Origin: Planctomycetota bacterium
GTDB taxonomy: Bacteria; Planctomycetota; GCA-002687715
Length of the DNA: 64,000 nt
Direction of reading: 5' to 3'
NCBI GenBank assembly: GCA_009691765.1
Contig: SIAO01000008.1
Span: forward strand, 16,535-80,534
Shown here: positions 1-64,000 of the stretch, piece by piece
Layout of the letters: each line of letters opens with the position of its first letter
How positions within the stretch are numbered: position 1 is the stretch's first letter
Program-made: the position numbers and the translations under genes
The notes under the pieces: generated by a model
Database searches by the model: none
What the model saw: only the letters and a program-made list of their open reading frames with translations
Told to the model about the DNA's origin: nothing

Positions 1-2
1 CA

Positions 3-380
3 GCGCCAACACTCACCCTATCCACGGGCGGTTCGGTGCAATTCCAATTGATCACCGGGAGCAATCACGCAAATGAGGCTTTTGTGCTGCTCGCTTCAGC
101 TACCGGCACAAATCCCGGGCTCGCCCTCGGCAGTTTCATTCTGCCTTTGAACGATGACGATCTCCTCGCCTTCACACTCAGCAATGCCAACACGCCCATG
201 CTGACCAACACATTTTCAGCGCTCGATGCACAAGGCAGAGCACTCGCAAGCCTCAACCTGCCGCCACTCGTCGGGCTCCCCAACGCGCTTCCTCTCAACT
301 TCGCTGCGGTGCTCTTCAATCCCACCACAATGACCTTCACCGCCACCAGCTACGCCGTCCCCCTCACCCTCTTGCCTTGA
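3..380 (+). CDS. 3' part of a gene entering from the left edge; ends in a ~120-aa C-terminal domain also seen on the M1 peptidase
   Basis: Frame is open from base 3 (APTLTLSTGGSVQF...) to TGA at 380. It aligns by eye with the M1 peptidase C-terminus (ASATG.xPG, PL..D, N.NTP..N, PPL, final T.xP). Confidence 0.75.
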   Translation, partial: APTLTLSTGGSVQFQLITGSNHANEAFVLLASATGTNPGLALGSFILPLNDDDLLAFTLSNANTPMLTNTFSALDAQGRALASLNLPPLVGLPNALPLNFAAVLFNPTTMTFTATSYAVPLTLLP

Positions 381-502
381 CTGGTCGGCTCAGCAAAAGT
401 GAGTGGGGGTGGAGCATTCCGTTCGAGGCCTCCGAGCCGAAATGCGGAATCCCTTCAGGACATGCGGAACCCGCGCGAACAATCGCCCGCGCGAATCAGC
501 AA

Positions 503-3070
503 TCAGGGCTTGCGGCGCTTCGCTCGAGCGGTGGGTTCGGCGGTCCAAGGGTCTTCGGGCCAACTGTGTCGCGGGTAGCGACCGCGGAGGTCTTTGCGCA
601 CTTGCTGGTACGTCGTGTTCCAGAAACTCTTGAGATCGTGAGTCACCTGAACCACTTGGTGATTCGGCGCCAGCAAGTGAAGCAGCACACGCACACGACC
701 ACCTGCGATTGTGGGCGTATCCGGTTCTCCGAAAAGTTCTTGCAAGCGCACCGCCAAGACCGGTGGCTTGTCGGCCGCGTATTCCAAGACCCGCGTGGAA
801 CCCGACGGCAAGCTGAGTGACTCGGGAACTTGTGTGAGCGCGTCGCGCAAACGTCTCTCCCCCATGATTGCCGTGAGCAAATCATGCAAGGGCACGCGCC
901 GAACATCCTCCAAACTAGGGCACTGCTCAATCCACGGATCTACCGCCGCCACCAACGCGGCGGCATCAAGAACTGGTAATTCCAGCTCCGGACGCCACGC
1001 GCGCAAACAGCTCAAGCGCAACAAGAGTTGCAACTCCTCAGCGCGCTGCTCAAGCAACGCTTCAGGTGCGTTTTGCAACATGGCCCGCAACGCCGCGGCC
1101 CCCGCAGCGGCATCCTGCACGGGGCTCTGGGATTCCGAGAGCACCAAGTCTTCGTAACGCTGCACCTTGCGGCGCATGGCACGGCCGCGAGTATCGTCCC
1201 AAACCACGGATTCTTCAGCCTGCAACGCGCCCGGAATGTCAGACAACCACGCGGGCTCCACCGCACTGGCCACGCGTACCTGCGCTCGCGCATGCAAACC
1301 GCGGCGCCCAAGATCCGCATCGAGCACAAGAAACAGCTCTGCGTCGCGCACCACTGATGCAGGTCCCAGAGTGACACCGCGACCGCCAACCATCATTCCA
1401 TCGGCCCCGCCGAGCGTGAGCCGCCGCGCCACGCGGTCAGGCCACGCTTGCAACAAACAACGCAACAGCGTGGATTCTTCTGCGTCGAGCACTGCTGCCC
1501 GCATAGGTGCAGCACGCACGGAAAGTGCCGCAGCGTACTGCTCGGCGGCGCGTTGAACGACATCCACGGCTGCGCGATCGCACGAACGCCCGTCGCCTCC
1601 CGCAAGCATGTCGCGCCGCGCCAAAACATCGCTCGGCCCCGTGGGCAAGTGCACCAACGAGGCAGCATCCGTGCGGCGCACGATGTCGCGTTCGCTGAGC
1701 AATGCCGCCAGCCACACACCCTGCGCCAACACGCCAGCGTCCTGCGTGGCCAAGAGCAAGCGCGCCACTCGCGGATGCGCCGCGACATCCAACATGCGCC
1801 GCCCTGTTGCGGTTGGCACGCCGTCGCGCACGGCGCCCAAGCGTTGCAGCAGACTCTCTGCGCGTACAAGGGCTTCGGGAGCCGGGGCCTCAAACCACGC
1901 AAACTTTGCAAGATCGCGTTCGCCGAAAGCGTGCAGCTCCAAGGCCGTGCGCGCCAAGTCCACGCGCTGCAATTCCGGAGTTTCGAATTCCGGCATCGCC
2001 GCTTCTTCAGCCTTCGTCCACAAGCGATACACAACACCGGGCGCAGTGCGCCCTGCACGACCTGCGCGCTGCGTTGCACTTGCCCGTGAAATGGAACGAA
2101 GTTCAAGGCGATCAATCCCGTGATCGGGGTCGTGAATGTTGAAACGCGCTTCACCGCTGTCCACCACGGCGCGCACACCGGGAATGGTCAACGATGTTTC
2201 AGCAATGTTGGTGGCGAGAATCACTTTGCGGCGCGCAGAAACAGACAACACGCGATCTTGCTCTTCGCTGCGCAGTTCGCCATGCAGCGGGAGGATGTCT
2301 ACGCCGTTCAGATCCGAAAGAGCTTCAAAGGTCCGGCGGATTTCGCCAACACCCGGCAAGAACACCAACACATCGCCCTCGCACGAACGCAGCGCAACCC
2401 TTGTCGCTGCTGCGGCACGCGAAGGCAGTGGCCGATCGTCGCGAGCTTCAGCGTGGCGAATCTCCAAAGGGAACATGCGTCCCGGAACTTCTATCAGCGG
2501 AGCGCCACCGAGAAACGCGGCCACAGGCGCGGCATCCAATGTGGCCGACATCACCACGAGGCGCAGGTCTGGGCGCAACGACTGCTGCACTTCTCGCAAC
2601 AACGCCAACCCCACATCAGCGTGCAAACTGCGCTCATGGAACTCGTCCAACACGACGCAGCCAACGCCTGGCAGCTCGGGGTTTTCCATGAGCCAGCGCG
2701 TGAGGATGCCTTCAGTGATGAACAAGATGCGCGTGGCGGCACTGGAACGGTTTTCAAAACGAATCTGCCAGCCCACTTCCGCACCCGGCGCACTGCGTCG
2801 CTCTTCAGCAACGCGCCGAGCAGCAGCACGTGCCGCCACGCGCCGCGGTTGCAGAACGACGACACGCCCGGAACCAGCGAGCCCTGCGTCCAACAGCGCC
2901 GATGGCACGCGTGTGGTTTTTCCGGCGCCCGGGGCAGCACTGATAACGACAGCAGAATGTTCGCGTAGCGCCGCCACAATGGAGGACAAATGGGCATCGA
3001 TCGGCAAGCGTTCCACGAGCAGAGGTTTCCCTGTGGCAGTGCTGGCGTCAAGCGTGTTTTCGAAGCCCAC
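503..3070 (-). CDS. hrpB: ATP-dependent helicase HrpB (DEAH/RHA family)
   Basis: APGAGKTT, QPRRVAAR, DEFHERSL, MSATLD, ATNIAETSLTIPG, QRAGRAGR, and the HrpB C-terminus RGRYPRHSWPEDP. Confidence 0.95.
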   Translation of the reverse strand: MGFENTLDASTATGKPLLVERLPIDAHLSSIVAALREHSAVVISAAPGAGKTTRVPSALLDAGLAGSGRVVVLQPRRVAARAAARRVAEERRSAPGAEVGWQIRFENRSSAATRILFITEGILTRWLMENPELPGVGCVVLDEFHERSLHADVGLALLREVQQSLRPDLRLVVMSATLDAAPVAAFLGGAPLIEVPGRMFPLEIRHAEARDDRPLPSRAAAATRVALRSCEGDVLVFLPGVGEIRRTFEALSDLNGVDILPLHGELRSEEQDRVLSVSARRKVILATNIAETSLTIPGVRAVVDSGEARFNIHDPDHGIDRLELRSISRASATQRAGRAGRTAPGVVYRLWTKAEEAAMPEFETPELQRVDLARTALELHAFGERDLAKFAWFEAPAPEALVRAESLLQRLGAVRDGVPTATGRRMLDVAAHPRVARLLLATQDAGVLAQGVWLAALLSERDIVRRTDAASLVHLPTGPSDVLARRDMLAGGDGRSCDRAAVDVVQRAAEQYAAALSVRAAPMRAAVLDAEESTLLRCLLQAWPDRVARRLTLGGADGMMVGGRGVTLGPASVVRDAELFLVLDADLGRRGLHARAQVRVASAVEPAWLSDIPGALQAEESVVWDDTRGRAMRRKVQRYEDLVLSESQSPVQDAAAGAAALRAMLQNAPEALLEQRAEELQLLLRLSCLRAWRPELELPVLDAAALVAAVDPWIEQCPSLEDVRRVPLHDLLTAIMGERRLRDALTQVPESLSLPSGSTRVLEYAADKPPVLAVRLQELFGEPDTPTIAGGRVRVLLHLLAPNHQVVQVTHDLKSFWNTTYQQVRKDLRGRYPRHSWPEDPWTAEPTARAKRRKP

Positions 3071-3156
3071 GTTGATAACAGCGTTTCCGAAGCGCCATCA
3101 CGAGCACTTGGAACCGCAGAGTCTGAACTGCGCCCGGGCTATCATTCCCGCACACC

Positions 3157-4284
3157 ATGGCAAACCCCGAGGCAACAGCGCCCCAGCTCACAGGAGTTCG
3201 CATCTTGCACGTGGTGCCGTGCCTTGGCACCGGCGGACTCGAACTGGCCCTCGCGCGCTTGTCGCGTGCCTTGCAAGAGCGCGGCGCAGTGCAAGCGGTA
3301 GCGGTGATGTCTGGCGATTTGCTCATCGCGGACAAATTTGCGCCGGGCATCACACTGCAAGCGCTGCATGGCAAACCCAACGAGTGGGCACTGCCGCGAC
3401 GTCTGCGCGCCGTTATCCGCGAGTTTCGTCCGCACGTCATTCACTGCCGCAATTGGGGTGCGTGGCCGGATACGGTCCGAGCGCGTGGATTCATCGGTTC
3501 TCGACCGCCGTTGGTTTTCTCGTTCCATGGCACCACCGAACCCGCTCCCATGCCTTGGCGGAGGCGTGCTGCGTTCCGCGTCCTCGCGCGCTGGACCACC
3601 GAACTTTTCACCGTATCTGAAGCGGCACGTACGCGCCTCGTCGAAGAAGTGGGACTGCCTCGCAAGCGCATCGGGTTAATTCCGAATGGCATTGATGTTC
3701 AGCGCTACGCTTCGGCCCCACAGCGCCGCACTGGTGAGCGCTTCATCATTGGCACCGTCGGCAATCTGAACCCCATCAAAAACCAAGCACTGTTGGTGCG
3801 CGCGCTGTCACAATTGCGCGCCGACGGCGTGGACGCTGAAGTGCGCATCGCCGGCGAAGGTGCGCTGCGCGAACCGCTCGTCGCGCTCGCACGCGAACTC
3901 GGAGTGCAAGACCGATTGCACCTGAGCGGTCATGTTGACGACATCCCGGCATTCTTGGCGCAGCTCTCAGCCTTCGTGCTGTGCTCGAAACTCGAAGCGC
4001 ACCCGAACTCGCTCATTGAAGCGATGGCCGCGCACCTCCCCTGCGTGGGCACGAACACCGGGGGCATCCCCGAAGTGTTGCTGCATGGCGCGGTCGGGCA
4101 CCTCACACCTGAGGGAGACGCTGCCGCGCTCGCCAGCGCCTTGCGCAAACTCCATGACGACCCTGCGCAGGCCGCTGCGCTCGCAGCCCGCGGCCGCGCC
4201 CACTGTGAGAGCGTCTATTCTCTCGATGCCATGGTGCGCGCCTATGCCTGCATGTACACACGTCTGGCAGCGCAACTTCGATAG
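3157..4284 (+). CDS. Glycosyltransferase family 4 (GT-B)
   Basis: GGLE near N-terminus, IPNGID, VGNLNPIKNQ, EAHPNSLIEAMA (E-x7-E), GGIPEV. Confidence 0.9.
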   Translation: MANPEATAPQLTGVRILHVVPCLGTGGLELALARLSRALQERGAVQAVAVMSGDLLIADKFAPGITLQALHGKPNEWALPRRLRAVIREFRPHVIHCRNWGAWPDTVRARGFIGSRPPLVFSFHGTTEPAPMPWRRRAAFRVLARWTTELFTVSEAARTRLVEEVGLPRKRIGLIPNGIDVQRYASAPQRRTGERFIIGTVGNLNPIKNQALLVRALSQLRADGVDAEVRIAGEGALREPLVALARELGVQDRLHLSGHVDDIPAFLAQLSAFVLCSKLEAHPNSLIEAMAAHLPCVGTNTGGIPEVLLHGAVGHLTPEGDAAALASALRKLHDDPAQAAALAARGRAHCESVYSLDAMVRAYACMYTRLAAQLR

Positions 4285-4425
4285 TTTTATTGTCTCGGAT
4301 CAAGATTCCGGGCCCGTGCTGTTCGCTGCACATTAGGATTCAAAGTGCCCTGCGGGCTACTCTCAGCACACGCCGCCACAAAGAACCCGTATGGCACCTA
4401 TCACCAGTCCTTGAAGGAGTACGTC

Positions 4426-6399
4426 ATGCTTCGATTCCTGCCAGTCGTTGCCCTTCTCAGCCTCTGCCTCAGCTTGAGCGCGCAAGACCCCACTGATGCC
4501 CAACACGTGTTGTTGAACATCGAGATCAACCCGAGCACTCAAGTCATCAGCGGCACTTGCACGTGGACGGTGCGCTGCGCTGTGACAGGGCTGTCCAGCA
4601 TGACTCTGCAATTGCACAACAGCTTCGCGGTGTCGAATGTGCGCGTGAATGGCAGTGCAACGGCATCGACGCGCCCCACGGATGCCGTCACCATCACCCT
4701 CGACCACACCTACGTGCTGAACGAAGTATTCACAGTGGCGCTCGACTACACCGGCACCCCGAGCGGTGCTGCAGGCTTTGGCTCGTTCGCATTCCAAACT
4801 CATGGCAGTCCTGCCACTTCGATCATCAACTCACTCTCGGAGCCTTACTACTCCTACACATGGTGGCCCTGCAAAGAAACGCTGACCGACAAGTTCACCA
4901 CTGAAACGTGGGTGACTGTGCCGTCCACGCTCTACGTCGCTTCGAACGGCCTGCTGCAAGGCACGGACATACTTGCCGGTGGTCGGACGCGCTATCGCTG
5001 GTCGAGCAACTATCCCATCGCCACCTACGGCGTGTCGGTGACGGCTACGAATTACCAAATACGTACGGACTCATGGGCCAATGCCGGACCAACAATGCCC
5101 GTCTCTTTCTACGCCTATCCCGAAAGCTTCGCGGGCGAACAGACCAACATGGATCGCATCGTGCCCATGCTCACGACATTTTCCAGCCTCGTCGGGCAAT
5201 ACCCCTTCGTCAACGAGAAATACGGCATCTGCCAGTTCAATTGGGGTGGCGGCATGGAGCATCAAACCATCACAAGCCAAGTGAACTTCAGCGAGAACTT
5301 GAGTGCGCACGAGTTGGGCCATTCATGGTGGGGCAATTGCATCACCTGCGCCACATGGCACGACATCTCGCTCAATGAAGGTTTCGCTACATACATGGAA
5401 GCGCTGTGGGACCAAAACAAAGCCGGCGGCACATTGGCCACCTACTTCACGCGCATGAATGCGAACAAGCCCGCGAGCCCGACCACCACTGGCAGTGTGT
5501 ATGTGAACGACATTTCCAATGTGAACTCGATTTTCAGCACCACCAATGTGTATCACAAAGGTGCGTGGGTCCTGCATCAGCTGCGCCATGTTGTCGGCGA
5601 CGCCGCCTTCTTCCAGATTCTCGCGGACTACCGCACAGCGAAGGATTACCAGAGCGCCACTTGGGACGAATTCAAGGCGATCGCTTCTGTGAGCTATGGG
5701 CAAGACCTCACGTGGCTCATCGATCAATGCGTGTACCGCACTGGTGCTCCAACCTTTCGACTTTCTTGGGACAACCGCACAGTGAACGGGCAGACTTTTG
5801 TAGTCGGCAACGTTGAACAAACACAAACGGCTTTGGCCTATCGCTACCCCGTCGACATTCAGGTGACCACGGCTGCCGGCCAAACGACTCATGTGGTGTG
5901 GACCGACCAAAAACGCGACGACTTCACGCTGCTCACGAATGGCGCGGCCACCGCAGTCGTTCTCGACCCAGCTCCGTGGATTCTGCGCGGCACCACGGCC
6001 ACGGGCACATTCGCTCCAAGCCTCACGACATCGACGGCGACAGTGCCACGCACCGGTGGCACGGCGACCTTCACGCTGAATGCAGGAACTGGCAACGGAC
6101 TGCGTGGCTACTTAATCGGCGCATCCGCGACAGGCATCTCACCCGGCATCACTTTGCTGGATGGCAAGCAGATTCCGCTTGTCCTCGACAGCTTCACTTA
6201 CGCAGCGCTCGGCAACGTCAACACACCTACATTTGCAAACTTCAGTGGTGCGCTCAGCCCTACGGGCACCGCAACAGCACAACTCGTGGTGCCGCCGCTG
6301 CCGCCGCTCGCCGGACCGATCACGCTGCATTTCGCTTTCATCAGCTCGACCACACCAGTGTTCACCTCAACACCAGTGACCGTCACCATCACTCCTTGA
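4426..6399 (+). CDS. Secreted M1 family aminopeptidase with shared C-terminal domain
   Basis: SD GAAGGAG before ATG 4426; signal peptide MLRFLPVVALLSLCLSLSA; GGMEH, HELGH-x18-E, YHKGAWVLH. Confidence 0.92.
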   Translation: MLRFLPVVALLSLCLSLSAQDPTDAQHVLLNIEINPSTQVISGTCTWTVRCAVTGLSSMTLQLHNSFAVSNVRVNGSATASTRPTDAVTITLDHTYVLNEVFTVALDYTGTPSGAAGFGSFAFQTHGSPATSIINSLSEPYYSYTWWPCKETLTDKFTTETWVTVPSTLYVASNGLLQGTDILAGGRTRYRWSSNYPIATYGVSVTATNYQIRTDSWANAGPTMPVSFYAYPESFAGEQTNMDRIVPMLTTFSSLVGQYPFVNEKYGICQFNWGGGMEHQTITSQVNFSENLSAHELGHSWWGNCITCATWHDISLNEGFATYMEALWDQNKAGGTLATYFTRMNANKPASPTTTGSVYVNDISNVNSIFSTTNVYHKGAWVLHQLRHVVGDAAFFQILADYRTAKDYQSATWDEFKAIASVSYGQDLTWLIDQCVYRTGAPTFRLSWDNRTVNGQTFVVGNVEQTQTALAYRYPVDIQVTTAAGQTTHVVWTDQKRDDFTLLTNGAATAVVLDPAPWILRGTTATGTFAPSLTTSTATVPRTGGTATFTLNAGTGNGLRGYLIGASATGISPGITLLDGKQIPLVLDSFTYAALGNVNTPTFANFSGALSPTGTATAQLVVPPLPPLAGPITLHFAFISSTTPVFTSTPVTVTITP

Positions 6400-6412
6400 G
6401 CCTCAATGCGTA

Positions 6413-6439
6413 GGCCCGCCTTGCGCAACAAGACGGGCC
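6413..6439. terminator. GC-rich hairpin between convergent genes (possible terminator)
   Basis: GGCCCGCCTTG-cgcaa-CAAGACGGGCC imperfect inverted repeat; no long U tract. Confidence 0.4.
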
Positions 6440-6448
6440 GCCGGGCAT

Positions 6449-7423
6449 TCACTTCTGCAACGGCAACACCACGCGGAAACCCAAGTGATTCAACCCCGTG
6501 TCACAGCTGGATTTCATGCGTGCACTACAGCGGTAGCCGTGGCACACATCCACATCACATAAGAACGATCCACCGCGCATCACACGCTTAGGAATCGTGG
6601 GCTCAGCAGGATCATTGAAATCCTCTGGCCCTGTTGGATTACTCACGCGCACGCCAGATTGCGACAGAAGTGCATAGCTGTTTCCGCGATACCAATCGGA
6701 ACACCATTCCCACACATTGCCCGCCATGTCGTGCAATCCGTAACCATTCGCTGCGAAAGAACGCACCGGTGCGCATCCCTTGAAACCGTCACTCCCACTG
6801 TCAGTTACAGGGAACTCACCTTGCCACACATTGGCGTGCGGCTTCGGGCTCAACACCTCTTCGTCGCCCCACGGATAGCGCGCTGCGCTCAAACCGCCAC
6901 GCGCGGCCCATTCCCACTCTGCTTCCGTGGGCAAGCGCCCGCCGACCCAATTGCAAAAAGCCACTGCGTCATCCCAAGAGACTTGCACGACAGGGAAATC
7001 CTCCTTGCCGTCAATGTTGGAATCGGGGCCAAGAGGACGACACCATTGCGCTCCTATCACCCATTCCCAACCAACACCGGCATGATGCACGAGCGCCCCA
7101 GGGACAAGCGCCGTGGGGTCGGGCTCTTGCGCGCCTTCAGGAAGCTGAGCCATCAGCACCGCTTTGTCCGGCGTCTTTTCTGCCGTGGTCATGTACCCCG
7201 TAGCGCGCACAAACTGCCGAAACATCCGATTGGTGATTTCCGTGGCCGACATGCGGAATCCATCCACATGCACTGCCACCTGCGGCAACTCGTCTGCCAA
7301 GCCCTCTGCTGAACCCATCAAGAAATCGCCAGAGGGAATGAGGACCAGTCCCACATCGAGTGGCTCCTTTTGTGCACAGCTTGGCAAGAGCAGCACGAGG
7401 AGCAGCAAGGACGCACGTGACAT
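6449..7423 (-). CDS. Formylglycine-generating enzyme (SUMF1/FGE), predicted lipoprotein
   Basis: RLPTEAEWE, DMAGNVWEWC, RGGSFLCDVDVCHGYRCSAR (catalytic Cys pair), GFR; lipobox-like LLPSC. Confidence 0.92.
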   Translation of the reverse strand: MSRASLLLLVLLLPSCAQKEPLDVGLVLIPSGDFLMGSAEGLADELPQVAVHVDGFRMSATEITNRMFRQFVRATGYMTTAEKTPDKAVLMAQLPEGAQEPDPTALVPGALVHHAGVGWEWVIGAQWCRPLGPDSNIDGKEDFPVVQVSWDDAVAFCNWVGGRLPTEAEWEWAARGGLSAARYPWGDEEVLSPKPHANVWQGEFPVTDSGSDGFKGCAPVRSFAANGYGLHDMAGNVWEWCSDWYRGNSYALLSQSGVRVSNPTGPEDFNDPAEPTIPKRVMRGGSFLCDVDVCHGYRCSARMKSSCDTGLNHLGFRVVLPLQK

Positions 7424-7467
7424 GAGCGCATCCTACTATCGCAACATAATGCAATAGACTACGCGCC

Positions 7468-8895
7468 ATGCGCACCACTGTCTTGCTGCTGTTGCTCTTT
7501 GCTGGCGTGAACTGCGCCCAAGAATCGCGTCTCCAACCCAACATCGTCTTGGTGCTCGCCGACGACCTCGGCAGCGCGGAATTCAGTTGCACCGGATCGA
7601 AAGTGTTGCAGACGCCACACATCGACGCGCTGCGCAAAAACGGCATCATGTTCACACAAGCCTATTCCGGCGCTCCGGTGTGCGCGCCCAGCCGTTGCGT
7701 GCTGCTCACAGGACGCGACAGTTTGCACGCGCAGATTCGTGACAACCATGAAGTGCGCAACCCCAGCGCTGGTTTGTACGGCGGACAACGCGCATTAAAA
7801 ACAGGCACTACAACGCTGGCTTCACTGTTGCATGCTGAGGGTTATGCGACCGGATGTTTCGGCAAGTGGGGTTTGGGTGGCAGCGTTGAAGAACACGCAA
7901 GCGGACATCCATTGCGGCAAGGCTTTGAACGCTTCTATGGTTATCTCTGCCAACGCAACGCGCACAGTTATTGGCCCGCGTACCTCGACAGCGACGCAAC
8001 GCGCGAGGCGTTCCCAGATAACAAGCGCAGTTCAGGAACCACATGGGCGCCCGAGCGCATCACCGAAGAAGCGCTCATTTGGATGGAGCATGTGAAAGCG
8101 AAACCATTCTTTCTCTACTTTCCTAGCATCCTGCCGCATCTCGCATTGCAAGCGCCACTCGACGCAATGGCCTCCGTGCCGCCCATCGAAAACGACACTC
8201 CCTATGACGGGAAAAAAGGCTACGAGGCCTGTGAGCGACCACGAGCCACGTACACAGCCATGGTGCAGCGTCTCGATGCGCACGTGGGACAGCTCGTGAA
8301 CAAGGTGCGCAGCCTAGGTTTGCTGGAGCGCACAATCTTCATCGTGTTGAGCGACAACGGCGCCACTTGGGAGCTTGGCGGCTACGACCCCGTTTGGTTT
8401 CGCGGCAATGGCGAACTGCGCGGACACAAAGGGCAGGTGTACGAAGGTGGCATCCGCGTGCCCTTCATCGCTTCGTGGGCGGGGCGCACGAAGGCAGGTG
8501 CGAGCTGCGCGTTGCCCGTGGCGCACCAAGACTTGCTGCCGACCTTATGTGCGTTGGCCGGCGTGAAATCGCCACCAACCAGCGAAGGCGTGAATCTCGC
8601 AGAGTGGATTTGCGGCAAAGAAGGCCCAACGACGCGCGCACCGCTTTGCTGGGAATTCCCGCAAGGCAACGGGGCGCAGGCGGTGCGCATGGGGAATTGG
8701 AAAGGCGTGCGCCGCAATGGCAAGAAGAATTCCGCCGCGAGGATGGAACTGTACGACCTCGCAACAGATCCAGCGGAAGCAAACGATATTGCGGCCGCTC
8801 ATTCAGACATCGTAAAGGCCATGCTTGCGCTGCTTGCGCAACGCACACTCACGGAATTCGCGGAATGGGAGTTCCCAGAGAGCACAACGCGATAA
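7468..8895 (+). CDS. Arylsulfatase (Cys-type S1 sulfatase), secreted
   Basis: PNIVLVLADDLG, CAPSR, GKWGLG, SDNG, YEGGIRVP, ELYDL; signal peptide. Confidence 0.95.
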   Translation: MRTTVLLLLLFAGVNCAQESRLQPNIVLVLADDLGSAEFSCTGSKVLQTPHIDALRKNGIMFTQAYSGAPVCAPSRCVLLTGRDSLHAQIRDNHEVRNPSAGLYGGQRALKTGTTTLASLLHAEGYATGCFGKWGLGGSVEEHASGHPLRQGFERFYGYLCQRNAHSYWPAYLDSDATREAFPDNKRSSGTTWAPERITEEALIWMEHVKAKPFFLYFPSILPHLALQAPLDAMASVPPIENDTPYDGKKGYEACERPRATYTAMVQRLDAHVGQLVNKVRSLGLLERTIFIVLSDNGATWELGGYDPVWFRGNGELRGHKGQVYEGGIRVPFIASWAGRTKAGASCALPVAHQDLLPTLCALAGVKSPPTSEGVNLAEWICGKEGPTTRAPLCWEFPQGNGAQAVRMGNWKGVRRNGKKNSAARMELYDLATDPAEANDIAAAHSDIVKAMLALLAQRTLTEFAEWEFPESTTR

Positions 8896-10301
8896 TTCGC
8901 ACTCTGACACTTCTGTTGCTCGCTTTGGCTCCGGGCATCACGCAGGAAACGGCCCCGAGTTTCACTGTGGCTGTGGATGCGCGCGTGGAGTTGCTCACCG
9001 CGCTCGCACGCTTGGCGGAGTTTCCGGAATACACGCGCAGTGTCGGTGCGTGGCCCTACCGCGACGCGGCCGATGCGTGGTTCGCACCACAGCGCAATCA
9101 TGAAGCCGTGCAATTCCTTCGCCGCCTCAGGGCTCAGCATGGCGTGTCTTACGACGCGGTGGCGAGCCTCGCGCTGCACTTGACGGACTTGCCCGATCTG
9201 AAAGAACGCATCGACTTCGCAAGCAAACCCGAACGGCTTGACCAGCGCTACCCTTTGGAGGCCACGCGCGCATTCCTCGGTGAACTTCGGCGCTTCGCCA
9301 AAGATGCCAAGGCGGCTGAGTTCTTCGCATCACAGAGCCAGACATGGCAGACCGTGGAGACACGGCTCCAAGCTCGCCTCGCGGGTTCGCCAAGCCCAGA
9401 GTGGTTGCGCGCATTTTTTGGCGCGCCCGCGCTCGCTTCTTGCGTGGTCATTCCGGGCCTGCTGTGCGGCGACATGAACTTTGGATTGGGCGTCCGCTTC
9501 GGTGCTGACAAGCCTGAAGAATTGCGTCCGGTGCTGGGATGCTGGAAATTCGACGACACCGGCATGCCGCTCTTCGAAACCGTCACACTCGAACTCTTCG
9601 CACACGAGCTCGCGCACTCGTGGGCCAATGCGGTGGTTGACAGCGGCGCTCAAAAGCTCGATCCCATTGGCGAGATTCTGTTCAATCTCAACGCCGCGCT
9701 CATGCGCCGCCAAGCCTATGTCAACGCACGCACCGTGCTCTACGAAACTCTTGTGCGCGCATGTGTGCTGCGTTGCCTTGCTGCCACGCAATCCTTGGAA
9801 GTGGCGCAAGCGCAGGCTCGCAACGATGTGAATCTCGGGTTCACTTGGGTGCCAGCGCTCGCTCGTGCGCTTGGTGACTACGAGCAAGCACGCGCGAAGT
9901 TCCCAACACTCGCGGACTACTTGCCAGAAATCGAAACCACGCTGCGCGCCCAGGCGGATGCTTTGGTGCAAGCTGCGGCGAAGGCGCCAAAGCTCGTTTC
10001 CATCACGCCCGACAACGGTGACACTGCCGTCGATCCCGGTCTCGAAATCATGACATTCGTGTTTGATCGCCCGATGAGAGACAAATCGTGGTCCTTTATT
10101 GGCCGCAAAGAAGACCTGCCAGAGATGGTGGGCCAACCCCAATACGACGCCGCACGCATAGTGCTGAGCATAAAGATGCGCCTTGAACCCGGGCGCAGCT
10201 ATCGCTTTCAGTTGAACAATGAACGCTCAACGGGGTTTTCCGCGCAAGACGGCACGCCGTTGCAACCTGTCGCCGTCAGCTTTACCGTGCGCGCACGCTG
10301 A
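8865..10301 (+). CDS. DUF4932-like zincin protein with C-terminal Ig-like domain
   Basis: Signal-like IRTLTLLLLALAPG; VDARVELL; HELAHSW zinc motif; C-terminal P.LVSITPDNG..VDP....FDRPM. Start uncertain (ATG 8865 or ATA 8892). Confidence 0.75.
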   Translation: MGVPREHNAIIRTLTLLLLALAPGITQETAPSFTVAVDARVELLTALARLAEFPEYTRSVGAWPYRDAADAWFAPQRNHEAVQFLRRLRAQHGVSYDAVASLALHLTDLPDLKERIDFASKPERLDQRYPLEATRAFLGELRRFAKDAKAAEFFASQSQTWQTVETRLQARLAGSPSPEWLRAFFGAPALASCVVIPGLLCGDMNFGLGVRFGADKPEELRPVLGCWKFDDTGMPLFETVTLELFAHELAHSWANAVVDSGAQKLDPIGEILFNLNAALMRRQAYVNARTVLYETLVRACVLRCLAATQSLEVAQAQARNDVNLGFTWVPALARALGDYEQARAKFPTLADYLPEIETTLRAQADALVQAAAKAPKLVSITPDNGDTAVDPGLEIMTFVFDRPMRDKSWSFIGRKEDLPEMVGQPQYDAARIVLSIKMRLEPGRSYRFQLNNERSTGFSAQDGTPLQPVAVSFTVRAR

Positions 10302-10419
10302 ACGGCACTGCACCACGCGCTGATAATGACCGCAAATACAGCGTGCCTTGGTGCCATGCGCTCGTGTATATTGGCAGTGGCCACCGCGAATCCAACCGCG
10401 AACGCCTCGGAGCTGGTCC

Positions 10420-12183
10420 ATGAAACACGTCACATCTGTTTGCATTGCATGCGCGATGATCCTGGGTGCATCGAATGTGCTGCGCGCGCAAACGGTCCTC
10501 GGCACCAACACGGGCAGCGCAGCGAACCAGCTGCTTGGCCGTCAGATGCAAGCAGTGGGTGACTGCGACGGCGATGGCCGCACGGACTTCGTCGTCGGCA
10601 CATCCTTCGCAGCGGCATCAACGGGCGTCAGCGGTGGTGGTTTGGTGCGGCTCGTTTCTGGCGCAACCGGTGTCACCATCTTCAGCACGCCGGGCACAGC
10701 GAACCTCCAACAACTCGGAATGGCCGTTGCGCGCGCGGGCGATGCAAACATTGACGGTGTCCCTGACTACGCAGCGGGGCAAACTTGGTTTGGCCCGGCG
10801 CTTCCTTTGCCCACCACGGCGCCACAGCCAGCTGTGGTCATCTATAGCGGGCTCACCGGCGGTGTCATCCGCACGCTGCTCGCGCCCGCGGGGACTTCAG
10901 AGTTTGGTGCAGCCATCGCCAATGCGGGTGACCGCACGGGCGACGGTATCGACGATTTCATCGTTGGCAGCCGCTCCAGCAGCTCAGCGCACTTGATGAA
11001 CGGATTCAATGGAGCCGTGCTACTGCCCTTCAGCGGGCCAGCCGGATCGCGCTTCGGCAACAGTGTTGCAGCACTCGGAGACATCACGGGCGACGGCATC
11101 GGTGAGTTTCTGATCGGGGCGAGCAGTGCAACTCTTGGCACCGTGACGAGCATTGGCGTTGCATACATCTTCGATGGCGCGAATGGTGCGCAGCTACGCA
11201 CTCACAACGGCACTTTTGCAGGCGACTTGTTTGGATCGACGCTCGCCGCCGTGCCCGATGTGAATGCTGACGGCGTTAGCGATTACTGCATCGGTGCGCC
11301 ATCCGGCGATTGGAATGGCTTGGTTAATGTCGGTGTGGTTCGCATGTTCAGCGGCGTGAGCGGCGCGTTGCTGTGGAGTCTGCAAGGCACGCAGGCCTAT
11401 CTCAGTACCAGCACCAGCAACCTTGGCGAAACGCTCGGATCGTCCCTAGCGCACGCAGGTGACATCAATATCGATGGCTGGCCAGATGTAATCGTCGGCG
11501 CTTCTGGTCACAACGGCATTGCAGAAGACTGCGGGCGCGCAGACCTTGTCTCTGGCTTCGACGGCTCGCTCCTCGGACGCTTCGAAGGCAGCGCCCTAGA
11601 TGATGGGACCGGCAGCGGTGTTGCCTCCCTCGGCGACAGTGATTCGGATGGCTGGGGCGAGGTGCTGGTCGGCACTTCACGCCACGACTTGCCCGCAATG
11701 CCAGATGCTGGCCGTGTGGACATTCTCTCGTATGGCCCATTTCTCGGAGGTTGCGCTGCCGGGGCGAACACCATCGTGTATTTGCGTGTGAACGGTTCGC
11801 TGGGTGGCGCGGCACACCGCGTCGACATCGCACTCAACGCGGCGATCAATATCGAGATGGTGAATTTGTCCATGTCTCCATTGCCAGCGAACTTTTTGCT
11901 CTTCGCCAAAGTCGGTGTGCCGGGCGCTCCCGATATCACCTATATTCCTGGCGTCGGCACGATGTGTTTCGCTCCCTCACTCTTGGCGCCGTGGGACCCG
12001 AGCCTATTCCTGCTTGCATCATCGTTTCCGACATTGCCGGGACTCATCCCCGCGACGAGCGCAAGCTGGAACAGCACCATTCCGGGCCTAGCCTTCCCTG
12101 TGCGCGTGACGCTGCAACCTGTGATCTCGTTTCCGCCGGGAAGCTACTGGGTAGGTAACGCCATCCTCGCCAACATTCGTTGA
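10420..12183 (+). CDS. Secreted FG-GAP/integrin-alpha repeat protein
   Basis: Seven GD.DGDG..D-type repeats with FG..V/IA and VGA flanks; signal peptide; GGAG upstream. Confidence 0.9.
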   Translation: MKHVTSVCIACAMILGASNVLRAQTVLGTNTGSAANQLLGRQMQAVGDCDGDGRTDFVVGTSFAAASTGVSGGGLVRLVSGATGVTIFSTPGTANLQQLGMAVARAGDANIDGVPDYAAGQTWFGPALPLPTTAPQPAVVIYSGLTGGVIRTLLAPAGTSEFGAAIANAGDRTGDGIDDFIVGSRSSSSAHLMNGFNGAVLLPFSGPAGSRFGNSVAALGDITGDGIGEFLIGASSATLGTVTSIGVAYIFDGANGAQLRTHNGTFAGDLFGSTLAAVPDVNADGVSDYCIGAPSGDWNGLVNVGVVRMFSGVSGALLWSLQGTQAYLSTSTSNLGETLGSSLAHAGDINIDGWPDVIVGASGHNGIAEDCGRADLVSGFDGSLLGRFEGSALDDGTGSGVASLGDSDSDGWGEVLVGTSRHDLPAMPDAGRVDILSYGPFLGGCAAGANTIVYLRVNGSLGGAAHRVDIALNAAINIEMVNLSMSPLPANFLLFAKVGVPGAPDITYIPGVGTMCFAPSLLAPWDPSLFLLASSFPTLPGLIPATSASWNSTIPGLAFPVRVTLQPVISFPPGSYWVGNAILANIR

Positions 12184-12252
12184 GGCGGGCGGCGAGAACC
12201 ACGCCGTGCGCCGCACTCGGGCGCGCGCGTGTGAAGCTGCTTCAGTGAGCGC

Positions 12253-12990
12253 TCAAGCCTCGTCGTCGCTACCGTCGCCGTAGCTGAGCGTGACGCGGCG
12301 CATTCCGGGAAGTGCTTGCAAAGCACTCACGAGACCGGCCGCACTGCTGCGCTCGATGTCAAGTGCCCACACTTGGCGCAAGCCACTGTCGCCATCGCTG
12401 CGCGTCATGAGCATCTGCCATTGTTTCGCGTGGGCCTTGAGACAAGCCTCCACCACATTCGGCGCCAACCCCGGGGCGGCGCAACGCAATTGCAAACGCC
12501 ATGCAGATTGCATTGCAAGTGTGTCGCTGTCGCCACTGCGCTGTCCAGCAAACCAACCGAGCGCGCACACCACGAAGGCCACGAATGCTGTCCCTGCCGC
12601 GGCCAGTTCCGGCGCAACCGTGCTCGCGGCAATGCCAACACCCACAGCGAAAATCACAAATGCAGTATCGCGAATGTCACGCACTGCTGTTCTGAAACGC
12701 ACGATGGCAAGTGTGCCCACGAGAGTGAAAGCCACCGCCGTGTTGCTGCCGACCGCCATGGTGACGAAACTGATGAGCAAGGCGAGCAACACCAGCGTGC
12801 CAGCAAACCCGGGAGTGCGTTGACGGCGGCGTGTGTCCCACCACCACGCACCGGCGACAATGGCTCCGAGCCCTGTGGCTACGAGCAGCTTCAGTAGCGA
12901 AGGCATCAACTCTTGCATACTTGCGCCATTGGAGGATGTGGAAAACAAGCTGTCCATGAGCGTTAGAATGTACCCGCTGTCATGGCTCAC
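12253..12990 (-). CDS. DUF4956 family membrane protein
   Basis: AFTLVGTLAIVRFRTAVRD motif, several TM helices, small soluble C-terminal domain; overlaps VTC gene stop; start may be ATG 12957. Confidence 0.88.
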   Translation of the reverse strand: MSHDSGYILTLMDSLFSTSSNGASMQELMPSLLKLLVATGLGAIVAGAWWWDTRRRQRTPGFAGTLVLLALLISFVTMAVGSNTAVAFTLVGTLAIVRFRTAVRDIRDTAFVIFAVGVGIAASTVAPELAAAGTAFVAFVVCALGWFAGQRSGDSDTLAMQSAWRLQLRCAAPGLAPNVVEACLKAHAKQWQMLMTRSDGDSGLRQVWALDIERSSAAGLVSALQALPGMRRVTLSYGDGSDDEA

Positions 12991-13744
12991 TGCGACCGGG
13001 TGCAGCGCTCACATCCGAGCCGGCATCTAGGCCCAAACCTGTTGCTACGACGCTGTGCGCGTACTTCGAAAAACTCTCGCCGCTCTTGCCGAGTCGATGC
13101 AACAAATCCGAGAACAGTGGCGGTTGCTCTGCGTTGTATTTCAATTCGAGAATGATCGCGGCGCTGACGCTGGCGCTGCGCTTTGGCGCATCAAAGTAGT
13201 TGGCGCCGTTTGTCGTTAGTGCTGCCGTTGCAATTGGGGTCTGGGCCTGTGCTGAAGCCCGTACCGGAATGCCCGCGCTCAGGGCTCCGTCCATCGTCAG
13301 GCGTATGCCACCCTCGCCCACCCAAGCTGCGCGCGCATACGACACAAGCAAGCGCGGGCTGTAACCACCTTGTTGCAAGGCCTCTTGGAATTGGCCCACG
13401 AAACCCGTGGAGCTCGGCTGCAAGAGCAGATCCGGAAGTCTCGCGAGCGGCACAGGCGCGCGCCTCTTCGAAACCAAGGTGCCCTTGCGGCGCTTGCGTT
13501 CCAGCCACACCACGTCTTCATTGCCGTAGCGGCGTACGCGGTACTTCGTGCCGCCGTCTTCAGCCATGCGATGGTACACATCGAGCGCTGCGTTGTCGCA
13601 ATAGAGCGAATGCACCATGTAGGTGTCATCGCTGCCTGCGAAAGGGTCTGGCGTCATGTAATCCGCAGCCCAGAGCCGCACGCGCTGCGCCGCATCGGGC
13701 GTCAGCACGATTTTCAATTCATGGCGTTGGAATGTGTCGTTCAT
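12980..13744 (-). CDS. VTC-domain (polyphosphate polymerase/CYTH-like) protein
   Basis: RHELK, YMVHSLYCD, KYRVRRYG, WLERKRR, YARAAW, IRLTMD, ILELKY, FSKY. Confidence 0.88.
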   Translation of the reverse strand: MNDTFQRHELKIVLTPDAAQRVRLWAADYMTPDPFAGSDDTYMVHSLYCDNAALDVYHRMAEDGGTKYRVRRYGNEDVVWLERKRRKGTLVSKRRAPVPLARLPDLLLQPSSTGFVGQFQEALQQGGYSPRLLVSYARAAWVGEGGIRLTMDGALSAGIPVRASAQAQTPIATAALTTNGANYFDAPKRSASVSAAIILELKYNAEQPPLFSDLLHRLGKSGESFSKYAHSVVATGLGLDAGSDVSAAPGRSEP

Positions 13745-13750
13745 GCGACT

Positions 13751-15499
13751 TTAGCGGCCGCGATTAGGAACCGGAGTGAGCGGATCCGCACCTGCGTCTT
13801 TGTAGGCCATGAGATACTCGCGACGCTGCGTAGCGAACGCATTCAAACTTGGGCGTTGACGGCCTCCGAGAGGAGCGCTATTGGGTGGCTCATTGGCTGA
13901 AGGCGTCGGAGTAGTGGGTGCAACCTGCGCTGCTGATGCAGGCGCTGTCATATCGAGAAAAGACTCGTAGCTGGTTTCCGTGCGTGTGTCGGCTGCGATG
14001 CGTTTTTCCAAGAGTGCGCGATAGCGAGCCACACTCGCGCCAAACTTCTCGGCCCCGAGCGCATCGCTGGCGAGCGTCTGCACATTCCTCAGATACTGCG
14101 CGCGGAGTTTCGGAACGCGCAGCAAGCGCGAACGCAACGGCTTTTTCACATCGTCCATGCCAGTGAACGGATCCAGAGTCATGCCGCGGCCGCCAGCAGC
14201 GGCGCCACGTGCGGTACCACCTTGTGGGTCTGTTGGCGGCTGGCCTTGCGGGTCATTGGGCCGTTGACCACGCTGCCCTCGCGGGCCCATGCCACCACTA
14301 GGGCTGAAAGATTCATTCATGTCGTGCGGGACCAAATGAAACACACCTTTGGGATCGCGGTAGAGATTGTAGTCGCTCGCTCGAATCCAATAGCCATCGC
14401 TGTTGATGAGAACCACATCCAGCGCGAGAAACCATAGCGCCGCATCCACATCAAACATGGGGCGCAATTCCGCTTCGAGCTTGTCCAGCGGGATTTCGCT
14501 CAACGTGCGGCAGAGTTTCTTCAGCGCCTCCCAATCTTCCTTCTTGTCTTCAGAGCGAATCTGATAGCGCTGTTTGTAAACCGCGAGGTCCTCGCCCGCG
14601 TAGTCCAACCCGCTCTGGCCGCCGGGACTGCCTTTCACTTTCCAGCGCGCCCCTTCGGTCGTGCCGTAATTCTCTTGCAAAAACTCGCGATTGAATTGTT
14701 GCGCACTCACAAACACGCCCCAGCTTTCGCCGTTGATGACCACTTCGACCATGTTGGCTTTCGGTGCGGACAAGTGTTCGCGCGCAATCTCACTGTAGAG
14801 CGCTGTGGAGAGGTACGACGGATCGCCGTGAGCATTGAGCAGATTCAGAGTCTTGCTGCCAGCAAGGCGCTGTTCCTTATTCACGTGATCGACACTGACA
14901 TTCAGCGACTTCTTTAGTCCCTCGCCAACCGTGAAATAAGACGATGCGCCGCGGAAGGACACACCGACTCCGGGATACTCCTTGCCATCCACTGTCAACT
15001 TCGCTGGCACTTCGACATCCGTGCCATAGAAAGCCGCAAGTTCTTTCTCCCAATCGGCGGCTTCAAACTCAAAGAAGAACGTGCGCAGCACTGTGGGGTC
15101 GTACAGAGTCTGACTGGGAAAGTGCGTCACCTTCAAAGGATCGAGTTTTTCACCCGGCCGACCCACAACCGGAGTGCCGCCGGGGCCTCGGCCGCCCGGA
15201 CCACCGGGCCCACGCCCACCGGGGCCACGTTGGCCACGGCCACCGGTCGCGCCGTCCTTCTCCATGAGTTCACGTGCGGCTTTGCGCTCAGCGGTTTCCA
15301 GACGGCCGCTTTTGTCTTTGTCGAACTGCTTCACGAGCTTGCGTTCGACTGCAGAGGGGCCCATGCCTGGACCTCCTCGCCCGGGCCCAGCACCGGCGCC
15401 GCGCGACTCACCGCCAGGCGGGGCCTGCGCCACGACTACCGTCAACAGCAGTCCCAAGGCCATCAATGTCGTTGCTGCTTGCAAGAAGGTGCTCCCCAA
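13751..15499 (-). CDS. cotH: Secreted CotH kinase family protein with EF-hand-like loop and Gly/Pro/Arg linker
   Basis: Signal peptide; DKDKSGRLETAE; VGVSFRGASSY, KKSLNV, LNLLN, NSDGY...DYNLY, PHDMNESF. Confidence 0.88.
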   Translation of the reverse strand: MGSTFLQAATTLMALGLLLTVVVAQAPPGGESRGAGAGPGRGGPGMGPSAVERKLVKQFDKDKSGRLETAERKAARELMEKDGATGGRGQRGPGGRGPGGPGGRGPGGTPVVGRPGEKLDPLKVTHFPSQTLYDPTVLRTFFFEFEAADWEKELAAFYGTDVEVPAKLTVDGKEYPGVGVSFRGASSYFTVGEGLKKSLNVSVDHVNKEQRLAGSKTLNLLNAHGDPSYLSTALYSEIAREHLSAPKANMVEVVINGESWGVFVSAQQFNREFLQENYGTTEGARWKVKGSPGGQSGLDYAGEDLAVYKQRYQIRSEDKKEDWEALKKLCRTLSEIPLDKLEAELRPMFDVDAALWFLALDVVLINSDGYWIRASDYNLYRDPKGVFHLVPHDMNESFSPSGGMGPRGQRGQRPNDPQGQPPTDPQGGTARGAAAGGRGMTLDPFTGMDDVKKPLRSRLLRVPKLRAQYLRNVQTLASDALGAEKFGASVARYRALLEKRIAADTRTETSYESFLDMTAPASAAQVAPTTPTPSANEPPNSAPLGGRQRPSLNAFATQRREYLMAYKDAGADPLTPVPNRGR

Positions 15500-15593
15500 T
15501 ATGCCCCGCTAAGTCAAAGCGGGGTCTATGAATCTAAACTCTCCGGCAGAGCCAATGTTGCGCCATAAACGGAGCCAAACTGAATTCCCAACG

Positions 15594-16529
15594 CTATGCG
15601 GAGACGGAACGCTTCGAGAGGTAGGCAGAACGCAGCATTGCGACAGAGGTGCAGGCCGCGATGCCCACGACCAGCCATTTCACGCTGTTTAGATCCATGT
15701 CTTTGAAAAGTTTGGCCGCAAACCAGACTGCTGGGACGCCGCCAATGGCGAGGCCTAGCGCGGCACGCGGCGAATAGCTGTTCGCACTGATGAAGCGCGC
15801 TCCGGCCACCGGCATCAGGAAGGCGCATGAACCCATCATGATGGGAAATGCGGTATCGGTGTTCATGCCGAGGAAGCTCACCAGAATCATGCACGGCGCG
15901 TAGAGCCCAACGCCAATGGTCATGAAGGCTCCAAGCACGAAATTGCAACCGACGGCGATGGCGAGCGTAGTGCCTGTCAAACCGACAGTGCCGGTTTGGG
16001 AACTGACATCCGCGAATTGGCGAATGCACAGAATGGTCGCAGCCACGAACAGTGCAACGCCCATGCCGACTTGAATTGCGCGACGCGGAAACCCAGCGAC
16101 ATAGCGAGCACCGAGATATGCGCCGCCGACGGCACCAAGGATCATCAAGATGAGCGTCGTGGGATCGACTTTGACGGCCTGCGTGAAGATGTACGCCTGC
16201 AAGACCGTGGGCAAGAAATGCCCCACAGTGAGCGTGCCAGGAATGAGTCGGTCGGGCACCTGACGCAACAGTTTGAACAACGCTGTGGTGGTCGCGTAAC
16301 TGCCAATGCCGAGAGTGTCGAAGAAATCCGTCACCACGCCAATGACCATTTGAATTGGATTGCAGTATCCCGTTTCAGAGCCTTGTTCTACCGCCCCTGT
16401 GCGCTTCGCTGCGCGACGCAGCCCGATCACCCAGATGACCACAAACCACAATGCGAGCAGCGCCAAGGCTGAAAGCAAAACCTTCACACCCATCTCGATA
16501 GGTGGTCCTGCTGCGTCCTGTGCGCTCAC
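15594..16529 (-). CDS. TauE/SafE family membrane protein
   Basis: FFDTLGIGSYA, IPGTL, GVGLYAP, FPIMMGSCAFL; multi-TM; GTGA overlap with permease. Confidence 0.85.
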   Translation of the reverse strand: MSAQDAAGPPIEMGVKVLLSALALLALWFVVIWVIGLRRAAKRTGAVEQGSETGYCNPIQMVIGVVTDFFDTLGIGSYATTTALFKLLRQVPDRLIPGTLTVGHFLPTVLQAYIFTQAVKVDPTTLILMILGAVGGAYLGARYVAGFPRRAIQVGMGVALFVAATILCIRQFADVSSQTGTVGLTGTTLAIAVGCNFVLGAFMTIGVGLYAPCMILVSFLGMNTDTAFPIMMGSCAFLMPVAGARFISANSYSPRAALGLAIGGVPAVWFAAKLFKDMDLNSVKWLVVGIAACTSVAMLRSAYLSKRSVSA

Positions 16530-18097
16530 GAACGGTCTTCCTGCGCGGCCTTACGCATCACGGAGTGCTTCATGCTGTACGTGAAGTAGATAACGAAACC
16601 GATGGCCAGCCAGCCAATGAGGCGGTACCAGTTGGCGACAGGCAGCGAGCACATGAGCCCGACGCACATGATGATTCCGAGGATAGGCACGATGGGCACC
16701 AGCGGGCAACGGAACGGACGCTCGGCTTCCGGGTGCTTCTTGCGCATGATCAGCACAGCAGCGCACACGATGACAAAAGCGAACAGCGTGCCGATATTGG
16801 CCATTTCAAGCAATGCGTCGATGGGCAAGAGCCCCGCCAACACTGCCACAAACGCGCCAATGAGAAGTGTGCTCTTCCAAGGTGTGCGGTATTTCGGATG
16901 CACCGCGGAGAAAAACTTCGCTGGCACCATGCCGTCACGAGCCATGGCGAGGAAGACGCGAGGCGCACTCAGCATCATGACCAGCAACACCGAAGTGATG
17001 CCCGCAACGCCAGCGCAAGCAATGATGGTCTCGGCCCAACCCAGCCCAACGGAACTAAACGCACTGGACACTCCAGCACCGACATCGATTTGGTTATAGG
17101 GGACCATGCCCGTCAGAACAGCGACAACGCCTATGTAGAGCACTGTGCAAATGAGCAGCGATGCAATGATGGCGATGGGCACATCCTTTTGGGGGTTCTT
17201 CGCTTCCTCCGCGTGGGTGCTCACCGAGTCGAATCCAATGTAGGCGAAGAAGATGATCGCGGCGCCGGCAACCATACCCACGGGTGGGCCGCTGCTGGAT
17301 TCCCCGAAGACGTTGTGTCCAAAGAACGAGATTCCGCCCCAACCCATCGGCGCCATGGGCTGCCAGTTTTCAGGGTTGATATAGAACGCTCCCACCAAGA
17401 TCACGAACAACACTGCAAAGACCTTGACGGCCACCATCGTGGCATTGAAGCGCGCGCTTTCTTGAATGCCCTTCACCAAGACCAACGTGACCGCCACCAC
17501 GACCAGCACTGCTGGCAAGTTGACGATCCCATTTGTCATCGCGAACTCGTGATCGGTGCCTGGCCCAGCGCCATCCTTGTCAACATACATGAACAACGGT
17601 TTGCTCAACGCAGCGGGCAAGTCGATACCCAACTTCGGTAGCAACTTCTGCAGGTAGCTGGACCAACCATTAGCCACCGTTGCAGAGCCCACGGCGTACT
17701 CGAGCACCAGATCCCAGCCGATGATCCACGCGAACATCTCGCCGAGCGTGGCGTAGGCATAGGTGTAGGCCGAGCCCGCAACAGGCACCATGGACGCGAA
17801 CTCCGCATAGCAGAGCGCCGCGAAGATGCAGGCCACTCCGGCCAGCATGTAGCTAAACATCAAAGCTGGGCCCGCGATGTCGTGCGCAGCCTTGCCGGTG
17901 CTCACGAAAATGCCGGCGCCAATGACTGCGCCCACACCCAAGGCCGTGAGTTGCACCGGCCCGAGCACGCGGCGTAGGCGGTTCTCGCCCTTCGCTTCGT
18001 CGAGCAGCATCTTCAGCGGTTTGCGCGTGAAAAGCTGGCCCTGCTTCTTACTGGGCCCCGACACAGAATTCTTACCAACAGGGCTGTTCGTCTGCAT
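16526..18097 (-). CDS. APC family amino acid permease (cationic amino acid transporter type)
   Basis: GVGAVIGAGIF, CYAEFASMVPVAGSAYTY, FFAYIGFDSV, RVFLAMARDG, GTLFAF. Confidence 0.95.
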   Translation of the reverse strand: MQTNSPVGKNSVSGPSKKQGQLFTRKPLKMLLDEAKGENRLRRVLGPVQLTALGVGAVIGAGIFVSTGKAAHDIAGPALMFSYMLAGVACIFAALCYAEFASMVPVAGSAYTYAYATLGEMFAWIIGWDLVLEYAVGSATVANGWSSYLQKLLPKLGIDLPAALSKPLFMYVDKDGAGPGTDHEFAMTNGIVNLPAVLVVVAVTLVLVKGIQESARFNATMVAVKVFAVLFVILVGAFYINPENWQPMAPMGWGGISFFGHNVFGESSSGPPVGMVAGAAIIFFAYIGFDSVSTHAEEAKNPQKDVPIAIIASLLICTVLYIGVVAVLTGMVPYNQIDVGAGVSSAFSSVGLGWAETIIACAGVAGITSVLLVMMLSAPRVFLAMARDGMVPAKFFSAVHPKYRTPWKSTLLIGAFVAVLAGLLPIDALLEMANIGTLFAFVIVCAAVLIMRKKHPEAERPFRCPLVPIVPILGIIMCVGLMCSLPVANWYRLIGWLAIGFVIYFTYSMKHSVMRKAAQEDRS

Positions 18098-18215
18098 TCA
18101 CGTGATCTCCAGTGCGGGCCCAATCCCGCGCGGGGCGGAGCCTACCACGAGCGCCAAGACAACCTTCATGAGCCTGCTAGCAGCTGCCATGTCTCTGTGA
18201 TAGGCTGCGCCCCGA

Positions 18216-18719
18216 ATGAACGGTCAGCGCGTCTTGATTCACAGAACATCGCCGCAACTGCGCACTCAATTACTGTGGCTATTGGTCCCTGTGCTGCTCC
18301 TCGCCCAGGTGTTCGGAGTACGCGCGACGCTGTTCCATGCGCACGGCGAAATCGGCGAACACGTTCATATGCTTGCTGCTTCGCATGACGAAGCCACGCT
18401 GCATGACGCTGCCGCTTGGCATCACTCACAGCACGAGAGCGACGAGCATCAACAGCTCACATCGAACGAGCCCGTAGACGACCACGAGGGCGTTCTTCTC
18501 GCGCTGCCTCCCGTGCTCGTCGCGACAGCCTGCGCGAAGATTGCAAGTGCGGCTATCACTGCGCACCTGCAGGCGATTCATGCCACGCTGCTGTGCAGTG
18601 CCAACTGGCTCCATCCGCAGCCAGTGCCGCTTGTTATTCGTGCTGAGATTCCTCAAGCACGACGACCAGACTCGGCGGCCGCGATGCTTCTTGGCTCCAG
18701 TCAAGCGCTTCTGATATAG
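18216..18719 (+). CDS. His-rich hypothetical protein upstream of the metal efflux operon (CzcI-like position)
   Basis: N-terminal hydrophobic helix then HAHGEIGEHVH...WHHSQHESDEH. Confidence 0.65.
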   Translation: MNGQRVLIHRTSPQLRTQLLWLLVPVLLLAQVFGVRATLFHAHGEIGEHVHMLAASHDEATLHDAAAWHHSQHESDEHQQLTSNEPVDDHEGVLLALPPVLVATACAKIASAAITAHLQAIHATLLCSANWLHPQPVPLVIRAEIPQARRPDSAAAMLLGSSQALLI

Positions 18720-18761
18720 CGCACCTCGCCCCGCGTCGAAGCGGGGCGAGCGGAGGTGCGC
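18719..18761 (+). promoter_or_regulatory. Compound hairpin starting at the leader ORF stop codon
   Basis: GCGCACCTC/GAGGTGCGC outer stem and CTCGCCCCGC/GCGGGGCGAG inner stem; covers GGAGG and the in-frame GTG at 18756. Confidence 0.55.
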
Positions 18762-18818
18762 GATCGTCGTCTGCGATCGTGCTTGTGCATCGATTCCAGC
18801 GTCCAAGGAGCCCTCGTG

Positions 18819-20447
18819 ATGAAGCGTTACCTCGTTTTCGCACTTTCGTTTTCTGCTTGTTTCTCGATTCTCTCGGGTTGCAGTCCATCCCACTCTCACG
18901 AGCACGAGCAGCCTTCAAGCACTGTGGCCGAGCTCGAACCTGAAACGAAGACCGTCTTCGGTCAACGAATCCTGCTCTTCATGGAAAACCCGCCCTTGGT
19001 GTGCGGAACCAGAGCCCGCTTCCTCGCGCATCTCACCATCAGCGCTTCAGGAGAACCGGTGCGCACTGGCACGGTCCGCTTGGAAATCGGTGCGCTGACG
19101 CTTGTCGCCGATGCTCCGAAACGTGACGGGCTCTTCGTGCCCGAGGGTTCATTCGCAGAGCCTGGAACATATAAGGCGCGACTGACCGTGCAGAGCGAGC
19201 AGGTCGAAGAGGTTCTCGACCTTGGCGAGATACGCGTGTATCCCGATGAACAGGCCGCTCGGCAGGCCGCTCCAAGCACTGAAGATGCCGTTCAATCCAA
19301 CGAAATCCCCTTCTTGATGGAGCAGCAATGGAGAGTGAAGCTGCTCCTCGCCACTGCGGCTCCACAAATCCTGTCGAAACGACTGACGCTTCCGGCGGTC
19401 ACAAAGCTGCCCGAAGGTGCCGCAGCGATCGTCGCAGCGCCAACTTCTGGTCGACTGCTCGCTCCACCCACAGGACGACTTCCCACAACCGGTGAGCGAG
19501 TTGAGAAAGGCCAGCTCCTCGGCCTGATCGAGCCGCCGCTCACGGCATCCGATGTGGCCCAGATCCAAGCGATAGACCTTGACCTCGACCTCAAAGTTCT
19601 GGAGTCCACGCGCGCACTTACTGTGGCGCAAGCTCGGCTTCGCTTTGCCGAGCGTGAACGTGAGCGACTCGGTCAACTGCGAGAAGAAGGATTGAGCACC
19701 AAGCCTCAACTGGAGCAGGCCGAGCAAAATCTGTCGGTCGCGCGCAGCGACGGTGAGGCAGCGCTCGCTACCAAGGAGTCGCTATATCGCCTGAGCGCAA
19801 ACCGCGCGGCACGAGACCTAGGCGCCACACCCACTGCCGTACGCCTCCCCCTGCGCGCGCCCATCGCAGGCACGATCGTCGCTATGGGCCGCGTCGAAGG
19901 CGAAGCCGTCAGCCCGGACGCCGCGATTTTCCGCATTCTCGATGCGTCGCGGCTCTGGATCGAAGGACGCGCGTCCGAATTCGCACTACCAGCGCTTCTC
20001 ACAGCGCCGAATGCAATCGTCTCGTTCCCCTCGATGCCCGATCAGCGCATCGAGCTTCGCGAGGACGCCGCCGCGAGTGCGTATGTCGCCAACACGATTG
20101 ACCCCGCCTCGCGCACGTTTGAAATTCGCTACGAAATCCCGAACCCCACGGGCGCACTCAAGAGCGGAATGCTGGCACAGCTTTCACTTGCGACGCAGCA
20201 TGTCGCCGCCGCAGTAGCGATACCGGCAGAGGCCGTGATCATGGAACAAGGTCTGCCAACGGTCTACGTCATGCTCTCCGGAGAGACGTTTGAGAGACGC
20301 GACATAGAACTCGGTCTCCGCGACGGCGCGCTCGTCGAAGTCCGCCGCGGAATCTCGCCCGGTGAACGGGTGGCTACACGTGGTTCAAACCTGATCAAGC
20401 TGGCAGCACTGTCACCCGCGTCGTTCGGCGCGGCCCACGCGCATTGA
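18819..20447 (+). CDS. Heavy-metal RND periplasmic adaptor (CzcB/CusB type), lipoprotein
   Basis: SD AAGGAG; lipobox LSGC then HSHEHE; GERVEKGQLL, LRAPIAG, IDPASRT, LKSGM; C-terminal AHAH. Confidence 0.92.
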   Translation: MKRYLVFALSFSACFSILSGCSPSHSHEHEQPSSTVAELEPETKTVFGQRILLFMENPPLVCGTRARFLAHLTISASGEPVRTGTVRLEIGALTLVADAPKRDGLFVPEGSFAEPGTYKARLTVQSEQVEEVLDLGEIRVYPDEQAARQAAPSTEDAVQSNEIPFLMEQQWRVKLLLATAAPQILSKRLTLPAVTKLPEGAAAIVAAPTSGRLLAPPTGRLPTTGERVEKGQLLGLIEPPLTASDVAQIQAIDLDLDLKVLESTRALTVAQARLRFAERERERLGQLREEGLSTKPQLEQAEQNLSVARSDGEAALATKESLYRLSANRAARDLGATPTAVRLPLRAPIAGTIVAMGRVEGEAVSPDAAIFRILDASRLWIEGRASEFALPALLTAPNAIVSFPSMPDQRIELREDAAASAYVANTIDPASRTFEIRYEIPNPTGALKSGMLAQLSLATQHVAAAVAIPAEAVIMEQGLPTVYVMLSGETFERRDIELGLRDGALVEVRRGISPGERVATRGSNLIKLAALSPASFGAAHAH

Positions 20448-20463
20448 TTGAGAAGCCCAACAC

Positions 20464-23400
20464 ATGATCAACCTCTTGATTCAATGGTCGCTCGCCAATC
20501 GGCTCACCATCGTGATCCTCTCGCTTCTCGTCATGGTCATGGGCGCGTTCGTCACGCTCCGAATGCCCGTCGATGTGTTCCCGGATCTCACCGCGCCGAC
20601 TGTCACAGTGCTCGTCGAAGGGCACGGCCTCGCTCCACAAGAGATGGAGACCCAAGTGACTTTTCCGATCGAGACCGCAATGAACGGAGCGGCAGACGTG
20701 CGCCGCGTGCGTTCGGGAACGGCCGTGGGAATCGCCGTCATCTGGGTCGAGTTCGAGTGGGGCACGGACATCTACCGCGCGCGCCAGACGGTGACCGAAC
20801 GATTGAGCGCAATCACAGGTTCGCTCCCCTCGCAGGTCGAGCCTCCAAAGCTCGCACCGGTGTCCTCGATCATGGGAGAGATCCTCTTCGTGTCGCTCAC
20901 GTCAGAGCGACACAGCCAACTCGATCTGCGAACGACGGCGACCACACAAGTCCGACGCAGACTCCTCTCGGTCGCGGGCGTCTCACAAGTGACGCCTATC
21001 GGAGGAGACACGAAGCAATATCAAGTCATCCTCTCACCAGATCGACTTCGTGGCTATGGGCTGGCGGCCTCGGACGTGCTGAGCGCGTTGGAGCGGACCA
21101 ACGAAAGCGTCTCGGCTGGAGTACTCACGACCGGAGCGCAAGAAGTGCTCGTCGAAGGGATTGGTCGTATCCAGTCGCTCGACGACATCGCGCGAACCAA
21201 GGTCGCCATGCACGAGGGGGTTCCGATCACCGTGTCGGACCTTGGGGTCGTCACTATCGGAGCCGCTCTCAAGCGTGGAACCGGATCCGCGTCTCGCCGC
21301 GGGCCGAATTGGGAACCCATTATTGAGCCCGGTGTAATCCTCGCGATCCAGAAGCAACCCGGTGCAAACACGTTGGAGTTGACCGAGCGCTTAGACGCAA
21401 CGCTGACCGAGATTCAAGCGGGTTTGCCTCAGGGGATGTTCATCAACAAAGACCTTTTCCGGCAAGCATCCTTCATCACCCATTCGATCTCCAACACGAC
21501 TACGGCGCTGCTCGAAGGCGCACTGATGGTCGTGCTCGTCGTCCTCGCATTCCTAGCAAGCGCTCGCGCCAGCGTGATCACGCTACTGGCGCTGCCGCTC
21601 TCTCTGCTCACATCCATGCTTGCGCTACATTTGCTCGGCGCGAGCATCAACACGATGACCCTCGGCGGCATGGCGATCGCTATTGGCGCACTTGTGGACG
21701 ACGCGATCATCGACGTCGAGAACGTCGTACGCCGTTTGCGAGAAAACGCGATGCTCCCTCACGCAGCGCGGCGCTCCGCATTGGCCGTCACCTACGAAGC
21801 GAGCGTCGAAGTGCGCGGGTCGATCGTGCTCGCGACCTTCATCATCCTTCTCGTGTTCATGCCGTTGTTCTTCCTGACCGGCGTGGAAGGGAGACTCCTA
21901 CAACCGCTTGGACTTGCCTTCACAGTCGCGCTGGCCGCTTCATTGCTCACAGCCCTCACCTTGACGCCAGCGCTGTGCATGCTGCTACTCCCAACGAGCG
22001 CCACGGTGCGCAAAGCACGCGAACCACTGCTCGTGAGAGCGCTGCAGGCTGGTTACGAGAAGCCGCTGACATGGGCACTGCGACATCCTTGGATGGTTGC
22101 ATTGCCCAGCGTGGCGCTGCTCGTCATCGCCGGGATGACTGGGCTCTCGCTTGGTCGCGGATTCCTGCCGGAGTTCAATGAAGGTGCGCTGGTCGTCGGC
22201 GTGGTGACGGTGCCCGGAACTTCGCTGACTGAAAGTGATGCCTTGGCTCACCTCGTCGAAGAGTCGTTGATGAAGCATCCTGAAATCGTCGCCATCGGAC
22301 GACGCACCGGACGTGCCGAGGAAGACGAGCACGTGCAAGGCGTTGAGGCCAGCGAGATCGACCTAACGCTCGACATGGACGCACCCACGCGGTTAGGCAA
22401 ACCGCAACGATCCAAAGAGGCGCTGCTCGATGCACTGCGGGCCGAACTTGCAGGCATTCCGGGTATTCAAGCGACGTTTGGACAGCCGATCGGCCACCGG
22501 ATCGACCACATGCTCTCCGGCACACGCGCGAGCATTGCTGTGAAGGTGTTCGGCGATGATCTCAGACGCCTGAAAACCGCGTCGGCTCAGATCGAAGGTT
22601 TGATGAAAGACATTCCCGGCGTGGTTGACCTCTCGACCGAGCAGCAATCTCAAGTACCGACCGTGCGCGTTGATTTCGATCGCGCTGCCATAGCGCGGCA
22701 TGACTTGCAAGTCAAAGATGTTGCCGACGCACTGGAGCTGGCGACGCGCGGACAAGTTGCTGGGCAGATCCTAGAAGGAATGAACACATTCGACATGCTG
22801 GTCCGGGTTGGCGAGGTCAGTGCGCTGTCTCCGGAAATGCTCTCCACCATCCTTGTGGGCACGCCGAGCGGCGTGCAAATCCCGCTCTCCGCGCTTGCAA
22901 CGCTTCGCGAGGACCGTTCGCCGAACTTCATCAGTCGCGAAAAAGTGCAACGCAAAATTGTCGTGATGTGCAATGTGTCCGGTCGAGATTTGCGTGGAGT
23001 CGTCGAAGACATTCGCGCAAAGGTCCAGAAACAAGTGAGTCTGCCACCGGGCTACTACGTCGAATACGGGGGGCAGTTCGAGAGCGCGGCCTCCACGGGA
23101 CGACTGCTGGCTGTGCTCGGGGCAGTGATCATCCTCGGCATCGCCTGCCTGCTCTACTTCATGTTTCGCTCGGCCCGCGATGTGGTGCTGATCATGTTGA
23201 ATCTTCCGCTGGCCCTGATCGGCGGAATCTTCGGGGTCTACCTTTCAGGCGGCACGCTTACGGTGGCATCGCTCATCGGTTTCATCACGGTATTCGGCAT
23301 TGCCGCACGAAATGGGATCATGCTGGTGTCGCACATCCGACACCTCCAACGCGTCGAAAAGGTCTGTGATTTCTACGAAGCTGTTCGACGCGGGGCGATT

Positions 23401-23649
23401 GAACGCTTGTCACCTATCCTCATGACCGCGCTCGCCGCCGGACTCGCACTCGTTCCGCTCGCACTTCGAGGCGATGCACCGGGAAACGAGATCCTGACGC
23501 CGATGGCAATCGTGATCTTGTTCGGTCTGCTCTCCTCGACGCTCCTCAACATGATCCTCGTACCCGCACTGTTCTTGCGCTTTGGAAAGCCGGTTCCGCG
23601 CGCTGAACTCTTACAGATCGATAAGGAGGCCATTCATGTCCCTGCGTGA
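20464..23649 (+). CDS. czcA: Heavy-metal efflux RND permease (CusA/CzcA family)
   Basis: PVDVFPDL, TLGGMAIAIGALVDDAIIDVEN, GFLPEFNEG, GIAARNGI, ERLSPILMT; 1061 aa. Confidence 0.96.
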   Translation: MINLLIQWSLANRLTIVILSLLVMVMGAFVTLRMPVDVFPDLTAPTVTVLVEGHGLAPQEMETQVTFPIETAMNGAADVRRVRSGTAVGIAVIWVEFEWGTDIYRARQTVTERLSAITGSLPSQVEPPKLAPVSSIMGEILFVSLTSERHSQLDLRTTATTQVRRRLLSVAGVSQVTPIGGDTKQYQVILSPDRLRGYGLAASDVLSALERTNESVSAGVLTTGAQEVLVEGIGRIQSLDDIARTKVAMHEGVPITVSDLGVVTIGAALKRGTGSASRRGPNWEPIIEPGVILAIQKQPGANTLELTERLDATLTEIQAGLPQGMFINKDLFRQASFITHSISNTTTALLEGALMVVLVVLAFLASARASVITLLALPLSLLTSMLALHLLGASINTMTLGGMAIAIGALVDDAIIDVENVVRRLRENAMLPHAARRSALAVTYEASVEVRGSIVLATFIILLVFMPLFFLTGVEGRLLQPLGLAFTVALAASLLTALTLTPALCMLLLPTSATVRKAREPLLVRALQAGYEKPLTWALRHPWMVALPSVALLVIAGMTGLSLGRGFLPEFNEGALVVGVVTVPGTSLTESDALAHLVEESLMKHPEIVAIGRRTGRAEEDEHVQGVEASEIDLTLDMDAPTRLGKPQRSKEALLDALRAELAGIPGIQATFGQPIGHRIDHMLSGTRASIAVKVFGDDLRRLKTASAQIEGLMKDIPGVVDLSTEQQSQVPTVRVDFDRAAIARHDLQVKDVADALELATRGQVAGQILEGMNTFDMLVRVGEVSALSPEMLSTILVGTPSGVQIPLSALATLREDRSPNFISREKVQRKIVVMCNVSGRDLRGVVEDIRAKVQKQVSLPPGYYVEYGGQFESAASTGRLLAVLGAVIILGIACLLYFMFRSARDVVLIMLNLPLALIGGIFGVYLSGGTLTVASLIGFITVFGIAARNGIMLVSHIRHLQRVEKVCDFYEAVRRGAIERLSPILMTALAAGLALVPLALRGDAPGNEILTPMAIVILFGLLSSTLLNMILVPALFLRFGKPVPRAELLQIDKEAIHVPA

Positions 23650-25027
23650 TTTGCGCATGTCATCCCTCTTGCTCTTCGTTCTCGGCGTAGCGCTGGCGGG
23701 TTGCACGACAGTCGTCGATCCCTCCCATGATTTTTCAGCGGCGCAGTCCTTGATTCACGACACAACGGGAATGACCGCCGCGTTTGATCCTGAAGCCTCG
23801 GTACTCAGCGCGGTCGCGATCGAGCAGGTGCTCGCAGAGGGCCTCACGCTCGACGAGACGCTTTCACTTGCGCTCGCGAACAACCGTCGCCTCCATGCCG
23901 GGTTCTTTGAATTGGGCGTCGGCCATGCAGACTTCGTTCAAGCGGGCCTGCTCAAGAACCCGAGTTTGAGCTTGGCCTTCTTGCTGCCGTCCGGCGGAGG
24001 ACGATCAAGAGTCGGAGCCGACCTCATCGAGAGCGTAGCGGAGGTGTGGCAACTTCGTGAGCGCAAGGAAGTGGCGCGACTCAGCCAAGATCAGCGCATC
24101 CTCGACTTGTCGCGATTCGCTGGTGAACTGATCGGCAGTACGAAAGCGGCATACTTCGAAGCGGTGGCCGCTCGCGAGACCCATGCTGTCACCGAGCAAA
24201 ACACGACCCTCGCGCGCATGCTTCTCGCCAAGATACAGCGCCAAGTGGAACTCGGTGTGGCAACGAAGACCGACGCAGATCTTGCGCGTGCGACCTTGCT
24301 CAGCGCAGAGTTGAACGACCAGCGGCAGTCGCAAGCCGAAGGAATAGCCAAGCAACGCCTCGCCAGTCTGCTTTCCCTCGATATGGACATGCGCAAGGTT
24401 GGACTGACGGACGCTCTGCCCGGCGTTGATGCCATGGATGGGCTGGACGCTGAACTCGTCGCGCGCTGCCAGCAAACCCGGCTCGACGTGCGCGCGGCCA
24501 CACTCGCCTTGAAATCCATGGATGCCACAGTCCGGCTCGAACGTAGTCGTACAGTTCCGTCGGCGGCAATCGGGATTACCGCCGAACGCCCGGAGTCAGG
24601 CAGTGCTACGAGCTTTCTCGGCGGCATCACAGGCACGATCGAGCTACCGATCTTCGATCAAAACCACGCCCAAGTCCGTCGAGCGGAATACCGTCGCAAT
24701 GCCCTAGCCAAAGAACTGGAGGCGCTCAGTGCCGAAGTCGCAGCCCAAGTGCGAGCAGCGTTAGACAGAGCGAATGCCGCAAAAAGTGTTTTGCTCTTCG
24801 TCGAACGTGATGTGCTTCCGCAAGCTCTGGTCAGCGCCACACACGCTCAGCGAGCCTACGAACTTGGGGAGACCACCCTGCTTAGCCTGCTCGGAGCACG
24901 ACAGCGCGTCCTCTTGGTAGAGCAGGAATTCTTGGATGCGCAACTCGAACTCGCGCGTGCGCAACTCGAACTGGAGCGAAGCGCTGGAACACCGCTCAGC
25001 GTCCTCAGGCGGACCGCGCAAAGGTGA
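23636..25027 (+). CDS. TolC/CzcC family outer membrane efflux lipoprotein
   Basis: SD AAGGAGG; lipobox LAGC; AGLLKNP, ELPIFDQN, AYELGE. Confidence 0.9.
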   Translation: MSLRDLRMSSLLLFVLGVALAGCTTVVDPSHDFSAAQSLIHDTTGMTAAFDPEASVLSAVAIEQVLAEGLTLDETLSLALANNRRLHAGFFELGVGHADFVQAGLLKNPSLSLAFLLPSGGGRSRVGADLIESVAEVWQLRERKEVARLSQDQRILDLSRFAGELIGSTKAAYFEAVAARETHAVTEQNTTLARMLLAKIQRQVELGVATKTDADLARATLLSAELNDQRQSQAEGIAKQRLASLLSLDMDMRKVGLTDALPGVDAMDGLDAELVARCQQTRLDVRAATLALKSMDATVRLERSRTVPSAAIGITAERPESGSATSFLGGITGTIELPIFDQNHAQVRRAEYRRNALAKELEALSAEVAAQVRAALDRANAAKSVLLFVERDVLPQALVSATHAQRAYELGETTLLSLLGARQRVLLVEQEFLDAQLELARAQLELERSAGTPLSVLRRTAQR

Positions 25028-25029
25028 CT

Positions 25030-25419
25030 GCAGAACAGGCGGATCCCGTGGTGCTGCCTGCCAACCTGGAAATACCGTGGCAAGCATGACTGCGGCAAAC
25101 CATCCGATGAAAAGATTGTTGCACAGATAGGCGATAAAAAACCAAAGCCCGAAGTCGCACCGCCAACAAGCAGCGCCCAAAACGGACGCCATATTCCCCG
25201 CTTTGCGAACAACAACCCGCGCACAACTGTTGCAGGCGCAAGCACGAGCACTCCTTTACTCACTGTGTCTATCACCATGTACAACGCATCGAAGAGATCA
25301 AGGCCGCGCCAGTAAGAGTCATCCAAGACAAGCAATACAAAAAACATGCCCAGAAGCCCATAAGGGACAAGGAAGCACAGATAGGAGACTCTTTGCGTTA
25401 TGCGCGGGTTGAGGCTCAT
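25030..25419 (-). pseudogene. Membrane-protein gene, frameshifted at a T6 run and probably 3'-truncated
   Basis: Hydrophobic frame MSLNPRIT...GATSGFGF continues as FIAYLCNNLFIGWFAAVMLATVFPGW only if one T is added at 25136-25141; region looks AT-richer than flanks. Confidence 0.5.
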
Positions 25420-25601
25420 CGTCGGATCTCACATGCGCTCTTGCGTGCCGTCGCACTCAAAACCCAAGGCAACCACACGGTCGCAAGGGCTACCTGTAAA
25501 AACTACACGCCAAATACCAGAGCAGATCGAGGAGCTTCAGTGGGGGCTTCGGCCATTCGGGTGGGTGGGACGCGGGGGCATGCGCTCAGGGCCACGAGCG
25601 C

Positions 25602-25632
25602 TGAATCGCTCCGGGTTTCCCGGGGCGATTCA
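25602..25632. repeat. 14-bp inverted repeat downstream of tRNA-Arg
   Basis: TGAATCGCTCCGGG-ttt-CCCGGGGCGATTCA (one wobble pair). Confidence 0.6.
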
Positions 25633-25802
25633 CTCTGGCGCCAAAGTGGCACGCCACCGCACGCGTCCGGCAAACTGCCCGAATCCTTCGAGAAAACACC
25701 TATATTCTGCGGGATGGGATTGCGGTCTCCGCGCCACGCGAAGCGGGCAGCATTGTGGCAACGGAAAGCGCGCGCAAACCCTGAATTCGCAGATTCTTCG
25801 AG

Positions 25803-25876
25803 CGGCCCCGGCGCGATTCGAACGCGCGACCTGCGGTTTAGGAAACCGCTGCTCTATCCAACTGAGCTACGGGACC
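25803..25876 (-). tRNA. tRNA-Arg(CCT)
   Basis: Reverse complement GGTCCCGTAGCTCAGTTGGATAGAGCAGCGGTTTCCTAAACCGCAGGTCGCGCGTTCGAATCGCGCCGGGGCCG; cloverleaf; CCA not encoded. Confidence 0.96.
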
Positions 25877-26112
25877 TTGATGCATGTGTCTTAGCAGCGC
25901 CGCTGCAGAGCGGGAAGCGTGGAGAAAACCTCGAGACAGCCCACCAAAGCCTGAGGTATCGCGACGCATCGTGGGCCGCCGAAATGCACAAGGCCCAAGA
26001 GGGCGCAGTAGTGAGCCGAAGTGCACAGGGCCCCCAGTGCAAAGCGGGGTGGATTGCAGCGAAAGCAGCTATCCAGGTGCGCGTAGAGTTGGCACAGCAC
26101 GGAGCAGCCACC

Positions 26113-28980
26113 ATGCGATACGCCATTTTGTTTTCTTTGGGTCTGTTGAGTTCATTGAGCCTTGGGCAAACACCAGACCCAGCACGCCGTTTCGAAGCGC
26201 TACTGCGGCTCTTCGACAAAGACGGCGATGGGCGCGTCAGTCGCGAGGAATACCCTTTGCGCCAGCGGTTCGGTGCGCTCGACACGAACGGCGACGGCTT
26301 CTTGAATCTCGAAGATGTGAAGACCTCCGCAAAACCAAACGCCGCGGACACCAATTCCCCTCCCCGCAATGCACCAGCGGCCGCCAATGAAACCAGCGCA
26401 GTAGCCGCAACCTCTTTCAGCGCCGCCGACATCGCGTGGTTTGAAACCAATGTGCGTCCACTGCTCGCCGACAACTGCATGTCCTGCCATTCCACCAAGG
26501 GCGGCAAAGTGAAAGCGGGATTGAGCATGGACGACCGCGAGAGCTTGATGCTCGGCGGCAGCATGGGACCGGCATTGGTGCCAGGCAACCCGAACGCGAG
26601 TTTGCTCATTCAAGCAGTGCGTCATGAAGATCAGGAACTGACCATGCCGCCACGCAAGAAGTTGCAAGCCAGCGCGATTAGCACGCTCGAAGATTGGGTG
26701 AAGCGCGGCGCGCCTTGGCCAGAACCTGTTGCGCGCAGTGACGGCACCACCGGAGCGGAACCGTGGGGCTACCGCGAAATCGACATCGCGAAGGCGCGCG
26801 AAACATGGGCGTATCGGTTGCCCACAGAAGTGCCCGCACAACTCGCGAGCAACGAGAGTTGGCCATGGACCGATTCGGATCGCCACCTCTTGGCCGCCAT
26901 GCAACAGCACGGGCTCGTGCCAGCGCAAGACGCCGACAAACTCACATGGCTGCGTCGCGTCACCTTCGATCTCGTCGGATTGCCACCCACACCAGCGCAA
27001 GTGGACGCTTTCATGAAAGACTCATCGACGAAGGCGCACGAAGTCGTGGTGGACCGCTTGCTCGCGTCGCCACAATTCGGCGAACGCTGGGGCCGTCACT
27101 GGTTGGATGTGGCGCGTTATGCCGAATCCAGTGGCAAAGAAACCAACGTCATGTATCCGCATGCGTGGCGTTATCGCGACTATGTCTTCGACGCGTTCAA
27201 TAAAGACAAGCCCTACGACCAGTTCTTGAAAGAGCAGCTCGCTGGCGATTTGATGCCCAGTTCCTCGCCGAATCAAGAAGCCGAGCGCATGATTGCTACC
27301 GGTTTTCTCGCCATCGGCACGAAGGGCATGAACAGTCGCGATCGGCGGCAATTCACGATGGACCTCGTGGATGAACAGATCGACGCCACGTCACAGGCCA
27401 TGCTTGGACTGACCGTCTCTTGCGCACGCTGCCACGACCATAAGTTCGACCCGATTCCGCAAGAGGACTATTACGCTGTCGCCGGCATCTTCTTGTCCAC
27501 GGAAACTCTCTACGGCACCGCGCGCAGCTTGGGCAACAACCATCCTTCGCAATTGCTGACCTTGCCGGAAGGCGCGCAAGCGAGCAACGGCCCAGCAATG
27601 ACTGTGCAAGCACGCCAATCCTTGGACGCGCAAAGAGAATCCGCGCGCGCACTCTTGGATGGCGGCACGCCGTTCGTGGGACGCACACAGGCGAAGTCAG
27701 ACGCAGATCCTGCGAAACCAAATGCAACCAAACCCGCGCCGGCGCCTGTGCCCGTAGTGAAGCCCGACGTCGTCCGGCAGGTGCAATTGCTGCAAGCGCG
27801 CGCCGTCATCGCTCTCGCGGATGATTTGGAAAAGCGCTACGACGCCGATGGAAAGGCCACCTCTGCGAATCGCTTGGCCATGGGCGTGCGCGACGCGCGT
27901 CGCCCGCAAGACGCAAAGGTGTTGGAGCGCGGCGAGCCGGACCGTCCTGGCAAAACCGTAAAACGCGGCTTTGTACAGGTGCTGTCCACGACCGACCCCA
28001 CCGCCATCACACGAGGCAGTGGTCGCTTGGAATTCGCAGAGTGGATCGCTTCAGAAGCCAATCCGCTCACAGCACGGGTAGCGGTGAACCGCATCTGGCT
28101 GCATCTCTTCGGCGAAGGCCTCGTCGCGAGCACCGACAACTTCGGCGTGAATGGCACACCGCCCACGCATCCGGAATTGCTGGACCACCTCGCACTCAGT
28201 TTCATGCGCGGCAATTGGTCCACGAAAAACTTCATCCGCAGTTTGGTGCTCTCGCACGCGTATCGCATGTCGGCACAGGAATCAGCCAAAGCGCGCGACA
28301 GCGACCCCGACAACGATTGGCTCTCGCACATGCCGCGCAAGCGCTTGGAAGGCGAGTGCATTCGCGATGCCGTGCTGCAATGCGCCGACCAGCTTGATCT
28401 CGCTCGTCCTGACGGCTCCCCCGTTGCGCTGCTCGAAGGCGTCGCTCGCGGTCGGCGTTTCGAAAATCCCAGTGCGAATGTCGGCCCGGTGCGCTCCGTG
28501 TATTTGCCCGTGATGCGCGATCAACTCCCGGAAGAGCTGGACTTGTTCGATTTCGCCGACCCTTCGTTCGTCACAGGTGCGCGTGAAGAAACCAATGTGG
28601 CCTCGCAAGCGCTACTGCTGATGAACAACGAAAAGGTCATTGCGGCAGCGGGACGATTCGCAGCGCGCGTGCTGAGCGCCGCGAAAGACGACGCCGGACG
28701 CATCACGATGGCGTTCAAACTCGCACTCGGGCGCGAGCCTCGCCCTGCAGAAATGGCCGCGGCGAATCGTTTCCTTACAGATTTCGTGGCGGCTGAAAAA
28801 TCGGGCTCAGCGCCGAACAAGAAGAGCAGCACGCGCCGCGACGATCCACGCCGCCGCCGTGGAGGCACTGCTGACAAGGACGGTGGGTCGCCCACCGTCG
28901 CGACCACCGCAGCCGATGAGAAGTGGGTTGCGCTTTGCCAGAGCTTGTTCCTCACAGCGGAGTTCCGTTATGTCGATTGA
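26113..28980 (+). CDS. Planctomycete cytochrome c / DUF1549 / DUF1553 (PSD1) protein with EF-hands
   Basis: Signal peptide; DKDGDGRVSREE and DTNGDGFLNLED; CMSCH; FGERWGRHWLDVARYAES; CARCHDHKFDP; NPLTARVAVNRIW; THPELLD. Confidence 0.95.
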   Translation: MRYAILFSLGLLSSLSLGQTPDPARRFEALLRLFDKDGDGRVSREEYPLRQRFGALDTNGDGFLNLEDVKTSAKPNAADTNSPPRNAPAAANETSAVAATSFSAADIAWFETNVRPLLADNCMSCHSTKGGKVKAGLSMDDRESLMLGGSMGPALVPGNPNASLLIQAVRHEDQELTMPPRKKLQASAISTLEDWVKRGAPWPEPVARSDGTTGAEPWGYREIDIAKARETWAYRLPTEVPAQLASNESWPWTDSDRHLLAAMQQHGLVPAQDADKLTWLRRVTFDLVGLPPTPAQVDAFMKDSSTKAHEVVVDRLLASPQFGERWGRHWLDVARYAESSGKETNVMYPHAWRYRDYVFDAFNKDKPYDQFLKEQLAGDLMPSSSPNQEAERMIATGFLAIGTKGMNSRDRRQFTMDLVDEQIDATSQAMLGLTVSCARCHDHKFDPIPQEDYYAVAGIFLSTETLYGTARSLGNNHPSQLLTLPEGAQASNGPAMTVQARQSLDAQRESARALLDGGTPFVGRTQAKSDADPAKPNATKPAPAPVPVVKPDVVRQVQLLQARAVIALADDLEKRYDADGKATSANRLAMGVRDARRPQDAKVLERGEPDRPGKTVKRGFVQVLSTTDPTAITRGSGRLEFAEWIASEANPLTARVAVNRIWLHLFGEGLVASTDNFGVNGTPPTHPELLDHLALSFMRGNWSTKNFIRSLVLSHAYRMSAQESAKARDSDPDNDWLSHMPRKRLEGECIRDAVLQCADQLDLARPDGSPVALLEGVARGRRFENPSANVGPVRSVYLPVMRDQLPEELDLFDFADPSFVTGAREETNVASQALLLMNNEKVIAAAGRFAARVLSAAKDDAGRITMAFKLALGREPRPAEMAAANRFLTDFVAAEKSGSAPNKKSSTRRDDPRRRRGGTADKDGGSPTVATTAADEKWVALCQSLFLTAEFRYVD

Positions 28981-30421
28981 AAACCGATCATGCTCCTGCA
29001 ATCCGCTTGAAGGCGCATTTTCACGCCGCGAGGCGCTGCGCACTTTTTCGGGCGGCTTCGGCTTGCTCGCTCTCGGAGCACTCGGCGGGTTCGGAGAACT
29101 CGGCTCTACGCGCACGCCGCAAGACACCGCCGCGAATCCGCTCGCGCCCCACGCACCACACTTTGCAGCGCGCGCGAAACGCATCATCTGGTTGAACATG
29201 GCCGGAGCGCCGAGTCATGTAGACACCTTTGATTACAAGCCCAAGTTGAATGCGGCAGACGGCCAAGCAACCAGCGCCGCGCGGCGTGGTGGTGGCAAGT
29301 GGTTGGGCTCACCCTGGAAGTTCGGCCAGCACGGCCAAAGCGGCCAGTGGATCAGCGAACTGTTCCCCAAGGTCGCAGAGCACGCCGACAAGCTGTGCAT
29401 CCTCAATGGCATGTCCACCGATGTGCCGGCGCATCAACAGGCGGCATTGAAACTGCATACAGGCAATTTCCAATTCGTGCGGCCATCTGTGGGCAGTTGG
29501 ACGCTGTACGGCCTCGGCACAGAGAACCGCAATCTCCCTGGCTTTGTGGCCTTCAGCCCACCCGCAGGCCAAGGCGGTGGCGGCATTCACGGCAGCGCAT
29601 TCTTGCCCGCCATCTTCCAAGGACAGCGCGTGGGAGTGTCGCGTGGTGGCGGGTTGTTCCGTAGCAACAGCCAAGACGATGCCGTGCCCAACATCGAGAA
29701 CGAGCACTACTCGCAAACCGGGCAGCGCGAGCAATTGGACTTCGTTCAGGAATTGAACAAGGAACGCTTGCGAGTGACCGGCGCCGAAGTCGGCACCGAA
29801 GGCGTAATCGAGGCTGCTGAGTTGGCCTTCCGCATGCAAGCCGAAGTGCCCACATTGCTCGACCTCAGTTCTGAATCAAAAAAAACGCAGGACGCCTACG
29901 GCCTCAACAACAATGACACGTCCGGTTTCGGCAAGCAGTGCTTGTTGGCGCGCCGCTTCGCGGAAAAGGGCGTGCGCTTCATCCAACTTTCGCAAGGCGG
30001 ATGGGACCACCACAGAAACTTGCGCAACGATCTCGCGCGCTCAGCGATTTCCGTGGACCAGCCCATCGCAGCGTTGCTCGCAGACCTTGCACAACGCGGT
30101 CTTCTGAAAGACACGCTGGTGCTTTGGGGTGGCGAGTTCGGGCGCACGCCCTACGCACAAGGCGATGACGGCCGCGATCACAACCACAAGGGCTTTACGC
30201 TGTGGATGGCGGGCGGCGGTGTGAAGGGCGGGCTGCGCTACGGCGCCACCGACGAATACGGCATGGAAGCGGTCGATGGGCGTCTGTCGATCCACGATTT
30301 GCACGCCACCATGCTGCACCTCATGGGGCTCGACCACACCAAACTCACGCACCGTTACGCGGGGCGCGATTTCCGGCTGACGGATGTGCACGGCGAAGTC
30401 GCACGCGAAATCCTCGCCTGA
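28970..30421 (+). CDS. DUF1501 family protein (Tat-type signal)
   Basis: SRREAL; GAPSHVDTFDYKP; LLARRFAEKGVRF; WDHH; GEFGRTP; GRDHN; GRDFRLTDV. Confidence 0.95.
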   Translation: MSIENRSCSCNPLEGAFSRREALRTFSGGFGLLALGALGGFGELGSTRTPQDTAANPLAPHAPHFAARAKRIIWLNMAGAPSHVDTFDYKPKLNAADGQATSAARRGGGKWLGSPWKFGQHGQSGQWISELFPKVAEHADKLCILNGMSTDVPAHQQAALKLHTGNFQFVRPSVGSWTLYGLGTENRNLPGFVAFSPPAGQGGGGIHGSAFLPAIFQGQRVGVSRGGGLFRSNSQDDAVPNIENEHYSQTGQREQLDFVQELNKERLRVTGAEVGTEGVIEAAELAFRMQAEVPTLLDLSSESKKTQDAYGLNNNDTSGFGKQCLLARRFAEKGVRFIQLSQGGWDHHRNLRNDLARSAISVDQPIAALLADLAQRGLLKDTLVLWGGEFGRTPYAQGDDGRDHNHKGFTLWMAGGGVKGGLRYGATDEYGMEAVDGRLSIHDLHATMLHLMGLDHTKLTHRYAGRDFRLTDVHGEVAREILA

Positions 30422-32274
30422 GCGCGCACGCCCCGCACCACACTCCGCGGCAAAGGTAGTGCGCGCAAAAAATCCGGACGCAACGAGATATTGCCGCCGG
30501 ACAGCGCGTTGGCTCCTAACTTGCAACGCAACAACTCCGCTGCTGCGCCACCATTCAGCCAATCCGCCAACACTTCGAGGGCCGCGAAGCCTCCGACTTT
30601 GGGAGTCAGCATGAATGTTTGAAGCGCTCCGACGAGTTCGCCTTCTCTATCGAGCAACGCTTCCACACGCCGTGCGAGGCCAGCCACAAGTATTTTCGGC
30701 ACGAGCTGCCGTTGCACTTTGCGGCGCAGGGCTTCCGGCATCGCGTTGAGCATCAAGCGCGGATGCAGTCGATCGCGTTTGGCGTAGCGACAAAGCACTT
30801 GGCCCCACAGGCTTTCTCCGGGCTCGATGAGTCCCGTGGTGATGAAGCGCGGCCCTATGCCATGCTCCGCATCTTCGAGGTGCTCGCGCAGCGCGTAAAA
30901 ATCTTGCACGAAAAATGTGGCGCGCACTTCGAACATCTCGTCGAGCCGCGTTGTTGTGCGCGCTGAAGGCACCGCCACCGTCGGTTGACGCAAGCGCTGC
31001 AACTCTTCCCACCACTGTGCTGAATGCACGACGCCACGGCAACGAAACGGCTGCTTTGTGCCTGAAGCAAACTCCACTTGCGTCTCGGCCTCATGCCCCA
31101 ACGTGAGCAAGCACACATGCACATCTGCGCCACTGAACAGATCGCAACGCTCTGGCAAGCGCACTTTCACGGGCCGCAAGCACTTCATCGCGGTCGAGCG
31201 CACTCCGGCAGCACCAGCAGCACTGAGAACACTGCGCGGCAAGACGAAAGCGATGTGGCCCGTCGCGTTCACAAGATGCAGCGCCTGCGCAAGAAACGCA
31301 TGAGACAGATCGGAACTTGCGCACAGCTCGGGATAGAGCGCCGCGCGGATGGCCGGCAGCAACGTGCGCGTCCCGCCTTCCATGGCGTTGGCAAACGGCG
31401 GATTCCCGATGATCAGATCGAAGCCTCCACGCTGCGCGACCGCCGCGAAACTGCTGTTCCAGTCCACGACACTCGCAGATTCAGAATGCGCCGCACGCAA
31501 AGACGTATCCAACGCCACATTCAACGCCGCACTCTGCGACTCGGTTGCCGAAGTGCCGAAGCGCGGGCCCGCCAGCGCGTCGCCATGAACCAACAGAGGA
31601 GCAGACCAACCCGCCGCCGTGAAACGCACACGTGCTGCTGCCAGCGCGAGCGCATCGACATCCGCCCCTGCAATGCACGCGACAGCGAGGGAACGCGCCT
31701 CTGGCACACTCATCCCCTGCATCACGCACGCTTGTTCCAATCGCTGCGCCATCGCCCACAAGAACGCGCCGCTGCCACATGCCGGATCCAAGATGCGCAG
31801 TGCGCGTAGCCGGGCGACAGATGCGCTCGCCGTTTCGAGCGGCTGGAGCAACGGATCCAGCGCATCGTCGAGCAACATCTGCACCAAGGCTGGGGGCGTG
31901 TAGTACGAGCCATGACGCCGCCGTTTTGCACGCGAAGTGCTGCGTGGTTCCAGCGCCAACAATTCATCCAAACGGGCAGCCACGAGCTCGGGTCGCAGCA
32001 CATCCTGCAACGAGAGCGCGTCGACAAGTGTGCTGACACTTAAGTCAGGTGCGATCCCAAGCAAGCTGCGCACCAAGACCGCAGATTTCGTTTCGCCAAA
32101 CTCACTCAGCAAGCGACGAAAGCCCGCGAGCGTCGCATCCGTAGCGCGGACACGACGATCTAACGCACCGACACGAAGTGCCGGCGCGCGAGGACGCACC
32201 CCGACCCTGCCGGCAGCACTGTTCCTCCCCGCCCGGGAGGCCGCAGCGCTGCGCGGCCGATTTTCCAACCCCAT
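30355..32274 (-). CDS. N6-adenine DNA methyltransferase (gamma class, Eco57I/TaqI-like), no cognate nuclease nearby
   Basis: HGSYYTP, ILDPACGSGAFL (motif I), FDLIIGNPPF (motif IV); start uncertain. Confidence 0.85.
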   Translation of the reverse strand: MGLENRPRSAAASRAGRNSAAGRVGVRPRAPALRVGALDRRVRATDATLAGFRRLLSEFGETKSAVLVRSLLGIAPDLSVSTLVDALSLQDVLRPELVAARLDELLALEPRSTSRAKRRRHGSYYTPPALVQMLLDDALDPLLQPLETASASVARLRALRILDPACGSGAFLWAMAQRLEQACVMQGMSVPEARSLAVACIAGADVDALALAAARVRFTAAGWSAPLLVHGDALAGPRFGTSATESQSAALNVALDTSLRAAHSESASVVDWNSSFAAVAQRGGFDLIIGNPPFANAMEGGTRTLLPAIRAALYPELCASSDLSHAFLAQALHLVNATGHIAFVLPRSVLSAAGAAGVRSTAMKCLRPVKVRLPERCDLFSGADVHVCLLTLGHEAETQVEFASGTKQPFRCRGVVHSAQWWEELQRLRQPTVAVPSARTTTRLDEMFEVRATFFVQDFYALREHLEDAEHGIGPRFITTGLIEPGESLWGQVLCRYAKRDRLHPRLMLNAMPEALRRKVQRQLVPKILVAGLARRVEALLDREGELVGALQTFMLTPKVGGFAALEVLADWLNGGAAAELLRCKLGANALSGGNISLRPDFLRALPLPRSVVRGVRAQARISRATSPCTSVSRKSRPA

Positions 32275-32366
32275 GGTTGCAGATTTTTCCCGCTCCGCGA
32301 CGAACTGTCCAGTGGGCGCGCAATTTGATGCCGGGAATAGAATCTCGGTTCCCCAGACAGGACCCT

Positions 32367-35300
32367 ATGCACCAGCGCACTGCCACGCTTCGAATCATGA
32401 TCGTGCTTTCCCTTCTTGTCGGCGCACTCGCAGCGCAGGAGCACCGCGTGCTGCGCTTCGAAGTGAAGTCGCTCGACCAACGTTTCATGGCCGAAGGGGC
32501 CGCGTACGTAGACATCAACGGCGACGGCATCCTCGATGCTGTGAACGCTGATCGTTGGTGGCGCGGTCCAGATTTCACCGCTTCCACACTGTGGAGCAAC
32601 GCGCAACCGTTCGATCCTGCTCGCTATTCTGAGACATTTTTCATCTGGGGCGACGACCTCGACGCTGACGGCGACAACGACTTGCTCGTCGTGGGCTTTC
32701 CCGGCAAAGAGCTGCGCTGGCATGAAAACCCCGGGCGTGATGCCACAGATGTTTGGCCGCGCCATGTGGTGTTTGAAGGCGTCGACAACGAATCTCCGGC
32801 CTACGAAAACCTCGTCGGCGATGCGCGACGCGAAGTGGTAGCGATGCACGCCGGCCGCATGGGTTGGATTGCCCCTGCCAATCTCGCAGATCTGCGCACT
32901 GCTTGGAGTTTTCACCCCATCTCCGTTGCAGGACTCGGTGGCGCGTTCACTCATGGGCTGGGTGTCGGCGACTTGAATGGCGACCAACGCGCAGATGTGC
33001 TCTGGAAACAAGGGTTTTGGCTGCAACCCGAGGGTGCAGAGACTCTCGCCGAGTGGCCCTACACGCCGTGGGCTTTCGCAGGCCCTGGTGGCGCACAAAT
33101 GCTCGTCTTCGATGCCGATGGCGATGGCATGAACGATGTGGTGAGTGCAGACGCTGCACATGGCTACGGCCTTGTCGCTCACTTGCAGCGCCGGGGGCGT
33201 GAAGGCGGCGTGGGTTTCGCTGCGCTGCGCATCATGGGCTCAGTGCCAGAACAAAACACCTATGGATGTTGCGTCGGTGGACTGCACGCGGCGGCTCTCG
33301 CGGACTTGAGCGGCGATGGCATCCCGGATGTCGTCACTGGCAACCGTCCTTGGGCACACATGGGACACGATCCTGCGGACAAAGGCCCCGCGACACTTTT
33401 GTGGTTTGAAACACAACGCGGCCCTGCGCCAAGCGAAGTGCACTTCATTCCGCATGTCATTGATGACGTCACGGGAGTTGGCACGCAAGTCAGCGTGGCG
33501 GACATCCAAGGCGACGGCGCTGCGGACATCGTGGTGTCCAACAAACGCGGATTTGTCGTGGTCCAAGGACGCGCAGAGATGGTTGGTCGCCGAGCTTGGC
33601 AAGCCGCGAACCCCAAAGCCATCGCGAACTACGACCCTGAAGCCACGCAACGTCAAGATTGGGCAGCCATCGGTGAATCCCCCCGCAACGCGGAAGGCCA
33701 AGTGCTGAACTTCGACTTCGAAGCGGGTTCGCTCAGCGGATGGAGTGTGGAAGGCAACGCTTTCGCGGGGCAGCCAGTGCGAGGCGACCGCGTGCATGCG
33801 CGCCGCAGCGACATGCACAGCAATCATCTCGGGGAATACTGGATCGGGAGCTACGAATCAGCGCACCACGACGCAGCCCTTGGGAGCATGGTTTCACCAG
33901 CGTTTGTGCTGCACAAAGCGTGGGTGAGTTTCCTCGTGGCGGGCGGGCCTTGGGCCGAAACGCGCGTCGAGATTGCGCGGAAAGACAACGGCGCGGTGCT
34001 GGCTCGCGCCAGTGGCAAGGAGAGCGAAGAGCTCGCCCCGGTGGCCTTCAATCTTACGGAGCACGTGGGCACATTGGTGGAAGTGCGCGTGATCGACGAA
34101 CGCCAAGGCCACTGGGGGCATATCAACTTCGATCATCTGCGCCTGCACGACACTGAGCCACAATTCGGAGCGCGCACACAGGCTCCAAGTCCTGAGGAAC
34201 AGCTCAACGGTTTTACGGCCGCGGTTGCCGCAGCACGCATGACGGTTCCGGAAGGCTTCGAAGTTGATGCTCTCGCGGCAGAGCCGATGGTGCATCAGCC
34301 CATCGCCATGACCATCGACGCGCGTGGGCGCATCTGGATTGCGGAGGCCTACGCCTATCCGCAGCGCCAACCGGAGGGCCAAGGTCGCGACCGTATTCTT
34401 GTGCTGGAAGACCGCGACAAAGACACGCACTTCGAAACCGCGACGGTGTTTCAAACCGGACTGAACTTGGTGAGCGGACTCGAAGTCGGACACGGCGGTG
34501 TGTTTGTCGGTGCGGCACCTTGGTTGCTGTTCATCCCCGACCGCAACGACGACCTCGTCCCCGATGCAGCGCCGGAGATCTTGTTGGATGGCTTTGGTTT
34601 TCAAGACACGCACGAAACACTCAACGCTTTTTGTTTCGGCCCCGACGGCTGGCTTTATGGCTGCCATGGCGTGTTCACGCACAGCCGCGTCGGCGCGCCG
34701 GGCACACCTGACAAAGAACGCATTCCCCTGAATGCCGCGGTGTGGCGCTGGCACCCAAAGCGCCGCGTGTTTGAAGTGTTTGCTGCGGGCACTTCAAATC
34801 CATGGGGCCTCGATTTCGATGAACACGGCGAGGCATTCGTCAGCGCCTGCGTCATCCCGCACCTCTATCACATCGTGCCGGGTGGCCGTTACGAACGCCA
34901 AGCCGGTGCGCATTTCGAACCTTGGGTGCGTGAAGACATTCAGACCATCGCGGACCATCGCCACTACGTTGGAGAAAACCCTCACGCTGGCAACGAAACC
35001 TCAGCGAGCGCTGGTGGCGGCCACGCACACTGCGGCTTGATCTGCTACCTCGGCGACAAGTTCCCCGCCGAATGGCGCGGTGCGTTGCTCATGGACAACA
35101 TCCACGGCAACAGATTGAACAGCGACAGGTTGAGCCCGAAGGCGTCGAGTTTTGTTGCAAGTCATGGACCAGACGCACTGCTTTCGAACGACAAGTTTTT
35201 TCGTGGCATCGCATTCCGCGCCGCGCCCGACGGCAGTGTGGTTTTCACCGATTGGTACGACCGCCAAGCCTGCCACCGCAACGAGCCAGCCATTTGGGAT

Positions 35301-37628
35301 CGCTCGAATGGGCGTGTGTATCGCTTGCGTTACGGCGCAGCGCAAGCATGGACTGAAGATCTCGCCACGCTCGACAACGCAGCCCTCATCGCGTTGCTCG
35401 CGAATCGCGATGCGTGGCATGAGCGCAAAGCACGAGAAGTTCTGGCTACGCGCACGCTGTCGTCTTCCGACACAGCACTGTTGGAGGCGCTGTTCCATGG
35501 CGATGATGCGCTGCTGCGCCTGCGAGCGCTTTGGGCCCTGGCTTGCACCAACACTCTCACTCGCGCGCAACTCGCGAAGGCACTGAGCGATCGTGACAAG
35601 TCTTTGCGCGCGTGGGGTGTGAGGCTCAGCGCTGAAGGCAATGCCCTGTCCGTCGCAGAACACACGCGCTTCCTTGCGCTCGCGCAGTCAGACCCCTCCG
35701 CAGTCGTGCGCCGCGAACTTGCATCAGCATTGCAACGCTTGCCGCTCAGCGAGCGTCAGGGCATTGCTACCGCTCTCGCGCAGCACGCCGAAGACGCCGA
35801 CGATCCGCAGATTCCCGTGTTGCTGTGGGTGGCTGTCGCTCCGCTTGCACGCGAACAACCAGAGGCGTGCGCCGCACTGGCTGCCGAGACGCGCATCCCC
35901 AAACTCGCTCGCTGGTGCGCTGAACGGCTCGCCGAACTTGGCGACAGCGCGGTGACGGCTCTCGCGCACGCAACGGATGCGACGCCCGCATTGCGCGCAA
36001 TCGCTCTTGCTGCACTACAGCGCGCCGTTGCAGCGGGCCACAAGCTGGCGCTCACGGTCGAACTGCGCCAGTTGCTGAATCACGCGGCCGCTGATGAGAG
36101 CAATGGAAATGACGGCGTTTTTCTTGCTGCCTTACTCGGCGTCGAAGAACAGCGCGAAGTCCTGCGCAAACTCGCCACAGACCACGCTGCGGATGTGAAG
36201 ACTCGCCTCGAAGCCCTTCGTGTCTTGGCATTGAGACCACAGCTTGCAGAAGTGCCCATGCTGATAGACGCACTGCAAGAACCCGTGTTGGCAGAGACCA
36301 GCGTGAGTGCACTTTCCACCATGGACGACAAGTCCGCGCGGGAAGCGCTCCTCGCTGCCGCACCGCACCTGCAAGCCGCTGCGCTCCTGCGTTGCGTTGC
36401 CACCTTGGCCGCGCGTCCAGAATCGGCGCTTGCTCTCTTGGAACTCGTCGCGAAAAAACGGCTCCCACGCGATGTCCTCGACGCCCCGACACGCCGCCTG
36501 TTGGCCTTGCATCATGATGAAACTGTGAGCGCCGCCCTCGAACGCGTCTGGGGGCGCGTGCGCGAACAAGGCAAAGCTACAGAACGCATCGAAGCCCTAC
36601 TGAAACGCTGCACTCCGGCGGCTCTGGCGCACGCGGACTTGGCGCACGGCCGCGCGCTCTACGCACGCACATGTCGCAACTGCCACAAACTCTTTGATGA
36701 TGGCCGCAGCGTCGGTCCAGAAATTACCGGCAGCAACCGTGCCGACCTGCGTTATCTCTTGAGCAACATTCTTGATCCTTCAGCAGAAGTTGCCAACGAT
36801 TACCGCTTGGTGAATGTGCGCATGGAAGATGGACGTTTGCTTTCGGGCGTGCTGGCGCGTGAAGACGAGACCTCGCTGGAATTACTCGCACAAGACGCCA
36901 CACATCAGCTTCGTCGTGCGGACATCGCCATCGGTGCTGATGGCACGCGCGATCTGTGGCATGGCGAAGCGTCAATGATGCCCGAAGACCAACTCGTGGG
37001 CATGTCAGAACCTGACATCTTCGCTTTGCTCGCCTACCTGCGCTCGCCGCAGCAGACTCCCATGCGCGCCGACGAACGCACCTTGCCGCTGTTTTTCGAT
37101 GGCACCTCGCTTGCCATGTTTCGTGGCGATCCCCAAGTTTGGAGTGTTGAAAACGGCGCGATCGTGGGACGCACCACCGGTCTGCGCGAGAACAGTTTCC
37201 TTGTGTCCGAATTGCTGCTGCGAGATTTCCGCCTTAGCGTCGATGTTGAACTCAAAGGCAACCTCGGCAACAGCGGCATTCAATTCCGCAGCGAGCCCCA
37301 CGGCGAAAACAGCGTTGCGGGCTACCAAGCCGACATCGGCGTCGGTTGGTGGGGCAAACTCTATGAAGAGCACGGACGCGGCGTGATCGCAACACCCGAA
37401 GGTCCAGAACCCGGAGGCGCGGGCGTGCATCGCTACGAGATCGTTGCGGTCGGCGAGCGCATTCTCATCGCGCTCGATGGAAAGCAGTGCTGCGATCTGA
37501 ACGACCCCACTGGACGACGCGAAGGACGCATCGCCTTCCAAGTGCACTCGGGCGGAGCCACCGAAGTGCGCTTCACGGCACTGCGTTTGGAAGCCGCAAC
37601 GGAAGCCAAACTCACTACGTTGCGCTGA
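32367..37628 (+). CDS. Large PVC-type heme-binding (CxxCH) dehydrogenase-domain protein with FG-GAP repeats, HEAT repeats and DUF1080
   Basis: Signal peptide; DINGDG/DLNGD repeats; AAEPMVHQPIAMTIDARGRIW; GPDGWLYG; GTSNPWG; TCRNCH..GPEITG; NSGIQFRS, GYQADIG, FQVH. Confidence 0.92.
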   Translation: MHQRTATLRIMIVLSLLVGALAAQEHRVLRFEVKSLDQRFMAEGAAYVDINGDGILDAVNADRWWRGPDFTASTLWSNAQPFDPARYSETFFIWGDDLDADGDNDLLVVGFPGKELRWHENPGRDATDVWPRHVVFEGVDNESPAYENLVGDARREVVAMHAGRMGWIAPANLADLRTAWSFHPISVAGLGGAFTHGLGVGDLNGDQRADVLWKQGFWLQPEGAETLAEWPYTPWAFAGPGGAQMLVFDADGDGMNDVVSADAAHGYGLVAHLQRRGREGGVGFAALRIMGSVPEQNTYGCCVGGLHAAALADLSGDGIPDVVTGNRPWAHMGHDPADKGPATLLWFETQRGPAPSEVHFIPHVIDDVTGVGTQVSVADIQGDGAADIVVSNKRGFVVVQGRAEMVGRRAWQAANPKAIANYDPEATQRQDWAAIGESPRNAEGQVLNFDFEAGSLSGWSVEGNAFAGQPVRGDRVHARRSDMHSNHLGEYWIGSYESAHHDAALGSMVSPAFVLHKAWVSFLVAGGPWAETRVEIARKDNGAVLARASGKESEELAPVAFNLTEHVGTLVEVRVIDERQGHWGHINFDHLRLHDTEPQFGARTQAPSPEEQLNGFTAAVAAARMTVPEGFEVDALAAEPMVHQPIAMTIDARGRIWIAEAYAYPQRQPEGQGRDRILVLEDRDKDTHFETATVFQTGLNLVSGLEVGHGGVFVGAAPWLLFIPDRNDDLVPDAAPEILLDGFGFQDTHETLNAFCFGPDGWLYGCHGVFTHSRVGAPGTPDKERIPLNAAVWRWHPKRRVFEVFAAGTSNPWGLDFDEHGEAFVSACVIPHLYHIVPGGRYERQAGAHFEPWVREDIQTIADHRHYVGENPHAGNETSASAGGGHAHCGLICYLGDKFPAEWRGALLMDNIHGNRLNSDRLSPKASSFVASHGPDALLSNDKFFRGIAFRAAPDGSVVFTDWYDRQACHRNEPAIWDRSNGRVYRLRYGAAQAWTEDLATLDNAALIALLANRDAWHERKAREVLATRTLSSSDTALLEALFHGDDALLRLRALWALACTNTLTRAQLAKALSDRDKSLRAWGVRLSAEGNALSVAEHTRFLALAQSDPSAVVRRELASALQRLPLSERQGIATALAQHAEDADDPQIPVLLWVAVAPLAREQPEACAALAAETRIPKLARWCAERLAELGDSAVTALAHATDATPALRAIALAALQRAVAAGHKLALTVELRQLLNHAAADESNGNDGVFLAALLGVEEQREVLRKLATDHAADVKTRLEALRVLALRPQLAEVPMLIDALQEPVLAETSVSALSTMDDKSAREALLAAAPHLQAAALLRCVATLAARPESALALLELVAKKRLPRDVLDAPTRRLLALHHDETVSAALERVWGRVREQGKATERIEALLKRCTPAALAHADLAHGRALYARTCRNCHKLFDDGRSVGPEITGSNRADLRYLLSNILDPSAEVANDYRLVNVRMEDGRLLSGVLAREDETSLELLAQDATHQLRRADIAIGADGTRDLWHGEASMMPEDQLVGMSEPDIFALLAYLRSPQQTPMRADERTLPLFFDGTSLAMFRGDPQVWSVENGAIVGRTTGLRENSFLVSELLLRDFRLSVDVELKGNLGNSGIQFRSEPHGENSVAGYQADIGVGWWGKLYEEHGRGVIATPEGPEPGGAGVHRYEIVAVGERILIALDGKQCCDLNDPTGRREGRIAFQVHSGGATEVRFTALRLEAATEAKLTTLR

Positions 37629-37642
37629 CTCAAAAGTACGAC

Positions 37643-37668
37643 GGGCCCGACGCTTGCGCGCCGGACCC
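37643..37668 (-). terminator. Hairpin just 3' of tRNA-Met
   Basis: Minus strand GGGTCCGGCGC-gcaa-GCGTCGGGCCC followed after a few bases by TTTT. Confidence 0.5.
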
Positions 37669-37670
37669 GA

Positions 37671-37744
37671 TAGCGGCGATAGGATTCGAACCTATGACCC
37701 GCGGCTTATGAATCCGCTGCTCTAACCAACTGAGCTACGCCGCC
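37671..37744 (-). tRNA. tRNA-Met(CAT), elongator type (Ile2 not excluded)
   Basis: Reverse complement GGCGGCGTAGCTCAGTTGGTTAGAGCAGCGGATTCATAAGCCGCGGGTCATAGGTTCGAATCCTATCGCCGCTA; no initiator GGG/CCC anticodon stem. Confidence 0.93.
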
Positions 37745-37799
37745 ATGGCGCTCCGTGGTGATATCAGTCGACCCTACCCCGAACAAGCCGGAACGAGCC

Positions 37800-38618
37800 T
37801 CAGCGCAGTGCTTGCCCGGGCACTAAATCGGGGATGGCGCTAGCGATCCACGCAGGATTTGTGAGTGCTTCAGGAACGCAGCGGAGCGGAATCCCACCCG
37901 GCCCAAGAATGCGCCCGCCACAGGCCTGGACGATGGCATCAGCGGCCACGGTGTCCCAGATTTTCGTCCCACCGGCGCTCATAGCCGCATGCGCATGAGC
38001 ATCGGCAATGTGAACGATTTTCAAAGCCGCACCACGCGGCGCAGTTTGATGCGGCGGCAAGCAAGACAGCAGCGCTTCCAACCGTTTCGAGCGATGCCAA
38101 CGCGAAGTCAGCACCTGCAATTCTTCCCCTTTGCGCCACGGCAACATGCCGCGCAGTGGGCGTTCAGATCCATCGGCGCGCACAAGCCACGCACCGACGC
38201 CACGCACACCAACAAAGCTGCACGCCTGAGCAGGATGATGCACTACGCCGAAGTGGACTTCACCGTCGAGCACGAGACCGATATTGACGCAATACTCGCT
38301 ACCACCGCGCACAAACTCTGCGGTTCCGTCGAGAGGATCGACCGCCCAGAACGTGGTTGAGCTCCCCGGATCGAATGCGCCGACGTCCTCTTCGGAGAGC
38401 AGCGCAACTCCGGGTGTCGCGCGTTGAAGGCCAACAACGATCACATCATGCGCTGCAAGATCTGCATCGGTGACGGCTGAATGGTCCTCTTTGCGGCGCA
38501 CGCCGAGATCCGGGCGCGCAGCGACTTCGAGAATGGCCGCACCCGCACGCCGCGCGATGGCTTCCAGCTCACGCGCCAACTTCGTCCCGCGCTGAAAGTT
38601 CAGCGCCTCATCAAGCAA
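37800..38618 (-). CDS. cysQ: 3'(2'),5'-bisphosphate nucleotidase CysQ (inositol monophosphatase family)
   Basis: [32 protein letters not shown]; start probably TTG overlapping the fbaB stop. Confidence 0.85.
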
Positions 38619-39672
38619 TGCTGACCTGCGGGCACAGGTAAACATCTTGAATGGCGTTTAGCAGTTTGACTCCGTCAGCCATGGGCTTTTGAAAGGCCTT
38701 GCGCCCAGAAATCAGACCTGTGCCACCAGCGCGCTTATTCACGACTGCGGTGGTGACCGCATCGACCATGTCGTTGGCCCCTGAAGCCCCACCGCTGTTG
38801 ATCAACCCTGCGCGGCCCATGTAGCAATTCGCAAGCTGATAGCGCGTGAGGTCGATGGGATTGTCGCTGCTCAACTTGTCATAGACCTTGCTCGAGGTCT
38901 TGCCGAAGTTCTGCAACGCTTTGTAGCCGCCATTGTTCTCCGGGAGCTTCTGCTTGATGATGTCGGCTTCCAGCGTGACGCCGAGGTGATTCGCTTGACC
39001 GGTGAGGTCCGCCGCTGCGTGATAATCCACGCCGCCTTGCTTGAAGGACGCATTGCGCAAGTAGCACCACAGCACGGTGAACATGCCGAGCTCGTGCGCG
39101 CGCGCAAAAGCGGCGCTCACTTCTTGCAATTGACGATGCGATTCTTCCGTGCCCCAGTAAATTGTGGCGCCGACACCCACGCAACCCATCTCGAAGGCGC
39201 GCTCGACACTGCCGAACATGATCTGGTCGTAGGTGTTCGGGTAACTGAGCAGTTCGTTGTGATTGAACTTCATGATCATGGGAATGCGATGCGCGTAGCG
39301 GCGCGCCACCGAACCCAAAACGCCGTAGGTGCTGGCTACGGCGTTGCAGCCGCCTTCAATCGCCAACTCGCAGATGTTCGCGGGGTCGAAATACTGAGGC
39401 TCGGGAGCGAACGATGCACCAGCGCTGTGCTCGATGCCTTGGTCCACAGGCAAGATGCTCACATAGCCAGTGCCGGCGAGCCGCCCGCTGTTGAAAAGCG
39501 TGCCGAGATTGCGCAGCACATTGGGACGACGATCTGAGTGCACCATCACGCGGTCGATGAAATCGGGACCTGGCAAATGCAGTTGGCTCTTCGCGATTGT
39601 GCGGCACTCATGAGTCAACAGTGTGCTGTTGGCGCCAAGCAACTCTTGGATCTTGGTGAAAGTGGCGCTCAT
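38611..39672 (-). CDS. fbaB: Class I fructose-bisphosphate aldolase (FbaB/DhnA)
   Basis: [59 protein letters not shown]. Confidence 0.96.
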
Positions 39673-39739
39673 GATGCTCTCCGTGCAGCCGGACTGCACT
39701 TGATGGTCTGATGGGTCACAGAGCTTACCCCGGCGGGAT

Positions 39740-40771
39740 TCAACGCGTGATCTCCAATTCGGCAATGCTCTGAACCAAGGCTTCGACACGACCGGGGGCC
39801 TTAGGTAATTCCTGTTCGAGGATCAGATGTGCTTTGGCTGCGTTGGCGGCCGGGAACGAAAGCGTCACGGGCCCTGTGGCCGGCAGCGCCTCGTTGCCGT
39901 GACGCCATGCCTGATAGGCCTGCCCCACACTCGTGCCCGTTGCATCACTGAAAGCAATACGCAGGCGCACCGTGCGACCTTCTGTAGCCGGCAGCGCATG
40001 GCCCGTGAGAGCCGTCAGCACCACCTCCACGTTGTCGCCCTTGAAATTCGCCTTCAATTCAGCGGCTCCGCGCACCACTACGCCGCGCCTTGCACCGCTG
40101 AAGGCATGCACGCGACAGGCCTGTTCGCCGATGGTGTATTTCTCTTTGATCGTTGGCGAAGTCACCAGTTTGCGCTGCACCGCAGGCATATGGCAACTTT
40201 GACAAGTCCGGCCTTCTTTCGCCGCAGTGCCCGCCAAGTAACTCGTGCCCTGATCGTGCTCAGCGCGCGCTTGCGGTTGTCCATGGCAGGAAAGGCACAT
40301 GTCCGCTTTGCGATAACCGTCATCCGCATCGACGCCGCCGTGCCCAGTGCTGTCGTAGGGCCCTAAGTAGCGGTTGCCCTTCATGTGGCAAGTGACGCAA
40401 TTCACTCCAACTTCGCGGTCGTTCTTGCGCGGCAACGGCAGCTTGCCCATGCCTTGCAGCATCAGTTCCTGCGGCGCGTGGCATGGCGCGCAAGATTCGC
40501 CCTTGTCTGCAAGCTCCGCGATAGCCGCCTGAAACACAGGATCGGTCCAGCTCTGCGCGTGCAGCGTGCCTTCCCATTCCTTGCACACATCTTCGTGGCA
40601 CTTGGTGCACGTGCCGACCAAACGCGCGAGGCCTTCACGTTCTGTAGGCTGCGCAGATTCCAACACAGAGCCTTCGGGCGAAGCGCTGGAAGCACCGACT
40701 AACAACAAAGCAGCGGTAACGAGAACGCAAGCACTCAGCAGTAGGCGCATGACGCCGGACATCATACGCAA
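39740..40771 (-). CDS. Exported pentaheme c-type cytochrome
   Basis: Signal peptide; CTKCH, CAPCH, CVTCH, CLSCH, CQSCH. Confidence 0.9.
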
Positions 40772-41775
40772 CGGCCGATAGCCGCCGCGATAGCACTCGC
40801 AGTGCGCACCAGTTCTTGGAACTCAGCGGAGCGGAGCGCTTGGCGCCCATCCGACAGCGCCTTCTCAGGCTCCTCGTGCACTTCGACAATCAACCCGTCG
40901 GCACCGGCTGCGACGGCTGCAAACGCCGCGCTCGCCACCAATTCGCTACGCCCTGTGGCATGGCTTGGATCCACGATCACGGGCAAATGCGTGAGCCGCT
41001 TCAGCACGGGCACAGCCATCACATCGAGGAGATTGCGCGTGTGGCGGTCGAAACTGCGCAGACCGCGCTCACACAACACCACCTGTGCATTACCGCGCAC
41101 AAGGATGTACTCGGCGGAAGCCAAGAACTCATCCAACTCCGACATCATGCCGCGCTTCAGCAACACCGGCTTGTTGGTGCGGGCTGCTGCTTCGAGCAAA
41201 GGAAAGTTTTGCACGCTGCGCGAACCAATCTGCAGCATGTCGGCATAACTCGCCACGAGCTCGGCTTGTTCAGGAGCCATGACTTCTGTCACTACCGCAA
41301 GTTCGAACTCGTCGGCGATCTTGCGCAACAGTTCCAGCCCGCGTTCGCCCAGCCCTTGGAACGCATACGGCGAGGTGCGTGGTTTGAAAGCACCACCGCG
41401 CAACACGCGCACACCAGCTTTGGCCACGGCCTCGGCGACCGTACGCAACTGATCTTCGCTCTCGACGGCGCAAGGCCCGCCGATGATCTCCACTCGGGAC
41501 GCTCCGAAAACAGCGCGCCCGACGCTGACTTCTGTGTTGCGTCCTTGCAGCAAACGCGCAGCGAGCACATAGGGCGCATCTGATGGCAGAACTCGCTCGA
41601 CGCAGGGCAGCCGTTCGTAGCGAACCGCTTGTTCAGGGGCTCCACCCCGCACCCGAACCATGGTGCGCGTGCCGGTGCGCGTCACGGATACTTCGGCAAC
41701 GCCCAGAGCCTCCGCTGAGTCCAAGACTCCGCGGACTTCCTGTTCACTGACGCCTTCTTTGAGCAAGACAAACAT
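40762..41775 (-). CDS. aroF: DAHP synthase type I-beta with N-terminal regulatory domain
   Basis: GGPCAVES, RGGAFKPRTSPY, LKRG, CERG, DPSHATG, EVH, SDG. Confidence 0.95.
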   Translation of the reverse strand: MFVLLKEGVSEQEVRGVLDSAEALGVAEVSVTRTGTRTMVRVRGGAPEQAVRYERLPCVERVLPSDAPYVLAARLLQGRNTEVSVGRAVFGASRVEIIGGPCAVESEDQLRTVAEAVAKAGVRVLRGGAFKPRTSPYAFQGLGERGLELLRKIADEFELAVVTEVMAPEQAELVASYADMLQIGSRSVQNFPLLEAAARTNKPVLLKRGMMSELDEFLASAEYILVRGNAQVVLCERGLRSFDRHTRNLLDVMAVPVLKRLTHLPVIVDPSHATGRSELVASAAFAAVAAGADGLIVEVHEEPEKALSDGRQALRSAEFQELVRTASAIAAAIGRCV

Positions 41776-43415
41776 GGTGGTGGCGGCTCCGCACGGAGCG
41801 ACCGCCGTGAAGAAACTACCAGCACGCTCACGAATCCCAACGCAGGCACACGTCCTTGTCGCCCCAACGGCTCAAATCGCCCATGAAGCCCCTGTGACTT
41901 TGCGTCAACCTCGAAACCCCTCTGAATCAGCGAGCAAGTCGGCACCAGTTGGATGACGCGCCCCGCGTGCTCAAGCAGCAATGGCGGACCCAGCGCAAAC
42001 ACAGCCGACAACGCAGGCTGCTCCTGCAACAGAGCTTCCCAACGCTCCGATCCCTCTTCCACTCGTTCAAGACGCGCGGCCCAAGGGTCGGATGCAGCCA
42101 AAACCAGAGCCAATTCTGTCCAACCAGCATCTCGGCGCAGCAGAGTCCGTCCGCCGAGCAGCGCCACCGAGCCCGCTGCACCGTCATCGTCGCCAGGCGC
42201 GACAAGCGTGCGCATGCGCTGCAACTGCTCCGATGTCGCCGCAGCGCTACCCACCCAACGCGATGGTGACGGAGCTTTGGACTGCGGCACCAACCAAGCA
42301 CCCGTCCACGGAGTCAGCACCCCATAGCGCTGGCTGAGGTCGCGTGCTTCACGAAGAATCTCCGGAGTCTCGCCCTGAAGTCGCATGAGATCGAGCAACA
42401 CACCAATGCGGCGCGTGGCGTGCAGGCGCGGGACAAAGGCTGTCAAATCGCCACCTGCGCTGAAATCGACGGCCTTGCTGAAGCTCACAGGACCGGTTGC
42501 GGATTCGGCACTCACCTTGAGCTGTGCCCGTGGCCCGCCCGACCAACGCCCCGTGATCAACACCTGCGACCCGCGAAACACATCAGGCAGTGTTTGTGGC
42601 GTGACCTGCGTGAGAGTGACGCCTTCAGCCCGCACGTCCAGTTGGGTCAAGCGTGGCTCTGCGAGGCGCCGGAAGAAGCGTTCGACAACAGGCGCGAGGT
42701 CTTCCCCAGCAGCGACGTAGGCGCGCTCGCCGCCACTGCGCTCCGCCAACAAGTCGAGCAGTTCTACTCGAACGTCGTTGCCGATGCCGAACACGAACAC
42801 GCGCGCGCCGCTGAGATTCGCGCGAGCTACTTGACCCCAAATGCTGACGCTCGCTGTGACACCCACCGTTGGAGCACCATCGGTGAGCAACACCACGAAT
42901 CGCGGTGTGCGCGCTACGCGCAACGTAGTGAAAGCAAGCTCCAAGGCTGCAGCGAGGTTTGTGCCACCCTCCGCGGTGAGCGCGGCAACGCTCGCGAGAG
43001 CCTGCTGCTGATGCGCCGCATCCGCGTTGACGAAATCCTGCTGCACTTTGGCGGTGGATGCAAAGGTCACGACTGGCCTTCGAGCTTCGCACCATCGGCG
43101 TGCACGGCGCAAGAATCCGGAACCAGTCCGGTCGGCAAAGCGCAAACGAAACGGCCTGTCACCACACTGCCGTTGGGATTGCGCAAACACACGCTCAGCC
43201 GCACGCGAGCAATGTTGTCCGTCACTTCCAGACGGCCATCAACACCCACGACTTCAGCGGGCAGCAGCTTCAGCACAGCGGACGCAGGCGGGCTAGGACA
43301 ACGCAAGTCCAGCAGCGCTTGACCAGCAAGGGCGCAGGTGAAAAGCGCAGGTGAAAAGCTCAGGCAGAAAGATGGAAATGTAAATGCAGTGAAGCATCAG
43401 AGGCACGGCGGGCAT
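41682..43415 (-). pseudogene. Disrupted VIT-vWA (inter-alpha-trypsin inhibitor-like) gene
   Basis: 13-bp tandem duplication at 43332-43357 shifts the leader. VIT-like fragment (ARVRLSVCLRNP...LP) stops at 43067. The vWA second half (GGTNL, LLTDGAP, FGIGNDV, LAERSGG) is in another frame and the DxSxS MIDAS motif is missing. Confidence 0.75.
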
Positions 43416-43469
43416 GCTCCCCACACCTTCAGACGCGGCCGTGCGACCGAGGTTCCGAACCCATAGCCG

Positions 43470-44747
43470 TTAGCGCTGCTCGCCGCAGTCCCCGCACTGA
43501 CCCGAACGCGTCCAGCGCACACGAACCCGCATGTTTTGAGGTTGAATCCGAGTATTCAACAAAGTGCCGAAATCCACCATGATCATCCCGACTTTGACAG
43601 GCATCGGTGCGCTCACGTTCCCCTGCTGAACAAAGATGATGGGCCCGATCACAGGGTCGTCTCGGAGGCGGTCGATGTGTTCCCCCGGCAGAATCAAAGC
43701 CTCGCCCGAGAGCATGACCAGCGAAGAGGCACCCACTTGCCCGCAGCGACGCAGGCATTCCGCTTCCATGTAGCGCGCGAGTTGTTCTATGCGCGATGTA
43801 TGCGGCGGCTGCGTGCCATTACTTTGCTGTACGCGCAAACGCGCAAAGCCAGCGCGCGCTTCGGCAGGATGTGCCTGTAGCAGATTCGCATGAGCCTGCA
43901 TGAAACGCGACACATCCTGCGACGCACGACCTTGCGCGGGCATCGTGGACTTTTCTGCCATTTCGCTTTGGCACGCTTGCTTCAAGGCTTTGTGACCTTC
44001 GTTGGAAGTGAACCACACGCCGTGAGGGATGCTCGCCGTCAATTCCGACAGTGAACCTGCCGCCGCCCAGAAGCGACTTGCACCCACCACTGCCTGGAGA
44101 TTCCCGACAGTGTGGCCGCCCTGCTCCAACTGTTGTCGCAGTGCACGTGAGCACGCACGCCATTCACGCAAGTATTCGCGCGTTGCGCTGGCTTCCGGCA
44201 AATCGGCGCACCAACTACTCCGCTGAGATTGCGATTCAAGTATTTCGGCATCCAACAGACACAGTTGTTTGTCCAACAACAAATCCGCTTCTTCGCCAGC
44301 CTCTGGTGGCATGGCCATGATTTGACGACCGAGCAAAACCGCCGCCTCGTTGTGGTCCTTCAGGCGCTGAGGGAAAAGCCCTGCTGCGAGCACGGGAGTC
44401 GCGGGTTGCACGCCGGCGGATGTTGGCTGCGAATCGCGGCCCAATTGAAAAGCCGCCAGACTGCACAACACGAGAACCAGCGCAGCAGCAGCGCCAGTGC
44501 GCCATTGCGAAAAGCTCCACCGAACCGTATGCGGCTGAGCGAGAACCAAAGGAGGCACGACAACGTCTGACGCGAGCAACCGACGCGCGCTCGATTGCAT
44601 CGTCCGGTAGCCGCGCAGCGTTTCAGCGCAAGCCGCACACGCCTCGACGTGCTGCCTGAGCGCGAGCTTCGGCTCGGCTGCAAGCCGACCGTCCAAGTCT
44701 TCAGAGAAATGACCACGAGCTTGTTGGCAGTTGAGGGGATCCATCAC
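43470..44747 (-). CDS. Zinc-finger (zf-HC2) anti-sigma factor with TM helix and periplasmic domain
   Basis: C...LDGRL...HVEACAAC; TM AAAALVLVLCSLAAF; ATGA overlap with sigma gene. Confidence 0.85.
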   Translation of the reverse strand: MMDPLNCQQARGHFSEDLDGRLAAEPKLALRQHVEACAACAETLRGYRTMQSSARRLLASDVVVPPLVLAQPHTVRWSFSQWRTGAAAALVLVLCSLAAFQLGRDSQPTSAGVQPATPVLAAGLFPQRLKDHNEAAVLLGRQIMAMPPEAGEEADLLLDKQLCLLDAEILESQSQRSSWCADLPEASATREYLREWRACSRALRQQLEQGGHTVGNLQAVVGASRFWAAAGSLSELTASIPHGVWFTSNEGHKALKQACQSEMAEKSTMPAQGRASQDVSRFMQAHANLLQAHPAEARAGFARLRVQQSNGTQPPHTSRIEQLARYMEAECLRRCGQVGASSLVMLSGEALILPGEHIDRLRDDPVIGPIIFVQQGNVSAPMPVKVGMIMVDFGTLLNTRIQPQNMRVRVRWTRSGQCGDCGEQR

Positions 44748-45376
44748 ATCTCGATTCCGGTTTCATCCAAGTGCTGTTTCATGTTCTCGTACACCTGCTC
44801 TCGCGCGCGCGACAAACGGGAAGAGACCGTCTTGATGGGGCATCCGATAATCTTCGCTGCCTCTTCGTAGGAGAGCTCTTGCACAGCGCACAGGAGAAAC
44901 ACAAGGCGCAGCTTTGGTGACAGTCGTGCCACCTGCTGCTCAAGGAGCGTCGCGAATTCGTTGGATTGGGATTGTTCCCAAGGGCTAGGCGATGACAGGT
45001 CTGCCACTTGCACTTCGTCGCTTTCGACGTCGCCATATTCACCACCAATAGCCACGAGCGGCAGACGGCGACGGCGCAAATGGTCGATGCAAGCGTTGCG
45101 CGCAATCGTGAACAACCAAGTGGACAGGTGCGCGCTCGGATCAAACGTCTCTGACTTGCGATAGACCTTCAAGAACACTTCTTGCAAGAGGTCATCGCCG
45201 CTGTCACGGTCGCCGACATAGCGCGAAATGAACGCACGCACTCTGGGCGCGAAGAGGAGGTAGAGCTGGTCGAAAGCGTGGCGGTTCCCTGCCACGAATG
45301 CGGCCATCAACTCCTCGGCATTAGGCTCCGTGGGGTGTGTTTTCACGCTCACTAGGGACTCTTGCATCATCAACAT
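44744..45376 (-). CDS. ECF RNA polymerase sigma-70 factor
   Basis: DLLQEVFLKV, TWLFTIARNACIDHLRR, LSYEEAAKIIGCPIKTVSSRLSRAR. Confidence 0.95.
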   Translation of the reverse strand: MLMMQESLVSVKTHPTEPNAEELMAAFVAGNRHAFDQLYLLFAPRVRAFISRYVGDRDSGDDLLQEVFLKVYRKSETFDPSAHLSTWLFTIARNACIDHLRRRRLPLVAIGGEYGDVESDEVQVADLSSPSPWEQSQSNEFATLLEQQVARLSPKLRLVFLLCAVQELSYEEAAKIIGCPIKTVSSRLSRAREQVYENMKQHLDETGIEM

Positions 45377-45467
45377 AGGAGCCGTCCGGTCGACAAGGCC
45401 CCATACGAGCAGGGTGGCATCCTACTCCGTGACCGATGCCCAAACCTCGAAGGCGAAAAACTGCGCG

Positions 45468-46571
45468 CTAAAGCAGCTTCGCGAGAGCCTGAACCACCTC
45501 AACCTGCTCGGCTTCTCTCAATCCCGGCGCGATGGGAAGTGCCAGCACTTCGCGCGAGGCCTGCTCTGCCACGGGGAAATCGCCGGGCCGATGCCCAAGA
45601 AAGGCGCAACAAGGTTGGAGAGAAAGCGGCAAGGGGTAGTACACGGCAGCGCCGATCGCAGCGCGCTTCAAGCCCTGCAACACAGCGTCTCTGCGCTCGG
45701 GGATGCGCACCACATATTGATGCACACTGTGGCCGGCATCGATCAGCGGCAACCTCAAGCGACCTTCGAGGCCTGCAGTCGCGAACAGCGCCGCGTAGCG
45801 CTGTGCATTGGCACGACGCTCCGCTTGCGCCGCATCAAGAAACGGAAGCGACGCGAGCAACACCGCTGCCTGGATTGTGTCCATGCGAAAGTTGCCGCCA
45901 AGCTCCACATGTTCGTAGGGCGCAGCTTGGCCGTGAGCGCGCATACGTCGCAGCCGCACCGCGAGCGCGGCATCGCGGGTTGTCACGAGACCTGCGTCCC
46001 CCGCAGCGCCGAGGTTTTTCGTGGGGAAAAAAGAGAAGCACCCGATGCGGCCTATCGTGCCCGCGAGGCGACCAGCTTGGTCGCGACTATCCAACGCTTG
46101 GCAGGCATCTTCAATGATCGGGATTTGCGGAAGTGCGTCCTGCCAGGGCGCAAGCTCCATGCACGCTCCAAAAAGATGCGCGGGCAACAGAGCTCGTGCA
46201 GCAGCGCACTGACGCAGATCTGCAGCAGCGAGATTCATGCCGTAATGCTCAGGCTCAATGTCGACGAAATGGGGGCGCGCGCCAAGACGCAGCAGAACCC
46301 CAACGGTGGCGAAGAACGAAAATGGCGTCGTGACCACTGTGTCGCCGCGCTCCACACCGCACGCCATGAGTGCCATGGTGAGCGCATCGGTTCCGCTGGA
46401 AACACCCACAGCATGCACGTCGCCCAAGCGCTGGCCGGCGGCGTTTTCAAACGCGGACACTTCCGCACCAAGAATGAAGCGTTTGTGTTCGAGCACACGC
46501 AACACCGCATCGCGGATGGCTTCCGCCTGCGCGGCAGGCATGCGTTGAAAATCTACAAACGGGACAGTCAT
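45468..46571 (-). CDS. DegT/DnrJ/EryC1/StrS aminotransferase (WbpE-like)
   Basis: VSSGTDAL, IEDACQA, SFFPTKNLGAAGDAG, GGNFRMDTIQAA. Confidence 0.93.
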   Translation of the reverse strand: MTVPFVDFQRMPAAQAEAIRDAVLRVLEHKRFILGAEVSAFENAAGQRLGDVHAVGVSSGTDALTMALMACGVERGDTVVTTPFSFFATVGVLLRLGARPHFVDIEPEHYGMNLAAADLRQCAAARALLPAHLFGACMELAPWQDALPQIPIIEDACQALDSRDQAGRLAGTIGRIGCFSFFPTKNLGAAGDAGLVTTRDAALAVRLRRMRAHGQAAPYEHVELGGNFRMDTIQAAVLLASLPFLDAAQAERRANAQRYAALFATAGLEGRLRLPLIDAGHSVHQYVVRIPERRDAVLQGLKRAAIGAAVYYPLPLSLQPCCAFLGHRPGDFPVAEQASREVLALPIAPGLREAEQVEVVQALAKLL

Positions 46572-46592
46572 CGTGGATTCAACCGGTATGTC

Positions 46593-47168
46593 TCAAACGC
46601 CCGCGTTCTGACGCAAGCCATCAAAGTCGCGCGAGTATTCGCGCCCACAACTGGCACACGACAGCGGCGGACCCAGTTTTTCGCCGCAACGGCACACGAA
46701 TCCAAGAGGTCGCGCCGGAACGCCAGCGACCAGCACAAACGGTGCGACCGAATGTGTGACCACCGCACCGGCTGCGATGAAAGCTCCTTCTCCGAGTCTG
46801 ACACCGCAGATGATCGTCGCATTGGCGCCAATGCTGACGCCGGAGCCCACATAGGTGTTTTCGTAGCGATCGCGCCTAGGAAACGCCGCGCGCGGGCGTG
46901 TGACATTGGTGAACACTGCCGAAGGACCAACAAAAACATCGTCTCCGAGCAGCACTCCGTCGTACAGACTGACATTGTTCTGGATGCGACAGCCACGCCC
47001 GATGCGCACACTGCCGGCCACAAAAACGCCTTGACCCAGCACGCAATCAGCGCCGATTTCAGCACCGCGCATCACATGACAATGGCGCCAGATCTTCGTG
47101 CCGCTGCCGACGACAGCTCCAGCTTCCACTTCTGCTGCGGGGTGAACGAAGACTGATGCGTCACTCAT
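46593..47168 (-). CDS. Hexapeptide N-acetyltransferase (WbpD-like)
   Basis: KIWRHCHV, IQNNVSLYDGV, GPSAVFTNV..PR, SIGANATIICG, GVPAR, CRCG/CASCG. Confidence 0.92.
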   Translation of the reverse strand: MSDASVFVHPAAEVEAGAVVGSGTKIWRHCHVMRGAEIGADCVLGQGVFVAGSVRIGRGCRIQNNVSLYDGVLLGDDVFVGPSAVFTNVTRPRAAFPRRDRYENTYVGSGVSIGANATIICGVRLGEGAFIAAGAVVTHSVAPFVLVAGVPARPLGFVCRCGEKLGPPLSCASCGREYSRDFDGLRQNAGV

Positions 47169-48163
47169 GGGCACCCAGCCTCGAGCGCAACGCAGTCAAG
47201 CGCAATACCGCCTTCCAGCAAACTCTGACGCGCCGTCTCCAACACCCGCAACACTTCGAGACCGTGTCGCGCGCCTGTCAGCGGCTCGGCACGATCCTCC
47301 ATGCGCGCCACAAAATGGGCCAACTCATTCGCGAGTGGTTCCTCGCGCGGAAACTCGATGCACCGCCCTTGGTCGCGCGCTGCCACATTCAACGTGCCGC
47401 CAGCAATGGCGCCAGCATCAAACAAAGTGAGGCTGCCGCCCATGCGATCGTCCGTGAATGCGGCCATGCGCTGCTCACCCACCACAACAAGGCGATGCTC
47501 TTTGGTCGGATGCAACCAACTAACAAAGATGTGGCCGCGAATTCCTTCAGGAAACTCAAGATGCGTCACAGTGACATCGGCCCGGCCCGCACGCAGATAG
47601 CTGCCGCCATGCGCGCCCACCCGTAGCGGCCAGTGGCCCGTCAAGTCCAAGAACGCCGCGATGTCGTGCGGCGCGAAGGACCACAAGATGTCTTCGCTTT
47701 CGCGCACGGTGCCGAGATTGAGACGATTCGAATAGAGATAGCGGATGCGCCCAAGCTCGCCGGCACGCAGTAGCTGACGCAACTGCACCAAAGCCGGATG
47801 ATAGAGCGTGATGTGCCCGACCATGAGCACACGTCCGAGACGACGGCTAAGCCGAGCTAACTCTTCACCCTCCGCTTCGTCGAGCGTGAGCGGTTTCTCC
47901 ACCAATACGTCCTTGCCGGCGAGCAGCGCAGCACGCGCGATTTCGAAGTGAGTTCTGGCCGGAGTGGCAACGATGACGCCACGCACGCCAGGATCATCGA
48001 GCACCGCTTGCAAGGAATCACGCCGAAACTCGGGCGCTACACGCATCAAGGCGGCGCCGTCGATGTCATGCGCTGCACGCAGCCAGCCGTGGGCGTCCAG
48101 CACGCGGCAGTGGTTACGGCCCCAAGGACCGACGCCGAGGACTGCGAGAAATGGAGGCGACAT
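47165..48163 (-). CDS. Gfo/Idh/MocA oxidoreductase (WbpB-like)
   Basis: GVGPWG, VEKPL, NRLNLG, WSFAPHDI, VSWLHP.KE. Confidence 0.9.
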   Translation of the reverse strand: MSPPFLAVLGVGPWGRNHCRVLDAHGWLRAAHDIDGAALMRVAPEFRRDSLQAVLDDPGVRGVIVATPARTHFEIARAALLAGKDVLVEKPLTLDEAEGEELARLSRRLGRVLMVGHITLYHPALVQLRQLLRAGELGRIRYLYSNRLNLGTVRESEDILWSFAPHDIAAFLDLTGHWPLRVGAHGGSYLRAGRADVTVTHLEFPEGIRGHIFVSWLHPTKEHRLVVVGEQRMAAFTDDRMGGSLTLFDAGAIAGGTLNVAARDQGRCIEFPREEPLANELAHFVARMEDRAEPLTGARHGLEVLRVLETARQSLLEGGIALDCVALEAGCP

Positions 48164-48219
48164 CGGCGAACACTATAGAACGAGGCCGCGCTTTCGGCAG
48201 AGCCGGGGCGAAGATCAGA

Positions 48220-48888
48220 TCACTTGTCGCCTTCGCCACCGCGTCGTGAGGGCCCTGCCGGACGCACCTTCTGCATCGCCTCCATGAAACTTGCAGCCTG
48301 GGCTTCGTCCAAAAACGCCTTCAGCGCCGTCCGGCTTTCTTTTTCGAGATTCTGAAGCGCCGCGCGCACTTCTTCCTTGGTCAATACCCCATCGCGAGCC
48401 TGAGCAAAGAGGTCTTGTGTCTTGGTGCGCTGTTCCTCGAAATGCGCCTTGACCTTCACTTCCTGCTCAGGGGTGAGGTTGGCGGCCTTCGCGGCGATGA
48501 CAAAACGGTTCTCAAGAACATCATTAGGCGGCCTTTTCCCATCGTGCCCACCTTCCTGTTTGGCACGGCGTTGCTCCATCTTGGCGATCACGTCCTTTGC
48601 GGCTCGTGCCCGAAGCGCATCGTTGCCTTCAGCGGCATCCTTCAATTGTGGCATGGCGAGCTTGCCCAAGCGCAGTAGCGCTTCGTGGGCGGAGCTGCGG
48701 ATGGCCTCGTTGGGATGAACCATGCGCTCGGCAAGCATGCGCACCCATTCCACGACCTCTGGATCCGGTGCCTTCTCCTGCGGCGACGCGATGGGCTTCT
48801 TCGCTGGAGCACTCGGCTCCTGTTGCGCTAACAGCGGACCTGCCCCAAGAATGATGCCAAGCAGGAGATGAAGAATTGTAGGTTTCAT
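48220..48888 (-). CDS. Secreted helical hypothetical protein (HEAT-like segment plus LTxxQ motif)
   Basis: Signal peptide MKPTILHLLLGIILGAGPLLA; IRSSAHEALLRLG; NLTPEQ. Confidence 0.75.
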   Translation of the reverse strand: MKPTILHLLLGIILGAGPLLAQQEPSAPAKKPIASPQEKAPDPEVVEWVRMLAERMVHPNEAIRSSAHEALLRLGKLAMPQLKDAAEGNDALRARAAKDVIAKMEQRRAKQEGGHDGKRPPNDVLENRFVIAAKAANLTPEQEVKVKAHFEEQRTKTQDLFAQARDGVLTKEEVRAALQNLEKESRTALKAFLDEAQAASFMEAMQKVRPAGPSRRGGEGDK

Positions 48889-48955
48889 GAAAAGACTCCG
48901 CAGTGCGCCAAGTGCACCACGGAGTTTACAGCCTTCCTCGGGCAGTCTTTCGCGA

Positions 48956-49681
48956 TCAGTTACGGCCAGCCTTGTACTGGCGTTTGTCGACGGCGTATTT
49001 TTTCAGCAAACGCGAGAGTTGCCCGCGGTCCATATTCAGAGATCTCGCAGCCAAAGCGATGTTTCCGTGGGACTCGCGGAGACGTGCCCGGATCAAGCGG
49101 CGCTCGTAATTGCGCTTGGATTCGCACAAAGACAGGGTGCCGGGAATCACATCTTCGCCCTCCACAGCGCCCATGGTCTTAAGTTCGTGAAAGTGAGCGG
49201 CATTGTCGAGCGCGATTCCGAGATGTCGTCCGACAAGGCCGACCATGTCGATGGCCGGACTGCCGAAGCGGTGCTCAAGATCGCCGAGGACCAGCAGCAA
49301 GCTGCCATGCACTCGTGCGCCCATGGCCAGCGGTACCGCAAGCACTCTTGTTGCGCCCTGACCATCAAGAATGGCATTGAGACTGGACATGGACTTCTGG
49401 GTCAGCAGCTGCACATGTGCTGGAGCGACGGCTTCAACGCCCTTGCCGCCAAACGGATAGTGCCGTTCCACACCGTCCTGTTTCGTGACGATTACACCCG
49501 ATACATGCCCGAACACGCCGCGAATGCACTCCACCGCCATCGGTAGAAGCCGCTCCGATTCCTGCACTTGGTGCAGTTTCAAGCTGGCGTCCACTAACTG
49601 GCGGTAGGCACCACTCCGAGCATCTAGCTCACGGAGGCGTTCAGGCTGACTCAAACCCTGTGTTGCTTGAAATGTATCCAT
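48956..49681 (-). CDS. GAF-like plus Fis-type HTH regulator without AAA+ domain
   Basis: SD AAAGAGG; LAVPL...G.L...LGIALDNA (GAF); ERRLI..L....GNIALAARSLNMDRGQLSRLLKKY (HTH_8). Confidence 0.85.
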   Translation of the reverse strand: MDTFQATQGLSQPERLRELDARSGAYRQLVDASLKLHQVQESERLLPMAVECIRGVFGHVSGVIVTKQDGVERHYPFGGKGVEAVAPAHVQLLTQKSMSSLNAILDGQGATRVLAVPLAMGARVHGSLLLVLGDLEHRFGSPAIDMVGLVGRHLGIALDNAAHFHELKTMGAVEGEDVIPGTLSLCESKRNYERRLIRARLRESHGNIALAARSLNMDRGQLSRLLKKYAVDKRQYKAGRN

Positions 49682-49849
49682 GGACAAACCTCTTTCTTGA
49701 TATCGGCAGCGTGCTTCTGAGCCTTCATTTCTTACGCCGCAATTCACGATTTGTCAGGTTTCCACCCTTTACACAGAAGAGAGCTTCAATTCACGCGGAC
49801 GTTGCAATCTTTTCACGGTCGTATTCTCGGCTTCCATGACTTCCTATAT

Positions 49850-49878
49850 CAAGCTGACTCACACGATTTGTCAGCTTG
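49850..49878. promoter_or_regulatory. Palindromic operator candidate CAAGCTGAC-N11-GTCAGCTTG
   Basis: Perfect 9-bp arms; CACGATTTGTCAG repeated at 49745-49757 and 49862-49874. Confidence 0.55.
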
Positions 49879-50028
49879 TTGAGCATCTATGGTGATCGCG
49901 ATGACTTAGGTGCGCTCAATCAGCCATGACCAACGCCGACAGCGGGAAAAAGCAACACGGGCTTCAGGTCGGTGTAGACCCAAAGCCCGTGATTTCGCGT
50001 GCGGAGAAACCCCGCCTTTGCGAGTTGA

Positions 50029-50943
50029 TCAGAGACCGCTGCCAGAAGCCGCTGGTGCCGCTGGCACCAAGGATTCTAGGAGCTTCGCCTCATCGGCGAT
50101 GACTTTTTCTCTCTCTTTGGTGAGCTTGGCCATGTCCACGCGCAGTTCCACGAGTTCGCGGCGACCGCGCTCGCAGTCGTGCTTCGTGAGGTGGTCTTCC
50201 GTGTCCTTCAGTTCCGCGTTGAGATCTTCTTGATCCCAGTGGATGCGGTCGAGGTTTTGGAGGATCTTCGCCTCCTTCTCCACGACGGACGCCAGCAACT
50301 TGCCTGTGTGCTCCTTGAAGACAACTTCAAGACTCTTGAAGACATCAGCAGCATCTGTGCCCCAGCCCTTGAGGCGCTTGAGCTCTTTGCCAGAGCCATC
50401 AAGCACTACAACAGTCGGGGCGCTGCCGCCGTAGGACTCGCGAACCCCTGCGTCGCGAATGTCATCCAGAGAAATTTTCAGGCAATTGAAAAAGCGGCTT
50501 GAGAAACCCACGCGTTCATCGAGGAAAACAGTTCCCTCGTAACTCATGAGCTTGTCGTCGTTGCGCGCGCTGTAGAAATAAACCAACAGCGGCAGCCCTG
50601 CGCGGAAGCCACCAGGACGGTGCCCCACTTCGGTCAGCGCTGACAACGGAAGCGTGGTGGCGCCATATTCGCCGCCGCCACCTGCAGGCAATTCAGCAGA
50701 CAACCAACGGATTGCTACACGCGTGAGCCGTTCTGGGCTTGGCGTCGTTGCTGCACCGTTGCCGCCGGCAACATTCATGCCTGCTGCTGGAGTTGCACGA
50801 CCTGCGATCGGGCGCGCTGCGGGTGCTACACGAGCACCTGCACGGCCCCTGCTACGGCCTCATCACTGCCCCAAAAGCAAGTCTGGCATAGCTGCAACCA
50901 AGAGCAGAGCCAGCATGGAAAACTTGAGTGTGCGAACGAGCAT
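50029..50943 (-). CDS. Candidate exported selenoprotein: signal peptide, tandem in-frame TGA-TGA, thioredoxin-like fold, coiled coil
   Basis: SD GAGGGAG; ATG 50943 MLVRTLKFSMLALLLVAAMPDLLLGQ-TGA-TGA-GRSRGRAG... in frame with ORF 50029-50778; hairpin TGCAGGTGCT-CGTGT-AGCACCCGCA downstream. Confidence 0.65.
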
Positions 50944-51007
50944 GGGCTATCTCCCTCGGCAAAGCGGATCGTGGTTTCAGTTCCTGCCCCTACTATAGGG
51001 CCAACCC

Positions 51008-53608
51008 ATGACTCCCAGCAAGCCTTTAGTTTTGCCTTTCCGCACCGTTTGCGCGCTCGTTTTCCTTCTCGGAACAATTGCAGCGCAATCCGACCCAATC
51101 CCCTCACCTCGCGAGCACTTTGGCTTCGACCTAGGCAGCGACCGGCGCCTGCTCTCGTGGGCAGAACTTGCGGGCTACTACCAGCGCTTAGCCGACGCCT
51201 CGCCATACCTGCGCTGTGAGACCTTGGGAACCACCACCGAAGGCCGCCCGATGCTCCTGCTCACGCTGTCTTCGCGCAGTGACCAAGAACTCTCGCGCAT
51301 CGAGCGCATGCAACGCCGCGTCGCGAGCACGGCTGGCAACCACGGCGCCACCGTCGTCACGCCAGAGGAACTGAGCACACTTCCTGCCGTGGTCTACATC
51401 CAAGGAACTCTGCATAGCGTGGAGATCGCCGCATCGCTGTTGTTCCCTGATCTGCTTTACCGCTTGGCCACCGGCACCGACGCGTTGGCGCAGCGCATCC
51501 GCGACAATGTCGTGCTGCTCGTCGCACCGAGCGCAAACCCCGATGGCATTGATCGCGTCAACACTTGGTACACGCAGACACTCGGAACACCGTGGGAAGG
51601 CACGACGCCGCCAGCGCTCTATCAAACCTACGCAGGCCACGACAACAACCGCGACTGGTTCATGCTCAGCTTGCGCGAGACACAATTGGTCTCGAAGTTG
51701 CTCTACAAACGCTGGTGCCCAGAAGTTGTCTTGGACATTCATCAGATGGGTTCGACAGGTGCGCGCATGTTCGTGCCACCTTGCAGTGACCCGCTCAACG
51801 AAAATGTGTCGGCCATGGTCACGCGTCAGATCGATCTCGTCGGCGCGCACATGGCTTGGGCCTTGCAGCAAGCCGGCTGCTCAGGTGTGGTGCAAGATGT
51901 TGTGTACGACAACTACTGGGCCGGTGGTGCGCGCAACACACCTTGCCGCCACAACATGGTGGGCATCATCACCGAAACAGCCAGCGCACGACTTGCGACA
52001 CCAGCGGTCATTGAACTGAAAGATCTGCGCGGACACGGCGGCGGCTTTCCCGAGTATCGACGCCAAGGCAACTTCCCGGATCCATGGCTCGGTGGGACAT
52101 GGCGCATGAGCGACATCCTGCGCTACGAAACGATCAGCACTCTCGCGATGTTGGATGTTGTGTCGCGCTACCACGAGTCGTTCGTGATGGACTTCGCAGC
52201 CTTGAACCGTGATGCAGTGCGGCGCGGCAATAACGAAGCACCAGGCGCCTTTCTACTGCCAAGCGAAGGAGCCGATCCTCGTGCCCTCGCGCGTCTTGCA
52301 AATGTACTGATGGACACCGGCATCGATGTGCATCGCGCAGAACAGCCCTTCATGCACGAAGGCAAAAACGTGAGCGCAGGCAGCCTCGTGGTGCGTCTCG
52401 CGCAACCATTTCGCGCTCATGCCAAGGACGTTCTCGAAGTGCAGAACTACCCCAAGGTGCGCTTCACAAAGAACGGCGACGTGATTCGCCCCTATGACAG
52501 CGCTGGATGGTGCCTGCCGCTGCAGTTCGGTTTGGAATGTCACACGCTTGAGAAGGCGCCTGCTGCAGACGCGCCACTGCACCAGCTCAGCGGCCTGCAT
52601 GTCATCGCAGGAACAACTGCAGGCGTAGGCTCTGGCGCACGCTGGCGCGGCGATTCCAACGCAGCTTTCGTGTTGGCCAACCGAGTGCGTGCGCGCGGCG
52701 CCATGGTGAGGCGCAATGCTGCTGGCGATTTTGTTGCAGACGACATCGAGAACAGTGTGCTCGCGGCGGACTCCGCAGATCTGGGGCTGCACGTAACGCG
52801 AGAAGACGACACAACGCCGAAGCGAGGCCTGACGCGCACGCCGCCACGCACTGCGATCTTTCAATCTTGGCCCGCGTCCATGGACGGAGGTTGGACTCGC
52901 TTGGTTCTGGAAGAACACGGCTATGCGCCTCGCATGGTCAGCGCTACCGAAATCAACGCAGGCGCGTTGCGTCTGAATCAAGGCGCCACCTTGAGCAGCA
53001 ACATCGACGTGTTGATCTTGCCGGACATCAGCCCAAACACACTTGCCAAAGGACCAGGCAAGGACCGTCTGCCAGCCGAGTGGCTCGGAGGTCTCGAAGG
53101 TGCTGGCGAAGATGAACTATCGAACTTTGTGAAACGGGGAGGGCGCCTTGTGGCCATGGGTTCCGCTGTGGAGTGGCTAACCAAAGCACTGAAACTCCCT
53201 GTAGAGAATGGCCTCGCCAAGGCGCCACGCGAAGGCAGCGACGCGTTCGTTTGCCCCGGTTCACTGCTGCGCACAGTTTGGCCCGGTGCAGACCTCGCAA
53301 CAGCTTCCAAGCCTGAGCATTGGTTGCTCCGCAGCATGCCGAACGCGCCCACGGTGTATTTCGATGCACCTTTTGCACTGCGCTGCACCAGCGCCGATGA
53401 CAGCGCCACGCCTCTCTTGAGTTTCACGAAGCAAGATGCACTGCGCTCTGGCTACCTCGAAGGCGAAAAGCACCTTGAGGGCCTACACGCACTGGTCGCG
53501 TGCCATCATGGCGCCGGAGAAGTCGTGTTGTTCGCGATGCGCCCTCAGCACAGAAGCCAGATGCTCGGCACCTTCCGCTTGCTCTTCGAAGCCATCGAAG
53601 GGCCGTAG
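51008..53608 (+). CDS. Secreted M14 zinc carboxypeptidase-family protein with C-terminal class I GAT-like domain
   Basis: LG.TTEGR, HSVE, NPDG, YAGHDNNRDW, DIHQMG, MDGGWTR, FVKRGG.LV. Confidence 0.9.
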   Translation: MTPSKPLVLPFRTVCALVFLLGTIAAQSDPIPSPREHFGFDLGSDRRLLSWAELAGYYQRLADASPYLRCETLGTTTEGRPMLLLTLSSRSDQELSRIERMQRRVASTAGNHGATVVTPEELSTLPAVVYIQGTLHSVEIAASLLFPDLLYRLATGTDALAQRIRDNVVLLVAPSANPDGIDRVNTWYTQTLGTPWEGTTPPALYQTYAGHDNNRDWFMLSLRETQLVSKLLYKRWCPEVVLDIHQMGSTGARMFVPPCSDPLNENVSAMVTRQIDLVGAHMAWALQQAGCSGVVQDVVYDNYWAGGARNTPCRHNMVGIITETASARLATPAVIELKDLRGHGGGFPEYRRQGNFPDPWLGGTWRMSDILRYETISTLAMLDVVSRYHESFVMDFAALNRDAVRRGNNEAPGAFLLPSEGADPRALARLANVLMDTGIDVHRAEQPFMHEGKNVSAGSLVVRLAQPFRAHAKDVLEVQNYPKVRFTKNGDVIRPYDSAGWCLPLQFGLECHTLEKAPAADAPLHQLSGLHVIAGTTAGVGSGARWRGDSNAAFVLANRVRARGAMVRRNAAGDFVADDIENSVLAADSADLGLHVTREDDTTPKRGLTRTPPRTAIFQSWPASMDGGWTRLVLEEHGYAPRMVSATEINAGALRLNQGATLSSNIDVLILPDISPNTLAKGPGKDRLPAEWLGGLEGAGEDELSNFVKRGGRLVAMGSAVEWLTKALKLPVENGLAKAPREGSDAFVCPGSLLRTVWPGADLATASKPEHWLLRSMPNAPTVYFDAPFALRCTSADDSATPLLSFTKQDALRSGYLEGEKHLEGLHALVACHHGAGEVVLFAMRPQHRSQMLGTFRLLFEAIEGP

Positions 53609-53612
53609 AAGC

Positions 53613-54545
53613 TCACGCCCCTTCTTCGAGACCCAGCAACCCTGCGCCGACACAGCCTGCGTCATTCTTGAGGCGCGCAAGAACAATCGGTGAAGCACGA
53701 ATCAGCGGACGCAGTGTCTGGCGACGGAACGCGGCACGCACCGGATCCAGCAGCAAACGCCCCGCGTTACAGAGTCCACCGCCGATGACGATCACATCCG
53801 GCGCTACCAGCACAGCGGCGGTCGCGAGCCCCAGCCCGAGATTCGTTCCAAGTTCATTCAGAGCGGCTTTGGCTGCTTTCGCACCAGCGCGAGCGCGCTT
53901 CACGATCTCTCGGGGCGACAAGGCTGGATCGCCACCATGCTCTGCGTGCAAGCGCACTAACGCTGTGGCCGAGGTGTAGAGCTCGAGGCAGCCAGCACCT
54001 GCAAGCCCGTCATGGCGACAAGGCAGGCCGTCCTTCACGAAGACACCGTGACCGATTTCACCACCCGTGCCGCATGCCCCGCGCACAACGCGACCATGCA
54101 CCACGAGTCCCCCGCCCAAGCCCGTACCGACTGTGACCATCAAGACGCAGTTACGACCTCGTCCCGCGCCACAGCGTGCCTCTGCGAGTGCTGCAACAGT
54201 TGCGTCGTTTTCGGCAGCGGCTGGCACCTGCGCGATGCGACGCAGTTCGTAGGCCACTCGGAATCCGCCAATGCCTGGGATTTGCGGCGGCACCACGGTG
54301 ATGCGGCCCTCGCGCCCCTGCACTGCTCCTGGCAACCCCATACCAATGGCCACGACCTTCGCGCGCCGACGCTTAGCAGCCGCTTGTGCGGCCAACACAG
54401 CCGCAACAAGACAGACTCGGAGACCGCGCGTGCCTTTGTTGGCGACGGTTGGCACCGAGCCAGTTTCTAGCGCACGCCCACTCCGTGTCACGAGAGCGAA
54501 CTTGAGATCCGTGCCGCCGAGATCAAGACCAATACCAACATCCAT
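53613..54545 (-). CDS. ROK family sugar kinase (glucokinase-like)
   Basis: GLDLGGT, ENDAT.AALAE, TVGTGLGGG, GEIGH, GCLE, IGGG, NDAGCVGA. Confidence 0.92.
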   Translation of the reverse strand: MDVGIGLDLGGTDLKFALVTRSGRALETGSVPTVANKGTRGLRVCLVAAVLAAQAAAKRRRAKVVAIGMGLPGAVQGREGRITVVPPQIPGIGGFRVAYELRRIAQVPAAAENDATVAALAEARCGAGRGRNCVLMVTVGTGLGGGLVVHGRVVRGACGTGGEIGHGVFVKDGLPCRHDGLAGAGCLELYTSATALVRLHAEHGGDPALSPREIVKRARAGAKAAKAALNELGTNLGLGLATAAVLVAPDVIVIGGGLCNAGRLLLDPVRAAFRRQTLRPLIRASPIVLARLKNDAGCVGAGLLGLEEGA

Positions 54546-54643
54546 GAACGACTCCTGCCCCCAAGCAGAACCGATGGAGCCCTTGGCGCCAAGGGCCTGC
54601 CCGCAAGACTTGAGCTTGCGTATCCTCACGGCGGGAGCTCCGC

Positions 54644-56026
54644 ATGCACCGTTCATTCCTACTCTTCGCTTTGTTGTTGGCCGCATGTGCTCAGACCGGC
54701 CATGAATCCGCGCCCACAATATTGCCTCTTCACAGGCCCACGAGCGCTCCGAACGAGCCTCCCCTTGCGCCCGTAACAATGGACGCTGCGCCTTTGGAAT
54801 CGCTCAGTTTGGAACATGCGCGCTCTCTCGCGCTGCAACGCAGTCCCACCGCAATCGCCGCAGACGCCGTGCTCCTGCGAGCACGAGCCCGCATCGATGA
54901 TGCCCGCGTCGCGTTCAACCCAACTCTCAGTCTCGGCACTACAGGCACGTTGAATGACCGAGCCGCCAGCTTCAACATACCGGGGGTGGGGTCCATCACG
55001 ACCAGTCCGCAATGGCAGCAAGTTTGGACCGCAAGCAGCCGCATTTCGCTTTTCGATTTCGGGCGCGACCGCGCTGCGCTTGAAGCGGCGGAGATTGAAG
55101 CTGGCGCAGCAGCCATGGACGGCAACAGCGCACGCCAGCGTTTGCTGCATGATGTGACGCTCGCATGGCACCGCGTGCACACGGCTGCAGGCAATTTGAA
55201 GGTCAGTGAAGAAACGCTGCTGCTGGCAGAAAAGCAAGTTCTAGACGCGCAGTCGCTCGTCGAAGCGGGCAAACGCACTCGGGACACGCTGTTGACTGCA
55301 GCCGTGGACCTGCTCGGACGCAGGCAAGACCTGCTGGTGACGCAGAACGCCAAAGTGCAGTCTGTGCGTGTGCTGAACATTCTTCTTTGCCGTGCGCTGG
55401 AAGCAGAAACAACACTGGCACCCGCTTCGGAAACAGCAGTCACAACACCCCCACTTTCCGCACTGATGGAAAGCGCCCGCGCTCATAATCCTGCACTCTT
55501 GGCTCTGCGCGCACGACGCGATGCGCTGAGCCACTCGCGCACTTCAAACGAACAGAGCGCGTGGCCGGAGCTCGCCCTCAACGTCAATGGCACACGCGAT
55601 AGCAGCGCGACTTTCGGGTCCCCCGCACAGTCAGCACAAGCTGTCTTCTCTCTCAACTGGCTGGCTGTTGACGGAGGGCACCGCGCCGCACGTGGCGCCG
55701 GATTGAGCGCTGAACTCATGGAACTGCGCGCACAGGAGCTGAAGCTGATCCAGCAAATCGACACCGATCTTTCGCGTGCAGTGCTCGACCTCGCCGAGGC
55801 GCATTCCGCCGTCGAGCTTGCGCAGCAAAGTGTGCTCGCAGCCACCGAAAACTATCGCATCGTCAACGAGCGCGCCGCGGCGGGCACGCTCAGCGCCAGA
55901 GAAGTGTTGGAGGCGCGCCGCACCCTTGCGACCTCACGCTACGCAGGCACAGAAGCTCTGTTTCGTCGACACACAGCACTGGCGTGGATAGAAAACCTCA
56001 CAGGGTCGGCGCAGACCGGGAACTAA
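54644..56026 (+). CDS. TolC family outer membrane lipoprotein
   Basis: Lipobox LAAC; two OEP-like repeats (ALQRSP, LFDFGR, HNPAL, ENYRI...AG). Confidence 0.85.
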   Translation: MHRSFLLFALLLAACAQTGHESAPTILPLHRPTSAPNEPPLAPVTMDAAPLESLSLEHARSLALQRSPTAIAADAVLLRARARIDDARVAFNPTLSLGTTGTLNDRAASFNIPGVGSITTSPQWQQVWTASSRISLFDFGRDRAALEAAEIEAGAAAMDGNSARQRLLHDVTLAWHRVHTAAGNLKVSEETLLLAEKQVLDAQSLVEAGKRTRDTLLTAAVDLLGRRQDLLVTQNAKVQSVRVLNILLCRALEAETTLAPASETAVTTPPLSALMESARAHNPALLALRARRDALSHSRTSNEQSAWPELALNVNGTRDSSATFGSPAQSAQAVFSLNWLAVDGGHRAARGAGLSAELMELRAQELKLIQQIDTDLSRAVLDLAEAHSAVELAQQSVLAATENYRIVNERAAAGTLSAREVLEARRTLATSRYAGTEALFRRHTALAWIENLTGSAQTGN

Positions 56027-57125
56027 GCACGCTGCGGTAGAGCTCGGCGTGCGAACGCGCGCTGGCTTCCCAAGAATACTCCTGCGAACGGCGCACGGCG
56101 CGCGCACACAACTGCGCTTTCAATGCGCTGTCGCGCAAGAGATGTTGCAGCACGTGCGCAAGATCATGTGCGTCACCGGTGCGGAACGACTGCGCCGCGT
56201 TGCCGCACACTTCCGTGAGCGCCGCGTCTTCGCTGATCACAAGCGGCCTACCGGATGCCATCGCTTCGAGTGCCGGCAGCCCAAATCCCTCGAGGCGCGA
56301 CGGCACGACCACCGCTTCAGCTTCGCGGTACAGATCCGGCAAGTCCTCGCGCGCCACATATCCAGGCAGAATCAACAGCCGATCGTCTATCCCCGCTGCT
56401 CGCAACGGTGCGCGGACGTCCGCTTCGTCCATGAGAGCTTTGCCACACATGACGAGGTGCATGGGCGGATGCCCCGAGCGCATCAAGCGCGCGAACGCCT
56501 CCACCAACACCAGAGGGTCTTTGCGCTGCCGCAACGTGCCAACCCACAAGAGGAATGGGCCCGGCGGAATGCCGTAACGATCGCGCCGCAGTGGCAGGCC
56601 AAAGGGACGAAAATCCGGATCCACGCCATGAGCGATCGCTGTGACGCGCGCTTCCACAGCGGGTTCAGCAGCGATGAGCGCGAGTCGCGTGGCCTCGCTC
56701 GGCACGACAATGTGATGCGCGGCACGTAGCGCGTGGAGCAAACGCAAACGGTTGCGAGAGAGACGGCCAGCATGCCCGGCCTCTCCGTAGCGCGGCACGT
56801 CGTGAATCGTAGCGATACGCATGGCGCTCGTACGGAAAGGCAAGGCCGCTACAGGTGCATGAAGCAACTGCACGCCGAGACGGCGCATAGCGCGAGGCAT
56901 CGCGCCTTCACGCCAAATGGCGCGCGGCAGCAACGAGGGAACTTCCACGACGCGAACTTGCATGCTCGCGGCCGGTGCTGGCCGCCCAGGGCGAATGAGC
57001 ACCACGAACTCGAGGTCGGGCGCCACCAGTGGAAGTTGCTCCACAAGGCGTCGGGCATAACGCTCAACGCCGGTTTCAGGCTGGACTTCAAGGCACGATA
57101 GATCCAGTCCCACAGTCGGCTTCAT
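55998..57125 (-). CDS. Glycosyltransferase family 4
   Basis: TGVERY, TIHD, VGTLRQRKD, EGFGLPALEAMASG, YSWE. Confidence 0.92.
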   Translation of the reverse strand: MKPTVGLDLSCLEVQPETGVERYARRLVEQLPLVAPDLEFVVLIRPGRPAPAASMQVRVVEVPSLLPRAIWREGAMPRAMRRLGVQLLHAPVAALPFRTSAMRIATIHDVPRYGEAGHAGRLSRNRLRLLHALRAAHHIVVPSEATRLALIAAEPAVEARVTAIAHGVDPDFRPFGLPLRRDRYGIPPGPFLLWVGTLRQRKDPLVLVEAFARLMRSGHPPMHLVMCGKALMDEADVRAPLRAAGIDDRLLILPGYVAREDLPDLYREAEAVVVPSRLEGFGLPALEAMASGRPLVISEDAALTEVCGNAAQSFRTGDAHDLAHVLQHLLRDSALKAQLCARAVRRSQEYSWEASARSHAELYRSVLSSRSAPTL

Positions 57126-57796
57126 CCGAGCACCTCCACCACAAATCGTTCCACAGGCACATCAGGAGCATACAGATGATGCGCGCCGAGACGCACCAAC
57201 TCGGCGGTAGCGTCCGCGGCACCGATGCCCACAGCGATAATGCCGTTGTCTCGTGCTGCGAGAATATCGCTCGCGGCGTCACCGACATGACAGATACGAC
57301 TGCGCGGAAACGACTGTCCACGCAGTTGCTCGGCACGACCAATGGCGCGACGTACCAATTCAGCGCGGTCGTGGCTCTCGCAACCGAAAGCGCCACAATG
57401 AAAATGCTCGTTCAGGCCCGAAGGAGCGAGCTTGAGAGTGGCCGCACGACGCACGTTGCCTGTCACCAAACCGAGCGTGACGTGGGCCATGCCACTCAAC
57501 CGCCGGATGAGCTGCACCATGGCCGGTTCGGCGCTGTCTCCACGCTGCTGCACTTCGCGCTCGAGGTGCACGAGATAGCGCTCCTCGACTTGATGGATTT
57601 CGTCATCGCTGCGGCCCACGACGGCCAATCCCTCGCGAAAAATGTCGCGATCGGTGCGTCCTGTGAAGCTGATACCGTCGAAAGCCTCCGGCCGCGCATA
57701 CAGCTCAGAAAAAGTGTGCGCAAGGGAGCGGCGCCCGAGGCCGCTGGGCCGCAACAGCGTGCCATCAATGTCAAAGAGCGCGAGAAACGGCTGCAT
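57122..57796 (-). CDS. HAD family phosphatase
   Basis: LFDIDGTL, GRTD, VTGN, K, VGDAASD. Confidence 0.9.
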   Translation of the reverse strand: MQPFLALFDIDGTLLRPSGLGRRSLAHTFSELYARPEAFDGISFTGRTDRDIFREGLAVVGRSDDEIHQVEERYLVHLEREVQQRGDSAEPAMVQLIRRLSGMAHVTLGLVTGNVRRAATLKLAPSGLNEHFHCGAFGCESHDRAELVRRAIGRAEQLRGQSFPRSRICHVGDAASDILAARDNGIIAVGIGAADATAELVRLGAHHLYAPDVPVERFVVEVLG

Positions 57797-57882
57797 CGCG
57801 GCGCGATGCTAACGCTTGGGCTGAGTCTCGGAACAGGTGCCCCTTTGATGTGCCGCTGTGCGTAGAATCTGAACCGCAACCC

Positions 57883-60222
57883 ATGCGCATTCTGCTCACT
57901 GGCGCCACCGGCTATCTCGGCAAACACTTGCTCGCCCGCTTCCTTGCGGACGGGCACAGCGTCACGCTATTGGTGCGACAAGCCGCGCGCCTACCGACCG
58001 ATCTGAACGGCCATGTCGAAACCATCGCCGCGGATCTGATGGATCCTGTCCCAGCTGCTGCGTTGAAGGGCGTGCATGCAGATGTGTTGGTCCACGCCGC
58101 TGCGGAGATTCACCCTGAGACTGGGGCCGCGCGCCTCATGGCGGTAAACCGCGACGGCACCATTCATGCCATCAAAGCAGCGGCGCGCACAGGCACGAAA
58201 CGCGTAGTGCTGATTTCTTCTTTGGAAGCCGCTGGTCCGCACTTGTGGTCGGATGGCGAAGTGTTCGAAGACGCAATGCCCGCACCCACGACCGAGTACG
58301 GACGCTCGAAGCTGGCTGGAGAAGCGGCGGCCGCCGACCTGACAAGATTGCTCGGTTTGGAATTGGTGGTGCTGCGCCCTGGAAATATTTACGGCGAAGG
58401 CGTCGCGGGCATCGCCAGCACCATTGTTGCAGCCTATGGTGACGATCACGAACAGCTCCGACGCGAGTGGGCCAATCATCGGTTCCAACCAGTGCACATC
58501 AGCGATGTGGTTCAAGCGTGCGTGCTCGCGATGCAGCATGGTGACGGTGTCATCAACATCACCGACGGACACCGGCCCAATGTTGGCGACCTCGTCGAGG
58601 ATGCGCTCGAAGTTGCCTCGTGGCGCTCCTTGCGTCCTCCGCCACTGCTGCGACCCCACAACGTCACGCCATCACCCGAACGCATCCACTACCGCTATCG
58701 GCTGGACCGCGCTTGGAACGTGCTTGGGTTCGTGCCGCGCTATTCGTTTCGTACCGGGCTCTTGGATCTCGTGGATCAACTTGGTTTCGGTTTGCCGCGC
58801 CTGAATGTGTCAACGACGAGTGGAAAACTGTTCACACTGTTGCTGAACACTCCCACCGAGCATATTCACCTCAATCGCGACATGGGCGGCGGCATGGGCT
58901 TCGTGCACGACAACGCCGATCGCTTCCCACCATTGGATCTGCTGTACTTGGGAACTAGTCTCAAGCGCAAAGGTTGGCCCGTCGTGATCGTGGATGGCGG
59001 CATCAACCCACTCCTGCCCACGAATGTGTTCCACCTCATCAACAAGGAAGGCATTCGCGCTGTCATCGCCGAAGTGAACTTGCCCACCTTTGAGCTCGAC
59101 TTGCTGTTCTTGAAAGAACTCAAGCGCTTCACTCATGCGCGCATCGTCGCCAAGACAGCTCTGACGGAGCTCCACTTCCACGAACGCCTACTGCGTGAAG
59201 GCGAAGTTGATTTCGTGCTCACAGGCGAATGTGATCTGACGATTGATCAGGTTTTGCTCGGGCTCGATGAACGCGGCACGGTGCGCCTCAAGGCTGGCAA
59301 GGTGCACAGTGTGCCCGAGGACAAGCTCGTCGATCTCTCTTTGCTTCCGCTTCCAGACCGCGGTCTGCTTGCTCACACGCCCTACACCTACAGTTTGCTT
59401 CCAACAGGCTTCGCCACAGTTCAATCCAGTCGTGGTTGCCCGTACTCCTGCGGTTTCTATTGCCCCTACCCACTCACGCAGGGAAAAACTTGGAGAGCAC
59501 GCCCGGCCGCGCATGTGGTGGATGAACTGGAAGATTGTGTCGCCCGCGGTTTGCGCAGCGTGCTGTTCCGCGATGCCACTTTCACGTTGGACAAGGCGCG
59601 CGTGCACGAGATCTGTCGCCTCATCGCGGAGCGCAATCTCAAACTCGATTGGTGGTGCGAGACTCGCATCAACTGTCTGGACAAGGCGCTGCTGCAAGTC
59701 ATGGCAGCGGCGGGTTGCCGGGGCATTAACTTCGGCATTGAAAGCGGCGACGACGAAGTGCTGGCCAAGGGCGCAAAGCAAGGCGTGGATGTGAAGCGCA
59801 TCCGGCGCGTCCTGCTTGAAACTGAAGCGGTCGGCATCCACTCGCACTTGCTGGTGGTCGTCGGCCTGCCTGAAGAAACTCGCGCCACTATCGCGCATAC
59901 CTACGATCTGTTCGCTGAGCTCCCCGCCCGCACTCTCGGTGTCACTGGCATCACTCCCTTCCCTGGAACAGCATTGTGGAAGACCGCCGTTGAACGCGGC
60001 TGGGTGCTGGACCTGAATTGGGAACACTACGGTGGCAATCACACGGTGATGCGCACTGAAAACCTGTCGCCCGCAGACATCCGCTTCGCCGGCCAAATGC
60101 TCTTTGACGGCTTTCACCTCACGAGGCCAAACAGTGGCGCTGACGCCGCGACACGCAAAGCCCATCGCGAGAAACTCGCAGAATGGGTGACGCACGGGCT
60201 CGCCGCCGACGCTCCTGTCTGA
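57883..60222 (+). CDS. Fusion of NAD-dependent epimerase/dehydratase and B12-binding-type radical SAM enzyme
   Basis: TGATGYLG, YGRSK, LRPGNIYG; then PPLDL, GECD, SRGCPYSCGFYCPY, FRDATFT, FGIESG, GLPEET, PFPGT. Confidence 0.9.
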   Translation: MRILLTGATGYLGKHLLARFLADGHSVTLLVRQAARLPTDLNGHVETIAADLMDPVPAAALKGVHADVLVHAAAEIHPETGAARLMAVNRDGTIHAIKAAARTGTKRVVLISSLEAAGPHLWSDGEVFEDAMPAPTTEYGRSKLAGEAAAADLTRLLGLELVVLRPGNIYGEGVAGIASTIVAAYGDDHEQLRREWANHRFQPVHISDVVQACVLAMQHGDGVINITDGHRPNVGDLVEDALEVASWRSLRPPPLLRPHNVTPSPERIHYRYRLDRAWNVLGFVPRYSFRTGLLDLVDQLGFGLPRLNVSTTSGKLFTLLLNTPTEHIHLNRDMGGGMGFVHDNADRFPPLDLLYLGTSLKRKGWPVVIVDGGINPLLPTNVFHLINKEGIRAVIAEVNLPTFELDLLFLKELKRFTHARIVAKTALTELHFHERLLREGEVDFVLTGECDLTIDQVLLGLDERGTVRLKAGKVHSVPEDKLVDLSLLPLPDRGLLAHTPYTYSLLPTGFATVQSSRGCPYSCGFYCPYPLTQGKTWRARPAAHVVDELEDCVARGLRSVLFRDATFTLDKARVHEICRLIAERNLKLDWWCETRINCLDKALLQVMAAAGCRGINFGIESGDDEVLAKGAKQGVDVKRIRRVLLETEAVGIHSHLLVVVGLPEETRATIAHTYDLFAELPARTLGVTGITPFPGTALWKTAVERGWVLDLNWEHYGGNHTVMRTENLSPADIRFAGQMLFDGFHLTRPNSGADAATRKAHREKLAEWVTHGLAADAPV

Positions 60223-60253
60223 AGCGATTTCAGTCGGAAGACCTGCGCGGCCG

Positions 60254-60640
60254 ATGAGCTTTGTGGAGTTCGCTCAAGTGCCCCTCAATCCTTCATCCCT
60301 CGAAGTGCTCTCCGCACGCCGCCACCAGAGGCACAACTGCGACATACCGGTTTCATGGCAACTGCCGGGCCGCAAACTCACCGGACACTCGCGTCTGCTC
60401 AATCTCGGGCTTGGCGGTGCATGCCTTGAACTGCCATTCGCGATCACTGGCCCTGAGCCCCTCGAACTTTGTTTCACGCTCGATGATGGAGCAACCATCA
60501 CACTGAACAGCCGCATCATCTGGTCCAGCGGCGATGAGGATGTGCTGCCACGCCGCACTGGCGTTCAGTTTCAGAGCATGAGCGACGATGCGCGGCGAAG
60601 TCTCGACGCCTTCCTGCAGCGCGTTGCACACAAAGCCTGA
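60254..60640 (+). CDS. PilZ domain protein
   Basis: RRHQR (RxxxR) and NLGLGG motifs; GVQF. Confidence 0.85.
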   Translation: MSFVEFAQVPLNPSSLEVLSARRHQRHNCDIPVSWQLPGRKLTGHSRLLNLGLGGACLELPFAITGPEPLELCFTLDDGATITLNSRIIWSSGDEDVLPRRTGVQFQSMSDDARRSLDAFLQRVAHKA

Positions 60641-60701
60641 TCCTTCACAACCGCGTCTGAAGTGATTGGCGCGCCACTATGCCATCCGCTTCATGAAGTT
60701 C

Positions 60702-61244
60702 AGGTGTGCATCAGGCAAGTCTGCTGCGTTTGCCCCACAGCAATCGTGCCGCTGAAACTGTTGAACACACCCGGCAAGAGCGAGCTAGTTCCGTGCGTTG
60801 TCGTGGCTGTGCCAGCGAGCCGTCGCTGCCAAGGAAGAATCTCGCAGCGTTTCAGACGGCGACCGCACTCACTCCGAACTCATCAACGGCGCCATTGCCG
60901 TTACCACACTGTCCCGCGAGATTGCTGCCCCATGCCATGACAGTGCCATCGTTCTTGAGAGCGAGGCTGTGCCTGTCCCCGGCCGCAACGGCGATCACAC
61001 CAGACAGAATGCTCGGCGAGATCTGCTGGAATGTCGTGAACGTAGACAATGCTCCGTCAAGACCGAGTTGACCAACGTCATTGTGCCCAGCAGACAGCAC
61101 GGTGCCATTCCCTTGGAGCACAAGGGTGTGCAAAGTGCCCGCGCTGACACGAATCTCGGCCGATGATTGAAGCGGACACGACTGCGCCCACGAGAGAGTT
61201 GCAAGAAGGACGATGGCAACAAAGATGCTTGCGAAATCACGCAT
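60702..61244 (-). pseudogene. Truncated RCC1-repeat secreted protein
   Basis: Signal peptide; only about two RCC1 repeats (SAGTLHTL..GHNDVGQLG; AAGDRHSLALKNDGTVMAWGSNLAGQCG); stop at 60852; out-of-frame remnant LPGVFNSFSGTI downstream. Confidence 0.65.
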
Positions 61245-61433
61245 GTCGAACCCTCGGGCTCGCTGTTCGTCGGCGCATTGACACACTACATTTTCACTAG
61301 CCTTGCCCGGCTCCTGCACCGATGTTTATCAGCGCACAGAGCCTGCAAGCACAACTCCGATCAAGGAACCGAGGGGATTCTCAGCGTCGTGGGCGTTGAT
61401 GCTTGACGCACGCTCAAGAAGCACGCTGTGTTG

Positions 61434-62240
61434 TCAGCCCACTGCGGAAACGGCAACGCGACCCGTAGCGTCGAGCAGCGGCGTAGCACGGTCCTGCATG
61501 CTCAAACGGCGAGTGAACGAGCTTTGCGAACCGAGCGCCGCAATCATCGCTTGGCGCACGAGTTCTGTGGAGTTGTTCTCTTTCGAGAGATGCGCCAACA
61601 CCAAATGCCGCAAGTGTGGGTTTGCGTACTGCGCGATGGCTTGGGCTGCATCAGCATTGTTCATGTGGCCATGAAGGCCGCCCACGCGAGCGCGCAGCCA
61701 CGGAGGATAGGGCCCCTGTTCCATCATGCCGGAATCGTGATTGGCCTCGATGATGATGGCGGTGCAACGCCGAATCGCTGCCCCGACCGTGGCATCTACA
61801 TGCCCGAGGTCTGTGAAAAAACCCAGCGTCGCATCACCACAGTGCACGAGAAACGCTACAGGCTCCGCGGCATCGTGAGGCTTGACCACTGGCTCCACCA
61901 ACATCGGACCCACACGCACACTCTCGACACCCAGCTCTCGACACTTCAGCCCGTCAGTGCGCCCCTTACAGGCGCCGCGCGTGCCCTCGTTGATCCACAC
62001 TTCTGCACCGCTGCTTTGCGCCACACGCGCCACATGCTGCACATGATCGGCATGTTCGTGCGTAATGAAGATGGCCGTCGGCCGTGCGCTACAACCGATG
62101 GAGGTGATGCGTTCTTGTGTGGCACGCGCGCTAATGCCAGCGTCCAACAACAGACTCATACCGCCAGCTTGCACGAGTACGGAGTTTCCGGCGCTACCGC
62201 TACCAAGCACAGAAAACTGAAGTAGCTCCGACGCTGCCAC
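61434..62240 (-). CDS. MBL-fold metallo-hydrolase (YycJ/WalJ-like)
   Basis: LGSGSAGN, DAG, THEHADH, HDA, TDLG, EANHD, GHMNN, HLSKENN. Confidence 0.92.
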   Translation of the reverse strand: MAASELLQFSVLGSGSAGNSVLVQAGGMSLLLDAGISARATQERITSIGCSARPTAIFITHEHADHVQHVARVAQSSGAEVWINEGTRGACKGRTDGLKCRELGVESVRVGPMLVEPVVKPHDAAEPVAFLVHCGDATLGFFTDLGHVDATVGAAIRRCTAIIIEANHDSGMMEQGPYPPWLRARVGGLHGHMNNADAAQAIAQYANPHLRHLVLAHLSKENNSTELVRQAMIAALGSQSSFTRRLSMQDRATPLLDATGRVAVSAVG

Positions 62241-62313
62241 GCCCGCGTTCTACAAGGCGTTCGGAAGTGCGTCAATGCGATGTCAAGCGCGGAATCCTCG
62301 CTACAGTGCGCGC

Positions 62314-63324
62314 GTGGACACGAACGACTATCCGCGTTTCGGGCGCTACGTCTTGCGCATCCCTGCGCTCAATCTGATTCTCTCTGTGATTGGCCTGTTC
62401 TTCTTGGGGCAAGTCGTCCTCGAGCGCACTCTCAACTCGTGGGCTGGAACAGCAGGATTCGCCGGCAGCGAGATCAGCGGCATCACCTGTTGGGCGCTGG
62501 GTTCCAGCAGCGTGCGGTCCCTCACGGCCGGTGAGCCGTGGCGCCTTGTAGCCAGTGTTTTTCTGCACGCCGGCTTGCTGCACTTCGTTGTGAATGCATT
62601 CTCGCTGTGGCAGCTGGGGCGCGCCGTTCAAGTTCTGTTCGGCGGCACTCGCTTACTGGGCATTTTCTTGGCGACCGGTGTGGCCGCTTCACTGGCTTCA
62701 GATGCATGGTTTGCAATGCGCGGCTCAGCAGCCCCGAGCGTCGGCGCCTCGGGCGCGGTCTGCGGCCTCATGGGCCTCCTGCTTGCGCACATGCGCAGAC
62801 GCACAGACTACGCCGCACAACAATTCGGACGCCAGCTCATCGGCTGGGCGATCGTGAATGCTGCTATCGGCCTTCTCATTCCCGAGATCAACAACGCGGC
62901 CCATGCCGGTGGATTCATTGCGGGCTACGCGTTGGACTGGCTCATCGAAGGCCCGCATTCGCGCCGCAGCGCGCGCTTCACTGTTCCGGTCACAGGAGCG
63001 CTGGCCGCACTCTGCCTCGCAGCTCTGCTCTGGGCCGCAGTGGGTGCTGCCGACCGTTCGCAGCAACTACGCGACACCATGAATGCCCTCGTTAAGGCCG
63101 AGGCGGCCCTCAATGAAGCAGCTCCACTCGAACGACTAGGGGCACTGGCCAACGAATTGGAAACCGCGACGCGCGGTACCACCTTTGCACGTGACGGCGC
63201 CAAGACGGCTGACGCACTGCGCGGTGACGGATCGCGGCGCGAGAAGTTCAACGCGCTCGAAGCGCTCTACCGCCGCGCGTCAGAAGACTGCGGCGAGCCG
63301 ATACCGATTTCCGAAACCCGGTGA
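62314..63324 (+). CDS. Rhomboid intramembrane serine protease
   Basis: PWRL, FLHAGLLHFVVN, GASGA, NAAHAGG. Confidence 0.92.
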   Translation: MDTNDYPRFGRYVLRIPALNLILSVIGLFFLGQVVLERTLNSWAGTAGFAGSEISGITCWALGSSSVRSLTAGEPWRLVASVFLHAGLLHFVVNAFSLWQLGRAVQVLFGGTRLLGIFLATGVAASLASDAWFAMRGSAAPSVGASGAVCGLMGLLLAHMRRRTDYAAQQFGRQLIGWAIVNAAIGLLIPEINNAAHAGGFIAGYALDWLIEGPHSRRSARFTVPVTGALAALCLAALLWAAVGAADRSQQLRDTMNALVKAEAALNEAAPLERLGALANELETATRGTTFARDGAKTADALRGDGSRREKFNALEALYRRASEDCGEPIPISETR

Positions 63325-63399
63325 TTCGTGCGGGGTCACAAGACCCAAGCTCAAGTAAGGACGATTGTTGTTGCACGCGAATAAAAATCCCTCGGCGAG

Positions 63400-63690
63400 A
63401 TGCCTGCCAGGTAGCGCTGCGTCGTGCGGTGCTGGCTGACCACCATGCAGGAGCGACGCTCGGAGGCCCCGAACGATTCTTCAAGCTGATCAGTCCCACG
63501 CCGCCGCACTGCCGCTGCCAGCGATAGGAGGTCTGCTCACTCACTTCGTGCCGCTACAAGATTTGGCCAGATCCTCGCCTTGGCCAGCAGCCAGCTCAGC
63601 ATCACGCAGCTTCTTGATGATCTCGTCTGGGCCGCGTCGTTTGCGCTTCTTCAAGAGAGATTCACGGACCACTTTTCGGGGGGCAGGTCA
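63400..63690 (-). mobile_element. Degenerate IS3-family (IS407-like) remnant
   Basis: Left IR TGACCTGCCCCCCGAAAAGTGGTCC (63690-63666); frameshifted OrfA KKRKRRGPDEIIKKLRDAE...VSEQTSYRWQRQCGG; OrfB start SERRSCMVVSQHRTTQRY; no DDE domain. Confidence 0.85.
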
Positions 63691-63721
63691 CCTGCGCTCA
63701 CTTTTGGCGCAGCAAGGCCAC

Positions 63722-63763
63722 AAAAAGGTAGGGCTCTCAAGGTCACGCGACCCTGAGAGCCCT
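63722..63763 (-). terminator. Rho-independent terminator
   Basis: Minus strand AGGGCTCTCAGGGTC-gcgt-GACCTTGAGAGCCCT followed by ACCTTTTTG. Confidence 0.75.
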
Positions 63764-63890
63764 GCCCCTCGATCTCCGCCAAGCTCCCCTGCCATCAGGT
63801 GCCAACCCTGTGTCGGTCCCCGATAAAGCCCGGCGGCTCTTATTCCATCCAGCCCCTTGGGGCGGGCCGCACCGAAGTGCGGCGGTTGTG
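63722..63890 (-). ncRNA. Candidate structured ncRNA of unknown class
   Basis: CATAGT -10-like element upstream; UUCG hairpin; long imperfect rod; terminator; no credible ORF. Confidence 0.35.
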
Positions 63891-63942
63891 TCCACTATGA
63901 AATGCGCGCGGAGGAGGAAAAACGGCGTAGAAATCTTGCTCG

Positions 63943-64000
63943 CTACGCGCTCAAGCCGAGGCTCTTGGCCAGAGAAGACTTACGCACGGTTTCGAGCACC
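63943..64000 (-). CDS. Possible 3' end of a gene entering from the right edge
   Basis: ...VLETVRKSSLAKSLGLSA-TAG; too short to identify. Confidence 0.35.
   Translation of the reverse strand, partial: VLETVRKSSLAKSLGLSA

Follow-up and report, generated by a model that had tools for sequence, protein, structure and literature searches.

Two genes in the window, by which we mean the whole 64,000-nucleotide stretch of planctomycete DNA analyzed here, end in homologous copies of a domain that recurs, mostly at the extreme C-terminus, on many unrelated exported proteins of a group of Planctomycetota. We proposed that this domain might be a localization handle that docks or retains exported passengers at the cell envelope, a reading that we hold tentatively and rate at somewhat below an even chance.

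The sequence-only reading had aligned the tail of the gene at the window edge (3-377) with that of an M1 peptidase (6013-6396), and BLASTP bore out this homology: residues 1-122 of the 125-aa edge product aligned with residues 557-683 of the peptidase frame, with 48/129 identical positions (37%; E = 3e-13), and every motif that had been quoted fell inside the same alignment. The likeness is far beyond chance, because a profile built from these two tails alone already picked out five further open frames in addition to both seeds (seven open frames of the genome at a domain E < 1e-3). The edge gene enters the window as an open frame, and its 3' end lies at 3-380 on the forward strand; the whole gene (G000:C21:15313-16911) is located mostly upstream of the window, and its 533-codon frame carries the domain at residues 407-532, with the terminal domain at 3-377 of the window followed by the stop codon at 378-380. 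In a domain search, residues 37-374 of its body matched Pfam PF05935 (Arylsulfotrans, E = 1.3e-18), which points to an arylsulfotransferase-like beta-propeller and ruled out the candidate explanation that the edge gene is an M1 paralogue. The second carrier, a gene of 657 codons plus stop at 4426-6399 on the forward strand, was matched by PF01433 (E = 5e-25; 88.8 bits against a cut-off of 27.7) and by PF17900 (E = 1.5e-6; 28.9 bits against a cut-off of 25.8); since both curated cut-offs were passed, its sequence places it in peptidase family M1, and the HExxH motif reads HELGH in the translation. The gene start was set at the ATG yielding MLRFLPVVALLSLCLSLSAQ, and an identical database protein (P0001) has the same length of 657 aa. 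Three parts were distinguished on the forward strand of this gene: a putative Sec signal peptide of 19 residues (4426-4482), recognized by reading the translation, which ends in LSA and is followed by Gln; the catalytic body (4510-5727), made up of Peptidase_M1_N and Peptidase_M1 at residues 56-228 and 315-461 of the frame starting at 4345; and the terminal domain of 128 residues (6013-6396; E = 2.1e-33), with the gene ending at 6399 including the stop.

A remnant of a third copy had been claimed to trail a broken RCC1-repeat gene near 60750, and this claim had to be abandoned. The broken gene and the trailing 59-codon frame together occupy 60703-61325 on the reverse strand. RCC1 families matched on 60855-61325 and nothing on 60703-60879, the reverse-strand frame of 59 aa just past the broken gene in which the quoted peptide PGVFNSFSGTI sits. 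Against this frame, the domain profile returned no match with filters off at E <= 100, and hhalign gave a probability of 1.6% across 12 columns; tblastn with all 15 domains of the genome against 60000-61500 gave a best E of 0.12 over 12 residues. We rejected the 59-aa frame as a member of the domain family, the resemblance being confined to a 12-residue motif.

Across the whole genome, a 2.58-Mb MAG of an uncultured freshwater member of the Planctomycetota, 15 copies of the domain were found, and 8257 cluster representatives in a public library matched at E <= 1e-3; thus, the copies were as numerous as the sequence-only reading had predicted. The predicted C-terminal placement was also mostly observed: 12 of the 15 own copies reach the stop codon within one residue, the domain lies no more than five residues from the C-terminus in 141 of the 150 best representatives (94%), and 149 of these 150 proteins have a single copy. 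Placement at the C-terminus in 94% of proteins is equally expected of a secretion signal and in this respect speaks against a docking handle. The minority of other placements comprises 4/150 best representatives in which the domain directly follows the signal peptide, for example ahead of a beta-lactamase-family domain, several others of the 150 in which it is internal, and 2/15 own copies that are internal in intact proteins (LTD-domain-PhoX and S8-domain-extra domain). The LTD-domain-PhoX architecture is conserved between this genome and another protein (P0101), and a further internal architecture, peptidase-domain-Laminin_G_3, was observed in P0060. The carriers are diverse, as had likewise been anticipated: Pfam families in 14 scanned proteins of this genome include GSDH (two), S8, LTD with PhoX, LTD, ASST, and M10 with TIG, in addition to M1; 60 Pfam families occurred across 100 representatives, none of them on more than 7, and no single Pfam or NCBIfam family was found on more than 8 of the 100. 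Moreover, an N-terminal hydrophobic leader could be read from the sequences of 13 of the 15 own carriers, and a hydrophobic segment was present at the N-terminus of 87/103 full-length representatives versus 3/103 for an internal control window. None of the outcomes that the same reading had named as contrary to it occurred: neither a carbohydrate-binding module nor another known family was matched, and the edge gene is no M1 paralogue.

Judged by sequence, the domain is an unnamed family with no counterpart in Pfam, NCBIfam or PDB sequences. None of the 15 own domains matched any Pfam family at E <= 10, no family in Pfam or NCBIfam matched the domain in 100 representatives, no PDB sequence was hit by the domain profile at E <= 10, and a full-text literature search found no description of the domain. 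The predicted structure of the M1 tail (pLDDT 91.2) consists of eight strands and one helix, and its best fold matches were Ig-like, macroglobulin MG and intimin-like (Z 8.5-9.0, rmsd 2.3-3.0 A over 86-102 residues, identity 5-15%); the best Foldseek match had an E of 6.6e-4 and a TM of 0.42. The predicted fold is a generic Ig-like beta-sandwich of ~125 residues, and because it is generic, it taught us nothing specific about binding. The domain is very poor in charged residues (8.9% DEKR vs 14.6% elsewhere in the proteins). Its loops include conserved aromatic, Asn and Asp positions (F-x-N-F-x-G-x-L-D), a P-L-N-x-D loop is conserved as well, and the domain ends in an amphipathic beta-strand, for example VTVTITP or VPLTLLP.

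The low charge and the aromatic, Asn and Asp loop positions, a modular single beta-sandwich that can stand at either end of a protein or inside it, and carriers that are freshwater heterotrophs rich in hydrolases would suit a CBM- or adhesin-like module that binds substrates or particles and keeps secreted enzymes on surfaces or polymeric food instead of at the cell. We considered this improbable. No carbohydrate-binding family was matched by the 15 domains in Pfam at E <= 10, none was among the matches listed for the 100 representatives (the first 25 of 60 Pfam families), and no carbohydrate-binding module was among the best 50 fold matches. In addition, the passengers act on peptides, phosphate esters, sugars and sulfate esters, and some are not enzymes; since these substrates are chemically unrelated and non-enzymes are included, one shared substrate is unlikely. 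The almost invariably single copy per protein is also unlike many binding modules.

We addressed the distribution of the domain across Planctomycetota, where it was found in 56 of 301 sampled genomes, a count in which related genomes are non-independent samples. Families sampled more than once were all-or-none, with for example 7/7, 6/6 and 3/3 genomes versus 0/15, 0/15 and 0/10. Within the order, the copies per genome ranged from 5 to 63; three genomes contain at least 150 copies each, and in some genomes up to several percent of genes carry the domain. Positions 1-6400 of the window were present in four freshwater DNA runs from two studies, two of which may be its source, and no RNA run was listed as containing them. 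The distribution of the domain bears on the idea that it is a passive structural part without a role in targeting, which could serve as a spacer, help its passenger to fold or to remain stable, or be removed as a pro-domain in the manner of the bacterial pre-peptidase C-terminal (PPC) domain. Ig-like domains are common fillers of secreted bacterial proteins, and the domain abuts its passenger without a flexible linker, as such a part might; however, a filler is not expected to be strictly terminal, single-copy, present on at least 150 genes in a genome and all-or-none per family. Neither PPC nor any other known accessory domain was matched in sequence by the 15 own domains or the 100 representatives, and the domain fills a slot where orthologues carry a dockerin. 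A passive role therefore appeared to us the least probable of the explanations considered, and very doubtful.

The terminal slot in question was seen in the M1 family. The orthologues outside the lineage (L016, L017 and L018; 46-39% identity) are without the domain and end in Big_5 and a dockerin-type tail, and a closer orthologue (L015; 62% identity) has the domain. The tail of L016 scored 27.7 bits against Pfam Dockerin_1, above the cut-off; those of L017 and L018 are dockerin-like by eye only. Such a swap of tails was demonstrated in one orthologue family, M1; for the edge gene, the one close relative found has the domain, and five domain-free genomes gave no usable orthologue. Bodies that NCBIfam names for alternative anchors were also observed among the 100 representatives, namely choice_anch_V (6/100) and the MXAN_6652 MYXO-CTERM family (4/100). 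Other C-terminal tags are rare in the order, with 11 dockerin matches in 8/23 genomes and 6 PEP-CTERM matches in 5/23. In this genome, PF00404 had 0 matches, and one exosortase and one PEP-CTERM (PF07589) match were found, the latter at C1:12694-12771, away from the domain tails. Some domain-free relatives contain 34 or 12 dockerins, or 37 or 10 PEP-CTERM tags, and most are also poor in both; thus, the complementarity of the domain with dockerin and PEP-CTERM tags is partial.

The sequence-only reading had gone further and taken the domain for an export or attachment signal of an undescribed pathway, a claim of which one part stood: the domain is mostly terminal, has many copies and is carried by exported proteins, but no translocon or sortase was found to co-occur with it. 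[quoted passage not shown] The extreme C-terminal position (141/150 representatives and 12/15 own copies), a last strand that finishes at the last residue, the Sec leaders of the passengers, a beta-sandwich fold as in T9SS CTDs, and cargo genes that number from tens to at least 150 in a genome, with the all-or-none pattern per family typical of dedicated machinery, are all consistent with such a signal. Conversely, N-terminal (4/150) and internal copies occur in intact, conserved architectures, and no conserved cleavage motif or linker was seen upstream of the domain. No machinery was found: SprA_N and Por_Secre_tail (PF18962) had no match in this genome, with control genomes equally silent. 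The plant-type glutaminyl cyclase (PF05096), for which controls gave matches, was not found in this 90%-complete genome. The sole PorU-like match was a C25 peptidase of 914 aa (P0157; G000:C27:10341-13082; Pfam C25 E = 1.7e-55) that reached 100 bits with the PorU model against a cut-off of 420. A full-length single-copy orthologue of this peptidase was found in 19/23 genomes of the order. In the phylum sample, C25 was matched in 15/16 genomes of the order, in 10/40 carriers outside the order and in 94/245 non-carriers, and on the last two counts it was rejected as a general processing partner, its distribution not tracking that of the domain. The neighbors recurring around 15 carrier genes were only sigma-54 response regulators, FG-GAP/ASPIC proteins and one unnamed secreted family, none of which looks like machinery. 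Weighing these observations, we regarded a translocation signal as unlikely.

We therefore favored docking or retention at the envelope over a cleaved export signal, because some members are N-terminal or internal and because a dockerin-type tail occupies the same slot in orthologues; the functional-looking N-terminal and internal copies are easier to reconcile with a docking module than with a translocation signal that must be C-terminal. Under the envelope-handle proposal, the lineage would append an autonomous Ig-like module of ~125 residues, mostly as the last domain, to many unrelated Sec-exported proteins. After Sec export and removal of the signal peptide, the folded module would dock its passenger to a common envelope component, perhaps a receptor protein or a glycan of the surface or periplasm, which would keep peptidases, phosphatases, dehydrogenases and adhesin-like repeat proteins with the cell. 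Binding by the domain, the target of that binding and the retention of the domain on the mature protein are what we infer from these patterns; the analysis identified neither a binding partner or ligand of the domain nor a gene for its receptor. There is also a small chance that a large uncultured group of Planctomycetota has a dedicated, undescribed sorting system in which the domain serves as cargo tag; such a system would route proteins, at least 150 in a genome, to the cell surface or into the enlarged planctomycetal periplasm, and its machinery, whether receptor, translocon or transpeptidase, would still await discovery. Among uncultured Planctomycetota of fresh water and soil, a profile of the domain would label a large share of the secretome that is still "hypothetical", and would provide a handle, via profiling or pull-down, on how the carriers keep their extracellular enzymes.

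For each of the terminal tags LPXTG, PEP-CTERM and T9SS CTD, a sorting machine was discovered through the tag, and entire phyla have their surface proteome defined by these tags. The T9SS CTD (Por_Secre_tail, PF18962 / TIGR04183) resembles the planctomycete domain: each folds as a beta-sandwich, forms the extreme C-terminus of many Sec-exported proteins that are unrelated to one another, is restricted to a lineage and is present on tens to more than 100 carriers per genome. However, the planctomycete domain has no sequence match to it, is ~125 residues long compared with a model of 75 positions, is sometimes N-terminal or internal, and belongs to a phylum other than Bacteroidota; the Ig-like beta-sandwich predicted for it is a further likeness, with no T9SS CTD chain among the best 50 fold matches. 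Type I and GC-type dockerins (PF00404; NF041540), known from Planctomycetota and Clostridia, take the domain's place at the end of orthologous M1 peptidases and are likewise modular, mostly C-terminal yet position-tolerant, and presumed to dock to a cell-bound partner. They are duplicated calcium-binding helix-loop segments of ~60-70 residues, whereas the present domain, at 125 residues, is predicted to form an all-beta sandwich that includes a single short helix, and it does not match them in sequence; to our knowledge, it has no cohesin-like partner. The PEP-CTERM/exosortase, LPXTG, MYXO-CTERM and GlyGly-CTERM systems also use lineage-specific C-terminal tags on diverse exported proteins, and the same "choice-of-anchor" passenger bodies occur with either kind of tag. 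In signals of the PEP-CTERM type, a short motif precedes a transmembrane helix and a basic tail, and a dedicated sortase makes the cut; the planctomycete domain, by contrast, is soluble and folded and has no hydrophobic helix. Finally, the generic bacterial Ig-like domains (Big_1 of intimin/invasin and macroglobulin MG) are the best fold matches; however, they form tandem arrays in adhesins, whereas the planctomycete domain is a single terminal tag on enzymes.

The likeness between the two window tails proved to be genuine homology. The edge frame (3-380, +, 125 residues, open to the window edge) aligned by BLASTP with residues 557-683 of the M1 peptidase frame (+, ending at 6399; Peptidase_M1, E 5e-25, and Peptidase_M1_N) at 37% identity (E 3e-13); thus, the alignment from which the sequence-only reading had derived a shared C-terminal domain was real. 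The peptidase likely starts at the ATG at 4426, which would give a 657-residue protein, equal in length to its database match P0001. The whole edge gene (G000:C21:15313-16911, in the studied genome G000) encodes a signal-like leader, an arylsulfotransferase-type beta-propeller (PF05935, E 1.3e-18), and then the shared tail, and therefore the gene is not simply an M1 paralogue, a possibility raised beforehand. Directly downstream of the M1 gene lies a divergent pair, 6449-7423 (-) and 7468-8895 (+); judged by eye from translation, one member is of the formylglycine-generating-enzyme type with a lipoprotein-like leader (...LLLPSC), and the other is sulfatase-like.

The window covers G000:C21:16535-80534. 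We searched G000 (2.58 Mb in 28 contigs, 90% complete, G+C about 0.61) with a profile of the two tails, hereafter the tag domain, and recovered seven open frames (domain E < 1e-3), which grew to a stable set of 15 on iteration; a search with the alignment of these 15 (A1) returned 16 matches. The passengers were unrelated: two GSDH-type dehydrogenases, S8, M10+TIG, M1, LTD, and LTD+PhoX proteins by Pfam, together with an ASST-like propeller and a fragment resembling RCC1; five further carriers had no Pfam assignment. As read from translations, 13 of the 15 carriers begin with an N-terminal hydrophobic leader, and the N-termini are missing from the remaining two frames. The tag domain ended at most one residue from the stop codon in 12/15 copies. 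Two others were internal in long, intact frames, namely an S8 peptidase (domain at 675-805 of 1008 residues) and an LTD-domain-PhoX protein of contig C18 (239-368 of 1085). The C23 copy runs on into 120 codons of open frame rich in Arg and Cys and looks damaged.

The third copy claimed by the sequence-only reading found no support. The PGVFNSFSGTI frame (60703-60879, -, 59 codons), which lies behind a frame-broken RCC1 gene, gave no match in a tag-domain profile search with filters off, an hhalign probability of only 1.6% over 12 columns, and a best tblastn E value of 0.12. That RCC1-repeat gene (60703-61325, -) carries a leader, and a change of frame disrupts it 155 codons in. Another RCC1-like gene (G000:C20:806-1246) does carry the tag domain, and its upstream part is interrupted by stops; both could be pseudogenes or assembly errors.

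Two other shared modules were observed in G000. In the S8 peptidase, the tag domain is followed by a C-terminal region of about 200 residues that also ends two unnamed secreted proteins (carriers: G000:C15:33101-36124, -; C15:30757-32955, -; C13:94513-95751, +); it shows the pattern ...F-Y-G-x-x-Y-x-x-L-x-V-N-x-N-G-x-(V/I)-S-F..., is nidogen-like by eye, and had no match in a Pfam scan. The other module, roughly 180 residues long, ends two proteins, an FG-GAP protein encoded in the window (10330-12180, +) and a secreted, unnamed one of 863 aa, in copies that are 35% identical over 180 residues; in a third protein it is internal (carriers outside the window: G000:C18:31440-34028 and G000:C7:36546-38273). 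By hhalign, it is unrelated to the tag domain (probability 0.2).

We found no sign that the tag domain was previously known. None of the 15 G000 copies matched any Pfam family at E <= 10, the two window tails gave nothing meaningful against NCBIfam, and searching every PDB chain sequence with the profile returned nothing at E <= 10. The 30 nearest ESM Atlas clusters were all "hypothetical", belonged to Planctomycetota wherever the phylum was known, and had no Pfam 38.1 family in common. The portions of papers surfaced by a full-text literature search (including PMC11878542, PMC11685898, and PMC5837995) contain no description of it. An AlphaFold2 model built from A1 (pLDDT 91.2, pTM 0.84) contained eight strands plus a single short helix (residues 60-67). 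Foldseek gave only weak matches in the PDB, the best being a PapD-like chaperone (E 6.6e-4, TM 0.42), and a wide VIA-align search reached Z <= 9.0 to PECAM Ig, complement and macroglobulin MG, and intimin/invasin Big domains, a level often reached by models that have no clear relative. The predicted fold is thus a generic Ig-like sandwich, which assigns no function. That the tag domain is a module binding substrates or particles is unlikely, and that it is a passive structural domain less likely still.

An exhaustive profile search of 1.84 billion public cluster representatives yielded 8257 matches at E <= 1e-3, 4001 of them at E <= 1e-10. Among the best 150 of the 8257, the tag domain was single in 149 (P0007 holds two in tandem) and ended within five residues of the C-terminus in 141. 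The expectation of an invariably C-terminal position therefore held for the great majority, as in G000, but not for an N-terminal or internal minority: four of the nine exceptions (P0111, P0082, P0112, and P0136) have the domain immediately behind the signal peptide, in P0111 followed by a beta-lactamase-family domain, and two are internal, P0101 (LTD-domain-PhoX, matching the architecture of the C18 protein) and P0060 (peptidase-domain-Laminin_G_3). The first 100 of these 150 matched 60 Pfam and 75 NCBIfam families, the commonest on at most seven and eight representatives, respectively; thus, none of these families covers the shared domain. The predicted link to signal-peptide proteins was borne out as well: among 103 representatives starting with M and at least 250 residues long, a hydrophobic 10-mer occurred within the first 45 residues in 87, compared with 3/103 in an internal control window. 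Charged residues are scarce in the tag domain (8.9% DEKR vs 14.6% in the remaining protein), as is Cys, and the 30 residues preceding it in the representatives had ordinary composition and no conserved motif.

Of the 87 signal-bearing representatives, 47 had Ala-Gln after the leader's hydrophobic core, and at this point Gln after Ala was as frequent as Ala after Ala. Ala-Gln stood there in 9/13 G000 carriers as well, as read from translations; in the window, the leaders concerned belong to the genes at 4426-4482, 61319-60852 (-), 7468-7530, and 10330-12180. A search of the 90% complete G000 for plant-type glutaminyl cyclase (PF05096) gave no match. The pattern looks like the "Q-rule", reported as Bacteroidetes-specific in the available portion of PMC5837995, where Planctomycetes are not mentioned.

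Among 41 relatives, the tag domain was present in 23/23 genomes of the order, with 5-63 matches each; for other families in this set, the figure was 3/18. Across an evenly drawn sample of the phylum, 56/301 genomes had it, and among the families listed that were sampled more than once, the distribution was all-or-none (7/7, 6/6, 3/3, and 2/2 vs 0/15, 0/15, 0/10, and 0/10). In three genomes of one family (4.9-6.1 Mb), 276-391 candidates were seen at first look and 150/150 scored candidates matched in each, indicating at least 150 copies per genome; since the three are mutually related, these counts are not independent events. In relatives, tag-domain genes are often arrayed in tandem, two to five on a contig (G010:C99, G001:C83, G016:C136, G054:C2:1378959-1381201, and G107:C77).

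The search for sorting machinery revealed one exosortase and one PEP-CTERM match in G000. SprA_N and Por_Secre_tail had no match there, the control genomes being silent for both as well, and the neighborhoods of the 15 carrier genes had no plausible machinery gene in common. The T9SS sortase model found one C25-family (gingipain/PorU-like) peptidase outside the window (G000:C27:10341-13082, -, 914 residues, leader and C25 domain; 100 bits vs a cut-off of 420). We took it as a candidate partner because a full-length, single-copy orthologue occurred in 19/23 genomes of the order, and rejected it as a general partner because the association vanished in the phylum sample (10/40 carriers outside the order vs 94/245 non-carriers).

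The M1 orthologue at locus L015 (62% identity) has the tag domain, whereas those at L016 (labelled Sedimentisphaerales), L017, and L018 (both labelled Planctomycetales), at 46-39% identity, lack it; in these three, the catalytic body is followed by Big_5 and by a tail that is acidic and contains two D-x-D-G-type repeats. The L016 tail matched Dockerin_1 of Pfam (27.7 bits, cut-off 22.9) and fell below the cut-off of the NCBIfam GC-type dockerin model (20.8 vs 29), and the L017 and L018 tails are dockerin-like by eye only. NCBIfam bodies among the 100 representatives included choice_anch_V (6/100), "choice-of-anchor" presumably naming a body met with alternative C-terminal anchors, and the MXAN_6652 MYXO-CTERM-anchored family (4/100). 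Complementarity across genomes was partial: the 23 genomes of the order had only 11 Dockerin_1 matches (8 genomes) and 6 PEP-CTERM matches (5 genomes), and counts in relatives without the tag domain reached 34 and 12 for dockerins and 37 and 10 for PEP-CTERM, although most of them had few of either. These results showed that the tag domain is a lineage-specific, autonomous, and nearly always terminal module on exported proteins of unrelated function, and that it takes the slot held by dockerin-type or other anchors in related proteins. Together, these features form the signature of a shared localization handle. Of two versions of such a handle, a docking module and a translocation signal, we tentatively prefer the first, in which the tag domain might dock or retain its passengers at the envelope. 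A T9SS-like translocation signal is unlikely and ranks below docking, because neither a cleavage motif nor, in the searches above, machinery was found, because conserved architectures also place the domain N-terminally and internally, and because the tag domain replaces a docking module rather than a signal.

Follow-up and report, generated by a model that had tools for sequence, protein, structure and literature searches.

A recurrent gene trio of a CotH-family kinase, a Vtc4-type VTC protein and an MgtC-like DUF4956 membrane protein in a planctomycete-type genome

Background

In yeast, the VTC complex (Vtc4/Vtc3/Vtc1) couples a cytoplasmic polyphosphate polymerase to a membrane channel, the mouth of which has basic rings. 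The yeast VTC has an SPX domain and a fused transmembrane domain, its membrane subunit is a three-helix DUF202 protein, and the system has no secreted kinase. Proteins of the MgtC/SapB family have a five-helix membrane domain and an ACT-like C-terminal domain and are known to act as regulators, not channels; to our knowledge, classical MgtC is not tied to VTC or CotH. For Salmonella MgtC, a link to phosphate physiology has been reported. In Bacillus, CotH phosphorylates CotB and CotG of the spore coat and acts where ATP is present; in B. subtilis, D228 and D251 are needed for its activity.

The three families are already known side by side from Gram-positive bacteria. In streptococci, clostridia, and bifidobacteria, the trio directly adjoins pel operons, and Whitfield et al. 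describe S. intermedius SIR_1592-1594 (CotH, “polyphosphate polymerase,” and DUF4956) as pel accessory genes. In S. intermedius, Pel levels and aggregation were altered when DUF4956 and CotH were deleted, no change is reported for deletion of the VTC gene, and in one paper the arrangement is stated not to be found outside pel loci. In C. perfringens NELoc-2, VTC domain genes, membrane proteins of ~225 amino acids (annotated as “tubulin/FtsZ”), and CotH are adjacent; the size and position of the membrane proteins suggest that they are DUF4956. No bacterial VTC-type polyphosphate polymerase was found characterised in the literature searched. The trio links three questions: the nature of bacterial VTC polymerases, the energy source of exported kinases, and the action of the MgtC superfamily.

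Gene organization

The window analysed here is a stretch of 64,000 nucleotides from a planctomycete-type genome that is 90% complete. The trio lies at 12253-15499 on the minus strand, with all genes co-directional in the order CotH, soluble VTC-domain protein, DUF4956. Its features are as follows:

13751..15499, minus strand: CotH-family kinase gene, 582 amino acids, TTG start with an alternative ATG at residue 13 (Pfam PF08757, E 1.2e-38)
15425..15499, minus strand: hydrophobic N-terminus of CotH, about residues 1-25 (best 15-mer mean Kyte-Doolittle 2.31)
15287..15322, minus strand: EF-hand-like loop of CotH, residues 60-71, read from the translation
13964..14962, minus strand: kinase domain of CotH, residues 180-512, with D368 and D393 at the positions of the catalytic aspartate pair of Bacillus CotH
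12980..13744, minus strand: VTC gene, 254 amino acids, soluble triphosphate tunnel domain (PF09359, E 3.2e-26)
12253..12990, minus strand: DUF4956 gene, 245 amino acids from a GTG start, MgtC-like membrane protein (PF16316, E 4.2e-11)
12538..12918, minus strand: membrane domain of DUF4956, residues 25-151, five predicted helices (model, pLDDT 85.6)
12280..12501, minus strand: C-terminal ACT-like domain of DUF4956, residues 164-237, beta-alpha-beta-beta-alpha-beta (model and structure matches)

An earlier note on this DNA had described three tightly coupled genes, and the sequence bears this out. The TAA of CotH is followed by a 6-nt gap and the ATG of VTC, and the TGA of VTC overlaps the GTG start of DUF4956 by 11 nt, this last figure depending on the start, as an identical public protein (P0011) begins at residue 25 of the reading frame (ATG), which would give a 61-nt gap and not an overlap. 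Promoter and terminator counts in a scan of 11900-18500 were not above those in shuffled sequence, and a hairpin upstream of CotH folds no better than shuffles (z 0.30). NCBIfam has no family assigned to any of four proteins. In the window, the trio is flanked by genes for TauE, an amino-acid permease, and an FG-GAP protein, and neither pel-type nor GT2 synthase genes lie next to it.

The VTC protein

The VTC domain fills the 254-residue protein, which spans PF09359 profile positions 1-231 of 235 and has no other Pfam match; unlike the yeast protein, it has neither an SPX domain nor a fused transmembrane domain. It has no hydrophobic stretch (maximum 0.96, Kyte-Doolittle), which agrees with the cytoplasmic location previously proposed for it. 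The long N-terminal extensions of two other VTC reading frames (L083 and L109) match no Pfam family and are therefore probably over-called starts.

A profile of the VTC alignment matches Vtc4 over the whole tunnel domain (E 1.3e-27) and Vtc2/3 more weakly (E 1e-12 to 5e-14). The best solved matches of the predicted structure (pLDDT 85.7) are Vtc4 chains (E 6.6e-15, TM 0.67-0.69), while other tunnel enzymes, such as triphosphatases and CyaB-type cyclases, match far less well (E 1e-8 to 1e-5). According to a preprint on the cryo-EM structure of VTC, nine residues of Vtc4 are needed for polyphosphate synthesis: K200, R264, R266, K281, Y359, R361, E426, S457, and K458. All nine are present in the window protein, as K11, R69, R71, K84, Y136, R138, E200, S226, and K227, and each position is kept in 34-40 of 40 VTC sequences. 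K458 is given in the preprint as the sole difference from the inactive Vtc2/3, which have Ile or Leu there, and its equivalent (K227 in the window) is kept in 40/40 sequences and in 69/70 across phyla. With the complete catalytic set of the yeast polymerase, the same tunnel domain, and no Vtc2/3 substitution, the assignment to the Vtc4 type stands, and the window protein probably makes polyphosphate. At the site of Vtc4 threonine 198, bacterial VTC proteins have a glutamate (E9) in 38/38 sequences, which is reminiscent of the acidic motif found in tunnel enzymes that hydrolyse their substrates.

PPK1 and PPK2 were both not found in the source genome at its 90% completeness. Within the phylum, PPK1 accompanies VTC in 48/81 genomes and is present in 126/220 of the others, so the two are independent, and the idea that the trio simply takes the place of PPK1, the common storage enzyme, was rejected.

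The CotH-family kinase

The score of the CotH protein against Pfam PF08757 is 133.8 bits, where the curated cut-off is 23.8, which places it in the family, and it matches the B. cereus CotH structure 5jd9 (E 1.1e-8). In this match, D368 and D393 fall on D224 and D247 of the B. cereus protein, which have a spacing of 23, as do D228 and D251 of B. subtilis, to which they presumably correspond. Among aligned CotH partners, the two catalytic aspartates are kept in 53/55 and 60/65. The protein thus shares its kinase fold and both aspartates with Bacillus CotH, but it differs in having a predicted export signal, Gly/Arg-rich linkers, and an EF-hand-like loop, and no CotB- or CotG-like substrate gene is found near the trio in the window.

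The earlier note had described CotH as having a signal peptide and an EF-hand-like loop. The hydrophobic N-terminus is present and is predicted to be a signal peptide or membrane anchor. The loop has D at positions 1 and 3, S at 5, G at 6, L at 8, and E at 12, the positions to which the residue rule for EF-hand loops applies; however, the Pfam models EF-hand_1 and EF-hand_6 stay below their cut-off (E 0.17-0.19, about 12 bits against about 25), and the resemblance is at the level of the motif only. Significant EF-hands occur in 2/66 CotH partners from cross-phylum loci. A hydrophobic N-terminal segment is much more common, being found in 43/59 assessable CotH partners of these loci against 2/32 VTC proteins, and accessory domains of surface-protein types are attached to some of the partners (LTD in 12/66, beta-helix in 9/66, and a T9SS sorting tail in 3/66); some partners also carry chitobiase-type domains. 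The hydrophobic segments and surface-protein domains support the prediction that CotH partners are generally exported, and with both catalytic aspartates kept, the proposal of an exported kinase is supported.

DUF4956 and the MgtC superfamily

The DUF4956 protein had been taken for a multi-TM protein, as is confirmed by the five long helices of its model. R98, F99, and R100 are kept in 73/73 sequences, and D105 and D108 are nearly invariant; the motif lies between helices 3 and 4, in a loop that is probably cytoplasmic, judging from the charge distribution. The only Pfam match of the protein is DUF4956. An atlas look-up gave MgtC as a lead (score 0.77), which was then confirmed by hhalign (98.7%, E 2e-16, 203 columns, both domains covered). 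In three places, one stretch matches both the DUF4956 and the MgtC Pfam models, and the C-terminal domain matches, among other structures, the solved MgtC C-terminal domains 2lqj (Z 8.6) and 7qa5 (Z 8.1). Structure searches with the DUF4956 model (Foldseek and VIA-align) returned matches to the C-terminal domain only, barely probing the membrane part, and no solved channel was matched. The Pfam MgtC model has no match in the source genome at E <= 0.001 and does not reach the window protein. By its sequence, DUF4956 is a divergent MgtC homologue; its five predicted helices and its ACT-like domain give it the architecture of the MgtC/SapB family, but it also has the Arg-Phe-Arg...Asp..Asp motif, of which Arg-Phe-Arg is specific to DUF4956 and missing from the MgtC consensus.

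This homology bears on the proposal that VTC and DUF4956 form a split bacterial VTC complex. The yeast membrane subunit is a DUF202 protein while the bacterial partner is MgtC-like, and no DUF202 protein was found in the source genome (90% complete), so there is no split VTC complex by descent, and that part of the earlier reading is not supported in the form given. A Vtc1-like channel subunit was also ruled out for DUF4956 by its homology to MgtC. The invariant arginines at the predicted cytoplasmic face are nevertheless reminiscent of the basic rings of the yeast channel mouth.

Distribution of the trio

Among 301 genomes of the phylum, VTC is found in 81, DUF4956 in 80, and CotH in 88, VTC and DUF4956 occur together in 76, and all three families occur in 70, an association far beyond chance even though related genomes are not independent. 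Of 100 VTC matches in the phylum, 57 are followed immediately by DUF4956 on the same strand, 6 are immediately preceded by it, and a further 13 have it within 6 kb. Cross-phylum loci were anchored on DUF4956 and counted as assessable if 4 kb or more of sequence flanked it on both sides (n=57). All three families are present in 39 of these, including 31 in which the genes are tightly chained on one strand, and gene order is permuted between loci; the remainder have DUF4956 and VTC only (11), DUF4956 and CotH only (5), or DUF4956 alone (2). The recurrence of the trio in bacteria, which the earlier note had stated, is confirmed and extends over many phyla. The next most frequent neighbour family occurs in 9/80 loci and no fourth family recurs, which supports the trio as a self-contained conserved functional unit.

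The constant partner, or hub, of this unit is DUF4956 and not VTC. The earlier note had also made the parts dependent on each other, and this was borne out in part: the genes are linked as a unit, but no VTC was found anywhere in the five genomes checked that have an adjacent DUF4956-CotH pair, CotH is missing from six of the 76 phylum genomes in which VTC and DUF4956 occur together, and in S. intermedius no change is reported for the VTC deletion, whereas aggregation was altered by deletion of DUF4956 and CotH. No fused VTC-DUF4956 or VTC-CotH protein was found, which is weak evidence.

Confinement of the arrangement to pel loci, as stated in print, does not hold in the cross-phylum sample, and this analysis corrects it. 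While the Gram-positive accessory set is contiguous with pel genes, the window trio stands alone.

Possible functions of the module

The analysis establishes which domains the proteins have, which catalytic residues they keep, that DUF4956 is homologous to MgtC, and that the conserved linkage centres on DUF4956. Taken together, the three proteins may form a module that extends across the cytoplasmic membrane, a model that we rate as a whole at just short of even. The soluble VTC protein would be an active Vtc4-type polymerase, converting ATP into polyphosphate in the cytoplasm, and would work at the membrane with DUF4956, the cytoplasmic face of which would carry the invariant Arg-Phe-Arg and the ACT-like domain. 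As the hub, DUF4956 would couple the cytoplasmic enzyme to the outside as a polymer conduit, a ligand-sensing regulator, or both, and exported CotH would work outside the membrane, with components of the envelope or matrix as its targets. Just as the yeast enzyme is coupled to a membrane channel, the bacterial VTC is genetically tied to a membrane protein, and it is fairly likely that VTC and DUF4956 act together physically. DUF4956 may move polyphosphate outward, with the balance tilted somewhat against it; bacteria tolerate polyphosphate in the cytoplasm, so export is not required by logic. Export of polyphosphate together with its use by CotH is plausible, but that CotH takes polyphosphate as its donor is in itself unlikely. 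Against the model as a whole are the separability of its parts, the role of MgtC proteins as regulators, the absence of solved channels among the matches of the membrane part, and the VTC deletion in S. intermedius, for which no phenotype is reported; the lack of fused proteins counts weakly against it.

The MgtC homology, extending over both domains, and the three stretches that match both Pfam models suggest another role for DUF4956, as an MgtC-like regulator anchored in the membrane, which would sense a metabolite or ion through its ACT-like domain and turn VTC on or off, with polyphosphate staying in the cytoplasm and CotH linked only through a common envelope or phosphate-stress programme. 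ACT-like domains such as those matched are ligand sensors, the membrane part has no channel-like match in structure searches, and the yeast VTC requires an SPX sensor domain that the bacterial protein does not have. We consider this regulatory role rather unlikely. It accounts neither for an exported kinase as the commonest third partner nor for the DUF4956-CotH pairs in genomes without VTC, and the invariant Arg-Phe-Arg is in DUF4956 only and not in the MgtC consensus. A different enzyme activity for VTC, as a triphosphatase or nucleotide cyclase in a module handling a small phosphorylated molecule, would fit the fold common to these tunnel enzymes and the conserved E9; it is very unlikely given that all nine polymerase residues are kept, including the discriminating lysine, and that Vtc4 is by far the best match in both sequence and structure.

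The contiguity with pel operons and the effects of the DUF4956 and CotH gene deletions point instead to the trio decorating or regulating a secreted polysaccharide, for example by phosphorylation. Consistent with this, a GT2 chitin-synthase-like gene is found with HEAT-repeat and 716-aa unknown genes beside the trio in 6-9 of 80 loci, much as NELoc-2 continues with 685-aa unknown, HEAT-repeat, and chitin-synthase-like genes, and some CotH partners have the beta-helix and chitobiase-type domains mentioned above. However, the window locus lacks these genes, no synthase adjoins its trio, and no such cluster was found in 71/80 loci, so a link to polysaccharide cannot be the general function, and we regard this explanation as quite improbable.

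Within the membrane-spanning module model, the most far-reaching form is a polyphosphate synthase-exporter of bacteria and some archaea, in which a Vtc4-type polymerase would sit on an MgtC-like oligomer and secreted CotH kinases would use the exported polymer as phosphoryl donor or as substrate; taken in full, this is distinctly unlikely. If it is true, then it would explain what drives phosphorylation beyond the cytoplasm, where little ATP is present, and would give the MgtC superfamily its first transport-type function. The module is small, widespread, and genetically tractable, and its carriers include tractable organisms. The sequencing runs listed are of freshwater metagenome DNA, with no RNA run among them. 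Control genomes positive for all three families are those of Bacteroides thetaiotaomicron, Corynebacterium glutamicum, and Methanosarcina acetivorans.

Gene organization of the trio

The best-supported picture of the trio is a module spanning the membrane, in which a cytoplasmic Vtc4-type polymerase (VTC) would act with an MgtC-like hub protein (DUF4956) and the CotH kinase would be active on the outer side. The genes and their immediate neighbors are as follows.

13751-15499, minus: CotH gene (582 aa; Pfam CotH, E 1.2e-38)
12980-13744, minus: VTC gene (254 aa; Pfam VTC, E 3.2e-26, profile positions 1-231 of 235)
12253-12990, minus: DUF4956 gene (245 aa; E 4.2e-11)
94 nt upstream of the trio, same strand: TauE/SafE exporter
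upstream of the trio, same strand: amino-acid permease
downstream of the trio, convergent: FG-GAP protein

The three genes are tightly coupled, as the earlier note had claimed. Read directly, 6 nt separate the CotH TAA stop from the VTC ATG, and the VTC gene with its TGA overlaps the DUF4956 gene with its GTG start by 11 nt; since an identical public protein (P0011) starts at residue 25 of the DUF4956 ORF called here, the overlap could instead be a 61-nt gap. NCBIfam gave no family name for any of the four proteins submitted. No polysaccharide synthase adjoining the trio was found in the gene content of the window, which elsewhere includes the planctomycete-type genes PSCyt1/2, PSD1 and DUF1501, and a sulfatase with its maturase.

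Between TauE and the CotH start lies a stem-loop (15504-15524, minus; 7-bp stem, 7-nt loop), a region that folds no better than shuffled sequence (z 0.30). A three-gene RND efflux set (18756-25027, plus) of HlyD-type adaptor, AcrB-type pump and outer-membrane factor lies on the strand opposite to the permease-TauE-trio block, 0.7 kb upstream of it. The gene at 30355-32274 (minus) encodes a DNA methyltransferase that combines Eco57I- and MmeI-type domains and is possibly a type IIG restriction-modification enzyme.

VTC as a candidate polyphosphate polymerase

A hydropathy scan found no hydrophobic stretch in the VTC protein. The profile built from 40 bacterial sequences matched yeast Vtc4 over the whole tunnel domain (E 1.3e-27) and Vtc2/3 more weakly. 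Residue equivalents were counted off on the alignment with chain 8i6v_E (window = Vtc4): K11=K200, R69=R264, R71=R266, K84=K281, Y136=Y359, R138=R361, E200=E426, S226=S457 and K227=K458. These correspond exactly to the residue set in a cryo-EM preprint, and all nine are present in the window protein. As described there, the nine bind triphosphate and Mn2+ in Vtc4 and are needed for polyphosphate content, and K458 is the one position among them that differs in the inactive proteins, being Ile in Vtc2 and Leu in Vtc3 (10.1101/2023.01.27.525886). The K458 equivalent is lysine in 40/40 bacterial sequences and in 69/70 of the cross-phylum set. Vtc4 chains are the best matches of the structural model (pLDDT 85.7; E 6.6e-15, TM 0.67-0.69), while triphosphatases and CyaB-type cyclases match far less well. 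Unlike Vtc4, which has T198 at this position, bacterial VTC has a conserved glutamate, E9 (38/38).

DUF4956 and MgtC

DUF4956 is a large family: at E <= 0.001 it has 2868 cluster representatives, most of them 220-245 aa long. In the model (pLDDT 85.6), residues 25-151 form five long helices, preceded by a short N-terminal helix and followed by a beta-alpha-beta-beta-alpha-beta domain at 164-237. G92, R98, F99, R100 and G119 are invariant in 73/73 sequences, and the aspartates D108 and D105 are kept in 72/73 and 68/73. The charge distribution would place the Arg-Phe-Arg motif and the C-terminal domain on the cytoplasmic side.

Fold searches gave matches confined to the C-terminal domain, to ACT and ferredoxin-like domains, among them the MgtC C-terminal structures 2lqj (Z 8.6) and 7qa5 (Z 8.1). 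Profile-profile comparison of 73 DUF4956 with 15 MgtC sequences matched 203 columns across both domains (98.7% probability, E 2e-16). At three places in the phylum, all within VTC/CotH clusters, both Pfam models matched. By its profile and C-terminal fold matches, DUF4956 is judged to be a divergent MgtC relative and not the equivalent of the three-helix channel subunits of VTC; no protein of that family (DUF202) was found in the window's genome (90% complete). The earlier proposal of a split bacterial VTC complex is thus not upheld as far as descent is concerned.

CotH and its partners

The claim that CotH is exported agrees with a hydrophobic N-terminus in the window protein (best 15-mer KD 2.31) and with the assessable partners, of which 43/59 have a hydrophobic segment ahead of the kinase domain, compared with 2/32 VTC proteins. 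The linkers are rich in Gly, Pro and Arg. An EF-hand-like loop is recognizable at residues 60-71, as had been noted, but Pfam EF-hand models give only E 0.17-0.19. By alignment, D368 and D393 correspond to the two aspartates whose mutation is reported to abolish activity in Bacillus CotH (PMC7821199). Pfam CotH is passed by 64/66 partners in the cross-phylum loci, whose accessory domains are of surface-protein type: LTD (12), beta-helix (9), CHB_HEX_C_1 (6), Fn3_assoc (6), T9SS sorting tail (3) and EF-hand (2).

Judged by median identity to the window proteins at the 16 loci with a long CotH alignment (CotH 47%, VTC 32%, DUF4956 37%), the most conserved member is the putatively exported enzyme. 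In trios of Acidobacteriota, Planctomycetota and Verrucomicrobiota (L033, L036, L038, L040, L044-L046, L048, L049, L055, L060, L064 and L066), CotH is 42-56% identical to that of the window and VTC 25-38%, which may reflect a conserved substrate or transfer of the kinase.

The window's genome has a second CotH gene (G000:C4:327706-328461; L113:1240-2850), of 536 aa and 26% identical to the first, whose neighbors include an ABC ATPase and a phage-type integrase but no VTC or DUF4956. Tandem arrays of CotH paralogues (432-460-aa frames) lie beside VTC and a DUF4956/MgtC intermediate at three places: four at G014:C61:3235-11759, four plus a longer copy (921-aa frame) at G027:C12:3233-23806, and four plus a longer copy (610-aa frame) at G149:C176:10128-20355. 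A PSCyt1/PSCyt2/PSD1 protein of the window (25393-28980, plus) has a significant EF-hand (Pfam E about 1e-8), so EF-hand loops recur in exported proteins of this genome.

Linkage and separability

The recurrence of the trio in bacteria was confirmed. A DUF4956-anchored scan covered 80 loci from at least 14 phylum-level groups by record titles, including Planctomycetota, Acidobacteriota, Verrucomicrobiota, Poribacteria, Chloroflexota, Bacillota, Proteobacteria, Bdellovibrionota, Gemmatimonadota and Actinomycetes. HMMs built for this analysis found VTC in 69/80 loci and CotH in 59/80. The DUF4956 ORF was called in 78, of which 57 had at least 4 kb on both sides; 39 of these 57 had all three families (31 as a tight same-strand chain), 11 DUF4956 and VTC only, five DUF4956 and CotH only, and two DUF4956 alone. 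Gene orders were VTC-DUF-CotH (24, plus two with a second CotH), VTC-DUF (21), CotH-VTC-DUF as in the window (11), DUF-CotH (5), DUF-VTC (5) and others. Clustering of 1058 neighbor ORFs from the 80 loci gave no fourth recurrent family; the next-commonest cluster was a GT2 chitin-synthase-like enzyme (9/80), and other neighbors were a 716-aa unknown (6), a HEAT-repeat protein (6), histidine kinases (7) and response regulators (7).

Within the phylum, 301 related and thus non-independent genomes, the window's own included, gave VTC in 81, DUF4956 in 80, CotH in 88, VTC with DUF4956 in 76, VTC with CotH in 72 and the complete set in 70; given this relatedness, the counts are reported and no weight is put on Fisher values. 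Adjacency was counted for 100 VTC matches, after dropping three rows that were second pieces of listed genes, against the 87/96 DUF4956 rows above the Pfam cut-off. In 57, DUF4956 followed VTC immediately on the same strand, and in six it immediately preceded it; it lay no more than 6 kb away in 13, on the opposite strand in one and farther off in one, and was absent from the contig in 22, many of these contigs being short. G011 (97% complete), the one further genome of this genus in the sample, had no match to any of the three families, indicating recent gain or loss within the genus.

The hub of the trio is DUF4956. CotH is missing from 6/76 phylum genomes with VTC and DUF4956, and three other genomes of that sample have DUF4956 and CotH without VTC. 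VTC was found nowhere in five examined genomes with adjacent DUF4956 and CotH but no VTC at the locus, one of them a 5.3-Mb single-record chromosome; three have PPK1 and the remaining two PPK2. VTC presence is independent of PPK1 (48/81 genomes with VTC, 126/220 without; odds ratio 1.09). The window's genome (90% complete) yielded no PPK1 or PPK2, and VTC may be its sole candidate polyphosphate synthase.

Possible function

In the yeast complex as described, the pore that receives the polymer from the tunnel has rings of Lys and Arg at its mouth. The invariant DUF4956 arginines could serve in place of these rings if the protein oligomerizes. The MgtC family is known for regulation. Polyphosphate as fuel for CotH is an attractive idea, but the parts of the trio are separable and the membrane partner is from this regulatory family; on these grounds confidence is fair in the module and the putative Vtc4-type polymerase, moderate in polyphosphate export, and low in polyphosphate-driven phosphorylation.

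In the literature covered, no biochemical work was found on any bacterial VTC protein or on the trio; outside this coverage lies the CotH-family paper of Nguyen et al. (2016), which may bear on priority. In streptococci, clostridia and bifidobacteria the trio is reported as a set of accessory genes adjoining pel operons (10.1101/768473), and VTC, CotH and roughly 225-aa membrane proteins occur together in C. perfringens NELoc-2 (PMC2879425). In S. intermedius, Pel is reported to rise on deletion of the DUF4956 gene and fall on deletion of the CotH gene, either deletion cuts aggregation in sputum medium by more than half, and no change is reported for VTC deletion; the membrane protein is described as MgtC-like with an ACT domain (PMC12345266). 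The authors of that paper state that they saw no such arrangement away from pel loci, whereas in the samples studied here the trio stands alone in most loci.
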